Both the position numbers and the translations under genes were made by a program. DNA of 58,202 nt from a virus. Shown in pieces: positions 1-58,202 of this stretch. The notes below the pieces were generated by a model, which searched no databases, was not told the origin of the DNA, and worked only from the letters and a program-made list of their open reading frames with translations. Positions within the stretch are counted from its first letter, which is position 1, and every line of letters begins with the position of its first letter. The stretch is from positions 1 to 58,202 of the IMG/VR virus record IMGVR_UViG_3300005831_000020, one strand, 5' to 3'.

Positions 1-120
1 GCGTATTGCTCTGCTAGCATTTCGGCCACGCCGTAAATAAGAGGCATATAAAAATACGAGGGAATATCAATACCTTGCGTGTAACTTTCTAGAGTTTCTA
101 TACTGCTTTGACCGCTATAC
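1..120. repeat. Terminal direct repeat, left copy (identical to 58083..58202); circular closure or terminal redundancy
   Basis: Base-by-base comparison by eye: all 120 nt match the last 120 nt of the window. Confidence 0.95.
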
Positions 121-962
121 ATGATCAAATTATACATTGGAGCAGCAGTCTGCCATATATACAGGGATGGAGTACGCTGGTAGTCAACATAGTAAATAGT
201 AGGTCTACCGATTTGCGATTTATTGGGATAAGATAGATATTCATATCTGGATACCTCACTCATGATGGTATCCTGGCTTATACTATTAAAATAAAGTTCT
301 TCAATATCAAGTGTGTATCCCCCTGTTTCTTTAATTCTATATGCTCTTGCATAAATTGGATCAGGTACATAAAACCATGAAATCACGTGTGCTTTATATG
401 GATAAAGGGCAGGACAAGTAAAAACAGTAAACCAATTTATCGTATCTTGTGAGGCTTCTAAAACTAAGCTATATGGACGATTAGAAACATAACTTTGGAT
501 GCCGATAATGCTGATTTGCTTTGTAACTCCCGCTCCATAATCATAAGAAATATTGCCGTCTTGAACGTCTTGCCTACATCTTGTTGCCGGATTACCGTCA
601 AAAGCATAAGCAGCAATTCCTCCGCCGTTTCCATCATAAGTATTTGCCGTATTTGATTGCGGTGTTCCATTTAATTGTCTTACGTTGCCTCGCAAGAATA
701 CCTGAAATATTTTCTGTATATTACTTGGCAAAGGATAGGATGCTTGTCCCGGAGTTAAAAACACAGGTTCTAGTTTTAATGTCCATAAGTTGACGTTAGA
801 ATTAGTCCAATCACTTAAAATAAAATTGATAATATTAAGTGCCGAATTATATTGCTCGGCAGTAACCATGCTAAGCGGCATGCCGATTAATTCATAAGCT
901 TTTCTGATAATCAGCTCTCCTTTTATGTTGCTAAAGCTATAACTTCCACTAGTCGCCGGCAT
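1..962 (-). CDS. Virion structural protein (adaptor/tail-tubular-like) with an inserted discoidin (F5/8 type C)-like domain; 5' part of a gene that wraps the window ends
   Basis: ATG at 962. My hand translation is open to position 1 and continues from 58082 to a TAA at 57974 once the 120-nt overlap is collapsed (356 aa). The central segment AYAFDGNPATRC...ISYDYGAGV...IQSY...LEASQDTINWF...RAYRIKETGG...IEELYF looks discoidin-like. Flanks such as SRYEYLSYPNKSQIGRPTIYYVD resemble conserved podovirus structural proteins. Confidence 0.6.
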   Translation of the reverse strand, partial: MPATSGSYSFSNIKGELIIRKAYELIGMPLSMVTAEQYNSALNIINFILSDWTNSNVNLWTLKLEPVFLTPGQASYPLPSNIQKIFQVFLRGNVRQLNGTPQSNTANTYDGNGGGIAAYAFDGNPATRCRQDVQDGNISYDYGAGVTKQISIIGIQSYVSNRPYSLVLEASQDTINWFTVFTCPALYPYKAHVISWFYVPDPIYARAYRIKETGGYTLDIEELYFNSISQDTIMSEVSRYEYLSYPNKSQIGRPTIYYVDYQRTPSLYIWQTAAPMYNLIMYSGQSSIETLESYTQGIDIPSYFYMPLIYGVAEMLAEQY

Positions 963-1085
963 TTTTAATTTTCCCTTTATAATTGGATAGGATAAGAATT
1001 TGCTATATGAAGCACAACAAGCTTATTATGCTGTGCTTCTGCCTCTGCAAGTAATGTTTTAAATTCCTCTATCATACATATTACT

Positions 1086-2015
1086 TTAGGCTGCCGATCC
1101 TGTTGCTCCTATTACGCCAAGAGGCGTAAACATACCAAAAGAATAACGACCCGATGCCAGTACCGACATAGTCTCGGTTGTTGCATCGGTTGTTACGTTA
1201 ATTTTAAGCGGTCTCCGGACAAAATGCTTACGAGTACCTTTAACGTTAGTTAATCCAAACCAGTTGCTAGGGCTAGTTAAGAAGTGGCTTACTTCATAGC
1301 CGTTTGGAATAGCTTTCATGTTATAAATTGCATTTATATCGTTATTAGCCGTTCCTGTTCTAAAGACAGACTCAAGTAACCGGCAACCTGAGAACATTAA
1401 ATCTTGCGGAAGTAACAATCTATCAATTTGAGCATTGATTAGCAGTCCTGCCTGATCTTTCATTTTACCGGCAAGGATTACTGCCTGCTCAACTCCTGCT
1501 TCGCTAAAGTCAACGTTAACGTTAACGCCGTTATATGATCCGACGCGGTTGGAATAAACACCGCCGTCGTAAGGCTGAGAACCGGAGCAAAGAGGTTGCC
1601 CGTTAGCTAGAGTTGCTGCTACGTTAAATGCCTGGTTAAACGGATTCATCGCTACTACTTCTCTGGTTTGTTCATAGGAAGTAGTAAGTGATCTTGTGCC
1701 GTTAAAAAACTGATCGGCATAAAGATCGTCTTCCATGGCAATATTAGTAATCTGGAAACCGAGAGCAAACTCACGATGGATAAACTCATAGATAAAACGC
1801 TCCCCCATCGTATCCATGCTAATCGGCGCTCCTTGGCTTTTCTCAAGAGCGTATCCGGTTCCTCTAATATCAACCATTCTTTCCGTATGTTTTACGGAAT
1901 TAGATTGTTCGTAGATTTTGGCATATTCCCCTTTAAAGCGAGTATACTGGGATTTGACCTCGGCAAGTCCCGGCCAAAGCAGACTTGGAATATCACCGGT
2001 TGTTATAATAGACAT
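1086..2015 (-). CDS. Major capsid protein (HK97-fold type)
   Basis: 309-aa ORF downstream of TerL, portal and scaffold in the same operon. Size, position and overall sequence pattern fit a major capsid protein. No HMM was run. Confidence 0.7.
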   Translation of the reverse strand: MSIITTGDIPSLLWPGLAEVKSQYTRFKGEYAKIYEQSNSVKHTERMVDIRGTGYALEKSQGAPISMDTMGERFIYEFIHREFALGFQITNIAMEDDLYADQFFNGTRSLTTSYEQTREVVAMNPFNQAFNVAATLANGQPLCSGSQPYDGGVYSNRVGSYNGVNVNVDFSEAGVEQAVILAGKMKDQAGLLINAQIDRLLLPQDLMFSGCRLLESVFRTGTANNDINAIYNMKAIPNGYEVSHFLTSPSNWFGLTNVKGTRKHFVRRPLKINVTTDATTETMSVLASGRYSFGMFTPLGVIGATGSAA

Positions 2016-2017
2016 AA

Positions 2018-2146
2018 TTATTTACCTTTATTTTTAGTTTTCTTTACTGACCCTGCCTTATAACAGGTTTTTTTCTTCTTCTTTTTGGGTAGATATAATC
2101 CTTCCTTTAAAAGAGCCGGCATATTGCCGCTTGTTATTATGGACAT
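2018..2146 (-). CDS. Small, very basic ORF (42 aa) whose N-terminus duplicates the capsid protein N-terminus
   Basis: Hand translation gives MSIITSGNMPALLKEGLYLPKKKKKKTCYKAGSVKKTKNKGK. A GGAG lies 9 nt upstream. The first 13 aa compare with capsid MSIITTGDIPSLL. The ORF ends 2 nt before the capsid ATG. Confidence 0.4.
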   Translation of the reverse strand: MSIITSGNMPALLKEGLYLPKKKKKKTCYKAGSVKKTKNKGK

Positions 2147-2158
2147 AATCTTATACTC

Positions 2159-2944
2159 CTATGCTCCTGCTGTTGGACCTGCTACGCCGCTTGAGCCGTA
2201 TATATGCTTGTTAAACTTAACTAGTAGATTAGTAAACGGCATGTTTACACCCGGGACTAATCCTGTAGGATTTGCGTTGCCTGTAATGACCGGATCAATA
2301 CCGATAATTTTTACGTCTAGAGTATTGGTATTTGCAATGCTCGAGCCGTCAAGATAGTAAACAGAGCCGTATATATTACTACCCGTGCGTGGATTTTGAC
2401 CACCGGCGATAGCAATATCTGAAGTAAAAGTTATTCCTGCTACCGATAAACTACTATTTAGACCAACCTGGGTATTTAAAAACACTATCGAAGCATCAGC
2501 GTTTGCGATAGAGCTTGATACTTGAACTCTGAATACCGCCATTGGATCATCATTGACATATGCAATAATAGGCGATCCGGCTTTTACCGCTCTACCACCC
2601 GGCCAGTAATCAGATTCAACAAGTATACCGGTATTTGCATCAGTATAAGTACAGCTTATAAATACACCGATAAAAGCATCTGCCTCTGCCGTTGCAATAG
2701 CTTGTACCTCTGTTCCGTCAGTTTTTGCCGATAACTTTTGCGGGGCTATCGTTCCGCTCATTGCGGTAAGACCAGGGTTGCTGACAAATTTTACGGGATC
2801 ACCCTTAAAAATACTGTTTGGCTGCGTGGTTAAGCCGTCAGTAGATGCGTAAATAAAATATTGACCTAGTTTTTGTGTTCCGCCGTTTCCTATTTGAGAC
2901 TGAACTACTTCCAAACCATAAGGTCTATTAATGCCGTTAGACAT
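2159..2944 (-). CDS. Virion structural protein next to the capsid gene (possible decoration or second capsid protein)
   Basis: 261-aa ORF immediately upstream of the capsid gene in the late operon. No family recognised. Confidence 0.4.
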   Translation of the reverse strand: MSNGINRPYGLEVVQSQIGNGGTQKLGQYFIYASTDGLTTQPNSIFKGDPVKFVSNPGLTAMSGTIAPQKLSAKTDGTEVQAIATAEADAFIGVFISCTYTDANTGILVESDYWPGGRAVKAGSPIIAYVNDDPMAVFRVQVSSSIANADASIVFLNTQVGLNSSLSVAGITFTSDIAIAGGQNPRTGSNIYGSVYYLDGSSIANTNTLDVKIIGIDPVITGNANPTGLVPGVNMPFTNLLVKFNKHIYGSSGVAGPTAGA

Positions 2945-3020
2945 AATTTCCTCGTATATTGTTAATTATTAAAAAATGTAAATATTTTAAATTTAAAAAA
3001 GATAAGCTAATTCAAGCTCA

Positions 3021-3196
3021 GGAGACCTTTTAACGTCTAGTTATGACGATAAACTTTGATTCTAGATAAGTTTCAAAACTAGCCTTTTTGTGTCTTGCGA
3101 TGACAGAGGTAGCTTTTTTTTAGAAAAAGATTTAGCTACAAACTACGCCTTTTAACGTCTAGCAATGACGGAGACCTTTTTAAGCCCGGTCATGAC
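3021..3196. repeat. Four degenerate ~25-nt repeats, CCTTTT(T)-N9-10-ATGAC, each able to form a small hairpin
   Basis: Copies at 3021-3050, 3079-3106, 3143-3170 and 3170-3196. Stems are CGTC/GACG, TGTC/GACA, CGTC/GACG and GTC/GAC, so they change in a compensatory way. A separate AT-rich hairpin GTAGCT...AGCTAC lies at about 3109-3139. Confidence 0.6.
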
Positions 3197-3278
3197 TTTT
3201 TTTTACCTAATTATATTATAGCAAAAATACTGCTACTTTTGCAAATCGTACTACTATTTAGATTTGACAACTATCCCT

Positions 3279-4370
3279 TTAATTACCAAATACCACCACG
3301 GATACACCATCAAGTACGGGAAGCAAATTACCGAGCGTATCGGTTGCAAAAATAATGACCTCAGTAGCTGACCTCGACCTAAAGAACACCTGAAACGGTG
3401 CTATGACTTCCGCTCCTCGTGCGAGCGCCGTTAATACTAAATAATTACCATCAGGAAAAGGAGTAGCAAACGTTATAACATATGACCCTTGTGCTCCGCT
3501 AACCGATGCTATATTAAAGCTGCTCTCTATCTGAATATTATTACTTGGGGCATTATTATCATAAAAGAAACAATAAGCTTTAGCGGTAGCAGGATTTATA
3601 ATCTTCCCCGGTATGCTCATATTACCGATATTATCGATTTGGGTACCGTTTAAATTGATTACTCCATCATCTACAGTAGCAAGGTTAATATCCTCACTCC
3701 CGCTTGCCGTGGTAATCGTATTTACCGAGATTAACAGATTACCGACGTTAATGCTCGATAATTGGGATAGACTTTGAGCTAAATTAATAATTACGTCCCC
3801 ACTACCCCCGTCCCCGCTTTGAACGTCTATATTACTGCCGCCGCCTATTTTTCTGGTAACATATGAAAGCGGAGTATTACCGGTTATTACTAAAAATCCA
3901 TTCTGTACCTGAGTAGCTAGGTTATTTAAATTATTCAACGAATCGGCAACCTTAAAAATAATGTTACCGGTAGGAGGAGTAATGGTTGAATTTGTAATCT
4001 GGAGGCTATTATTCTGACTTTCCGTAGAAAAACTTACTATGCCGCTACTACCGCCTCCAAAAGGTATTACCTGCCATACTCCCGTGCTAGTTAGATTCTC
4101 GGTTAGATATATCAGTATTACTTCCCCGGGAATAATTACGTTAGTTAGCGGCGTTCCATCATTATATAAAAGGGTAAAGTCTTTTTGCCCGACATTATTA
4201 AACAATAGGCTTATGCCGGTTTCTACAGTATTACTTTGGGGAAGAGTAATCGTATAGATATCACTGCTAGATATAACATCATTAATATCGCTTGCAATCT
4301 CTCCTTCCGTTCTTGGATAAGCCCAGGATAGTTTAATATCGTTATTTAGTATGATTCTGGAATAGGACAT
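3279..4370 (-). CDS. Fibre-like structural protein (head fibre or tail-fibre-like)
   Basis: 363 aa, Gly/Ser/Asn/Thr-rich. GGGSSGIVS and GGSGDVIINL resemble modules in the 553-aa fibre protein. Lies between the scaffold and capsid genes. Confidence 0.45.
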   Translation of the reverse strand: MSYSRIILNNDIKLSWAYPRTEGEIASDINDVISSSDIYTITLPQSNTVETGISLLFNNVGQKDFTLLYNDGTPLTNVIIPGEVILIYLTENLTSTGVWQVIPFGGGSSGIVSFSTESQNNSLQITNSTITPPTGNIIFKVADSLNNLNNLATQVQNGFLVITGNTPLSYVTRKIGGGSNIDVQSGDGGSGDVIINLAQSLSQLSSINVGNLLISVNTITTASGSEDINLATVDDGVINLNGTQIDNIGNMSIPGKIINPATAKAYCFFYDNNAPSNNIQIESSFNIASVSGAQGSYVITFATPFPDGNYLVLTALARGAEVIAPFQVFFRSRSATEVIIFATDTLGNLLPVLDGVSVVVFGN

Positions 4371-4379
4371 CTACTTAAT

Positions 4380-4856
4380 TTATCCTCTAATATTTTTTTC
4401 AGAATAAGACTTATCAGAAAAAGGCATTAGCGGATTAAATACATCGGTCTTTACTCTCTGCAGAGTGTCTCTCATGATTCTAACGGACTTCTTCTCGTAA
4501 TATTCTCTCTCTTTTATTCCGTAACGTTCATCTCTTGCAAGTAAGATGGTATCGCCCGTAGTAATGCAGTCGTTTTCCGCTCTTAAGTCCCCCCTGTAAG
4601 TACGTTTGTTTTTAAGCCGATCGGGTGAGACGATATACCACTTTTGAGCAAGTAGTCTGTTAATACGATCAGGGCTATTGAGAGCAAAGTAATATTCTTC
4701 ATGCGGTTGCTTGATTTCATCTATTAAAGCCTTAAAAGGACAAGTCGAATCGGTCGGACGATAATCAAAATCATCCTGCTCCAGGTCATGCTCCCTAATA
4801 TCTCTATCGATAGACTTAAACTCGCTATGTCTATCCTGTTTATATTTTACTGCCAT
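4380..4856 (-). CDS. Hypothetical protein in the head module
   Basis: 158-aa ORF whose start abuts the scaffold gene stop. No motif recognised. Confidence 0.5.
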   Translation of the reverse strand: MAVKYKQDRHSEFKSIDRDIREHDLEQDDFDYRPTDSTCPFKALIDEIKQPHEEYYFALNSPDRINRLLAQKWYIVSPDRLKNKRTYRGDLRAENDCITTGDTILLARDERYGIKEREYYEKKSVRIMRDTLQRVKTDVFNPLMPFSDKSYSEKNIRG

Positions 4857-5833
4857 TATTTTAACCTCATTTCTTTTGGATATTGCGCTAGATGTTGTAA
4901 ATATTGTTCATCGGTCTGACCGAACGCCAGTGCCGCTCTTTTCTCGGCAGGTGTAAGTGTTCTTATACTCTTCTCGGGTTTTGGCTCGCTCTGTACTCTG
5001 CTTCGAACGGGGCCAAAATGTTTGGTGGGAATACCGGCAGGTGAACTATCCTGCATCTTTAGATTATCGATATACTCATCAATCATGCCGTAATAACTAC
5101 CGGAGCCGATTAAATGCCCCTTATTGGTCGTTTCATACTTACGGTCTAACTTCCTGATAAAGGATAATACTGACGCCGCTAGCTTCTCGTCATATTCGGG
5201 AGCGTTTTTATCTACCTCGGGATTATTATCAAGCCAGCTATATAATCTATCTTCATATTCTCTTGCCCTAATCTGATTAAGCTCTTCTTCAGAATATTTG
5301 TTTGGCGGGAAACTGGTTATTCTAGATGCCTCATTCAAGGCATGGGTCGCCTTTGAAATATCCGCAGTAGCTCTGCTAACCCCGGCAGCATCTCCGCTTT
5401 CCAGTGCTAATTGAAGCCGTGCCTGAGCCATTTCAAGTTCGCCGGCAACATTGTTCTTATAATGGGTAGAGCCGGTATTAATAGCTTGGCTGAGCATCTG
5501 CTCCATTTGTAGTTTTTCTTGCTGTAACTGCTCTAACTGCTCGGCAAGCCTTGTCTTCTCTTCCCGTTCTTTTTTTAATTTAGACCAGTATTTCTCCTTA
5601 TCTTTTTCAGGCGTAGAAGTTTTAATGGGTTTTTCCTCCAGTTTTGGAGTATTCTCGGGAATATCGCTTTTATCATCCTCGCCTTCTAAGCCCTGCGACC
5701 CTTGCTCCAAGTCTTTAGTTTTGACTTCTGCCTCGCTGGCTTCTTCCTTTGAATCTTTATTTTCAGTTGCTTCTTTTAAAGGTGGAATAGCAGCATTTAA
5801 GTCGCTTGTATTTTCAATATCTATTTTAAACAT
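4856..5833 (-). CDS. Scaffolding protein (candidate)
   Basis: Acidic, coiled-coil-rich protein between portal and capsid. I prefer the ATG at 5833 (MFKIDIEN), which has AAGG 8 nt upstream, over the track start at 5866. Confidence 0.5.
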   Translation of the reverse strand: MFKIDIENTSDLNAAIPPLKEATENKDSKEEASEAEVKTKDLEQGSQGLEGEDDKSDIPENTPKLEEKPIKTSTPEKDKEKYWSKLKKEREEKTRLAEQLEQLQQEKLQMEQMLSQAINTGSTHYKNNVAGELEMAQARLQLALESGDAAGVSRATADISKATHALNEASRITSFPPNKYSEEELNQIRAREYEDRLYSWLDNNPEVDKNAPEYDEKLAASVLSFIRKLDRKYETTNKGHLIGSGSYYGMIDEYIDNLKMQDSSPAGIPTKHFGPVRSRVQSEPKPEKSIRTLTPAEKRAALAFGQTDEQYLQHLAQYPKEMRLK

Positions 5834-5837
5834 ATTC

Positions 5838-6251
5838 TTACCTTGATACTTTTGATGGATTATCAACTAGTAGCTTGATTTTAAAATCCTCTACCATAAT
5901 GATCGGCTCACCCTCATATTTTGACTGCAAAGACGAGCCTCTAGGGAATATGACCCAATCCCCCTCTCGAGCATAAGGACCGCTTGGAAACTGATCACCC
6001 TTATAACTATCAGGACCGAGCTTTAATACCATCCCGACCATCGAGTTGTATTCCAGGTCATCCTCTATGCTACTCGGCGGTTTTATAATTCCGCCTCTTG
6101 TAACTTCTTCCACAGGCGGTTTGTAAATAAGTATCAAGACATTAATTCCGGTAACGGATACTTCCTTGAACTTTTCAATCATTACCTCCTTATTAAAAGC
6201 TTGCAGATCAATACCCTCCGTTTTAAAATCCTGTGATTTATAGTTAATCAT
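5838..6251 (-). CDS. GroES/Gp31-like co-chaperonin
   Basis: The pattern VLILIYKPPVEEVTRGGIIKPPSS...GMVLKLGP...EGDWVIFPRG...IIMVEDFKI matches the GroES layout: mobile-loop T-x-GGI, then G-x-V-x-x-x-G, then GD-x-V-x-F. Confidence 0.6.
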   Translation of the reverse strand: MINYKSQDFKTEGIDLQAFNKEVMIEKFKEVSVTGINVLILIYKPPVEEVTRGGIIKPPSSIEDDLEYNSMVGMVLKLGPDSYKGDQFPSGPYAREGDWVIFPRGSSLQSKYEGEPIIMVEDFKIKLLVDNPSKVSR

Positions 6252-6435
6252 CTTGTTCTACCTCAATTAAATATTCGTTAAATATCTCAAGGGCAGTTTC
6301 TAAGCCCTTAATAACGCCGATACAGTACTTGTACTCATGAAGTGAGTTAATAGACGTAGGATCGATTAACGCCCCCGTCTGGGCATTAATCTCATCGCTA
6401 ATTAGCTTTACTAGATTACCTTTAGCCCCAAACAT
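6244..6435 (-). CDS. Hypothetical protein
   Basis: 63-aa ORF overlapping the start of the next gene. Operon context only. Confidence 0.4.
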   Translation of the reverse strand: MFGAKGNLVKLISDEINAQTGALIDPTSINSLHEYKYCIGVIKGLETALEIFNEYLIEVEQDD

Positions 6436-6436
6436 C

Positions 6437-6577
6437 CTACTTCTTCTCCTTAAGTGCCTTACCTTTTTGACTACAAACTCCTTTTCTGATCTTAGCTGCT
6501 CCTCCTGCTGCGTATTTTTCCGGTTGCCGACATTCTTTCATTTTTTTTAGTGCCAGTTCTCTTGTATGCCTATTCAT
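6437..6577 (-). CDS. Small basic protein (46 aa), translationally coupled to the portal gene
   Basis: Hand translation gives MNRHTRELALKKMKECRQPEKYAAGGAAKIRKGVCSQKGKALKEKK. Its ATG overlaps the portal stop (ATGAATAG). Confidence 0.35.
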   Translation of the reverse strand: MNRHTRELALKKMKECRQPEKYAAGGAAKIRKGVCSQKGKALKEKK

Positions 6578-8903
6578 AAATTACCTCTTCTTTTTTTGGT
6601 ATGGATAAAATTTGCGACCGTAGCGCTTCTACTTGAGCTTTTAACTCCGCTTCTTTTGCTTTGTATTCCAGCTTTAGTAATTCAAGCTCGTTTGCACGTG
6701 TTATTTCCTGCTCTTTGGTTAGTACGTCTATTACTTTTTCCTTCTCGTTTAACTGGAGTTTTAAAAGTTCAATTTGATATTTCTGCTCGGCAAGTTGTTG
6801 TTGCTGGTTAACTTTTAATTCAGCTAAATACTTCTCTTGTTCCAGTTTTTCCTTATCGAGCTCGATACTCATTTGAGTTTTATAGCCGTCAGCTTCAATA
6901 TTTAAGTGAGCTAGCCGTTCCTTTGACTCTACTTCAAGCCTCCTCTGCTCAATATCGGCAATCTGTACCTGCAGGGCAGGGTCTATAGGTTGCTGCTGCT
7001 CTCCCGTCTGCTCTGGCGGTACTTCAGGTAGCAGTATCTTATCAATGTCTTTAATACCGAGTCCCTGATAAACCTTTAAGTATACCTCGCGCATATTATG
7101 TAGCTCGGGATTACCGCTTGCTATTTTAAGCAGGCTCTCTGCTTTGATAATTCTTTGCGTCGAAGATTCAACGGACGGGTCGGAAGTCGGGATAATATTG
7201 ACCGCTTTGTCTTCTTGCCGGTAAAACATCCGATAAAAAAGCTGTAATTCTTCGCTAAAGCTACTATGAACGGTCCTCATTATTGCCGATTGCACCCTGT
7301 GCGATACCTCAAGTAACGCAATCGTAGTACCGACAGGCGTATTCTGGTTATTCTCAGCAAGCCCAGCTTCCGTTGTAGAGGCAAGCTCCTGCGTCTGCGC
7401 CGTTACCCTGTTTATATATTCAAGTAGGGCAGGAGCCGGTCCGTTTGCAGGTATCGGCATAATAGCATCTCTTAAGGGGAGATTACTTGTCGTAACCGTT
7501 ACTACCTCCCCCGGCTCTATCGTGATATCGTTATTTGTTGACTTCAAACCTTTAGCTTTGATAAAGGCAGGGCAATTCTGGAAAATAGCCGCATCAATTG
7601 CCATCTGCTGCATAATGGTTAGACTCTCGGAATTAGTCCCGAGAACCTGCGCAAGACCAAGACCGTAAATATCAAGACCGGGGAATAAATTATAATGAAC
7701 AAAGCAGTTGATCCTACTCTTGCTCTCATCTTCTTCCCGCCAATTCGGTACTACCGAGACAATCTTATTACTGATGCCGCAGCGTGTTATAACATACGGC
7801 AAAGGTATGGATACTTCCTCTTTATCGCTACTAGTAGTAAAAAACTCGTTTAAATCAAGATACTCATGCGTCTCATAAAAAGGAAAGCGTGAGGCAGTAG
7901 GTTCTGCCTGGATAACTCCGCTCTTATCCTCACCGCTACTACTATCACTAATATCGGCATTCTTCTCAAGGTAGCTAAGGTCAACTCTTGAGAATACCCC
8001 GCTCTGCATGTTAAAGAGTATTTCTCTCTTGGTTAAATGCCGAATATGAGTAAGCCGATTTGATTCGCTTATACTTGAGCAGTTATTATCAACTAGAAAA
8101 TCCTCAGGGATGATAAATCTGCTAACGGGCTTTGCCGTAATCGGGTCATAGTAGATCTTACGAAACACACACCCGTAAACTATCAGATAAAGTAAAAACC
8201 TATCATAATCAGGGTAAAACCCTTTATCCTCTGTTGTTAGATATTCGTTTAAAGCATCCCTAACTAGTCCGCCTTTTACTTCATAATTTTCTTCATTCTC
8301 ATTAACAGGGCGTAAATTAGGTGTTAGCGGGTCGATTTTAAATCCAACGGGTCCCGTGCTAGGTAACAACTCGGAGCGAAGCGTTGCCCAAAGCCGAAGC
8401 ACGCTCGTTGAAAATGTGGTATCAATCGTATCTACCCTGCTGTTTTTAGAACTCTTAGCAGAAGCTTTCTTCTTCTTTCCGCCTCCATCCTTAATACTAT
8501 CAATACTAAAACCGAGATACGGTTTTGCCTTTTCAATTATATCAAGCCATGGCGCGCGATTGGCTTTATCTTTTTCCGTAACGGTTTCTAAATAGGCAGC
8601 TAGTTTTTCTTTTGCGCTATCCGGTAGTTCATCTGCTATATTCGTATTAAAGCTACCAAGCTCTTTTGGAGATATTTCCCGGTCTACCTGCAGAAGAATA
8701 TTATCCTCTACGGCTTTAAGCCCGCCGTCCTCTAAGTCATACTCATTGCCTAAGTCATCGTTACCCGTGGTTTCTAAAATATCAGGCTCTATGGCAAAGC
8801 CTGCTTCCTCTCCCCTACTATCAAAGTCATTATCCTGGTAAGGAAAAGAGCTTAAATCCTCAAGTAGCTCTTTTTCCTTTTTGTTTTTTCTAGCTCTAGC
8901 CAT
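6570..8903 (-). CDS. Portal protein with a long C-terminal coiled-coil
   Basis: 777-aa ORF directly downstream of TerL. The last ~150 aa are an uninterrupted helical/coiled-coil sequence. Confidence 0.65.
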   Translation of the reverse strand: MARARKNKKEKELLEDLSSFPYQDNDFDSRGEEAGFAIEPDILETTGNDDLGNEYDLEDGGLKAVEDNILLQVDREISPKELGSFNTNIADELPDSAKEKLAAYLETVTEKDKANRAPWLDIIEKAKPYLGFSIDSIKDGGGKKKKASAKSSKNSRVDTIDTTFSTSVLRLWATLRSELLPSTGPVGFKIDPLTPNLRPVNENEENYEVKGGLVRDALNEYLTTEDKGFYPDYDRFLLYLIVYGCVFRKIYYDPITAKPVSRFIIPEDFLVDNNCSSISESNRLTHIRHLTKREILFNMQSGVFSRVDLSYLEKNADISDSSSGEDKSGVIQAEPTASRFPFYETHEYLDLNEFFTTSSDKEEVSIPLPYVITRCGISNKIVSVVPNWREEDESKSRINCFVHYNLFPGLDIYGLGLAQVLGTNSESLTIMQQMAIDAAIFQNCPAFIKAKGLKSTNNDITIEPGEVVTVTTSNLPLRDAIMPIPANGPAPALLEYINRVTAQTQELASTTEAGLAENNQNTPVGTTIALLEVSHRVQSAIMRTVHSSFSEELQLFYRMFYRQEDKAVNIIPTSDPSVESSTQRIIKAESLLKIASGNPELHNMREVYLKVYQGLGIKDIDKILLPEVPPEQTGEQQQPIDPALQVQIADIEQRRLEVESKERLAHLNIEADGYKTQMSIELDKEKLEQEKYLAELKVNQQQQLAEQKYQIELLKLQLNEKEKVIDVLTKEQEITRANELELLKLEYKAKEAELKAQVEALRSQILSIPKKEEVIYE

Positions 8904-8922
8904 TACAAATATTTAACCATAA

Positions 8923-18110: not shown

Positions 18111-18712
18111 TAGTTTTTACCATACAAAAGTTCTTGTATCACTGAAAAATTATTATGAATTTCATCAAATACTTTTTTATCCTTTAATGTTGTAAAATAA
18201 TTTTCAGAAAGTGCATTAAGTAAAGTAGGGTATACTGCTGGTCTATTACTTAATCCCTCTAATAAAACCCCTCTTCGCTGTTCTGTTATAATTTTTGATA
18301 CTTGAGATATACCTTCTTTCTGTTCATTAGTACCTTCTTTTCTGTTAGGAATAAAAACAACTCTTTTTTGTAAAGATTCGTTAACTGATAGAAACCAACC
18401 AATAACAATTTCTAAATCTGCAATATGGGGTTGAAAAGGGATAATGATAATATCTGCGTCTTTGACATATCTTATCAAGCTAGACCCAGCCGTCCCAGCT
18501 GTATCTATCACTAATAAATTTGCTTCTTTTGTGCTACAGAATTCATAATTATTATTTTTGCATTTTTCTAACCACGTATAAATAGTTCTGTTAGGGTCTG
18601 CATCTAAAATATTAACAGTATAATTTTTATTTTTAAACCATTGTACTAATAATCCTGCGATTGTAGATTTGCCTACACCACCTTTATCTCCTGTTACTGC
18701 TATAGTTTTCAT
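18110..18712 (-). CDS. parA: ParA-family partition ATPase
   Basis: Deviant Walker A at the N-terminus: IAVTGDKGGVGKST. 200 aa. Confidence 0.85.
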   Translation of the reverse strand: MKTIAVTGDKGGVGKSTIAGLLVQWFKNKNYTVNILDADPNRTIYTWLEKCKNNNYEFCSTKEANLLVIDTAGTAGSSLIRYVKDADIIIIPFQPHIADLEIVIGWFLSVNESLQKRVVFIPNRKEGTNEQKEGISQVSKIITEQRRGVLLEGLSNRPAVYPTLLNALSENYFTTLKDKKVFDEIHNNFSVIQELLYGKN

Positions 18713-18808
18713 AAATAAATAATGTATTATATAAACATAACATTACTATACATTTAAACGCATTACAAGACAATACTATACAATACTTAATAAAGAATTA
18801 TATACTGG

Positions 18809-19690
18809 TTACTGTATATGATTATAATAGCTTACAACTACTTCCCCCAAAAACTCTGGAATTAAAGGAACAACGCTATTGCCTAAAGCCATAAGACGCT
18901 GCTTGCGACTGCCTCCTTCTGTCCAGCTAATAGGATAGCCCATAAGCCATTCCACCCAATCAGGGTTTAAACGATTGTCTTTTAGCCTCGGTACTTCTAA
19001 AGGCTCTTTACCCCATTGCTTAATTCCTCTGCTGCAATAGTACATGCTAGCCTGCTCTTGTGAGCATATTGGGCTAATTTCTTCAAATCCCCTACATCCT
19101 TGTAGTCCCTTGCGATCGGTGTCGGGAGCATTTTTACAATCGTCTCCAAATGTGGACTCTGTCTCCTCCTTTCCGATGGACAATCCGACTTTGCAGAAGC
19201 AAGCGGGGTGGGCAATAATCCATATTCTATCCCGTCTGTGAGGCGCACCAAAGGCGGAAGCCGGTATACAATGCCATTCTGCATCATACCCGATCGCCCA
19301 TAAATCTTGCAGGACGCTGATAAGTCCTTGGCTGCGAAGGTTTGCCACGTTTTCGATAATCGCATATTTGGGTCTAATCTCATTTATTAACCTCGCAAAT
19401 TCTTTCCATAATCCTGAACGTTTAGCATTAATTCCTTTCTGTTTGCCTGCTACCGATATATCCTGACACGGAAAACCTCCTGCAATTACGTCAATTCTTG
19501 GGAGAACTTTTAAGTCTTCCTTGTCTATAACGGTAATATCAGAAAATATCGGCACGGATGGCCAGTGTCTTGTTAATATTTTCCGGCAGAACGGATTAAT
19601 CTCACAAAAGGCAACTGTTTGCATGCTTGCAGCTTCCAAGCCTATTGAAAAGCCTCCAATGCCTGAGAAAACATCTAGCACATTTAACAT
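18809..19690 (-). CDS. dcm: DNA (cytosine-5) methyltransferase
   Basis: Motifs FSGIGG (I), GGFPCQDIS (IV), ENV (VI), HRRDRIWII (VIII), LNPDWVEWLMGYP and GNSVVP (X). Confidence 0.9.
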   Translation of the reverse strand: MLNVLDVFSGIGGFSIGLEAASMQTVAFCEINPFCRKILTRHWPSVPIFSDITVIDKEDLKVLPRIDVIAGGFPCQDISVAGKQKGINAKRSGLWKEFARLINEIRPKYAIIENVANLRSQGLISVLQDLWAIGYDAEWHCIPASAFGAPHRRDRIWIIAHPACFCKVGLSIGKEETESTFGDDCKNAPDTDRKGLQGCRGFEEISPICSQEQASMYYCSRGIKQWGKEPLEVPRLKDNRLNPDWVEWLMGYPISWTEGGSRKQRLMALGNSVVPLIPEFLGEVVVSYYNHIQ

Positions 19691-19763
19691 TTTAGCTTTA
19701 TTACTTTATATTCATTCCTTAGCTAAAGTAATTATACCATAGGCTTTGGCTATCCTGATTTTC

Positions 19764-19979
19764 TCATGACTTTTTATAGAGATCGTGATGATATATTTCA
19801 GGCTCTCTAGGACATAACTTCTCTTTTTCTCTACGAGCTTGTACTAATTTTCTATACTTGGAGAGTGCATAGTTTTGATCCTCTTGTTCAGCATTTTCTA
19901 TTTCTCTGTATTTTTCTAACGTAAGAGGTTTATAATAATTTATGGCTCTAGTTTCCTTAATGTATACTCTCTTAGACAT
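19764..19979 (-). CDS. Hypothetical protein
   Basis: 71-aa ORF in the operon. Confidence 0.4.
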   Translation of the reverse strand: MSKRVYIKETRAINYYKPLTLEKYREIENAEQEDQNYALSKYRKLVQARREKEKLCPREPEIYHHDLYKKS

Positions 19980-19981
19980 AA

Positions 19982-20566
19982 CTATTCTTTAATATTCTCC
20001 TTAAAAAACCTGATATTCTCTCTTGCCTCTTTCATCTTAGCGGCAATTTCCAACGCTTCCTCTCTACTCCTTTGCTGATAAGCTATTTTATCCTCCTTAG
20101 AACCGTTATTTTCTATGTTCATCTTAGTTATCGCTAAACCCCCTATCTGCTGCATCTGAGTAAAATCTATCCGTCCTTCTTTAAGTGCATTAAACCCGAT
20201 ATTGAATATTTCAGCAGGCGTTTGCTTGTCAGAAAACGTCAAACACACGGGTTGATTATCATTTTTGTATTCACTACCCCAGCCTCCTTTTGTCTTGAGG
20301 TAGAAGGTGATTGCATTTAAATTAACGGCCGTTAGCTCATCATCCTTAATAAACCTCATAAGCCTTGATGCAACATAGTTCTTGGCCTTAAATCTACCCC
20401 TGTTATAGGAGGACATTAAAGATTTATTCTCACCCTTAGTTCTTCTAAAATGCCTCGCAGACATTCCTAAAAAAACCGCAATCTCTTCCTGTGTATGACC
20501 ATGTGCCGCCAATGCTTCAACCTGTGCGGACTCCTCTGGCGTAATATCCCTTTTTGGTTTACTCAT
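19982..20566 (-). CDS. HTH DNA-binding protein resembling a small terminase subunit
   Basis: HTQEEIAVFLGMSARHFRR (HTH), then GRFKAKNYVASRL and AITFYLKTKGGWG. This pattern is common in phage TerS-like proteins. Confidence 0.4.
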   Translation of the reverse strand: MSKPKRDITPEESAQVEALAAHGHTQEEIAVFLGMSARHFRRTKGENKSLMSSYNRGRFKAKNYVASRLMRFIKDDELTAVNLNAITFYLKTKGGWGSEYKNDNQPVCLTFSDKQTPAEIFNIGFNALKEGRIDFTQMQQIGGLAITKMNIENNGSKEDKIAYQQRSREEALEIAAKMKEARENIRFFKENIKE

Positions 20567-21788
20567 TCAACAATACAGCTTTTTTATTGGTTTCTTTTTC
20601 CCACCTCTTTATTATAACATCAACATAAGCGGGGGATAATTCCATCATATAACAATTACGCTTTGACCTCTCGCAGGCAATTAACGTAGTGCCGCTACCG
20701 CCAAACGGATCGTATACACTCTCACCTTGCGCGGAGTTATTAAGTATAGGCCTTAGCATGCATTCAAGCGGCTTTTGCGTACCGTGTCCAAAGGTTTCCT
20801 CTTTGTTACTATTACCGAAGGAGTTATTATTTTCTATTTCCCATACGGTAGATTGATCACGTTTGCCCTGCCAGTTATGCTTCTTCCCTTTCCGCGCAGC
20901 ATACCATAAAGGCTCGTGCTTATTATGATAATCACCCCTGCTAATTACAAAATGCTGCTTATTCCAAAATATAAGGCTAATCAATTCAAAACCGCTACTT
21001 TCTATATTTTCGGCAAACTTATGAGTATACTTTGCGCTATGCCAGATATAAGCAATATCACCGGTAAATAATGAATAAGCGTCAGACCAGTCATATTTGT
21101 CATCATTTAAAACTTTACCTTTAGAGCGCTTACCGACTCCTAAATCGCATCCTTCGCGCCAGCTTGGGTCATACTCCACACCGTACGGCGGATCGGTTAC
21201 CATTAAAATCGGACTTGCCCCGGCCATTAGTTTTTCAACATGCTGCGGATTAGTACTATTCCCACACATTAAACGATGAGACCCAAGGAGGTAAATATCA
21301 CCAAGCCTAGCAGTAGCTTCTGCTGGGAGTTCTATTTCCTCTTCTTCCCCTATTTCTTCTAATATGGTTTTATCAAATATAGGCGTTAGCATTTCCTCAT
21401 CCATACCAAATGATACTAACTCCTCCAGATCAAATCGCTCCGTTAGCACAGCAAAATCATATTCCCCGAACGCTAGATTATCTCTAATGTTTAACCTGTC
21501 TATTTCGGCAGTTGTTAGTTTCCTACTCGGCTTTAACACTTCAATTTCAGTCTCATCATCGTAACCTGCCATATATAAAGCTTTTTTGCGCTGGTGGCCG
21601 CCGATAATGGTGTAATCGTTATCTACTATTATTCTTTGATGATACCCGTCCTCCTTTATATGAGCAGCTAGTTTATCCAGCATTTCCTTGGTTATCTTTC
21701 TTGGATTATTGGTATATTCTTTTAATTGAGATAACTTAATGCTTGCCTCCTGCCATGTGATAGTTTCATGATTACTTGGATAGTTCAT
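20559..21788 (-). CDS. ParB-like nuclease domain fused to an N6A/N4C DNA methyltransferase
   Basis: N-terminal NNPRKI...IIGGHQRKKA (ParB-like). VTDPPYG (motif IV) precedes DPFGGSGTT (motif I), the beta-class order. Confidence 0.85.
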   Translation of the reverse strand: MNYPSNHETITWQEASIKLSQLKEYTNNPRKITKEMLDKLAAHIKEDGYHQRIIVDNDYTIIGGHQRKKALYMAGYDDETEIEVLKPSRKLTTAEIDRLNIRDNLAFGEYDFAVLTERFDLEELVSFGMDEEMLTPIFDKTILEEIGEEEEIELPAEATARLGDIYLLGSHRLMCGNSTNPQHVEKLMAGASPILMVTDPPYGVEYDPSWREGCDLGVGKRSKGKVLNDDKYDWSDAYSLFTGDIAYIWHSAKYTHKFAENIESSGFELISLIFWNKQHFVISRGDYHNKHEPLWYAARKGKKHNWQGKRDQSTVWEIENNNSFGNSNKEETFGHGTQKPLECMLRPILNNSAQGESVYDPFGGSGTTLIACERSKRNCYMMELSPAYVDVIIKRWEKETNKKAVLLNE

Positions 21789-22089
21789 TTTCTAGCTCCT
21801 CTAGCAACTTGTTTATAACCTGTTTCGGATTTTTTAGCGGAATGTCTCTGCTATCGGCAATAATTTGTTTCTTTATCATATTTACTATATTCTCCAGAAT
21901 ATTAAGCTTTTCCGAGCTCTCATCTTCTAACAGTCTAAATAATACTTCTAAATATTGACCGTTATCACGCCTTAGGTTAATGACCCACAAAAGCTCATCT
22001 TTAAACTCATTGCTAATATTCCCTTTTAAATAACGCTCTATAACAATCTCTTCACATTTTGCTTTAGCCATAATATTTATTATACTCAT
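21772..22089 (-). CDS. Hypothetical protein
   Basis: 105-aa ORF with overlapping start and stop in the operon. Confidence 0.45.
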   Translation of the reverse strand: MSIINIMAKAKCEEIVIERYLKGNISNEFKDELLWVINLRRDNGQYLEVLFRLLEDESSEKLNILENIVNMIKKQIIADSRDIPLKNPKQVINKLLEELENELSK

Positions 22090-23014
22090 TCAAGAATTTC
22101 TTATCTTTCTGGGTTTCTATCGAAACAAAGTGCTTACACCTATTTACTAAAAACTCTAAGTCATCTACTCCTTCCGATAGCACAGTTAGATTTCTAGTTA
22201 CCACTTTCTTTTGTTTCTCTACATCAAGTACTGTAGAACGAAAATTATCATTCTGACTAAGACTGGTATTTGAAAGCCAATAACGAATCGCAACCATGTC
22301 CTTATAGTTATTAAACCCCTCTAAGGCATCATAAATACCGGTAATATGTTCTTGAATACTCATTACTCCGTTAGTCGATAATTGAGAAGAGTTATCGGGA
22401 TTGGGTTCTTTTTCCAGTCTATTTGCTTTTTTAATCTCATTATACATTTTCTTAATACTGGATCTGCCTTCTGCGACTTCGGCTTTCTGCTCATCAGTAC
22501 CTTTGCGCTGGATGGTATCGTATTGCTCGGCTGTCGTGTGGCTCACGCCAGCTCGTTTGGCTATTTCTCCTAAAGTGCCTCTCCCTCTGTTTTCATACTC
22601 AGAAGTTTCACTTCTACCAACTGGTTGGGCAATGTTAGTATCGCTTTCTACTAAATCATTTCTAGTACCTTGCCTCTCCTTAGCTTTCTCTACTTCAAAC
22701 TGCTTAAACTTATAAGCTAGTGCAAGCCTAGTTTCAGTAGGTAAATTCCTTCTGCTAAACTGGTTATTGATCATCCAGAGCTTTACGTCCAGCTCGGTTT
22801 CTAGCCCTGTTTTTTCTACTACGTCAAAGCTTATGCCGTGCTTACTGCAAATGGCATATCTATGGTGTCCATCTATTATGGTGTTATTCCATACTACCAG
22901 TGCATGGAGGCAACCTTCATTAAGCAAACTCTGCTCTAGGTTATACAACTCATCACTGGATAATGGAGGAATAAGTTTTGCAAATTCTTCGTTAATATGA
23001 AAATTCATGTTCAT
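22064..23014 (-). CDS. ParB-like nuclease domain protein with a central HTH
   Basis: LIPPLSSDE...TIIDGHHRYAIC is a ParB/Srx-like motif. LGEIAKRAGVSHTTAEQY is an HTH. Confidence 0.75.
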   Translation of the reverse strand: MNMNFHINEEFAKLIPPLSSDELYNLEQSLLNEGCLHALVVWNNTIIDGHHRYAICSKHGISFDVVEKTGLETELDVKLWMINNQFSRRNLPTETRLALAYKFKQFEVEKAKERQGTRNDLVESDTNIAQPVGRSETSEYENRGRGTLGEIAKRAGVSHTTAEQYDTIQRKGTDEQKAEVAEGRSSIKKMYNEIKKANRLEKEPNPDNSSQLSTNGVMSIQEHITGIYDALEGFNNYKDMVAIRYWLSNTSLSQNDNFRSTVLDVEKQKKVVTRNLTVLSEGVDDLEFLVNRCKHFVSIETQKDKKFLNEYNKYYG

Positions 23015-23045
23015 CGTGCTTGCCTATTATTATGTTACATTTCTA

Positions 23046-23858
23046 TTACGCTACTCGTGCAAATCCCCCATGTAGTTTCTTCGCTGCTTTGCAATATGCT
23101 TTATGGGCTTCTTCGGGGGAGTTAAAAGAACCTAGATAAAGATTTGTTCCTTCTTTCATAATCTTAGCTACCCATTTTTTTGTTTTTGTTGCATAAGTTA
23201 CGCCTTTATACCCAGATTGTTCAGAACAGCTAGCTGCTATTATATTCTCAATTTTAGTGTTTAATGAATTGCCATCTTTATAAGCAGCTACTTCAGGTAA
23301 ATACCCATGAAACATCAAGTATATTATCCGTCCAGCATTATATTTAGTACTATTGATAAATACGTATCTTTTAACACTAGCGCCATTTTTTGCTAAAAAG
23401 GATACTTTAATACCTTTTTTAACTGCTCTTTTATTAACCTTCAAATAAAGCTCTCCATCTCTATATTCAAACAACTTTTTAACTTGCGCCTGTGTTAATT
23501 GCGGTTTAACTTTTTTGACTTTCTCTTCTACAGCTTTAAGTTTTACGACTTTAGGTTTTTTAGTAGTTTTGGTTTGCTCTACCGGTAATGACTGAGTATA
23601 TGCTTCCTTTTTATCTAGTGTTTTTTCAAGAATTGTAACTATACGTTCAACGATTTGTTCTAACTCACAGAAATTTTTATAGCTCTCATGTTCTAAATTA
23701 ATTATACGAGTAAGATTGCGATCCTCTATAGCTTTCGGCAATTTACTAACACTAGCTTCCAAGCCCTTAAGCCTTCTTTCTGTTACAAAACTTAAGCCCT
23801 CTGGGTGAATACTAAAAAAGTCTGCTGCTTTTTTGACGTTTCTTAAAAATGTAAACAT
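23046..23858 (-). CDS. AP2-domain DNA-binding protein (related to phage homing-endonuclease-associated proteins)
   Basis: C-terminal GYKGVTYATKTKKWVAKIMKEGTNLYLGSFNSPEEAHKAYCKAAKKLHGGFA matches the AP2/ERF pattern YRGV..W.A.I...LG.F...EEA..AY. Confidence 0.65.
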   Translation of the reverse strand: MFTFLRNVKKAADFFSIHPEGLSFVTERRLKGLEASVSKLPKAIEDRNLTRIINLEHESYKNFCELEQIVERIVTILEKTLDKKEAYTQSLPVEQTKTTKKPKVVKLKAVEEKVKKVKPQLTQAQVKKLFEYRDGELYLKVNKRAVKKGIKVSFLAKNGASVKRYVFINSTKYNAGRIIYLMFHGYLPEVAAYKDGNSLNTKIENIIAASCSEQSGYKGVTYATKTKKWVAKIMKEGTNLYLGSFNSPEEAHKAYCKAAKKLHGGFARVA

Positions 23859-23882
23859 TTTCTTTCTCCTTGTTATTTGTAT

Positions 23883-24464
23883 TTAAAATGGCACTTCATC
23901 AGAAGTAAATTCAGTACTTATTTGCTTACTCCCATCTCCACTATAATTTATCGGAAACTTACCGCTTCTCTCGTCCATGTACTCGCTGTATTTAGCATGT
24001 GCTGGAGTAATTATCGTCTTAATCTCATTACTAGGCTTATCGCCTTTATAGTTAATGGTAATTTCAGCTACTACCTGCAAATTATCAAGGTCGGCAAAGC
24101 TTTTAATAGTTCTCATTTTTTCTGCTTCTGGTGATTTGTCTGCTGGGTGTAATCCATGAGCAGAATCAAGGATAGCTTTGATCATAGTTCTACCCATTTG
24201 AGCGAATTTTGGTGAATTATCACTATGAAGACCGATATTGCTCCAGATCTTCCTATTCTCATATTCTCCTCCTAAGATTACGAACTCACAGGCAAGATAT
24301 ATACTAGTTCCTGCGCGGCTTTTGGTAGCCCATCCATCTTTAAATTCATCAGTTACATGATTACCTTTTTTTATCAGCAGACGAACTTTTGCTATAGTTT
24401 TATGTGGTATTAGTTCGTAAGACATTTGCTCCTCGGCATCATTAAAGTTGTTCCATTTAGTCAT
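23883..24464 (-). CDS. Single-stranded DNA-binding protein candidate
   Basis: The ATG at 24464 (MTKWNNF) fits the operon better than the track start. The C-terminus ends in the acidic SSB-type tail ..TSDEVPF. Confidence 0.4.
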   Translation of the reverse strand: MTKWNNFNDAEEQMSYELIPHKTIAKVRLLIKKGNHVTDEFKDGWATKSRAGTSIYLACEFVILGGEYENRKIWSNIGLHSDNSPKFAQMGRTMIKAILDSAHGLHPADKSPEAEKMRTIKSFADLDNLQVVAEITINYKGDKPSNEIKTIITPAHAKYSEYMDERSGKFPINYSGDGSKQISTEFTSDEVPF

Positions 24465-24735
24465 TGTTTTTGCTCCTTTTTCTTTTTTTCTTTTCCCATT
24501 GCTCGTCATAAAAACAAGCATCATTTCCAATATATTCTTCTTTAGTATTACTCCCCAATTTCCCCATATATTTAGCAACTTGATAAGTATTAACCTTATA
24601 ATATTTTGCTGCCTTATAGATGGCTAACTGGATTGGTACACGCTGTCCCATAAGATTCCTTGCAAACATAACAGCCTTAAACGTATCTTTATCTCTAATA
24701 TAAGGCATATGACTAAGATCAAATTTCTTACTCAT
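24457..24735 (-). CDS. Hypothetical protein
   Basis: 92-aa ORF overlapping its neighbours in the operon. Confidence 0.45.
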   Translation of the reverse strand: MSKKFDLSHMPYIRDKDTFKAVMFARNLMGQRVPIQLAIYKAAKYYKVNTYQVAKYMGKLGSNTKEEYIGNDACFYDEQWEKKKRKRSKNND

Positions 24736-24973
24736 TCTTTTGCTCCACTAGTTCTTTTAATTTTGATAAGTTGTTATCAATTTGTTTATCTAAGTACTTT
24801 GAAAACCAAAAACGAAGATCATTGTCTTTTTTGCGGTTAAATAAATACACGGCTTCAGTCACTACTCCTACATATTCATCAGTCCATAAAAGCTTATAAT
24901 CCTCCATATCCCGCCTTATTTCTTCTCTTAACATACGAATTGACGTGTATTTTCTAGCTTCTTGTTCGCTCAT
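24728..24973 (-). CDS. Hypothetical protein
   Basis: 81-aa ORF overlapping its neighbours in the operon. Confidence 0.45.
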   Translation of the reverse strand: MSEQEARKYTSIRMLREEIRRDMEDYKLLWTDEYVGVVTEAVYLFNRKKDNDLRFWFSKYLDKQIDNNLSKLKELVEQKNE

Positions 24974-25395
24974 AAAACCTCCTTATTTTCCATTATTTTA
25001 TTAAAAACCATTTTTCTAAATTTTATATATACGAGTGCCTCTGCATCTGATAAACTATCCATATTCAAATTATCCTTAGGCGTTAAGGCATATCCTTTTC
25101 TATCTTTTCTAAAGAACCCTTTTCGAGTTAAAGAATCAAATATACTGTGTAGACATTCTTCACTCATATCGGAAATTTCCAACCCTTGTTCTTCTAAATC
25201 CATTTCTCTATCAACGACTTTCTCCATAAATTCTAATGCCTGAGAATCTTTCAACATGTTTTCAATATGATTAAATCCTTCTTTTGTTGGAAAGAGATTT
25301 AAAAATAATAATTTTGCCTCCTTTGTAGCCGAGTTAATTTTATTATTTAAATACATATCTATAATCTGTTCTTCTAATTGCTGTTTTGTTTTCAT
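24970..25395 (-). CDS. Hypothetical protein downstream of DnaB (helicase-loader position)
   Basis: 141-aa ORF whose start abuts the dnaB stop. No motif recognised. Confidence 0.45.
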   Translation of the reverse strand: MKTKQQLEEQIIDMYLNNKINSATKEAKLLFLNLFPTKEGFNHIENMLKDSQALEFMEKVVDREMDLEEQGLEISDMSEECLHSIFDSLTRKGFFRKDRKGYALTPKDNLNMDSLSDAEALVYIKFRKMVFNKIMENKEVL

Positions 25396-26724
25396 TTACT
25401 CCTCCTTAAATTTTGTTATGTTTCCCTGATACTTCAAAATGAATGATCCACAGCGGCCGTCTCTGTTTTTTGCTACTATGACCGTAATTATTTTCTCATA
25501 ATCTTTTAGCATCAGCGGGTAATCATCCTGCCTGTGCAGGAATATTACTAGGTTTGAATCCTGCTCTATCGAACCTGAATCCCTTAAGTCAGAAAGAATT
25601 GGTTGTTTGTTTTCTCTCTTTTGATATTCTCTTGATAACTGCGAAAGTATGATTACCGTAATACCAAGCTCACTAGCCATATTCTTTAGGGTTTTTGTAA
25701 TGAGTTCTATTTCAGAAACTCTGTTTAAACCCGTAAAACCTGATAAATGTATTAATTGAACATAATCAATAATTATAACCTTCATGTTTTCCTTGATACT
25801 TTCCTTACGGCAGTGAAGATAGAAACTCCCTAAATCCTTAATCCGATCAGTAAAAATCTGAATATTATCTTTAGCTTCTTTAAAATATTTCTTAACTGCA
25901 TTGTAACGTTCTTCTGCATGCAACCTATCTTTCCTGCTAATTTCAGTAATATTTGAAATTATCCTTTGATAAACTTCCTCCTTATCCATCTCAAAAGACC
26001 AGAGACCAACTTTATAACCTTGGTTAGTAATATTTAAAGCAAGGTTAACCGCAAAAGCACTTTTACCTACTCCGGTACCTGCTCCGACAGTAATTAATTG
26101 ACCCGGTCTAAATCCCTCTATAATCTGATCAAGGTCTTTAAAACCGCTACTGATTACAGCTTGTTCTGTAGTATTTAAAACCTCCATTACTTCTGCTTCG
26201 TAATCATGTTCGTCGCTTGGTATCATTCCATCAAGGAGAGCATTACACTTGTTACCGATATCGGTTACTATTTCCGTTAAATCCTTACTATCTGCCGTAT
26301 TAAGAATTTTTGGTTTGGCATTTTCATAAAGAAAAAATGCCTCTCTTCTAAAATACTGTTTCTGTATCTGGCCAAAAACACCCTCAGCGTAAACATCTGT
26401 GCCAAGAAATGGGACGCTAAGTACCATACATTGCCTTAAGTATTCCTCTCTTGCTACACCTTGCGAAAAAGACTGCCAATCCTCTTCTGCTATTGAGTGA
26501 ATGTGGAAATATATATCGCTAACTGATTTCCCCTCTTCTACATACGACTTAACAATCTTAAACACATGTGCAGCATGAGGAGTGATGAAGTATTTTGCTA
26601 TTAGCATTCTAGTTCCGGTAATAGCTGCTACCTCATCTTGGAGCATATGACCGATAGCTATTTTCTCGTTGCGAGTATCAAGTTGCTTTATTTCTTCTAG
26701 TTTAGTTAAAATGTCCTGATCCAT
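25396..26724 (-). CDS. dnaB: Replicative DNA helicase, DnaB family
   Basis: Walker A GAGTGVGKSAFAVNLA, Walker B IIIDYVQL, LSQLSR and RDSGSIEQD motifs. 442 aa. Confidence 0.9.
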   Translation of the reverse strand: MDQDILTKLEEIKQLDTRNEKIAIGHMLQDEVAAITGTRMLIAKYFITPHAAHVFKIVKSYVEEGKSVSDIYFHIHSIAEEDWQSFSQGVAREEYLRQCMVLSVPFLGTDVYAEGVFGQIQKQYFRREAFFLYENAKPKILNTADSKDLTEIVTDIGNKCNALLDGMIPSDEHDYEAEVMEVLNTTEQAVISSGFKDLDQIIEGFRPGQLITVGAGTGVGKSAFAVNLALNITNQGYKVGLWSFEMDKEEVYQRIISNITEISRKDRLHAEERYNAVKKYFKEAKDNIQIFTDRIKDLGSFYLHCRKESIKENMKVIIIDYVQLIHLSGFTGLNRVSEIELITKTLKNMASELGITVIILSQLSREYQKRENKQPILSDLRDSGSIEQDSNLVIFLHRQDDYPLMLKDYEKIITVIVAKNRDGRCGSFILKYQGNITKFKEE

Positions 26725-26735
26725 TATTTTATTCC

Positions 26736-28016
26736 TTAAAAATATCTGATTACTCGGTGTTCAAAGTCATACATCAATTGTTCTGCTTCCTTTCTCTTCA
26801 TTTCCGCAAGCGATTGTGACTTCTCTTCCTTGGTGAATTCCTTCTCGTTGTTTACCGCTTTGACCATATAGTTGATAAAGGCATTCCTTCCTCCCCAAAT
26901 TCTAACCTTAGGGTTGCTAGCAATAATATTTTTCATAATCGCAATTATTCGGGTATTGGAAAAATGCGGTTTATTACTCCTCTCTCGTACGGCATCAATT
27001 AACTCGTCCGTGAAATCAAACTCGTTAAGCAGTCTGTTGCCATGGTAGACATTGCCGTTCTTGGTATGGATATCGTTTAGCTCTGTCTGAACTTGCAGTG
27101 ATTTCTGTTCTTGGGATTTTTGTGGTTCTTGATCAGGGATAACCTTATGCGATTCTGTTCTTGCTGTTTCCTGCTGTTTTGCTAAGGTTATTTTCTCTTT
27201 ATCCCGATCGGCTTTAGCTCTTGCAAGACGTTCTTCGAATGAGTCTCCCACTAATTCCTCCCGTTCCCTTCTAGCCTGCTCCTTTGCTATCATTCTGTCT
27301 ACACGGCTCATGTTAGGGAACTCCGTATTAGCCTCTAGCTCGGTCTGATTAGAAAAAATAAAATTAGTATCCTGATTTTTTAGATCTTGGCTCTCTATAC
27401 CAAAACTTATATCTTCACTGGAACAAAGATCTGAAAGATCTTTATTTATATCTATAATATCTAAATTTCTATTTAGAACGCGCGCGTGTATCGCCGAATT
27501 TTTTCGGTTACGTGGCCGAACTTTTTCTGTCTCGTAGCCAAATATTTTCGGCTTGCTAATAGACTCTTTTCGGCTATCAATTTGAAACTTTTTATTAAGT
27601 AATTCAGGATAAAATAACTCAGGATTATTTATTCGCTCAATACCGTCATTCGTATATTTTACTGTATAACCATAACATCTCTTTTGACCTTCAAAGACAA
27701 TAAAACGATGATATTCAAAGTTAAAGATATCTATTAATTGTTTTATGAGATTTAAGTTCTGGTCAGAACGGCATTCCGTAATTTCTGATATCTCATCATG
27801 GTCAATAAAAATTACTCCGGTTTTACTACGTTTAATTCTGTCTGCTATATGTGCTAATAAAAATTTACTATTCTTATTACCAATACTTTTAGTTTTATCA
27901 TTAGCTCGGCCAATAAACTTTGCTATACGTACTATTTGATCAAAGGTCTTCTCGTTCTTATCAGTCTTCCTATTATAGAATTCTAAACTGATGACATTAG
28001 ACGCTGCTTTTGCCAT
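26736..28016 (-). CDS. Replication initiator (lambda O-like organisation), paralogue 1
   Basis: 426 aa, immediately upstream of dnaB. Iterons and an AT-rich tract lie inside the gene. N- and C-terminal regions are alignable by eye with the 368-aa ORF at 34475..35581. Confidence 0.6.
   Translation of the reverse strand: MAKAASNVISLEFYNRKTDKNEKTFDQIVRIAKFIGRANDKTKSIGNKNSKFLLAHIADRIKRSKTGVIFIDHDEISEITECRSDQNLNLIKQLIDIFNFEYHRFIVFEGQKRCYGYTVKYTNDGIERINNPELFYPELLNKKFQIDSRKESISKPKIFGYETEKVRPRNRKNSAIHARVLNRNLDIIDINKDLSDLCSSEDISFGIESQDLKNQDTNFIFSNQTELEANTEFPNMSRVDRMIAKEQARREREELVGDSFEERLARAKADRDKEKITLAKQQETARTESHKVIPDQEPQKSQEQKSLQVQTELNDIHTKNGNVYHGNRLLNEFDFTDELIDAVRERSNKPHFSNTRIIAIMKNIIASNPKVRIWGGRNAFINYMVKAVNNEKEFTKEEKSQSLAEMKRKEAEQLMYDFEHRVIRYF
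27493..27580. other. Candidate replication origin: four tandem 22-bp iterons
   Basis: Units are gccgaattttttcggttacgtg, gccgaactttttctgtctcgta, gccaaatattttcggcttgcta and atagactcttttcggctatcaa, each built on GCCGAA-N4-TTCGGY. A GC clamp cgcgcgcg and an AT-rich tract (27440-27475) follow in the direction of gene transcription. Confidence 0.6.
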
Positions 28017-28020
28017 AATT

Positions 28021-28380
28021 CTAAGCCTCCCCCATTTTGCAATCTATGTTCTTTAAAAAATCTATCGATAATGCTAAGTTCCTTAAGTCTCGTTCACAGA
28101 TTTCTTGTAATATCCAAACTTCTTTACAGAAATTTCGGTATTTATGTAGCGGATCTCGTATCTTTAAAACTGCAACTAAACGCTTCATAGCCGATAACAC
28201 AATCTTCATTCGTGCCTTAATTTGCTGGCTATATTCAGAATTTGAAGCGTAATTTTCTAATAATTTATTAGCACCGAGAAAGTTACTTTTTAAAGTATCG
28301 TAAACAGCTATTATTACTTCATTGATATGCCGGAGCTCCTCTTTATTCATTACACAGTCTATGTCAATTGCCTTACTCAT
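28021..28380 (-). CDS. Hypothetical early protein
   Basis: 119-aa ORF upstream of the initiator gene. Confidence 0.5.
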   Translation of the reverse strand: MSKAIDIDCVMNKEELRHINEVIIAVYDTLKSNFLGANKLLENYASNSEYSQQIKARMKIVLSAMKRLVAVLKIRDPLHKYRNFCKEVWILQEICERDLRNLALSIDFLKNIDCKMGEA

Positions 28381-28484
28381 CTTTTTCCTCTTCTAAAATT
28401 AAATTTATTAATGTGGTTAAATCGTGAATTACCATATCAATCGTCAATGACGCATGATTTTCATTGGTTACTCTCCTTAGCCTC

Positions 28485-29156
28485 CTAGCTACTATTTTGA
28501 TATTTTCCATAAATTATTCCGTTCGTTGTCGTTCTGGTTAATGCTTCGCCTTGTTGCATAAGTTTATAAGGCTGTCCTTGATCATTAATGTTAAAGCCAA
28601 GATGTTTGATAGGAATTATGCTAATAAATCCCTTTGCTTTAATAATAATCAAATTACTTATCATCAAACTTTCATTTTCTATCCATGACTGATTGTAATT
28701 AATCAGGTAATATTCTTTGTTGGGGATTGTTTTAAACTGTTCAATTTGTTCCTCTAAAATCTCAAGATTGATTTGAATCTTTAAATCAGTATTAGGAACA
28801 AGAAAGTAAAATGTTATTAATTGATCTCTATTACTTACCTCCTCTTTCTTTGCTATGGAATGTTTCCAAGTAGGTAATAATGGTAGTAATCTTCTCCGAT
28901 AGAGGTCGGTCGCAGTATTTATGAAAAAACACTTTTTGATCAAAATATTTATATAACCACTAGTAGTTTTTTCTTTGTATCCGGAATATTTAGCAAGAAT
29001 TTTATTAGTTATTTCTTCTTCTATTAAGGTAATAAGCTCATATAAAGACCATGCTACTATAACTTCCGTACTGCACGCCTTTTGATTACAATCTTGATTG
29101 TTAATTAGACTTTTCCGAAGTGTCGTAAAGTCTATTATAGTAAATTGATTTACCAT
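28485..29156 (-). CDS. Hypothetical protein
   Basis: 223-aa ORF, first gene of the leftward early unit. No motif recognised. Confidence 0.5.
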   Translation of the reverse strand: MVNQFTIIDFTTLRKSLINNQDCNQKACSTEVIVAWSLYELITLIEEEITNKILAKYSGYKEKTTSGYINILIKKCFFINTATDLYRRRLLPLLPTWKHSIAKKEEVSNRDQLITFYFLVPNTDLKIQINLEILEEQIEQFKTIPNKEYYLINYNQSWIENESLMISNLIIIKAKGFISIIPIKHLGFNINDQGQPYKLMQQGEALTRTTTNGIIYGKYQNSS

Positions 29157-29177
29157 TACGCCTCTTAAAAAAACCTA

Positions 29178-29196
29178 TTAATCTTAACAAGATTAA
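29178..29196. promoter_or_regulatory. Operator-like palindrome in a divergent intergenic region
   Basis: TTAATCTT-aac-AAGATTAA, a perfect 8-bp inverted repeat. Confidence 0.3.
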
Positions 29197-29268
29197 AATA
29201 TAAAAATAAGATGGAAAGATATTGGAGCTTTTAGGGCTTTTTGTGGATAACTTATTAAATAAAAAAGT

Positions 29269-30696
29269 ATGACTTACGTTACAAATTCGTTTCTTACAAA
29301 CGCATTCAATACAACTGTGTTGATTGTTTTTGTATCTGTAATTTTTATAGTAGGAAGGTTAAAGACAAACTATATAAGTACCATCCATACGTTTTCAATT
29401 GGAGCTCGGGACTTCTCTATAAAAATGATAGCATTCACCTTAGTAGCTACTTGGGTTAGTGCTAGCGGGTTTAATATTAAGTTAATCAAATTCTATGATA
29501 ACGGCTGGAAATATTTATTACCTTCGTTAGGAATGATAATATCCATATTATTTATAACATTCGTAGTAATACCTAGGGCTCATAGCGTTTTAGGTAAAAC
29601 TTCGGTAGCAAGCTACATGGGAGAGTATTACGGCCAAACGGTTAGAACATTAACCGCTATCATAAGTACAATCGGCGTATGCGGCGGTATTGCTATACAA
29701 TTCAAAATATCGGGTAATATAGCATATTATCTCTGGCCTATAATGCCAAAGGAAGTATTAACACTGCTTTTTGGAGCATTAACGGTATATTATTGTTATT
29801 TAGGAGGGGTACGCTCCGTTATATACACGGATATTGCTCAATCAATATTATTTACCTTAGCATTCGTAATAGCTATTGCCTCACTTCACGGATTACCAAA
29901 AGCAGATATCAACACTGATGCTCTCTTAAAATTTAATGTGATGTCGGTTTTTAATAGTTCAAAAGAAGAATTAATAACAATGGGATCACTATTCTTTTAC
30001 TTTATGATACCGGCTTTCTCGCCGACTGAATTTCAAAGAGTTTCTATAGGGGTTAATGTAAAGCAAGTTCAATGGAGTTGGATTACATCTTGCATCGGTT
30101 TCCTTCTTACAATACTCGCCGGTTGTTACATAGCTTATCAATTGTTTTTAATTAATCCCAATTTACCTACTGAAGATCGGCTATCGGAATTTCTAGACCT
30201 TTTAAATCCTTGGTTAAAAATAATTATAATCATCGGTATATTATCTATGGCCATGTCTACGGCCGACTCTCATATAAATATCTCGGCAGTGATGCTTGCA
30301 AATGATACGTTTGGCAAAAATAGTTGGTCTCCTTATAAAAAATTACAAATGGCAAGAAAATATACGGTTTTAATCGGGATACTTGCTTACGCGGTAACTT
30401 TTTGGAATCAAGATTTATTAAAAATAATCATGTTCACAAGCGGTTTTTATATGCCGCTAGTTACTATACCTCTTATGATAGCTATATTTAACTACAAAAT
30501 TTCCGGAAGATGTGTACTGATATCTATGATCATTACTGCTATATTTTGGATTATATGGTATTTATTTATATCTCATGAGGAACCGCTTATCTTTACTATG
30601 ACATTAAATGCATTCTTATTGTTTATTACCCACTACTTGATAGATAAAAAAATACTAAAATGCTTTGATATCCTAAATAAGTTGAAAGGCAAATAA
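29269..30696 (+). CDS. Sodium:solute symporter family transporter (PanF/PutP-like)
   Basis: 475 aa with about 12-13 hydrophobic segments. SSF-type motif YLGGVRSVIYTDIAQS. Confidence 0.8.
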   Translation: MTYVTNSFLTNAFNTTVLIVFVSVIFIVGRLKTNYISTIHTFSIGARDFSIKMIAFTLVATWVSASGFNIKLIKFYDNGWKYLLPSLGMIISILFITFVVIPRAHSVLGKTSVASYMGEYYGQTVRTLTAIISTIGVCGGIAIQFKISGNIAYYLWPIMPKEVLTLLFGALTVYYCYLGGVRSVIYTDIAQSILFTLAFVIAIASLHGLPKADINTDALLKFNVMSVFNSSKEELITMGSLFFYFMIPAFSPTEFQRVSIGVNVKQVQWSWITSCIGFLLTILAGCYIAYQLFLINPNLPTEDRLSEFLDLLNPWLKIIIIIGILSMAMSTADSHINISAVMLANDTFGKNSWSPYKKLQMARKYTVLIGILAYAVTFWNQDLLKIIMFTSGFYMPLVTIPLMIAIFNYKISGRCVLISMIITAIFWIIWYLFISHEEPLIFTMTLNAFLLFITHYLIDKKILKCFDILNKLKGK

Positions 30697-30697
30697 T

Positions 30698-31477
30698 ATG
30701 AACGAAAAAATTAACTACCATACATTATTGCCTTATACCGAGATTCATGAACAAGATAGGATTCAAGATGAAAAAGATTCTATAAAAACAAAAGAAATAA
30801 ACAAAAAATTCCAGGCTTTATCTGAAGAAGAAACAGATAAATTTATGAAAAAACTAGGACAGTTTATTATAAACTGTCTAAAAAGTCGAGAAGTAGCTCC
30901 CATTAGGAATGAGTATTACCATGATATAGTCAATTCAAATGGTAGACCCGATTATAGGACAATTGAAGTCATCTGTTCAATGAATTACAGAGGAATGCAT
31001 AATGATGAAGGTTTTTGTATATATAATGGTTATAAAGTAAAACCTTTGTCATATGGTTTTTATATTTATTTAGGGCATTTAATAGAGTTAGGAAGCAATT
31101 TAAGTTTACATTTATTGTCTTATTTCTTTAGCAGAGAAAATAAAAAAGAATATCTTATCCTAAAGAGCTCTTATACTAAATTGAAAAAAATCTTTAATGA
31201 AATAGAAGAGAATATAAAAAATGCTTTAGTATCATTACAGAATTTAAATTTAATAACTTTTTCCGAAGAAAATAATGGTAATTTAGTTGTTAACTTGAAC
31301 AAAGATAATATTCTAAAATTAGATGAGAAACATAGTAATTATTCTGATTTAGAAGAGGATTTTGCTATTAATAACTATTATGGGATGGCACTTATAGAAC
31401 CAGAGTGTCCCCACTGTTTTGAAAAACTAGATATAGATCTGATTTTTAAACATTATCAAAAATTCAAAAATGACTAA
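30698..31477 (+). CDS. Hypothetical protein (possible winged-helix)
   Basis: 259-aa ORF starting 2 nt after the symporter stop. Confidence 0.5.
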   Translation: MNEKINYHTLLPYTEIHEQDRIQDEKDSIKTKEINKKFQALSEEETDKFMKKLGQFIINCLKSREVAPIRNEYYHDIVNSNGRPDYRTIEVICSMNYRGMHNDEGFCIYNGYKVKPLSYGFYIYLGHLIELGSNLSLHLLSYFFSRENKKEYLILKSSYTKLKKIFNEIEENIKNALVSLQNLNLITFSEENNGNLVVNLNKDNILKLDEKHSNYSDLEEDFAINNYYGMALIEPECPHCFEKLDIDLIFKHYQKFKND

Positions 31478-31835
31478 ACCCTTGATAATAGACGGCGAGG
31501 AGTATGTGAGACTGAAAGATGTCTTAGATTTCGTTAGACAAAACCTCGAAACTGACCCAACTTGGCTTACAAAAAGTTTGAATCTTCGTTTATCGATGTT
31601 ATTTCAAAAAGGAATATATCAACCCATTGATATTGTGGTTTATTTATTAATAATTGCTAAAAATGGACATAAAGAAGGAGTTGTTTTTAACGATGATATT
31701 ATGAATAAATTAAGAATTAATGAGAAAAAATATCTAAATTCTATAAAACGCTTAGAAACACACGGTGTACTCGCTTCAAGAACTCTAACTAATGAGGAGC
31801 TTGAAGATGTTGTTAGTAGCCAAATTGTAAAATAA
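31470..31835 (+). CDS. Hypothetical protein (possible winged-helix)
   Basis: 121-aa ORF overlapping the upstream gene. ..KKYLNSIKRLETHGVLASR is wHTH-like. Confidence 0.5.
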   Translation: MTKPLIIDGEEYVRLKDVLDFVRQNLETDPTWLTKSLNLRLSMLFQKGIYQPIDIVVYLLIIAKNGHKEGVVFNDDIMNKLRINEKKYLNSIKRLETHGVLASRTLTNEELEDVVSSQIVK

Positions 31836-31975
31836 TAAAATATATTTAAAAAATTAGCTCTACTAAAATGTTTTGGTATTATGATATAAAAACAACTAAA
31901 TAGAAAATAGATCAAGTCTTTTAAACATACCTGTTGTCAGGTTTCCGCTGTTGATGATTAAATCAACACTATTAA

Positions 31976-33298
31976 ATGGCGTTATTAATTTATATGGAAG
32001 CAATAGTGAAGAATAAACTTTCTGAATCACAAAAAGAGGCTGTAGGACTTTTATCTATAGGAACTTTTTTAGAATATTTTGACGTAATGCTTTATATTCA
32101 CATGGCGGTACTGCTTAATGAGCTATTTTTTCCTAAAACCGACCCCTTCATTACCTCATTATTGGCTGCCTTTACTTTTTGTTCTACTTATGTTTTTAGA
32201 CCCTTAGGAGCATTAATTTTTGGATATATCGGGGATACACTTGGACGCAAAACAACAGTACTTCTAACAATGTTTATAATGGCTGGCTGTTGCACAGTTA
32301 TGGCTTTGTTACCAACATATGATAAAATAGGCATTACTGCCTCTTGTATAATGATTTTATGTCGTGTAATCCAAGGAATGGCAGCAATGGGTGAAGCTAT
32401 AGGGGCAGAGGTTTATATAACTGAATCAATCAAACCACCAATACAATACCCTATGGTAGGTTTAGTACCCGTGTTTGCTACTATAGGAGGAACACTAGCT
32501 TTAGGAGTTGGTTCATTTGTTACTAGTTTTACAACAGATTGGCGGTTTGCTTTTTGGTTTGGAGCAGCAATAGCAGTAATTGGTATGATAGCAAGAACTA
32601 CTTTGAGGGAAACCCCTGATTTTGCCGATGCAAAACGTGGAATACAAGAATTTATTAAACAAACTGATAGAGATCAAAAAATATTAGAAGGTAGTGTTAT
32701 TTGGAAAGAAAAGGTTAATAAAGTAACCGCTTTTTCTTTATTCATTATACAATGTGCTTATCCATTAATTTTTTATTTTGTTTATATCTATTGTGGAACA
32801 ATAATGAAAGACCAATTTGGTTTCACCCCAGGACAAATAATTAATCAAAACTTGATTGTTATTTTATTTGAACTGACGTCTATGTTAGTTATTACTTATT
32901 TAAGTTATAAAATATATCCTATAAAAATTCTTAAAGTACTTTTATCTATAACGACCATATTATTTTTGTTATGTCCTTATTTACTAAATAATATTAATTC
33001 ATCTTTTCAGTTATTATTACTACAAATATCGATGGTAAGTTTTGCTATTAGGCATTTTCCAGCAACACCTATTTTTTACAAGTATTTTCCTGTATTTAAG
33101 CGTTTTACTATGAGTTGTTTAATGTATGCTTTAGGACGGGCGGTAATGTTTGTAGTGACCTCTTTTGGATTAGTTTTTTTAATTGAATATTTTAATAATT
33201 GGGGAATATTATTGATTAGTATACCTATCATTTTAGGTTATAAATTTTCTCTATCACATTTTGAAAAGTTGGAAAAAGAAAGTGAACAGATTTATTAG
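31976..33298 (+). CDS. MFS transporter, ProP-like (proline/betaine type)
   Basis: About 12 TM segments. MFS motif A GYIGDTLGRKTT. 440 aa; the real start could be the internal MEAIV. Confidence 0.85.
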   Translation: MALLIYMEAIVKNKLSESQKEAVGLLSIGTFLEYFDVMLYIHMAVLLNELFFPKTDPFITSLLAAFTFCSTYVFRPLGALIFGYIGDTLGRKTTVLLTMFIMAGCCTVMALLPTYDKIGITASCIMILCRVIQGMAAMGEAIGAEVYITESIKPPIQYPMVGLVPVFATIGGTLALGVGSFVTSFTTDWRFAFWFGAAIAVIGMIARTTLRETPDFADAKRGIQEFIKQTDRDQKILEGSVIWKEKVNKVTAFSLFIIQCAYPLIFYFVYIYCGTIMKDQFGFTPGQIINQNLIVILFELTSMLVITYLSYKIYPIKILKVLLSITTILFLLCPYLLNNINSSFQLLLLQISMVSFAIRHFPATPIFYKYFPVFKRFTMSCLMYALGRAVMFVVTSFGLVFLIEYFNNWGILLISIPIILGYKFSLSHFEKLEKESEQIY

Positions 33299-33941
33299 TG
33301 ATATATTTTTTTAATATCGGTAGATTCAAATTTTGTTTATTTGGTTCTTCTCTAAGACATAATCTGGTTAGTTCTAATTTAACTTTATTTGCGTTTAAAT
33401 AAGAAGCAAGTGGTATAAAATGTATTATTGTTTCTTCTACTATCTTTTTCTTTTTTTCAATAGTCATACATCCAATAGTTATCATATTATGCAGTCTATC
33501 AAATAATTTGATATATAAGACATCTTTTTTATGCTGTAAGAATAATAAATTTACAGTCTCTCCAGCAGTAATTTTTTTGTTGAATTTTATCCTCGTTAAG
33601 TCTTCGATTTTACTAGCAATTGATTTATTAAAGTTTTGTGAAATCATTTCTTTAGTTAACGAGGTATCTTCTATAGTATCATGAAGTACAGCAGTAATTA
33701 TCAAATCAGTAGTATAATATTTTATCTCTTCCACTGCCACGTATTCAGCAAATAAGTATGCAACTTCCAAAGGATGGGAATAATAAGGCTCACCGCTTTT
33801 TCTTTTTTGATCGCCGTGATACTTCTTAGCCCAATAAATAGCTTTATTGATTAAATCAAAATCTAGTACATTTTTAGTATCTAATGACTTTAATTTATCT
33901 ATTAATCTTATCGAATATTGACAAGGCTCTGAATAATTCAT
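33228..33941 (-). CDS. HD-domain (p)ppGpp hydrolase, SpoT/RelA N-terminal-like
   Basis: HGDQKRKSGEPYYSHPLEVA...AVLHDTIEDT is the RelA/SpoT HD signature. 237 aa with no synthetase domain. Confidence 0.85.
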   Translation of the reverse strand: MNYSEPCQYSIRLIDKLKSLDTKNVLDFDLINKAIYWAKKYHGDQKRKSGEPYYSHPLEVAYLFAEYVAVEEIKYYTTDLIITAVLHDTIEDTSLTKEMISQNFNKSIASKIEDLTRIKFNKKITAGETVNLLFLQHKKDVLYIKLFDRLHNMITIGCMTIEKKKKIVEETIIHFIPLASYLNANKVKLELTRLCLREEPNKQNLNLPILKKYITNKSVHFLFPTFQNVIEKIYNLK

Positions 33942-34058
33942 AATTAATTAATACACTATTAATAGTTCTATTATAAGTAACTTATTAGTCATCATTAAAG
34001 ATATTTGTGATTAAGTAAACTCTAACCAGTTTTGATTTTTAGTATTTTTGATGTATAT

Positions 34059-34466
34059 CTACCTCACTCCTTTAAATGTTTCATTTAAAGGAGACTTCTC
34101 TTTCTTTTCAAAATAAATTTTGAGGTTTTTGATATGTCCGATCTTACAATGAGACTCATCCTGTAAAAAACTCATACCGTCGTATACTTTAACTTCTTTG
34201 TAATCAAGTATTTTGCCGTAGAATGAGATAGCCTGATTGATTAGACCCTGACGTGCTATTTCAAACAAACATTCCGTTGTTTTATTTTTATCGATCATAA
34301 TATAATCGGCAACAGGCTTATTTCCTTTAGTTATTTGAGATACTTTATTCAATGATAGCACTTCCTTTGGTCTACCAAAGTAATCTAGTTCCTTACTTAA
34401 AACACCTATAACAGCTTTAAAATATTTATAGTCGCTTTTAATGGACTTATTTGGATGAATGCTCAT
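34059..34466 (-). CDS. Hypothetical protein
   Basis: 135-aa ORF downstream of initiator paralogue 2. Confidence 0.5.
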   Translation of the reverse strand: MSIHPNKSIKSDYKYFKAVIGVLSKELDYFGRPKEVLSLNKVSQITKGNKPVADYIMIDKNKTTECLFEIARQGLINQAISFYGKILDYKEVKVYDGMSFLQDESHCKIGHIKNLKIYFEKKEKSPLNETFKGVR

Positions 34467-34474
34467 AAAACTCC

Positions 34475-35581
34475 TTAATTATTACTTGAATTTTCAAATT
34501 TCAATTTGTCTAGTATTCCAAGGCAAGATAGCCTTTGAAAACCATCGGTATTCCTATTCTCTAAGTCATAGGCTTTTACCTCTGTTTCGTAGGTTGTCTT
34601 AGTTTTTTTCTGGGCTTCTTCCTTAGGAATATTAGTTTTTATGCGGAAGTTATCATTGCTAGTTTTGACAGCGTCCCGCATCTCAAATCGCAGACACTTA
34701 CCGAAATACGCCATAAACTGGGCTTTCGAACAAAATCTGTTATCTCGCCGTTTTGACATATCAAGGAGTATTTGATTCATGGCATTTAGGCTAAAGTCTC
34801 GCCCTGACAGGCTTTGTAATTTACCTTCGTCTTCCTTGCTTAACGGGTAATGGTGCTTTAGGTCTTGCGGCTCTTTATACTGGTTAAAACGATAAATTCT
34901 TGCCTTTGCCTGTGCTATAGTCGGCTTTTTTCGCTTATTAGAGGGTCTTTTTTTGAGTTTAGGGGGGGTAGGAGTTGAAAATTCTCTAATTTTATGTTCT
35001 ACATTTTCCTCAAATTTAATACTTTTAGAATTTTGTAAAAAATTAGATTCCAGATCTATATCTTCAATATTCTTATTTTCTTTATATATATAGAGAGAAT
35101 TGTTTTGTCGGGACATAAAAGTCGCGACAGAATTCTCTACAGAAGCAGTATTTTCCTGTTCTGGCGTTATCGGAATTCCGATAACGGCTTGCTCCTTATG
35201 AGCGAACTCATAACTATAACGATGTTTCTTACCGTTATGAGTGATAGAATTATGATAGGTAATATTTAATATATCCTCTAATTCCTCAATAATTCTTACA
35301 TTCTGTCTTCTTTCAACGAATGTAAAAGTAGAAATATATTTGTGATTTAAGAATAATCTTTCCCCTTTTATTAGTTTTCCCATAACAGCACTAAGTAATT
35401 TATTAGCAGGGCTACTAAGAAAAAAAGATTTTTGACGAACAGGCTTAACTTTTTTATTGGCTCTTTTTATCTTATCCCAGTGTAAATAATGTTTACGATA
35501 ACGGGCTTTTTCTTCCTTAAATGAGTAGAGTTTGCATAGCTGGTCTTGGTACGATTCTGTTGCTATTTGTAATTTTGTCAT
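34475..35581 (-). CDS. Replication initiator-like protein, paralogue 2
   Basis: ISTFTFVERRQNVRIIEELEDILNITYHNSITHNGKKHRYSY aligns with ISEITECRSDQNLNLIKQLIDIFNFEYHRFIVFEGQKRCYGY of the 426-aa protein. The C-terminal ..FS.N......F..Y..K...E pattern is also shared. Confidence 0.55.
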   Translation of the reverse strand: MTKLQIATESYQDQLCKLYSFKEEKARYRKHYLHWDKIKRANKKVKPVRQKSFFLSSPANKLLSAVMGKLIKGERLFLNHKYISTFTFVERRQNVRIIEELEDILNITYHNSITHNGKKHRYSYEFAHKEQAVIGIPITPEQENTASVENSVATFMSRQNNSLYIYKENKNIEDIDLESNFLQNSKSIKFEENVEHKIREFSTPTPPKLKKRPSNKRKKPTIAQAKARIYRFNQYKEPQDLKHHYPLSKEDEGKLQSLSGRDFSLNAMNQILLDMSKRRDNRFCSKAQFMAYFGKCLRFEMRDAVKTSNDNFRIKTNIPKEEAQKKTKTTYETEVKAYDLENRNTDGFQRLSCLGILDKLKFENSSNN

Positions 35582-35626
35582 ATTCCTTAAAAATTGTTAT
35601 TAATTAAAATTTTTAAAGAAAAACAC

Positions 35627-35655
35627 TTGACTATTAGGTAATACTATCATATTCT
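35627..35655 (+). promoter_or_regulatory. Sigma70-like promoter (rightward)
   Basis: acTTGACT, 17-nt spacer, TATTCT. Same architecture as the promoter at 36135. Confidence 0.4.
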
Positions 35656-35818
35656 CGTAACTGGTTAAAGCTTACGAGTTTTGGGTGTTTCTCTTCAAAA
35701 AATGCCTCCCACCTGTTTATTTAATCAATATTTATTCCATAAGCTCCTTCCCTTGAAAAATTAATTTTGTTAGTATATATAGATAAAGATTATTAATCAA
35801 GATAGTCAAGTAAAAAGA

Positions 35819-36100
35819 ATGGAAAGAGATCAAAATATGTTAGTAGAAGCCATCAGGAACACTGAATTATTACCTAGTAAACAAAAACGTACTTTGGAAG
35901 TAATTTGTTTATCTACATACCCTCTGTCTAGTAAAATGATCGAAAAGAAAACACAAACAACAAAACAAAGAATGACATATAGCTTAAAATCATTAATGAA
36001 AAGAAATTTTATTATTAGAGAAAAAGATGGTTGTTATGTTTATCGCCCTAATTATACAAGAATAGAAGAGCTTATAGAGAGATATAAAAATAATCAATAA
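35819..36100 (+). CDS. Winged-helix (MarR-like) transcriptional regulator
   Basis: 93 aa. ..SSKMIEKKTQTTKQRMTYSLKSLMKRNFIIREKDGCYVY.. fits a wHTH. Confidence 0.5.
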   Translation: MERDQNMLVEAIRNTELLPSKQKRTLEVICLSTYPLSSKMIEKKTQTTKQRMTYSLKSLMKRNFIIREKDGCYVYRPNYTRIEELIERYKNNQ

Positions 36101-36134
36101 CTTATCTTTTTGTTTTCTTTTTTACTATAATTAC

Positions 36135-36163
36135 TTGACTTTTCTATTTTTCTCCTCTATACT
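36135..36163 (+). promoter_or_regulatory. Sigma70-like promoter
   Basis: TTGACT (36135-36140), 17-nt spacer, TATACT (36158-36163). Confidence 0.5.
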
Positions 36164-36182
36164 CACCTTATAAGGCAATAAA

Positions 36183-36215
36183 AAAACGTCTTAAGCTGCA
36201 AACTTAAGACGTTTT
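36183..36215 (+). terminator. Intrinsic terminator hairpin 1 in the leader (bidirectional type)
   Basis: AAAACGTCTTAAG-ctgcaaa-CTTAAGACGTTTT, a perfect 13-bp stem that includes the A and T tracts. Confidence 0.55.
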
Positions 36216-36232
36216 AAGAGCATTATATAGTC

Positions 36233-36275
36233 GTAAGAATTTTAAGTTTACAAGACAGTTAAATTCTTACTTTTT
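36233..36275 (+). terminator. Intrinsic terminator hairpin 2 in the leader
   Basis: GTAAGAATTT-N18-AAATTCTTAC followed by TTTTT. Confidence 0.5.
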
Positions 36276-36301
36276 CTCAATAAATTAAAAAGAGATTGTA
36301 T

Positions 36302-36949
36302 ATGCAAAATATCTCAACCCTACCATTATGTCAAGATGGAAAAAATCACGGGAAAATCAATAATTCGGTAAAGCATGGTAGAATAGAGTTAATAAGCCAT
36401 GATAATTACGAATCTACCATGCCGAGTTTAGAAGAAATCAGCTTTGCCAAAGCAAAAGAATACTTAAAGAAGATGCTACTTCCTCAAAAAGAAGCTGCGC
36501 AGGTATTTTCCAATCTTGAGCAATTAAGACAAGCGGTAAAAATTTCTAATGAGCGTCAAGTAGCAAAATTACCAGATAACCTAATGGAACTACCTAAATT
36601 TCATGAAGCTAAAAGCGAAAGCGTCCAGCTATCCGACTCTGCTAAAGAAACATTTGCCAGAATTATTACAAGAGCAAAGGAAGCGTTTATAGAGGAACAG
36701 ATAGAAAGAGCTAACTTTTATAACATTCCCTATGAAACCTACGGCGATAACTACTACCAGCTCATGGTTGATATTGATAAATACGAGTATTTGCTTGAGA
36801 AAGCAAAAGATTACTGTGTTGATTGGGATACTAGTGAATATGACCCGGTAGCTCTAGAGCAGGCAATTGATAAGGCAGAGTATAATGCTTACATGCATGA
36901 TCAAAGCTTGCGCTCTTACTTTTCGCTAACTAGAGGAGTGGAGGTTTAA
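36302..36949 (+). CDS. Hypothetical protein, first gene of the rightward recombination operon
   Basis: I prefer the ATG at 36302 over the TTG at 36296. About 215 aa, no motif recognised. Confidence 0.5.
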   Translation: MQNISTLPLCQDGKNHGKINNSVKHGRIELISHDNYESTMPSLEEISFAKAKEYLKKMLLPQKEAAQVFSNLEQLRQAVKISNERQVAKLPDNLMELPKFHEAKSESVQLSDSAKETFARIITRAKEAFIEEQIERANFYNIPYETYGDNYYQLMVDIDKYEYLLEKAKDYCVDWDTSEYDPVALEQAIDKAEYNAYMHDQSLRSYFSLTRGVEV

Positions 36950-36950
36950 A

Positions 36951-37208
36951 ATGCTTACTGTAAAAGATCGCTTTATTCCACGGGAGGAAATCTCAAAACT
37001 TCTCTGGGGCATGGTTGGTGATATTTCAACTCATAGCTTGTCAATGTGGCTTAAGTCTAAGACTGATGACGAGTTTGTAGTAGTACCGAGGGAGTTTTGT
37101 GTCTTGATAGTTACATTTTTGGAACGACAAGCGGCGGCAAAAGAGCATTTGCTGTTTAATCCACAGAAGGTACTAGGTCAGCTTAATGAAATAAAACGTT
37201 ATTTATAA
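36951..37208 (+). CDS. Hypothetical protein
   Basis: 85-aa ORF starting 2 nt after the upstream stop. Confidence 0.45.
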   Translation: MLTVKDRFIPREEISKLLWGMVGDISTHSLSMWLKSKTDDEFVVVPREFCVLIVTFLERQAAAKEHLLFNPQKVLGQLNEIKRYL

Positions 37209-37232
37209 TAATAAAGCAATAAGGTTATTAGT

Positions 37233-38156
37233 ATGGAAAACAAACAAGAATGGTTAAGAGAACATTGGTTAAAAGAACGTAAAAATTATATCGGTGGCAG
37301 TGATTTAGGAGCTATCTGCGGCTTAAATCCTTATCGCTCTGCTCTTGACGTATACTTAGATAAAACCAGCGATGATATTAGCGAAGAGACTAACGCTGCA
37401 ATGAGGTGGGGCAACCTTTTAGAAGATGTGGTTGCTAAGGCTTATAGTGAGGATACTGGCTATGATGTGGAAATAGAGCCAAACACGATTTATCATCCTG
37501 AATATTCATTTTTAGCAGCTAATATTGATCGGTGGGCAGATAATAAAAGGCGTATTCTTGAATGTAAAACTGCTTCGTTTCTTAAAGCTAAAGAATGGGG
37601 CGACTTAGGGACTGACCAAATCCCCGAGTCATATCTTATTCAAAACGCTACATATTCGGCAGTTTGTAATGTTCCAGTAGTTGATACAGCAGTACTCATC
37701 GGCGGTCAAGATTTTAGAATATACACTTACGAGAGAAACAAGGAGCTAGAAGATAAGTTAATTAAGATAGCCTGTAATTTTTGGCATAACCATATAGAAA
37801 AAAGAATACCGCCTAAATGTGTTAATACTAGGGACACATTTAATTTATTTCCACAAAGTAACCATCACGAAATAGTAGCGGAAAGTAACATTTTGGAAAA
37901 ATGGGAACGACTTAAAGCTGCTAAGGAGGAAGAAGTACGGATACAAAGCACCATTGAGAAATTAAAGACCGATATACAGGAATTTATGAGAGATTATGAC
38001 GTGCTAATTGATGGTCAGGGGAACGTAATAGCTACATGGAAAAATACTGCTCCAAAGTCGCTGGTTGATGTGAAGAAGTTTAAGGAAAAGTATAGAGAAA
38101 TATACGAGAAATGTATAAACTACGGTAAGCAATCAAGAATGTTTTTAATTAAATAA
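37233..38156 (+). CDS. YqaJ-type (lambda Exo-like) recombination exonuclease
   Basis: N-terminal W...R.NYIGGSDLGAICGLNPYRSALDVY plus LECKT are YqaJ/PD-(D/E)XK hallmarks. Confidence 0.85.
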   Translation: MENKQEWLREHWLKERKNYIGGSDLGAICGLNPYRSALDVYLDKTSDDISEETNAAMRWGNLLEDVVAKAYSEDTGYDVEIEPNTIYHPEYSFLAANIDRWADNKRRILECKTASFLKAKEWGDLGTDQIPESYLIQNATYSAVCNVPVVDTAVLIGGQDFRIYTYERNKELEDKLIKIACNFWHNHIEKRIPPKCVNTRDTFNLFPQSNHHEIVAESNILEKWERLKAAKEEEVRIQSTIEKLKTDIQEFMRDYDVLIDGQGNVIATWKNTAPKSLVDVKKFKEKYREIYEKCINYGKQSRMFLIK

Positions 38157-38307
38157 GGGTCAAAGGAAATGATTTTATTAGAGGTAGTTATTGCTAGCAT
38201 AATTTTCGCTCACATTATTACTCATCTTAGTTCTTAGGACTACGTTAAGCATGAAGGAAATAAGCAGCTGCAATACATTTTTTAAAATAATAATTAAGAG
38301 ATAAAAT

Positions 38308-39171
38308 ATGAGTAACATAGCAGTAAAAACAACATTATTAACACCGAGTAACTTAAAGGAAGCTATGGAGTATGCTACGATTATAGCAAATAGTGCTATG
38401 GTGCCGAGAACTTATCAGGGTAAAGCGGCAGATATTCTAGTTGCCGTGCAAATGGGAGCCGAACTTGGATTAAAGCCAATACAGGCTTTGCAGAATATAG
38501 CGGTTATTAACGGCAAACCTTCCGTGTATGGCGACGCATTACTTGCTCTTGTACAGGCACATTCGTCATTTGAAGATATCAAGGAGTGGTATGATGAGAA
38601 AACAAATACGGCTTTTTGCAGGGTTAAGCGTCGGAACCAAACCGAGCATACCGTAAGCTTTAGCGCAGAAGATGCTAAAAAAGCAGGTTTATGGGGTAAA
38701 AGCGGTCCGTGGACTCAGTACCCAAAAAGAATGATGCAGATGAGAGCTAGAGGCTTTGCGCTTAGAGATAAGTTTGCAGATGCTTTGGGAGGTTTGATAA
38801 CAGTTGAAGAGGCAGAGGACTATCAGGTAGTAGATATGCCGGAAAAGGATGTAACGCCTAAGACTCAAAGTAATGAAGCCTTTACAAATTATGACCGCTT
38901 GGAAATGAAATCTCAAGTAGTAAGTAGCAAACTTGACTCCGTTTTAAGTCATCAGGAAGAAGAAGTCAAAACCCTAGAGCCAAGCGAAACTTTGTCTGAA
39001 TTAATAGAACTTGTTAAACTGCATAACGTATCAAGTGAGATAATAAACAAGTGGTGTAGCAAAGCAGGAGCTCCGAGTATTGCTGATTTAGGTGAGGAAA
39101 GGCAACTATCCTGTATTAAATGGATTAACGAGCAGTATAATTATTCGCAAAGCATAGAGGAGGCAGCGTAA
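38308..39171 (+). CDS. recT: RecT-family single-strand annealing protein
   Basis: VAVQMGAELGLKPIQALQNIAVINGKPSVYGDALLALV matches the RecT-like pattern. Paired with the YqaJ exonuclease. Confidence 0.75.
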   Translation: MSNIAVKTTLLTPSNLKEAMEYATIIANSAMVPRTYQGKAADILVAVQMGAELGLKPIQALQNIAVINGKPSVYGDALLALVQAHSSFEDIKEWYDEKTNTAFCRVKRRNQTEHTVSFSAEDAKKAGLWGKSGPWTQYPKRMMQMRARGFALRDKFADALGGLITVEEAEDYQVVDMPEKDVTPKTQSNEAFTNYDRLEMKSQVVSSKLDSVLSHQEEEVKTLEPSETLSELIELVKLHNVSSEIINKWCSKAGAPSIADLGEERQLSCIKWINEQYNYSQSIEEAA

Positions 39172-39250
39172 GTTTAGAAAACCCCCTAGATTTGCTTATT
39201 AAAATATGTTAATGTGAACAAACAATTACTCGTTTTTTTCTATTTTTAGA

Positions 39251-39285
39251 GGAGCTAAGCTTTTTAGCTCCTTTTTTCTTTTTAC
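39251..39285 (+). terminator. Rho-independent terminator after recT
   Basis: GGAGCTAA-gcttt-TTAGCTCC followed by TTTTTTCTTTTT. Confidence 0.7.
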
Positions 39286-39311
39286 AAAAAAGCATGGATG
39301 AAGATTGTTTC

Positions 39312-39320
39312 TGCTATAAT
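39312..39320 (+). promoter_or_regulatory. Extended -10 promoter element (candidate)
   Basis: TGcTATAAT. No good -35 element seen. Confidence 0.3.
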
Positions 39321-39360
39321 AAAAATAAAGCTTTTATTTTGTTATAGACTAGAGGCAAAA

Positions 39361-40968
39361 ATGCAAAATTACGATCCATATTTAAATACCTACAACTATC
39401 CTTATAACAGTTCTGATCCTTATAATCTAGCTTCTGATGGCGATAATCAAATGCCTGATTCTCGTTATGAAGATGGAGGTTATAGTGATCCCAATATGTC
39501 TTACAGTAATGCTTATGATAATACAGGAGCGCAATATTCCTTTAAAGAAGGAGGGTCTGTCGGTGATGATGACTTACCGAAGCTTGCCGATCTGATTCGA
39601 AGACACGGAAGAAACGGTGATACCGAGCTTGCTCATATTAATCCTATTGAAGCACAAATATTAAAAAGTTTAGGTGGTAGCGGTACGATAAATCCTGCTA
39701 CCGGTCTTCGTGAATACAGTTTTTGGACTAATCCATTTAAAGCAATAAAAAGTGTAATAGGAGGTGGAGCGGGAGCAGTTATCGGTAACATGGTGCTACC
39801 GGGAATAGGTGGCATTATCGGCGGCGCACTCGGTCAGGGAATACAGCACGCAGCAAGAGGCAAGAGTGCACTCGGCGGAGCTTTAAAAGGAGCCGGTATG
39901 GGCGCAGCTCTTCCATCTTTTGCATCTGCTATTGGCTCTGGACTAAGAAGCATTGGAGGAACGGCTCTTGGTTCTAGCCTTAGTAATTACGGCAGTACTA
40001 ATGCAATATTGCCTTCCCTCGGTCTTGGTGGCTCAGGTAGTAGCGGATTATTTGGGCTTGGAGGAAGTAATCCTTATGTAAATGGGGACTTAAGCAGCAT
40101 AACTGCACTTTCTTCAGGTATGGGCAGAGGACAAGGTCATGGTTTAGGTGTCAGTAGCGGGGATTATGCCGAGAACTATTATAATTACATGCTTGATAGA
40201 CAGAAAAAACAAGACAATATGGGTTTTACCGATAAATTACAAGACTATCTAACTGAGCCTAAGAATTTACTAACGCTTGGTACTACTGCCGCTCAATATT
40301 TAGGTAGAGAAAAACCAAAGAGTCCAGAGAAAATAGCAGAGGAAGAAAGAAGATATCGCAACGCTAGTCGTAAGACGATTGCTGAGGTTGAAGCTGATGA
40401 AGCTCTGGAAACCGCACGTGCCGATTTACAAAAAAAGCGGAAAAACAAGCAGTTAGATGAAGATATAAAGAACATGGGTCGTATTAATCGGCGCGTTGTA
40501 TCACCTGAGGAATTTGCAAGAACCGGTCGCTGGCTTGAGTATATGGATGATGAAGGCAATCCTGTTAGAATGAAAGGTGGCGGGAGCGCCCGTAGTCCTT
40601 ATGCTTATTTAACAGAAGAAACCTATTATCCTGCAAGTCCTATAGTTTATTTAAGTGGTGATAGCGGGGGGCAAGATGATAAGGTTAGAAGGGATTTACT
40701 AGATCGTTCTTATGTAATGCCAGCTGATGTAGTAGCTGATGCTGGAGATGGTAATTCTTTAGCAGGAGCAAAAAAGATTAAAGCATTAGTTTCTCATGGA
40801 GAAATGGAAATTAGTCCTCAGATTGTTAGTAAATTGGGTAACGGAGATAACGATTTAGGCGCTAAAAAATTAGACATGTTTGTAAAAAACATTCGCAAAC
40901 ATAAAAGAGGGGGAAAAGTAAATCTTCCGCCTCGTGCAAAGTCTTTAGAGAGTTATTTAAGGGGATAA
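39361..40968 (+). CDS. Large Gly-rich protein, possible internal virion or ejection protein
   Basis: I prefer the ATG at 39361 (MQNYDPY), with GAGG 6 nt upstream. Contains GDTELAHINPIEAQILKSLGGSGTINPATGLREY and Gly-rich hydrophobic stretches (IGGGAGAVIGNMVLPGIGGIIGGALG). Confidence 0.5.
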   Translation: MQNYDPYLNTYNYPYNSSDPYNLASDGDNQMPDSRYEDGGYSDPNMSYSNAYDNTGAQYSFKEGGSVGDDDLPKLADLIRRHGRNGDTELAHINPIEAQILKSLGGSGTINPATGLREYSFWTNPFKAIKSVIGGGAGAVIGNMVLPGIGGIIGGALGQGIQHAARGKSALGGALKGAGMGAALPSFASAIGSGLRSIGGTALGSSLSNYGSTNAILPSLGLGGSGSSGLFGLGGSNPYVNGDLSSITALSSGMGRGQGHGLGVSSGDYAENYYNYMLDRQKKQDNMGFTDKLQDYLTEPKNLLTLGTTAAQYLGREKPKSPEKIAEEERRYRNASRKTIAEVEADEALETARADLQKKRKNKQLDEDIKNMGRINRRVVSPEEFARTGRWLEYMDDEGNPVRMKGGGSARSPYAYLTEETYYPASPIVYLSGDSGGQDDKVRRDLLDRSYVMPADVVADAGDGNSLAGAKKIKALVSHGEMEISPQIVSKLGNGDNDLGAKKLDMFVKNIRKHKRGGKVNLPPRAKSLESYLRG

Positions 40969-40969
40969 T

Positions 40970-42916
40970 ATGAAAACACGAAACTTAAATGATCTCCGAG
41001 AACAAGCCTTAGCCGTTATTAATCGTGATGTAGGGCGAATGGTAGCTAACCCTACACCTGTATACAGAGGAAAGACTAGCGTTCCGATGTCTGCTTTAAC
41101 ACAGAGGAAACGTGCTTTAGAAGATCAGTTTGCGAGTAACCCTGCTCCTTATTCTGTAGAAGCAAGCGGTGTTTTTAACAGAACTCCGCAGGGTTTTAAT
41201 GAGGGGCAGAAAACCTCTTTACTGGATATACTCTCATCAGGCCAAAGAGGGGTGGGTAATACCGGATGGAGGATGATGGGAAAACAGTTTGGAGATAGAA
41301 CCGATAGTAGGCAAACCGGTTTTTATAATAAATTTGATAAGAACCTAAATAAGGGTCTTCCATTATCCCGTGTTGGTATAGATGCATTAAGCAGCGATGC
41401 ACAGGGTCTTGATTCTGAATATAATTCCGGACTTGGCAATAGTTTAAATGCTCTTGGTAATAGCGAAAAGGCAAAGAGGGCAGGACTTACTAATATGCTG
41501 GGGCAATTCGGCAATCAGCAGCATATATATTCGCATTTAGCAAATTCGGCAGATAAAAACAAGTACTACGAGGAATTAAATGCTCCAAAGCAAAAGATGA
41601 AGGCGTTATACAATATAGTAAATAGTGGTGGTGATCCGGGTAGCATGGGACCTTATGGTGAAGCAGCAGCAGTCAAGTTACTAGAAAAAGGACTAAATCT
41701 TTATAATAGCCCTACTCCTACTTACAGTGGTCAGCAACTTGCTAATGTGCCTGAAGAATTAGCAGTATCGCATCGTCTGCTAGGTGATTTAAGTCATGAT
41801 TATAATGATTCATCAAGGGAAGAAAGAGATAAGCTGTATAGCTCGTTAATGGGGCGAGAGAATGTTGGCTCGCGAGCTATAGGCGATTTACCTACAATTT
41901 ATGATCCACAAGTAAACAAGCTTGATGCTGATACCAAACGTCTTTTAAAAGCAGAAAAGGCTAGAATCAGTATGGATCATGAACGAAAAGGTACTTATGG
42001 ATCACAATCACATTTATCCCAAACCGAGGATGCTATTAATAGAATTGCTAAAAGCCGTTTTGGTAATAGAAACAATCTCTTGCAGGATGTACTTCGCGGA
42101 AGAATGAGCGGTTTAAATAAAAGTGACATGAATGATTTAAACCGGTTAAATAGTTTAGGTCAGCAAGGATTGTCCGAATATCAGGACGTACTTGGTAAGA
42201 TTAGCGGAATGAACCAGCTCGGAGTAGACAAATGGCTAAATACGCAAGATGAGTTAAACCAGAGGAGGGAGCGATTTGAAGAAGAGAGGAATCAGGAATG
42301 GCCGCAAATAGCGGGTAGTGATATTGTCAAATACAACGTAAGCCCGGAAATCAGCAGTATTTTTGCCAATCCCAATATTAGCAGTAATCCCTCTGTTTAC
42401 ACGCCGTCTTTAAGGCCAAATATTCATGCACTTGCACAATACGCCCAAACAGTGCCGGTCAGTCATAGTGAGACGGAGCTTGAGAGTAATTTAAATCAGG
42501 ATATGGGAGGTATCAAGAATTATGCTGATTTTGAGAATACCAAATTACAGAGAAAAAGAGAAGATGAGGTAAGGCGGCAGGCAGAGGCAAGGCATCTAGC
42601 GTCAAGAATGGCAGAAGAAAATCGGCAAGCTCAAATTAGGAAAGCTAAGGAATTAAAAATAGCTGAAGAAAATAGACAAGCATTGCTTAAAAGAAAAGCT
42701 TTAGCTGAAAGCAAATTAAAAGAAAGAGATATTGCACTCAAAAGGCAACAAGCTGAATTAGCTAAAGTAAGCGGTAGATATGACATGATGCGCGAACTTG
42801 GGATGGATTATAGTAATTATAATAGAGATAAAGATAGAATAGCCGTGCTGCAACCAAGGATACAGAACATATTAGATAGTATGTCTTACTGGAAAAAATA
42901 TGCTAATTTAATTTAA
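40970..42916 (+). CDS. Large hypothetical protein, possible internal virion protein
   Basis: 648 aa with a C-terminal Arg/Lys/Glu coiled-coil. Tightly packed against its neighbours. Confidence 0.5.
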   Translation: MKTRNLNDLREQALAVINRDVGRMVANPTPVYRGKTSVPMSALTQRKRALEDQFASNPAPYSVEASGVFNRTPQGFNEGQKTSLLDILSSGQRGVGNTGWRMMGKQFGDRTDSRQTGFYNKFDKNLNKGLPLSRVGIDALSSDAQGLDSEYNSGLGNSLNALGNSEKAKRAGLTNMLGQFGNQQHIYSHLANSADKNKYYEELNAPKQKMKALYNIVNSGGDPGSMGPYGEAAAVKLLEKGLNLYNSPTPTYSGQQLANVPEELAVSHRLLGDLSHDYNDSSREERDKLYSSLMGRENVGSRAIGDLPTIYDPQVNKLDADTKRLLKAEKARISMDHERKGTYGSQSHLSQTEDAINRIAKSRFGNRNNLLQDVLRGRMSGLNKSDMNDLNRLNSLGQQGLSEYQDVLGKISGMNQLGVDKWLNTQDELNQRRERFEEERNQEWPQIAGSDIVKYNVSPEISSIFANPNISSNPSVYTPSLRPNIHALAQYAQTVPVSHSETELESNLNQDMGGIKNYADFENTKLQRKREDEVRRQAEARHLASRMAEENRQAQIRKAKELKIAEENRQALLKRKALAESKLKERDIALKRQQAELAKVSGRYDMMRELGMDYSNYNRDKDRIAVLQPRIQNILDSMSYWKKYANLI

Positions 42917-42918
42917 TT

Positions 42919-44106
42919 ATGATTATGGAAGAAGAAATATTAAATCGGGTAGGAGCACTTCCAGAGAGAAGGAATCCTTTTGATGAGGGAATAGCGAAAG
43001 CAGTTAGCAGCACCCGAAGCAATTTAGGGATGAGCAGGGATCAGGAGCATAGAGCGATAAATAATGCGTTGCTTGCTCTTGGTAATGGTTTAGCAAACGA
43101 ACCTGTCATGCGTGGATTTAAAAACAATTTAGGAGTTATAGGGCGGGCAATGAATCCGGCTTTGGCGGCTTATAACACTAGCGAGGATGCTGCTTTAAAA
43201 GAAAACGAACAACTAGCTAATCAAATCCTGCAGCATCAAAGAGCGGAGCAGGCTTTAGCAGACGCTCGGGAAGAAAAAGTTTGGCATCGTAAATTTCAAG
43301 AGAAGCAGCTGGAAGAAACTAAAAGAGCCCATAATTTACTCGATAATTTTAGAAAAGAAGAATTACAATATAAAAAAAATAAGTACGGCTCTGATTCAGA
43401 ATTAGATAGATTAGCTCCAAAAATCAGGACGGATTCGGCCTTTGATAAAGTCGGACTTCAAGCAAGAAAATCAGCTGAATTTTATGAGGAAGTTAAAGAG
43501 ATGAATCATAAGTATCAGGATTTAAAAGATACAATGAAAAAGGCCGGAATTGATACTACTAATCCTTTTGTATTTAATAAGGCCCTTCGAAACGCATCAG
43601 GTTTTTTAAGCTCATTTACTAAAGACCCAATTCAAAGAGAGATAGCTAGTAAATATGCTGATTTAGCTGCTGCAAATAAACGAGTGATGCAGACTGCTGA
43701 AAAAGCTTTAAAAGACGGAGCATTAACTAATTTTACAGTTAAGTACGGGGATGATAACAAGCTGTATCCATCTTTTGGTAGTGAGCCTTATGACGAGTAC
43801 GAAAGAAAATTAAAAACAATGCTAAATGATGCAAGTACGGGTTATGAATCATCAAGTTTAGCATTACAAACGGGGAGGCATATTGATAAGCACAATTATG
43901 CAAGAATCAAGGAATTAGAACATTCTATGCGAATAGGAGTACCTACCGATCAAATAGGTGATATGTCTTCAAATCAGGGGAGTATTGATGTAGCTCCGGA
44001 AGAGGAATGGATTACTATCCAAGGACCGTCAGGTCAAACAGAAGAAATCTATTTTGAAGATGCACCGAAGTTTTTAAATAGGCCAGGATATACTAGAGTT
44101 AAATAA
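42919..44106 (+). CDS. Hypothetical protein, possible internal virion protein
   Basis: 395-aa helical ORF, tightly packed in the operon. Confidence 0.5.
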   Translation: MIMEEEILNRVGALPERRNPFDEGIAKAVSSTRSNLGMSRDQEHRAINNALLALGNGLANEPVMRGFKNNLGVIGRAMNPALAAYNTSEDAALKENEQLANQILQHQRAEQALADAREEKVWHRKFQEKQLEETKRAHNLLDNFRKEELQYKKNKYGSDSELDRLAPKIRTDSAFDKVGLQARKSAEFYEEVKEMNHKYQDLKDTMKKAGIDTTNPFVFNKALRNASGFLSSFTKDPIQREIASKYADLAAANKRVMQTAEKALKDGALTNFTVKYGDDNKLYPSFGSEPYDEYERKLKTMLNDASTGYESSSLALQTGRHIDKHNYARIKELEHSMRIGVPTDQIGDMSSNQGSIDVAPEEEWITIQGPSGQTEEIYFEDAPKFLNRPGYTRVK

Positions 44107-44107
44107 T

Positions 44108-46315
44108 ATGAGTGATTTTGAGGGAGCTAGAATTAGACCAAAAAGTAACGAATTTAATATAGGAAAAAACGATTTTGAAGGGGCTAGAATTCGTCTTAAA
44201 AATCCTACTTATCAAAATACTGTAGATGAAAGAGAAGCTGTAGATAATGATGAATATCCTTATTTAATAAACAAGACAGCAGATGTAATCTCAAGATATC
44301 CTTTTGATTTAGTACATGATCTTGCATATGCAGGAGAAAGGGGAGCAAAATGGCTAGCCGGAAAATTAGCCGATGATTTACAGGAGGAACCAAAACCTAT
44401 TAATTTATTTGGTCATGAATTTGTTCCGACCAGGAATGATTGGTCTCGGAAGTTTAGAGAATTTAGTCAAAAACCTGACTATTTTAGCGAAGAAAATATT
44501 GGTCGTCCCTCCAATCGGATTACTAGACCAATATTTAAGGAAGCTGGATTTAATTTAGATGCAGAAGCACCAGATCAAATACAAGGGATGATAGGTCATG
44601 GTATAGATTTTGCAGTTCCCGGAGCATGGACAAAGAAAGCAAAACTTGCAAATATGGCTATTGAAGGAGCAACAGGGCTTGGAAGTGGATTACTACAAGA
44701 ATATGGAGGTGTTAATCCAATAGTTGCCGATCTTGCTACTTATGCGGGAAGACGGGGTGCTTCTAGAACTAATAGTGCTTTGAGAGACCATTTTAATCCA
44801 ATCAAAAGAGGAGAAAAAAAGGTTAGTGCTTTATTTAAGGATGCTAATAAAGAAAAAGGGCTTGATAACTTAATGAACTTTAATCCTGAGGGGCTTGATG
44901 TTATTCCTGTTACGGCAGAAGTAGCTTTACATAATGATATATCGAACTTACATAATGCTTATGCTCCAACTCTTACTGAAATACAGAGTAAAATGACTAC
45001 TAATGATAAGATTTTACGTAAAAAAACAGATGAGATTGGAAATAGTCTAGATCCAAAAGCTATAGAAGTTGGGGAAGCAGGAAGAGAATTAATTAATCAA
45101 AATTATCGTAATTTGAAAAAACTAAGAAAGAAAAAAGCTACCCCTTATTATGAAGCATTAAAACAAGAGAATTATTATCCTGTTGAAAATTTTAAAAATT
45201 CTATAAAAGAGGATTTATCAAATACAGTAGGCGACACAAAAAAAACTCTAAAAAAGTTTTCAAATTCTCTTAAAGAAAACCACAAAGAAGTTTTAGAATC
45301 ATTAAAGGAAGAATTATCCTTGCTTCAAAAAGAAAATAAAACAAATTTAGATTTAAATTTATTTCCTCAAAAAGTACGAGAAGAATTATTATTACAAGAC
45401 CCAGCTTTGTATAGAATAGAAGAATTAAAAAATCAAATTAGTTTATTAGAGAGTGATAAATATAGACCAGTTATTATTGATGAACAAATTAAAGAAATTA
45501 ATAAAAAAATAAAGAATAATACTAAGACTGGAAAAGACGGACAAAATGCTTTATTGAAGAAACAAGTAGAAGCTTTACAGGCAGATTTAGAAGCAACGCC
45601 TGAAGGATTGGCTCATAGGAAAGTTTATAGGGAACATTCGCTACCGATTAATCAAATCAAAGAAGATAGTTTACTTAGTAAATTTGTAAAGAAAAAAGAT
45701 TCAGATTTTAAAGAACCTGTTGATGGATTAGCAGATTATATTTTTAGTGCTCCACAAGAAAGCGTAAAGCGTTATATGGCTCAAGTAAAAGGAAGTAATG
45801 CTGAAAATCTAACTAAAGCTTACGGAAGAAAAGAATATCTTGGTAAAGCAGATGATTTTGAAGGTGGTTTACCAACTTACGATAAATCAAGCAAATTTTT
45901 AAAAAACAAAGCAGCTCAAATGGAAGCTATCTATTCCCCTGAAGAACTAGGAGTATTTGAGCAAATTAACGACTACTTAAAAAATAGAGCTATTGTTAGC
46001 GGTGGTAACTCTGCTTTTGGTTCGGCAACAGAGCCAAAAGGGAGAATAACACAAAGGGTAAAAAAATATTTAGGAGAAGAAAATTTAACTCCTTATACTG
46101 CTTGGGGTGATCTCCCTGGTATTAGAAAAATTCCTCTTATACCACAACGTTTAAAAGGAATAACAGTCCCAAATCGAAATTATGAAATATTTGAGAAGGC
46201 ATTGACTGATCCTATATATGCTAGGGATTTATTAACTAAAGATTATGGTGTTAAATATACTAAACCAAATTATTTTCCTACCTTGTATAACGTTTTAAAT
46301 GGAAATCAGGAATAA
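44108..46315 (+). CDS. Large hypothetical protein, possible internal virion protein
   Basis: 735 aa. The N-terminus has a tandem DFEGARIR(P/L)K repeat. Confidence 0.5.
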   Translation: MSDFEGARIRPKSNEFNIGKNDFEGARIRLKNPTYQNTVDEREAVDNDEYPYLINKTADVISRYPFDLVHDLAYAGERGAKWLAGKLADDLQEEPKPINLFGHEFVPTRNDWSRKFREFSQKPDYFSEENIGRPSNRITRPIFKEAGFNLDAEAPDQIQGMIGHGIDFAVPGAWTKKAKLANMAIEGATGLGSGLLQEYGGVNPIVADLATYAGRRGASRTNSALRDHFNPIKRGEKKVSALFKDANKEKGLDNLMNFNPEGLDVIPVTAEVALHNDISNLHNAYAPTLTEIQSKMTTNDKILRKKTDEIGNSLDPKAIEVGEAGRELINQNYRNLKKLRKKKATPYYEALKQENYYPVENFKNSIKEDLSNTVGDTKKTLKKFSNSLKENHKEVLESLKEELSLLQKENKTNLDLNLFPQKVREELLLQDPALYRIEELKNQISLLESDKYRPVIIDEQIKEINKKIKNNTKTGKDGQNALLKKQVEALQADLEATPEGLAHRKVYREHSLPINQIKEDSLLSKFVKKKDSDFKEPVDGLADYIFSAPQESVKRYMAQVKGSNAENLTKAYGRKEYLGKADDFEGGLPTYDKSSKFLKNKAAQMEAIYSPEELGVFEQINDYLKNRAIVSGGNSAFGSATEPKGRITQRVKKYLGEENLTPYTAWGDLPGIRKIPLIPQRLKGITVPNRNYEIFEKALTDPIYARDLLTKDYGVKYTKPNYFPTLYNVLNGNQE

Positions 46316-46359
46316 AATTTGTTATTTTGGGTTAGATATTTAATTATGTAACTTGGTAT

Positions 46360-46566
46360 ATGAAAGCAGGCGTTATTTCTTGGTTTAGTGATGATAAAGG
46401 TTTTGGGTTTATTAAGCCTGACGATAAATCTAAAGATATCTTCTTTCATGTTAGCGAATTAAAGAAAATCAACTTAGAGACTATTGCAGGTAATACAAGA
46501 ATTAGCTTTGAGACTAAAGAAGACAAGAATGATCGTATCCAAGCTGTTAATCTTCAGCTTATTTAA
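46360..46566 (+). CDS. cspA: Cold-shock protein, CspA family
   Basis: KGFGFI (RNP1) and IFFHVS (RNP2). 68 aa. Confidence 0.95.
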   Translation: MKAGVISWFSDDKGFGFIKPDDKSKDIFFHVSELKKINLETIAGNTRISFETKEDKNDRIQAVNLQLI

Positions 46567-46570
46567 AAAA

Positions 46571-46750
46571 AACAATCCAGGCTTTGTTGCATGAATCAGC
46601 CGATGCCTATCCTTGCTTAATATTTCATACTATAAACAAGCTACAGGTAGCAAAAATTATACCCTTAAATTGAATATCAAATACGATTATCTATTATTGA
46701 TAGATATTTGATGGGCAATCCCTGATTCATACAACAACACCAACAATCCA
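46571..46750. mobile_element. MITE-like palindromic element with a 9-bp flanking direct repeat
   Basis: AACAATCCA occurs at 46571-46579 and 46742-46750. The inverted repeats TGTTGCATGAATCAG (46585-46599) and CTGATTCATACAACA (46722-46736) match at 14 of 15 positions. An internal palindrome TCTATtattgATAGA is present. Confidence 0.45.
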
Positions 46751-46847
46751 CAAAAAATCTTGATAACTTTGTGAATTATATTTGCTAGAGTAAGCCTGCT
46801 CGGGATTTACGGGTAACGCTTATGAAATAGGCACTAGTAATTATTAG

Positions 46848-47333
46848 TTAAAATAAATTAACTTCAATTTTCTCTTGGTAATTTAGTACAAAATCAAGTA
46901 GGGCAAGACTATCGGCTTCATTATCGTCAATGGGAGAAAATCCCTTGTTTTTAACAGCTGTTATTACGCTAGTCTTAGGAGCGTTACCTTTACCTGTAAT
47001 ATGTTTCTTAATTGTTCCAACAGGTATGCCGCTGTAGGGTATCCGGTGATGTTCGCACCAAGCGGTCAGGTGAGCAAGGAATCCGCCGTATTTATGGGCA
47101 GCATCTACTCCTTTATGGGCTCTTACTTCCTCAAAATAGATTGCATCAATATTCCCTAAAGTCTGCTTAAAATCGGTAAGCCATTGTTTAAAACGTAAAA
47201 AAGGCATGCCGCCGCCTTCAAACCTCCCGGTTTTAAAGCTAGCTGTTCCGGAAGTTATGTTGCCTGCTGCCTCGCGAGTAGCCCAGCCGGTAGTAGTACC
47301 AAGGTCTAGAGCCATAATTATCGGCATATTCAT
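46848..47333 (-). CDS. RuvC-like Holliday junction resolvase
   Basis: IMALDLGTTTGWA carries the first catalytic Asp. YFEEV and a C-terminal DDNEADSLALL follow the RuvC-fold motif order. Confidence 0.7.
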   Translation of the reverse strand: MNMPIIMALDLGTTTGWATREAAGNITSGTASFKTGRFEGGGMPFLRFKQWLTDFKQTLGNIDAIYFEEVRAHKGVDAAHKYGGFLAHLTAWCEHHRIPYSGIPVGTIKKHITGKGNAPKTSVITAVKNKGFSPIDDNEADSLALLDFVLNYQEKIEVNLF

Positions 47334-47488
47334 CTTGAGTTTTCTTTAGTTAGACCAACATCTATCTCTATTTCTTCCTCTATGACTTTTTCTGCGATTT
47401 CTTCAACGGGATTATCAAAGCCGAACCAATATACCGAGCTAATACCGACCACGGCTGCAAAAATAAGAGCTAAGATGTGCATAATCAT
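47330..47488 (-). CDS. Small membrane protein (52 aa)
   Basis: Hand translation gives MIMHILALIFAAVVGISSVYWFGF.... An ATGA overlap joins it to the RuvC-like gene start. Confidence 0.35.
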   Translation of the reverse strand: MIMHILALIFAAVVGISSVYWFGFDNPVEEIAEKVIEEEIEIDVGLTKENSR

Positions 47489-47567
47489 TTTTCTTTTTAA
47501 TTATATCACGAAAGTCTTATAAGCTTTAAAAATCGTATTTTTCTAAAACGGATGGGGGATCGATGCA

Positions 47568-47849
47568 CTAAAATGAATTATTATTATTCTGCGAGAGCAT
47601 AACCAAATAGGCTTTTTTTGCCCATTCTTCCCAGTTTTTAAAGGCAAGTTCTCCGTCCTTTTTACGAACGTCTTTATAGGGACTTGGTACTCCGGCAATC
47701 ATAAATGGCTGGGTACTGATTAAGTCTTGCGCCCATGCTGCCCATTTCGTTTCATCATGGAGGATGGGGAGAGGGAAATCCGAGTAATCATCGCAAACAG
47801 TAGCTGCCCAATATTTAATGCTAATATATTTGGGATAAACGCTAATCAT
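47568..47849 (-). CDS. Hypothetical protein
   Basis: 93-aa ORF overlapping the upstream gene stop. Confidence 0.45.
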   Translation of the reverse strand: MISVYPKYISIKYWAATVCDDYSDFPLPILHDETKWAAWAQDLISTQPFMIAGVPSPYKDVRKKDGELAFKNWEEWAKKAYLVMLSQNNNNSF

Positions 47850-49549
47850 GGCCTACCGTCATCTATTTCAGCTAAAACAAAGGTAGTTCCCATCTGATAG
47901 CCGGAACCGATACCTTCTGATTTAAAAGTAAAATTAATGTTTCTTCCTTGTTTGCGCGTAATTATTGCAGGTCTAATAATATTCTCTAGTTCTCCACCCT
48001 CAGTCAGGTTATAAGTAGTTGTTACAGGAGTACTTGCGGGATATTCATACGTATTGATACTAACAGTCATCTTTATCTTTTTTGTACCTACAATATTAGG
48101 CTCTATCCTTTCTATACCTATGTTGTAATCAATTCCTGCTACCTGTTTTTGTGGATTAAAGGTAGCATAAGAAATTATAGGTGTGGTAAAGAAGGAAGGA
48201 ATAGCTTTAGTTTGCTGCTCTGGTGCTTTATAAAGATTGACCTGATCGTTTCCGACTTCATGTTGCCAGACATAACTGTTATTATCACCTTCGTAAGGAC
48301 TCAGGTTTTTTCCTACAGTGTACATATTACCGCCGGTATTATCGAAATAACCCGCTGCCCTTTCTATATCAGTATCATACCAGGTATTATCTACAACATT
48401 GTAAATAACAGCTCTGGTGCATCCAACATTAGCATCTTTCCCCTTTTCAGGGTAGAACCACCATATTTCATCTCTGCTTACGTTTTTGACGCCAAAGACC
48501 CTCTGACGTTTACTCATATCAAGCGAGTCAAAAAAAGTCTGACGATTAAGATTATTTTCAAGCGGAAGAACTACGCCGTTGAATACAAAAAATCTTTGTG
48601 TACCAGGCCAATAGAATATTCCGTCATATTCAACCACGCTATTTGAAGATAAAATGGAGCTATCTCTTGATAATACCTTTTTGCTAAAAGAAAGGTCATC
48701 AGGATCATCAACAACCTGATTATTGCTACCCGTAGTATTGCTAATAAGAACAACGGAGCTTAAGGTCCAGAAGATTATAGTCGGCGAGTTTGCTCCTCCC
48801 CGCCATTCTGCGCCGTAGATTACTTTATCGGTGCTAATATTGATGGAATATTTATCTTCAAAAAACAGGAATGGGAGTTTCAGCTTTGTTTTCTTACCGA
48901 ATTTTTCTGCAGCAATTGAAGACCATCTAACAAGTCCATTGTTGCCGTAATAAAATAATCTACTTCCCGCGTAGAGCATTCCACCTGTTGCTTCCTGATA
49001 AACAAAATCAGGAAAAGTTGTTTTATAGAAAGCTGTATTTTCTACTGCGATTTCCCTTTTTAAAAAAATAGCGCTAATTGCTTCGCTACTGTTAATATCT
49101 GTGTAGTTTTTCATTCCTAAGCACAATATTACCTTTGTTGGAATAGTATTAATGATGCTTGTTACTACAACAAATTGTGTCAAGGTATTCGTAGGATTAG
49201 GAAATTTTGTAAAATAAACTGCGGTTTGAGCGCCGGCAGCATCATAAGTAACATCTATTAGGCTATATTTATGTTTATTGGTAACAAGAGAAACACCGAC
49301 AAAAATATGTTTTCCCCCGGTACTATCATAGTATATAAGGCAGCTAGTCGGAGTAGAACTTGGCGGAAAATATGCCGGTACCGCATTTATAGATATTACA
49401 TAATTTTTTATTCCGCCAATATTCTGAGGCCAGCCTCTAAAAAACCTGACCCATTGCCCGCCCGTAGAGTAACTTCCTTGAAAAGGGCAGCCGTCACGTA
49501 ATATTCCAGGCTTATAGGTAATAGGGAACATCTGTTTTTGCGTAGCCAT
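47846..49549 (-). CDS. Tail structural protein (tubular/nozzle-like candidate)
   Basis: 567 aa at the end of the tail cluster. The N-terminal pattern PGILRDGCPFQGSYSTGGQWVRFFRGWPQNIGG recalls podovirus tail proteins. Confidence 0.45.
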   Translation of the reverse strand: MATQKQMFPITYKPGILRDGCPFQGSYSTGGQWVRFFRGWPQNIGGIKNYVISINAVPAYFPPSSTPTSCLIYYDSTGGKHIFVGVSLVTNKHKYSLIDVTYDAAGAQTAVYFTKFPNPTNTLTQFVVVTSIINTIPTKVILCLGMKNYTDINSSEAISAIFLKREIAVENTAFYKTTFPDFVYQEATGGMLYAGSRLFYYGNNGLVRWSSIAAEKFGKKTKLKLPFLFFEDKYSINISTDKVIYGAEWRGGANSPTIIFWTLSSVVLISNTTGSNNQVVDDPDDLSFSKKVLSRDSSILSSNSVVEYDGIFYWPGTQRFFVFNGVVLPLENNLNRQTFFDSLDMSKRQRVFGVKNVSRDEIWWFYPEKGKDANVGCTRAVIYNVVDNTWYDTDIERAAGYFDNTGGNMYTVGKNLSPYEGDNNSYVWQHEVGNDQVNLYKAPEQQTKAIPSFFTTPIISYATFNPQKQVAGIDYNIGIERIEPNIVGTKKIKMTVSINTYEYPASTPVTTTYNLTEGGELENIIRPAIITRKQGRNINFTFKSEGIGSGYQMGTTFVLAEIDDGRP

Positions 49550-49552
49550 AAA

Positions 49553-50212
49553 TTACCCTATATCTCTTTTTACACTGCGATCGATGTAACGATCTTTGGT
49601 CAAATTATTAGCAGACGTTAAGCTTTCCTGATATAATTTTGTATAGACAGGCATTCTCTGATCATCCTTTAAATAAATAAGAGCCTCTAAAAAGGCGGCA
49701 TAAAATAGAAGATCAGGGTAATAGTCTGTTAGTATGTTTGTTTGATTGTCATTTGTAATTAAGTCGGGTCGCCCGTTATATATTAACCGATAAACATTAT
49801 TTTGGGCAGGAGTTGGGCTTATAAAAATTTTATCATAAGGTTTAGTATTTGGTAGTATGTCATCTGCATAAAATAGCGGTGGATTATCAATAGTAGCAGT
49901 ATCGCTATTTGGCCAATAATTTGTGCAAAACTCATAACTTCTTAGAAATAAAATTACATTGTTTGTAAATAAGGATTCAGTCGTTCCATAGCTTAGAGAG
50001 ATAGTTTCCTGCCAATCGGCAGGTTTGGAGATAGTAGAATTATTTGCTTGAAACCTACCGTCAACTGCTTTTTGAAAACCAAGAGTATTTAGCTCCTTCC
50101 AGATTTTCTGCTGTCCCATCTCAATAAAATAGGGAATGGAGGCAGCAAATTCAATGCTACCTCCTCTATTGGCATAAGCTATTATCTGATTAAAGAGAGT
50201 AGTATAGTTCAT
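49553..50212 (-). CDS. Virion structural protein (adaptor or tail-tubular-A-like candidate)
   Basis: 219 aa upstream of the 567-aa tail protein. The helical N- and C-termini are typical of connector-type proteins. Confidence 0.4.
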   Translation of the reverse strand: MNYTTLFNQIIAYANRGGSIEFAASIPYFIEMGQQKIWKELNTLGFQKAVDGRFQANNSTISKPADWQETISLSYGTTESLFTNNVILFLRSYEFCTNYWPNSDTATIDNPPLFYADDILPNTKPYDKIFISPTPAQNNVYRLIYNGRPDLITNDNQTNILTDYYPDLLFYAAFLEALIYLKDDQRMPVYTKLYQESLTSANNLTKDRYIDRSVKRDIG

Positions 50213-50222
50213 TGCTCTTTTC

Positions 50223-51833
50223 TTACCACTCTATAATTACTATACCTGAAGTAACTCCTTGGGGAGATAATCCTTCACCGCTTCCTCCACTTCCACCACT
50301 ACCTGAATTATCGGCAGGATTCATGGGACCATTATTATTACCTGTAACTGAAGCTCCCGCGCCGCCTAATATGGAAACTCCTCCGGCACCGGAAACTCCG
50401 GAATTAGTAGCTGCATGACCGAAAGCTCCGGTAAAACCAATATAATTATAATTATCGACCGTATAAATGGTACCAAGTTGCTCCACTAAATAACTCCCTC
50501 CAGCTCCTCCGGTAGTTACACTTGATGATCCATCAGATCCATTCTGACCGTTTTTTGCCGTAAATCTAACTTGAGTAGTATAAGTATTAGCTCTAATTTC
50601 AAATATGCCGTTTACTCCTGTATTATCCGGGTAAACAAAACCACTTGACATATAGACCCAGAAATCCGGGATTGATAAAAGGTTTTTCAAGTATATTACT
50701 AGAGCAGCACCTGCTCCCCCTCCACATCCTTGATAACCACCTACACATTTACCGCCGAATCCGCCGGCCCCGACTAAAGTAACCTTACAGCTATCTATCC
50801 CGTTAACAGGAAAGGGCTCACCTATAGTGCCACCGGTAAAGGTCATTATATTTTTAAAATTATTATCTCTAAAAAAACTTGTAGAAAATCCACTATCTTT
50901 TATTAAGGTACCGGTTGTGCCGTCAAATGAAACGATGTTATTAGCAACTGACGAGGATGGTCCTATCACATTGCCGTTTCCGCCGCTTTTGATTTCAACC
51001 CAAGAGCTATCTTGCCTTATATTAAGGTTTTTAGTATCCGTGTTGTATATTTCAAGCCCGTCTTTAGGGTCAAGAAGAGCATCCCGCTCTACAGTGGTCA
51101 TTCTTGCATGCAGAAATCCTCCTGTACTTGAATTAATTTCCAATAGTGCAGAAGGAGAGGATGAGCCTTCGCCGAGTTCGCCGTTAATGACGGTGCAGAC
51201 TCTGCTATCCGCTCCCGTACCTTGCGTTTGGAAAGTAACAGGGGTTAAGCCGTCAACAAGTATAATACCGGTATCTGCAACATTGTCGTTACTACCGAAT
51301 TGCAAAGCTCCGAGGTTGCTAATTTGATATAGCTCGGTTGCATTAACGTTTTTTCTTGCACGCTTTTGTCTAATCTGATCGACGGTAACTCCGCTATTGG
51401 CGAGATTGATTTTTCCTGCGGCAACATTATACCATACGGGAATTTGACCCTTTTTTACCGTGATTGATGAGGCGCTTACGACTAGATTAGTTGAAACGCC
51501 TGAATCCTTTATTACTTTTCCGCTCGTTTCGTCAAAAGCTACCAGATTACCGTTTACCGCTCTCGGCGGTCCGGTTACGTCCCCGCTTCCTCCGCCGCCT
51601 TCTTTAATCTCTATCCATTTACCGCCGCTGTAATACTCCTGATATCCCGTATCACCGTTAAATACCAGAGTACCGTCCTTGATCGGTTTTTCCGGGTTAT
51701 CGGTATTAACTAAAGCGTCTCTTTCGGAAGTTGTTACAATTGGAGGATTAAAACAACTGTTTTGATCTTGATAGTTAATCTGCAAGCTGTTTAACTGGGT
51801 TATGGGTTTAGTAGTCCCCTTATCTTTCGGCAT
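50223..51833 (-). CDS. Tail fibre protein with duplicated fibre modules and a C-terminal Gly-rich domain
   Basis: Two copies of the module T..ERDAL...G.(L/E)(V/I)(F/Y)N...W(I/V)EIK.GG.G(D/N)V.GP......N.V.FD.T(S/T)G..IKDSG. The C-terminus has GGAG/GGSG runs. The ATG at 51833 is preferred to the TTG at 51884. Confidence 0.75.
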   Translation of the reverse strand: MPKDKGTTKPITQLNSLQINYQDQNSCFNPPIVTTSERDALVNTDNPEKPIKDGTLVFNGDTGYQEYYSGGKWIEIKEGGGGSGDVTGPPRAVNGNLVAFDETSGKVIKDSGVSTNLVVSASSITVKKGQIPVWYNVAAGKINLANSGVTVDQIRQKRARKNVNATELYQISNLGALQFGSNDNVADTGIILVDGLTPVTFQTQGTGADSRVCTVINGELGEGSSSPSALLEINSSTGGFLHARMTTVERDALLDPKDGLEIYNTDTKNLNIRQDSSWVEIKSGGNGNVIGPSSSVANNIVSFDGTTGTLIKDSGFSTSFFRDNNFKNIMTFTGGTIGEPFPVNGIDSCKVTLVGAGGFGGKCVGGYQGCGGGAGAALVIYLKNLLSIPDFWVYMSSGFVYPDNTGVNGIFEIRANTYTTQVRFTAKNGQNGSDGSSSVTTGGAGGSYLVEQLGTIYTVDNYNYIGFTGAFGHAATNSGVSGAGGVSILGGAGASVTGNNNGPMNPADNSGSGGSGGSGEGLSPQGVTSGIVIIEW

Positions 51834-51859
51834 ATTATTCTGCGTTAATTTTATGCAAT

Positions 51860-52468
51860 TTAAGCTGAAGTAATTGTTTCCCAAGCATCCTTATAAGTTC
51901 TAAGGACTGTGTTAGTAACATCAAAATAAGTGAACCCATTGACTTGGTTGGCAGCTACTTCAACATCGTCTCTTGGTCCGGACGGATATACAAAAGGTGC
52001 TCCGTTAGTAAGACCAACTCCGGTGGCAGTAGTAGCAACCGTAAATATAGTCATCCACTTAGTATTAATATATCCTCTGACCTGGTTATTGGTTGTATCA
52101 TTATATATAAAGCCGTTTACCTGATTAGCGGCTACCTCAACAGCTGCTCTTGTGCCGGACGGAACGGAAAAAGGAGATGAAGATAACCCAATTCCGGTAG
52201 CAGTACTTATATTTGTTGTAACACTTTCCCAACCTCCATTTCTGAACATTTGTAGTTTATCAACGCTGATATTAAAAATGATAGTTCCTTCCTTTATTTT
52301 AACTCTTACTCCATTTACTACGTAAGGAGTAACGTTTTCGAGTAGATCTCTTTGGCTAGTGGTAACATTGCTAACGGCAAAGGTAGCGCCCCGATTATTA
52401 GTCCCAGAGGTTTGATCACTGGTAATAGTAAGACCGCTTAAAGCGGTAATATTTGATAAGTCTGCCAT
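51860..52468 (-). CDS. Tail fibre protein with an internal duplication
   Basis: VEVAANQVNGFIYNDTTNNQVRGY and VEVAANQVNGFTYFDVTNTVLRTY repeats. Also carries the fibre motif TTSQRDLL...FNIS...GGWESV. Confidence 0.65.
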   Translation of the reverse strand: MADLSNITALSGLTITSDQTSGTNNRGATFAVSNVTTSQRDLLENVTPYVVNGVRVKIKEGTIIFNISVDKLQMFRNGGWESVTTNISTATGIGLSSSPFSVPSGTRAAVEVAANQVNGFIYNDTTNNQVRGYINTKWMTIFTVATTATGVGLTNGAPFVYPSGPRDDVEVAANQVNGFTYFDVTNTVLRTYKDAWETITSA

Positions 52469-52528
52469 ATGGTTCCTTTTTCTTTTTTATTATAACATAT
52501 AAGTGCTTATCACTCTTAAAAATCGTAT

Positions 52529-52556
52529 AAATGTAATTATTTTAAAAATTACATTT
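52529..52556 (-). terminator. Hairpin overlapping the patatin stop codon (terminator or processing site)
   Basis: AAATGTAATT-N8-AATTACATTT, a perfect 10-bp stem. On the minus strand it is followed by ATACGATTTTT. Confidence 0.4.
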
Positions 52557-53624
52557 TTGAATAAATTGCTGTATCTTTATGGCGTCCTGTCCATATTGTA
52601 GGTTTGACTCAGATTTTAAATATGCTATAGCTTCCGGTGTTGGGTTATCGAGTTTACTTAATTCCTGATCCGCAAGAAAACGTTGGAATCTGTAGTAAGA
52701 TAGATTATTTGTTGCGCCTTTATATAAAGACATCAGTTTAAATTGCAGTTCTACTGCGTCCGTTGCTCCATTTAGCGTTAAATTCAAACTATTAGCAAGT
52801 AATCCGAGTCCATTATTAGGGGCTACTTTTAGGTTACCTGATGTTGTCGTTATTTCGATATCAGGATCAGAATATCCGGTACCGACTGAAAGAATGCAAG
52901 TTGCAACATTCTGCGGGAATAATATATTAGAGAACGCATAACCAAGGCTAGTTGGGTTGTTTTGATACAAACCGCCATCAATAAAGAAGGTATCAGAAGG
53001 CATGCCTTGGATAAGAGTCGGGCGAAAAAATACCGGCGCTGCACCTGTTGCAATAGCAACATCAATACAAGTATAATTTTGTCCGGTAGTAAAACCCGGA
53101 ATTAAAACATTAGAAAATTGATAATACTGGCTACTTGTAACATCGCCGTATGGAAAATTAACATTATCCGTGCTAGGACCAGTTCCGCCTTGAAACCCTA
53201 CAGCAGTAATCAAAGTATTAGTTTTTAATTGAAACATGCGAGTAGTCCCTAAAATAGGACTTAAAGCATCTCGCAGAGGTTGCTGATTGTAGATATAAGG
53301 ATCAACTCCCGGAACTGCCAGCACAGTACCTAAAGTAGCAGACCCTGCCGGACCAAGAGGTTGCAAAGGGTTCACTCCTGCTCTAATAGTAAAAATGCTC
53401 GTTGCATTGGTCGTTAGTAAATTAATAACGTCGGTAGGCGATAGACCAAGTGAGTAAGCTAAGCCTTGAATACCGCCAATACTCGTTCCGCAAATAATAT
53501 CAAAATACTTCCATAATTCATTACCTTTAATCCCGGCATCATTACAAAAATTCTCTAGAAACGTAGCAGAGAACAACCCTCTAATACCGCCTCCATCTAA
53601 AGATAAAATGCGTATTACTTGCAT
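52542..53624 (-). CDS. Patatin-like phospholipase
   Basis: LSLDGGGIRGLF (oxyanion hole), GTSIGG (GxSxG nucleophile) and FIDGGLYQNNP (catalytic Asp, DGG). Confidence 0.85.
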   Translation of the reverse strand: MQVIRILSLDGGGIRGLFSATFLENFCNDAGIKGNELWKYFDIICGTSIGGIQGLAYSLGLSPTDVINLLTTNATSIFTIRAGVNPLQPLGPAGSATLGTVLAVPGVDPYIYNQQPLRDALSPILGTTRMFQLKTNTLITAVGFQGGTGPSTDNVNFPYGDVTSSQYYQFSNVLIPGFTTGQNYTCIDVAIATGAAPVFFRPTLIQGMPSDTFFIDGGLYQNNPTSLGYAFSNILFPQNVATCILSVGTGYSDPDIEITTTSGNLKVAPNNGLGLLANSLNLTLNGATDAVELQFKLMSLYKGATNNLSYYRFQRFLADQELSKLDNPTPEAIAYLKSESNLQYGQDAIKIQQFIQKCNF

Positions 53625-53636
53625 AATTTCTATTGA

Positions 53637-54050
53637 TTAATGCAATTCCTCTGCTGCTACCTCATGCTGATTAAGCGGTATGATTTTACAAATAGCCTGA
53701 CAATCAGTTATAAAGATATTTAAAACTGTTGTTAAATCAGATCCTTTTGGGACGTCTTGCGGAATCTTACTAATTAGATCATTAGCATCATCAATTGACT
53801 GATTTAAACCTGATTTTAATGCTACATACCATATTTTTTGAGTTTTTGGGTCAGAAGCAGTAAAATAATTAAAAAGCTGTCCTCCAATCTGATTAATAAA
53901 CTGAACATCCGATTGTATACTCGCGTATATACTCGGATCATCAAAGACGCTACTTACAAGGCTATTAAAATAAGATAGATCGACCTGGGTACTGGTAATT
54001 AACTTTAAGTCATTTAGGTTGGTACTTATATCTTTTATGGCTGTATTCAT
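53637..54050 (-). CDS. Hypothetical helical protein upstream of the patatin gene
   Basis: 137-aa ORF, 12 nt upstream of the patatin start. Confidence 0.5.
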   Translation of the reverse strand: MNTAIKDISTNLNDLKLITSTQVDLSYFNSLVSSVFDDPSIYASIQSDVQFINQIGGQLFNYFTASDPKTQKIWYVALKSGLNQSIDDANDLISKIPQDVPKGSDLTTVLNIFITDCQAICKIIPLNQHEVAAEELH

Positions 54051-54081
54051 TTTAATTCTCCTAATTATTATTAATAAATTG

Positions 54082-55491
54082 TTATAAACCTTTAAGTTTT
54101 TGTTCCAGAATATCTACTTTCCCGGTTAACTCCTGAATGGCTAAAATTGCGTAGCAAAGAATAGTGTTATAATTAACACCTAGCGAAGGTATATGAGCCG
54201 GTTTTTCTTTTTTTGATAAATCCAGCGGTTTATATAGGTTAGTAGCATTATCGAAAATCTCTGCTACTTCTTCGGCTATGACTCCTATTTGCAATTCATT
54301 CATTTTAAGCTGTTTCCGCATTCTTTTTTTAGTAGAGTCGGTTTTATTAATCGGATATTTTAAGCCGTAAGAGTAAATATTAAGCTTATTTAATCTTTGC
54401 AGATAATCTTTGTGTTCTTTCTTACGTATGCTATGTTTTTTGTTTTTAGAGCAAGGGACAATTTGTCCGGAGCTGTTAATATAGGCTACATAACTGCTCA
54501 TGCTTGCGTTATCTTCATCGGTAAAAATAAACCCAAGAGTATCCATTGGATTGATAAACTGCATAAAATCGCCGTTCATGACAATAGAGGAGGTCTCACC
54601 GCCGGCATTGGTTTCTATAATGGTTGAGGTGATTGAGTTATAGACGTTTAATCCTCTTATATCCAAAAAATTACTGGCAGGACGGATATAGCAATTATAA
54701 GAAGGATCATAAAACGAGGTTTTACCGCTATTACCGGCAATATCCATCCGTTTGACGCCGGCAGTACCGAATTTTAACGCGGCAGTTCCGGTCGCCCAAG
54801 CGTAGGCCTCATTTGTACTATTATTAAAGCCGAACTCTGCATTAGTAGTACCGTTGTTCTGCACGATAAGCCCTGCAGCTATGGCAGCCGGATTAGTATT
54901 ATTGACAATAAACCCGCCGGCATTAGTAACATTTGATGCATTGGTGGTAAACTGACGGGGATTTTCCCAAGTACCGTTGCCGTTTAAAAATAAGGAGCTA
55001 TTTGCAGGGTAGCCGTTTAAACGGTTGATATTTAATTGACCGGTGGTATTTGTATTAATGTCAAAGACCTTACTATCGACATAAGCTTTATTAGAACCGT
55101 CAGTATTATTTACGGGACTCGGAACATTAATAATTTTATTGCCGTTAACATCCAGGTTTTTATAGAATAAAAATTGGTCTGAACCGTTTTCATTAAAAGT
55201 CATTAACTTATTGCCGACAATAGCAGAGTTTTGCTGACTTTGCTGATATTGCAGAGAACTTAAATGAAACATCCCGCTAGTGTTGGTAGAATCAGAATAA
55301 AATCCAACTCTATATCCTTTCTCGTCAATATTTAAAAAATCCAGATTAAGGTTAATAGGATTAGAATCTACAGGTGTTGTAGCATTTTCCAGTCTAAAAG
55401 AACCGTTTGGTTGCTCAAACAAGAACTTCTGCGTATCTCCTAGAATTTTTAAATCCGGCTTTATTCCTCCGACAATTACAGTGGTTGCCAT
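54082..55491 (-). CDS. Tail fibre or spike protein with a C-terminal intramolecular chaperone (peptidase S74-like) domain
   Basis: The C-terminal ..LNKLNIYSYGLKY......ELQIGVIAEEVAEIF... ending in a coiled-coil matches the S74 chaperone-domain pattern. Confidence 0.65.
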   Translation of the reverse strand: MATTVIVGGIKPDLKILGDTQKFLFEQPNGSFRLENATTPVDSNPINLNLDFLNIDEKGYRVGFYSDSTNTSGMFHLSSLQYQQSQQNSAIVGNKLMTFNENGSDQFLFYKNLDVNGNKIINVPSPVNNTDGSNKAYVDSKVFDINTNTTGQLNINRLNGYPANSSLFLNGNGTWENPRQFTTNASNVTNAGGFIVNNTNPAAIAAGLIVQNNGTTNAEFGFNNSTNEAYAWATGTAALKFGTAGVKRMDIAGNSGKTSFYDPSYNCYIRPASNFLDIRGLNVYNSITSTIIETNAGGETSSIVMNGDFMQFINPMDTLGFIFTDEDNASMSSYVAYINSSGQIVPCSKNKKHSIRKKEHKDYLQRLNKLNIYSYGLKYPINKTDSTKKRMRKQLKMNELQIGVIAEEVAEIFDNATNLYKPLDLSKKEKPAHIPSLGVNYNTILCYAILAIQELTGKVDILEQKLKGL

Positions 55492-55661
55492 ATAACCTCC
55501 GTATTATCGTTTAATAAATCCCAGCATGTTTGCAAAGATTTATTATCTACGTAGTCTTTGTCTGCCAGTATTTGCCATGTTAAACCATCATAAAACTCTA
55601 GCCTGGAGGCTTGAGTTTCCGGTGATTTGAGAGCCGATTTAGTATGTTTTGTTTTTTTCAT
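55476..55661 (-). CDS. Small fibre-cluster ORF carrying the second half of the fibre junction motif
   Basis: 61 aa, with ..SRLEFYDGLTWQIL.. at residues 19-32. Starts 1 nt after the upstream stop. Confidence 0.45.
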   Translation of the reverse strand: MKKTKHTKSALKSPETQASRLEFYDGLTWQILADKDYVDNKSLQTCWDLLNDNTEVIWQPL

Positions 55662-55662
55662 T

Positions 55663-58202: not shown

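Follow-up and report, generated by a model that had tools for sequence, protein, structure and literature searches.

A CapV-like patatin phospholipase among the tail-fibre genes of a phage probably infecting intracellular Rickettsiaceae

The patatin gene and its surroundings

The window, i.e. the whole stretch of 58,202 nucleotides that was analysed, is a complete, circularly closed phage genome of ~58.1 kb with podovirus-like character. Its patatin gene is aligned with the late structural genes and lies in a region of tail-fibre genes; the features of this region and of related sites are collected in Table 1. An earlier note, made from the sequence alone, had described a 360-aa patatin-like lipase with the signatures DGGGIRG, GTSIGG and DGG in line with, and between, tail-fibre genes, together with a small helical ORF upstream and a hairpin at the patatin stop.

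Table 1. Features of the patatin locus and of related sites in the window
Feature	Position	Strand	Remarks
Patatin-like phospholipase A, CapV-type (predicted)	52542..53624	(-)	360 aa; predicted catalytic Ser48 and Asp216
137-aa soluble six-helix-bundle protein, putative	53637..54050	(-)	variable member of the fibre cassette
469-aa tail fibre, C-terminal S74 intramolecular-chaperone domain	54082..55491	(-)	PF13884, E 8.3e-7, residues 349-416
202-aa fibre-like protein	51860..52468	(-)	weak phrog_1959 match; the promoter-like motif is followed first by this gene
553-aa tail-fibre or spike protein	50223..51884	(-)	PF26696 PTL_trimer, precomputed Pfam on the JGI copy of the gene
Promoter-like motif TACGATTTTTAAGAG-N15-TGTTATAAT, conserved	52485..52527	(-)	directly downstream of the patatin stop
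Promoter-like motif, second copy	47496..47537	(-)	upstream of the holin-like gene
Promoter-like motif, third copy	3211..3250	(-)	upstream of a 261-aa gene and the capsid gene
AT-rich 10-bp hairpin	52529..52556	(-)	arms 52547-52556 and 52529-52538; patatin TAA stop in the loop
52-aa holin-like candidate, N-terminal TM helix, acidic tail	47330..47488	(-)	hydropathy scan and sequence
161-aa RuvC-like resolvase	46848..47333	(-)	phrog_159, E 3e-25; slot holds a lysozyme in L053 and L032

The patatin ORF matches the Pfam family Patatin (PF01734, E 1.6e-20) and all three signatures are present as described: D10-G-G-G-I-R-G16, G46-T-S48-I-G-G51 and D216-G-G. They contain the glycine-rich oxyanion loop G-G-G-x-[KR]-G, the nucleophile elbow G-x-S-x-G (G46-T-S48-I-G50) and the Asp of D-G-[GA] (D216-G217). 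In an alignment of 18 sequences with identities down to 32% the residues G11-G13, G16, G46, T47, S48, G50, D216 and G217 are invariant and position 15 is either R or K; the catalytic dyad, on whose integrity the earlier reading depended, is hence preserved throughout the alignment. Ser48 and Asp216 correspond to S58 and D192 of AbCapV in a phmmer alignment. The gene is under strong purifying selection (dN/dS values of 0.03–0.15 against relatives) and looks like an intact patatin phospholipase that is predicted to be active.

The AlphaFold model of the protein (pLDDT 83, pTM 0.87) shows an alpha/beta fold for which Foldseek found CapV, CapE, Pat17 and iPLA2-beta, each at E ≤ 1e-14, with AbCapV (8zr9) as the top match (E 4e-22, TM 0.73/0.77). 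ExoU and VipD are far apart from the model (TM 0.33–0.42). At the sequence level the protein matches the PADLOC profile of the CBASS ‘Effector Phospholipase’ (PDLC00758) over its full length (residues 3-355, E 6.1e-51), and a profile search of the PDB yielded CapV and CBASS lipases at E values of 2e-43 to 1e-36 and plant patatin at 1e-21. A hydropathy scan of the patatin found neither a signal peptide nor a TM segment, and there is no extra virion-anchoring domain: cellular CapV homologues align end to end. In sequence and predicted fold the patatin is CapV-like and resembles a CBASS effector; it is probably a compact, cytoplasmic, single-domain phospholipase A of this type.

Of the two fibre genes between which the patatin had been placed, the upstream one stands, as the 469-aa ORF matches PHROG tail-fibre families in addition to the Peptidase_S74 domain. 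The fibre identity of the downstream 202-aa ORF could not be upheld at the same strength: it rests on a weak match to a PHROG that has no assigned function and on shared motifs. Homologues of this ORF come after the patatin in most loci of the window type. The promoter-like motif has the form TACGATTT...TGnTATAAT and is found immediately after the patatin stop in most of these loci. Because the motif directly follows its stop, the patatin would stand at the end of a late unit, and it appears to be the last gene of a capsid-to-fibre transcription unit whose start is probably the third copy of the motif. We found neither a promoter nor a terminator of the patatin's own. The hairpin at its stop exists as described, but it is probably not functional: the fold is not exceptional against shuffled sequences (z = -1.27; an equally good or better fold in 18 of 200 shuffles), the close relatives L013, L024 and L030 have lost the 3′ arm without compensating changes, and the terminator scan did not pick it up. 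It was therefore rejected as a terminator or regulatory element.

The 137-aa ORF ends 12 nt upstream of the patatin gene, has the ribosome-binding site AGGAG and is predicted to form an all-helical bundle (AlphaFold, pLDDT 80, pTM 0.75), in agreement with the earlier description. It is conserved, with 97 homologues and dN/dS values of 0.11–0.19. We found no family match in Pfam, PHROG or PADLOC, no Foldseek match at E ≤ 0.001 and no TM segment in either the hydropathy scan or the model. Of 87 related loci with the patatin, 45 lack this ORF, and in L074 and L077 it is found beside the fibre genes at a distance of 3.7 kb from the patatin. It is not an obligate or dedicated partner of the patatin, and the role of a chaperone or immunity protein that had been considered for it was abandoned on these grounds, as was that of a holin partner.

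Distribution, host and lysis genes

We found 1353 homologues of the patatin. The gene is present in at least 210 IMG/VR viral contigs, of which it is a core and probably late gene. In a set of 50,697 deposited phage genomes its only matches are three records, all from phages of Rickettsiales (Megaira and Wolbachia), and the patatin locus has no relatives at the DNA level among deposited phages. The sole match of this kind in the window is an 890-bp exonuclease stretch in common with MAnkyphage. The nearest genome match of the patatin is only 31% identical and comes from a contig that is phage-like as well. In Hymenobacter, a cellular relative adjoins a CD-NTase (E 1.7e-87) and is thus part of a genuine CBASS operon.

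Tail-fibre genes adjoin the patatin in every lineage examined: it lies beside the fibres in loci of the window type, directly before them in L066, L070, L074 and L077, and it also adjoins them in the MAnkyphage-type loci L067, L078, L088, L089 and L001. The patatin stop overlaps the start of the next fibre gene by 4 nt in L066, L074, L077, L078, L088, L089 and MAnkyphage. Furthermore, deeply divergent patatin alleles are swapped among near-identical backbones (37% versus 99% identity), as is the case for fibre genes.

Related contigs have been binned as Rickettsiales or Rickettsiaceae, proteins common to the window and MAnkyphage are 74–79% identical and the outer-membrane protein of the phage has a homologue labelled ‘Rickettsia sp.’; the most likely host is a Rickettsiaceae endosymbiont such as Megaira. 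A chlamydial host, as suggested by the Pfam name ‘Pom’, found no support since homologues of the outer-membrane protein are labelled Alphaproteobacteria or Rickettsia. The genome carries host-like cargo, namely this Pom-like outer-membrane protein and SSF and MFS transporters.

Nearly all ORFs of at least 80 aa were scanned with Pfam, PHROGs or both, and no family of lysozymes, amidases, peptidase-type endolysins, holins or spanins was matched; the precomputed Pfam matches on the JGI copy of the genome contain no endolysin. Searching a six-frame translation of the window via phmmer with the lysozyme of MAnkyphage gave no match (best E 0.1), as did a search with its annotated ‘transglycosylase’, and no hidden endolysin came to light in any of these searches. 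The MAnkyphage ‘lytic transglycosylase’ has itself no Pfam match. A lipobox scan, which is a crude and weak method, gave no credible o-spanin candidate: the only matches were a 43-aa antisense ORF (24709..24840) and an internal start (20559..20759) within a methyltransferase gene (20559..21788(-)). The earlier statement that no endolysin or holin is recognisable hence holds with regard to the endolysin, but not quite with regard to the holin, for which the 52-aa ORF is a candidate.

This ORF is 58% identical to a 69-aa gene in L053 that overlaps the start of a T4-type lysozyme, and its homologues also precede lysozymes in L032, L089, L001 and MAnkyphage. In the window, it is found 5 kb downstream of the patatin and precedes the RuvC-like gene instead of a lysozyme. 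The patatin is accompanied by a separate cassette of holin-like gene and lysozyme in L053, L032, L089 (a Rickettsiaceae-MAG contig) and MAnkyphage. Since these relatives keep the patatin as well, it is not simply, or one for one, a substitute for the endolysin. The earlier note had implied that the patatin stands in for both endolysin and holin; this does not agree with the four relatives having both, nor with the window retaining a holin-like gene.

Possible roles of the phospholipase

As the phage has no recognisable cell-wall-degrading enzyme, the patatin probably helps to breach membranes. Our leading reading, held tentatively and at somewhat less than an even chance, is that of a late membrane-breaching egress enzyme. 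The patatin would build up late in infection and hydrolyse membrane phospholipids, its first target being the bacterial inner membrane. It would attack this membrane from the cytoplasmic side as does CapV, which breaks down bacterial membrane phospholipids from inside the cell (PMC12480259). Once the envelope is permeabilized, for example by the 52-aa holin-like protein, the enzyme could reach the outer membrane and the surrounding eukaryotic membranes; the 137-aa protein would not be needed for its action. The patatin would then serve egress as a lysis-accessory enzyme that is peculiar to phages of intracellular Rickettsiales. A non-canonical lysis or egress factor had been among the options offered earlier and is still the best reading, in agreement with the lysis or egress role already proposed for the patatin of phage WO (PMC9203015).

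Several observations speak against egress. In the four relatives with a holin-like and lysozyme cassette the patatin lies outside of it and stays by the fibre genes, and the overlaps of its stop with the fibre start in several lineages would be just as expected of a component of the virion or of its assembly. In a host with peptidoglycan, virion release would take more than a lipase, and the searches brought up no muralytic enzyme. Enzymes of the CapV type stay auto-inhibited until they bind a cyclic nucleotide. The timing of patatin activity is hard to account for because the scans found no cyclase and the cGAMP contacts mostly appear not to be conserved.

The same gene order speaks for an entry enzyme that travels with the particle, on it or inside it, either attached to the tail fibres or leaving together with the DNA upon ejection, and that opens a lipid barrier; we consider this role possible but rather unlikely. 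This barrier would be the outer membrane of the bacterium or, once a protist has taken up the particle, the membrane of its phagosome, which separates the phage from the bacterial host in the cytosol. The constant fibre neighbours, the 4-nt overlaps, the exchange of divergent alleles in the manner of fibre genes and the distance from the lysis cassette where one is present all point in this direction, and confinement to phages of intracellular bacteria fits the need to cross eukaryotic membranes. However, the protein lacks an extra anchoring domain, a TM segment and a signal peptide, the alignment with cellular CapV homologues covers it entirely, and compact phage genomes commonly have adjoining and overlapping genes. 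Lysis genes often come after fibre genes in other phages. A more specific version, which we regard as unlikely, is that a CapV-type CBASS phospholipase was captured and turned into a fibre-linked, virion-delivered enzyme for crossing eukaryotic membranes, e.g. in phagosome escape. If true, the patatin would do for a bacteriophage what the capsid-tethered PLA2 does for parvoviruses, and it would directly answer the ‘two-fold cell challenge’ that has been formulated for phage WO.

Two further roles were considered. As a moron of benefit to the host, the patatin would be a secreted phospholipase acting on the eukaryotic host like Pat1/Pat2 of Rickettsia or ExoU, with the 137-aa protein as chaperone or immunity factor. 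This option of the earlier note now seems quite improbable, although the host is probably an intracellular member of the Rickettsiaceae, where patatins are known virulence factors (cited in PMC9203015), and although the genome does contain other host-like cargo. The patatin is a core gene that keeps its place within the structural operon in at least 210 contigs and is not part of a cargo island, neither a promoter nor a terminator belongs to it alone, its closest genome match is again on a phage-like contig, and the supposed partner is absent from about half of the loci. Its predicted fold is CapV-like, unlike those of ExoU and VipD, and has no cofactor-binding C-terminal domain; an effector like these two was rejected on the fold. 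The strong full-length similarity to CBASS phospholipase effectors and the cellular relatives within real CBASS operons would also suit a captured effector in conflict or defence, sensing cyclic nucleotides of a host or rival CD-NTase and serving in superinfection exclusion, in abortive killing or as a nucleotide sink. We judge this very improbable: neither a CD-NTase nor any other PADLOC match was found among eight unannotated ORFs tested, the Pfam and PHROGs scans revealed neither a cyclase family nor one of defence type, the cGAMP-contact residues mostly appear not to be conserved, the invariant catalytic residues argue against a pure sponge and defence cargo is not typically placed amid late structural genes. 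A complete CBASS system on the phage was rejected because PADLOC found no cyclase among the ORFs tested.

For the way in which phages exit and enter through the eukaryotic membranes around obligate intracellular bacteria, the WO patatin has been the main candidate so far. Of the patatin module put forward for phage WO the window locus is a variant, with an enzyme specifically related to CapV. The module is not peculiar to WO, as it is also found in a MAnkyphage-like group and in the 58-kb phages, a large family that had not been described; both are linked to aquatic Rickettsiaceae. CapV is a defence effector whose membrane-destroying mechanism is known in structural detail, and the kinship suggests an evolutionary path on which phages took over a weapon that bacteria had used against them. 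Also, two tempting inferences are corrected: that the small neighbouring ORF is a dedicated partner, and that the patatin simply replaces a lost endolysin.

Comparison with known systems

CapV (AbCapV, PDB 8zr9; PMC12480259) is the best full-length match of the window patatin in both sequence and structure. The two have in common the Ser/Asp dyad, the Arg in the glycine-rich loop and the build of a compact, single-domain cytoplasmic enzyme. In contrast to CapV, the window patatin has fibre genes as neighbours in a structural operon, with no CD-NTase or other CBASS genes adjacent, and Pfam, PHROGs and PADLOC scans found no cyclase family among the ORFs covered. In the phmmer alignment, which is of modest quality in this part, the AbCapV contacts to cGAMP are replaced (F147 by Y, K149 by S171, D159 by G181 and E207 by F), so that three of these four protomer-A contact residues appear not to be conserved; R279 did not align, a 16-residue insertion precedes the contact site, and other CapV clades use other ligands.

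ExoU, VipD and Pat1/Pat2 of Rickettsia have the patatin catalytic core in common with the window protein and serve intracellular or pathogenic bacteria in acting on eukaryotic membranes. They bear extra C-terminal domains and need eukaryotic cofactors, and ExoU and VipD are poor structural matches. A functional analogy only is offered by LysB of mycobacteriophages, a late esterase or lipase directed at the outer lipid barrier and thus a third lysis component beside holin and endolysin: it has a cutinase-like fold to which the patatin fold is unrelated, acts on mycolyl-arabinogalactan and is encoded within the lysis cassette.

Phage WO with its ‘patatin-based lytic cassette’ (Bordenstein & Bordenstein 2022, PMC9203015) resembles the window in having a patatin by the tail genes, an intracellular Rickettsiales host, no canonical endolysin and a proposed role in lysis or egress, and the mere three phage records matched by the window patatin include WO patatins (25–27% identity). 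The phage types are unrelated: the window phage is podovirus-like, has no eukaryotic association module and, unlike the WO cassette, shows no ankyrin Pfam match among the patatin neighbours or other scanned ORFs. Directly before the patatin WO has a small one-TM holin-like gene, whereas in the window a soluble helical protein is encoded there and the holin-like gene follows further downstream. Relatives of the window, but not WO, pair the patatin with a genuine lysozyme.

The nearest deposited phage is MAnkyphage_25.80 of Megaira polyxenophila (OP381185.1), which has in common with the window the exonuclease (79% aa identity), a 231-aa protein (74%), a RecT/Bet-like annealing protein (Bet in OP381185.1) and the resolvase. 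Its genome has 38 kb and a different structural module, and the two patatins are only 28% identical. Like that of the window, the MAnkyphage patatin directly adjoins a tail-fibre gene, and the same genome carries a bona fide Phage_lysozyme (PF00959, E 1.8e-36) that is preceded by a homologue of the 52-aa TM protein.

Patatin gene and its affinity to CapV

The 360-aa patatin ORF described in the earlier note was confirmed by a Pfam Patatin match (E 1.6e-20), and an alignment of 18 homologues with identities down to 32% shows its motifs D10-GGGIRG, G46-TS48-IGG and D216-GG to be invariant apart from conservative K/R exchanges. The protein belongs to the structural clade of CapV, the patatin phospholipase effector of the anti-phage defence system CBASS. 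The PADLOC model for CBASS phospholipase effectors covers its full length (E 6.1e-51), and a PDB search with the patatin-family profile yielded CapV/CBASS lipases with E-values of 2e-43 to 1e-36, compared to 1e-21 for plant patatin. The structure nearest to the AlphaFold model (pLDDT 83) is AbCapV (PDB 8zr9; E 4e-22, TM 0.73/0.77), followed by plant patatin, CapE and iPLA2-beta; ExoU and VipD are distant (TM 0.33–0.42). A cellular relative from Hymenobacter (29% identity) directly adjoins the CBASS cyclase, a CD-NTase (E 1.7e-87), and thus lies in a true CBASS operon. In the window, however, no cyclase was detectable in Pfam, PHROGs and PADLOC scans, and residues K149, D159 and E207, which are among the cGAMP contacts of AbCapV (PMC12480259), line up, in a segment of modest alignment quality, with Ser171, Gly181 and Phe. 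We therefore place the phage protein within the CapV clade but outside a CBASS system.

We found 1353 patatin homologues at E ≤ 1e-5, and relatives are encoded on 210 IMG/VR viral contigs. Among 50,697 deposited phage genomes, matches were confined to the Megaira polyxenophila phage MAnkyphage_25.80 (OP381185.1, hereafter MAnkyphage) and two records of the Wolbachia phage WO. The top match in GTDB genomes is just 31% identical and lies on a contig of a Rickettsiaceae MAG that is phage-like in its own right: a 1178-aa fibre comes after the patatin, and a lysozyme is close by. Compared with its relatives the patatin has a dN/dS of 0.03–0.15, and backbones that are otherwise much alike carry one of two deeply divergent alleles, about 99% or about 37% identical to the protein of the window. 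Tail-fibre genes always adjoin it, in three arrangements. In loci with the gene order of the window it lies downstream of variable fibres and upstream of a 202-aa gene; in loci such as L066, L070, L074 and L077 it is found immediately ahead of the fibres; and in others, such as L067, L078, L089 and MAnkyphage, it is located between terminase-side genes and a fibre of 1100–1500 aa, where 4-nt stop/start overlaps are common. The upstream fibre ORF of 469 aa does carry a Peptidase_S74 chaperone domain, and downstream lie the 202-aa ORF and a 553-aa ORF with a PTL_trimer match (in the JGI copy of the gene).

The 137-aa ORF, which ends 12 nt ahead of the patatin start, had been regarded as a partner of the lipase. 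It is a genuine gene with a good AGGAG ribosome-binding site, 97 homologues and a dN/dS of 0.11–0.19, indicative of purifying selection; its product is predicted to be a soluble six-helix bundle (pLDDT 80) and has no significant structural neighbour in PDB or BFVD. Its homologue is found directly upstream of the patatin in 37 of 87 loci, is separated from it by another ORF in three and lies past the fibre genes, 3.7 kb downstream, in two (L074, L077); the remaining 45 loci carry a patatin (62–88% identical, or of the divergent type) and lack the homologue. This scatter identifies the ORF as a member of the variable fibre cassette and not as an obligate partner.

The perfect 10-bp hairpin noted before at the patatin stop does exist, and its loop contains the stop codon, but the region is no more stable than shuffled sequence (z = -1.27), and in the close relatives L013, L024 and L030 the 3′ arm has disappeared with no compensating change. 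We therefore rejected it as a functional element and regard it as a chance product of AT-rich sequence. Close relatives have a patatin of 362 aa ending in NFQK; in the window a C-to-T change creates a TAA stop two codons sooner and also completes the hairpin loop.

Genome organization and host

The identical terminal bases and a 356-aa structural gene that becomes intact once the circle is closed show the window to be an entire genome, about 58.1 kb in size; three small ORFs at the ends are artefacts of the cut point. Proteins identical to those of the window are encoded on JGI 3300001373 YBMDRAFT_10053597 (58,181 bp), and its outer-membrane protein was also found on a JGI contig of 58,202 bp. 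The order of the minus-strand late genes is terminase, portal, GroES-like gene, several unknown genes, capsid, 356-aa, 146-aa, fibres (366, 244, 469 aa), 137-aa ORF, patatin, 202-aa, 553-aa, SU10-type adaptor, 567-aa, 93-aa, 52-aa TM protein and RuvC-like resolvase. The GroES-like co-chaperonin lies within the head-morphogenesis block (phrog_3188, E 2.5e-10; Cpn10 Pfam match on the homologue in the related contig L002).

A bipartite motif, TACGATTT(T/G)..A-N~15-TGnTATAAT, occurs in three intergenic gaps of the late region and is kept at the same positions in most loci of the window type. It probably serves as a late promoter or activator site peculiar to the phage. If the copies are promoters, the patatin would be the last gene of a capsid-to-fibre unit. 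A generic promoter and terminator scan gave nothing above chance.

Features of the window and lysis cassettes of related loci
Sequence	Position	Strand	Feature
Window	1-120 and 58083-58202		Identical first and last 120 bases
Window	57974 -> 962	-	356-aa structural gene across the junction
Window	125..259, 581..793, 57974..58129		Small ORFs (cut-point artefacts)
Window	3211-3250	-	Motif copy ahead of 261-aa and capsid genes
Window	5838-6251	-	GroES-like co-chaperonin
Window	10759-14102	+	Low-GC island (opposite strand)
Window	14159-14734, 18110-18712, 20559-23014	-	Resolvase and Par genes
Window	29269-33298	+	Low-GC stretch, two transporters
Window	37263-38152	+	Exonuclease segment (OP381185.1 19449-20338)
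Window	39298-46315	+	Four large ORFs (556, 648, 395, 735 aa)
Window	47330..47488	-	52-aa holin-like ORF
Window	47496-47537	-	Motif copy ahead of holin-like gene
Window	52485-52527	-	Motif copy directly past patatin stop
Window	52542-52550	-	Early patatin stop
Window	52542..53624	-	Patatin
Window	53637..54050	-	137-aa ORF
L053	5724-6370		TM gene and T4-type lysozyme
L032	15591-16236		TM gene and T4-type lysozyme
L001	21492-22180		TM gene and T4-type lysozyme
L089	19823-20496		TM gene and T4-type lysozyme

The closest deposited phage is MAnkyphage. Both phages share an exonuclease (79% aa; 80% nt over 890 bp), a 231-aa protein (74%), a RecT/Bet-like annealing protein (annotated Bet in OP381185.1) and a resolvase. 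The patatin locus has no DNA-level match among deposited phages; the exonuclease segment, with 80% DNA identity, is the sole nucleotide-level match to any of them, which suggests that the segment passed recently between phages that share a host group but otherwise differ. Most likely, the phage infects a Rickettsiaceae endosymbiont living in aquatic protists, given the kinship to MAnkyphage, bins of related contigs named 'Rickettsiales bacterium' and 'Rickettsiaceae bacterium', and outer-membrane-protein homologues labelled Alphaproteobacteria and Rickettsia sp.

The low-GC island (GC 0.31–0.32 versus about 0.40 in the flanks) encodes this Pom-type outer-membrane beta-barrel (PF17251, E 4.8e-19) and a 739-aa ORF without matches, likely surface-modifying cargo. 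Two transporters are encoded in the second low-GC stretch, one resembling SSF-family sodium:solute symporters (475 aa) and the other of the MFS type (440 aa, PF07690, E 5e-23); such cargo is unusual for a phage and may give metabolic support to an intracellular host. The genome also encodes a serine resolvase/invertase, a ParA-like ATPase, a fusion of ParB with a methyltransferase and a second ParB-like nuclease, a set that suggests carriage in a plasmid-like form or another state without integration.

Lysis genes and the role of the patatin

The earlier note had recognised neither endolysin nor holin. Searches of essentially all ORFs against PHROGs or Pfam found no endolysin, holin or spanin family, precomputed Pfam matches on the JGI copy included no lysis family, and no credible o-spanin emerged from a crude lipobox scan. 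MAnkyphage, in contrast, has a bona fide Phage_lysozyme (E 1.8e-36); L053 and L032, two relatives of the window type, encode homologues, as do L089 and L068. In L053, L032, L089 and MAnkyphage the lysozyme comes immediately after a small protein that has one TM segment, the motif DNP(V/I)EE and an acidic tail; in L032 a fusion or a frameshift joins the two. The 52-aa ORF of the window is a homologue of this protein (58% identity to that of L053), and in the window and most relatives it is followed by a RuvC-like gene, not a lysozyme. No endolysin is thus recognisable, but the absence of a holin needs qualifying: by sequence comparison, the genome has a holin-like candidate gene and lacks the lysozyme. 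A cryptic muralytic domain, if any, is most likely to be expected in the four large plus-strand ORFs, which have no Pfam and no meaningful PHROG match; their homologues in L074 trail the fibre genes on the same strand and are therefore probably internal virion or ejection proteins.

Relatives carry the patatin alongside a holin-like and lysozyme cassette at a different locus, which rules out a plain replacement of the endolysin. The best supported reading, which we put forward tentatively, is a late egress enzyme: a CapV-type cytoplasmic phospholipase would breach membranes as infection ends, with the bacterial envelope and, following release, eukaryotic membranes as its targets. In favour of this, CapV is known to act on bacterial membranes, neither endolysin nor spanins were found in the window, the gene is confined to phages of intracellular Rickettsiales among deposited phage genomes, and the reading agrees with the published WO hypothesis. 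The main rival, a virion-borne enzyme acting during entry, would fit a gene that is always linked to fibre genes and lies apart from the lysis cassette in relatives; an anchoring domain is absent, however, and we consider it rather unlikely. A moron effector and a role in CBASS conflict both appear improbable, the latter slightly more so.

The literature searched yielded no description of the CapV relationship of the phage patatin, the large 58-kb phage family with patatin as a core gene, the constant patatin-fibre gene coupling across lineages or the coexistence of patatin with a holin-like and lysozyme cassette. Already known are the patatins annotated in WO and MAnkyphage, and a lytic role has been proposed for that of WO (PMC9203015).
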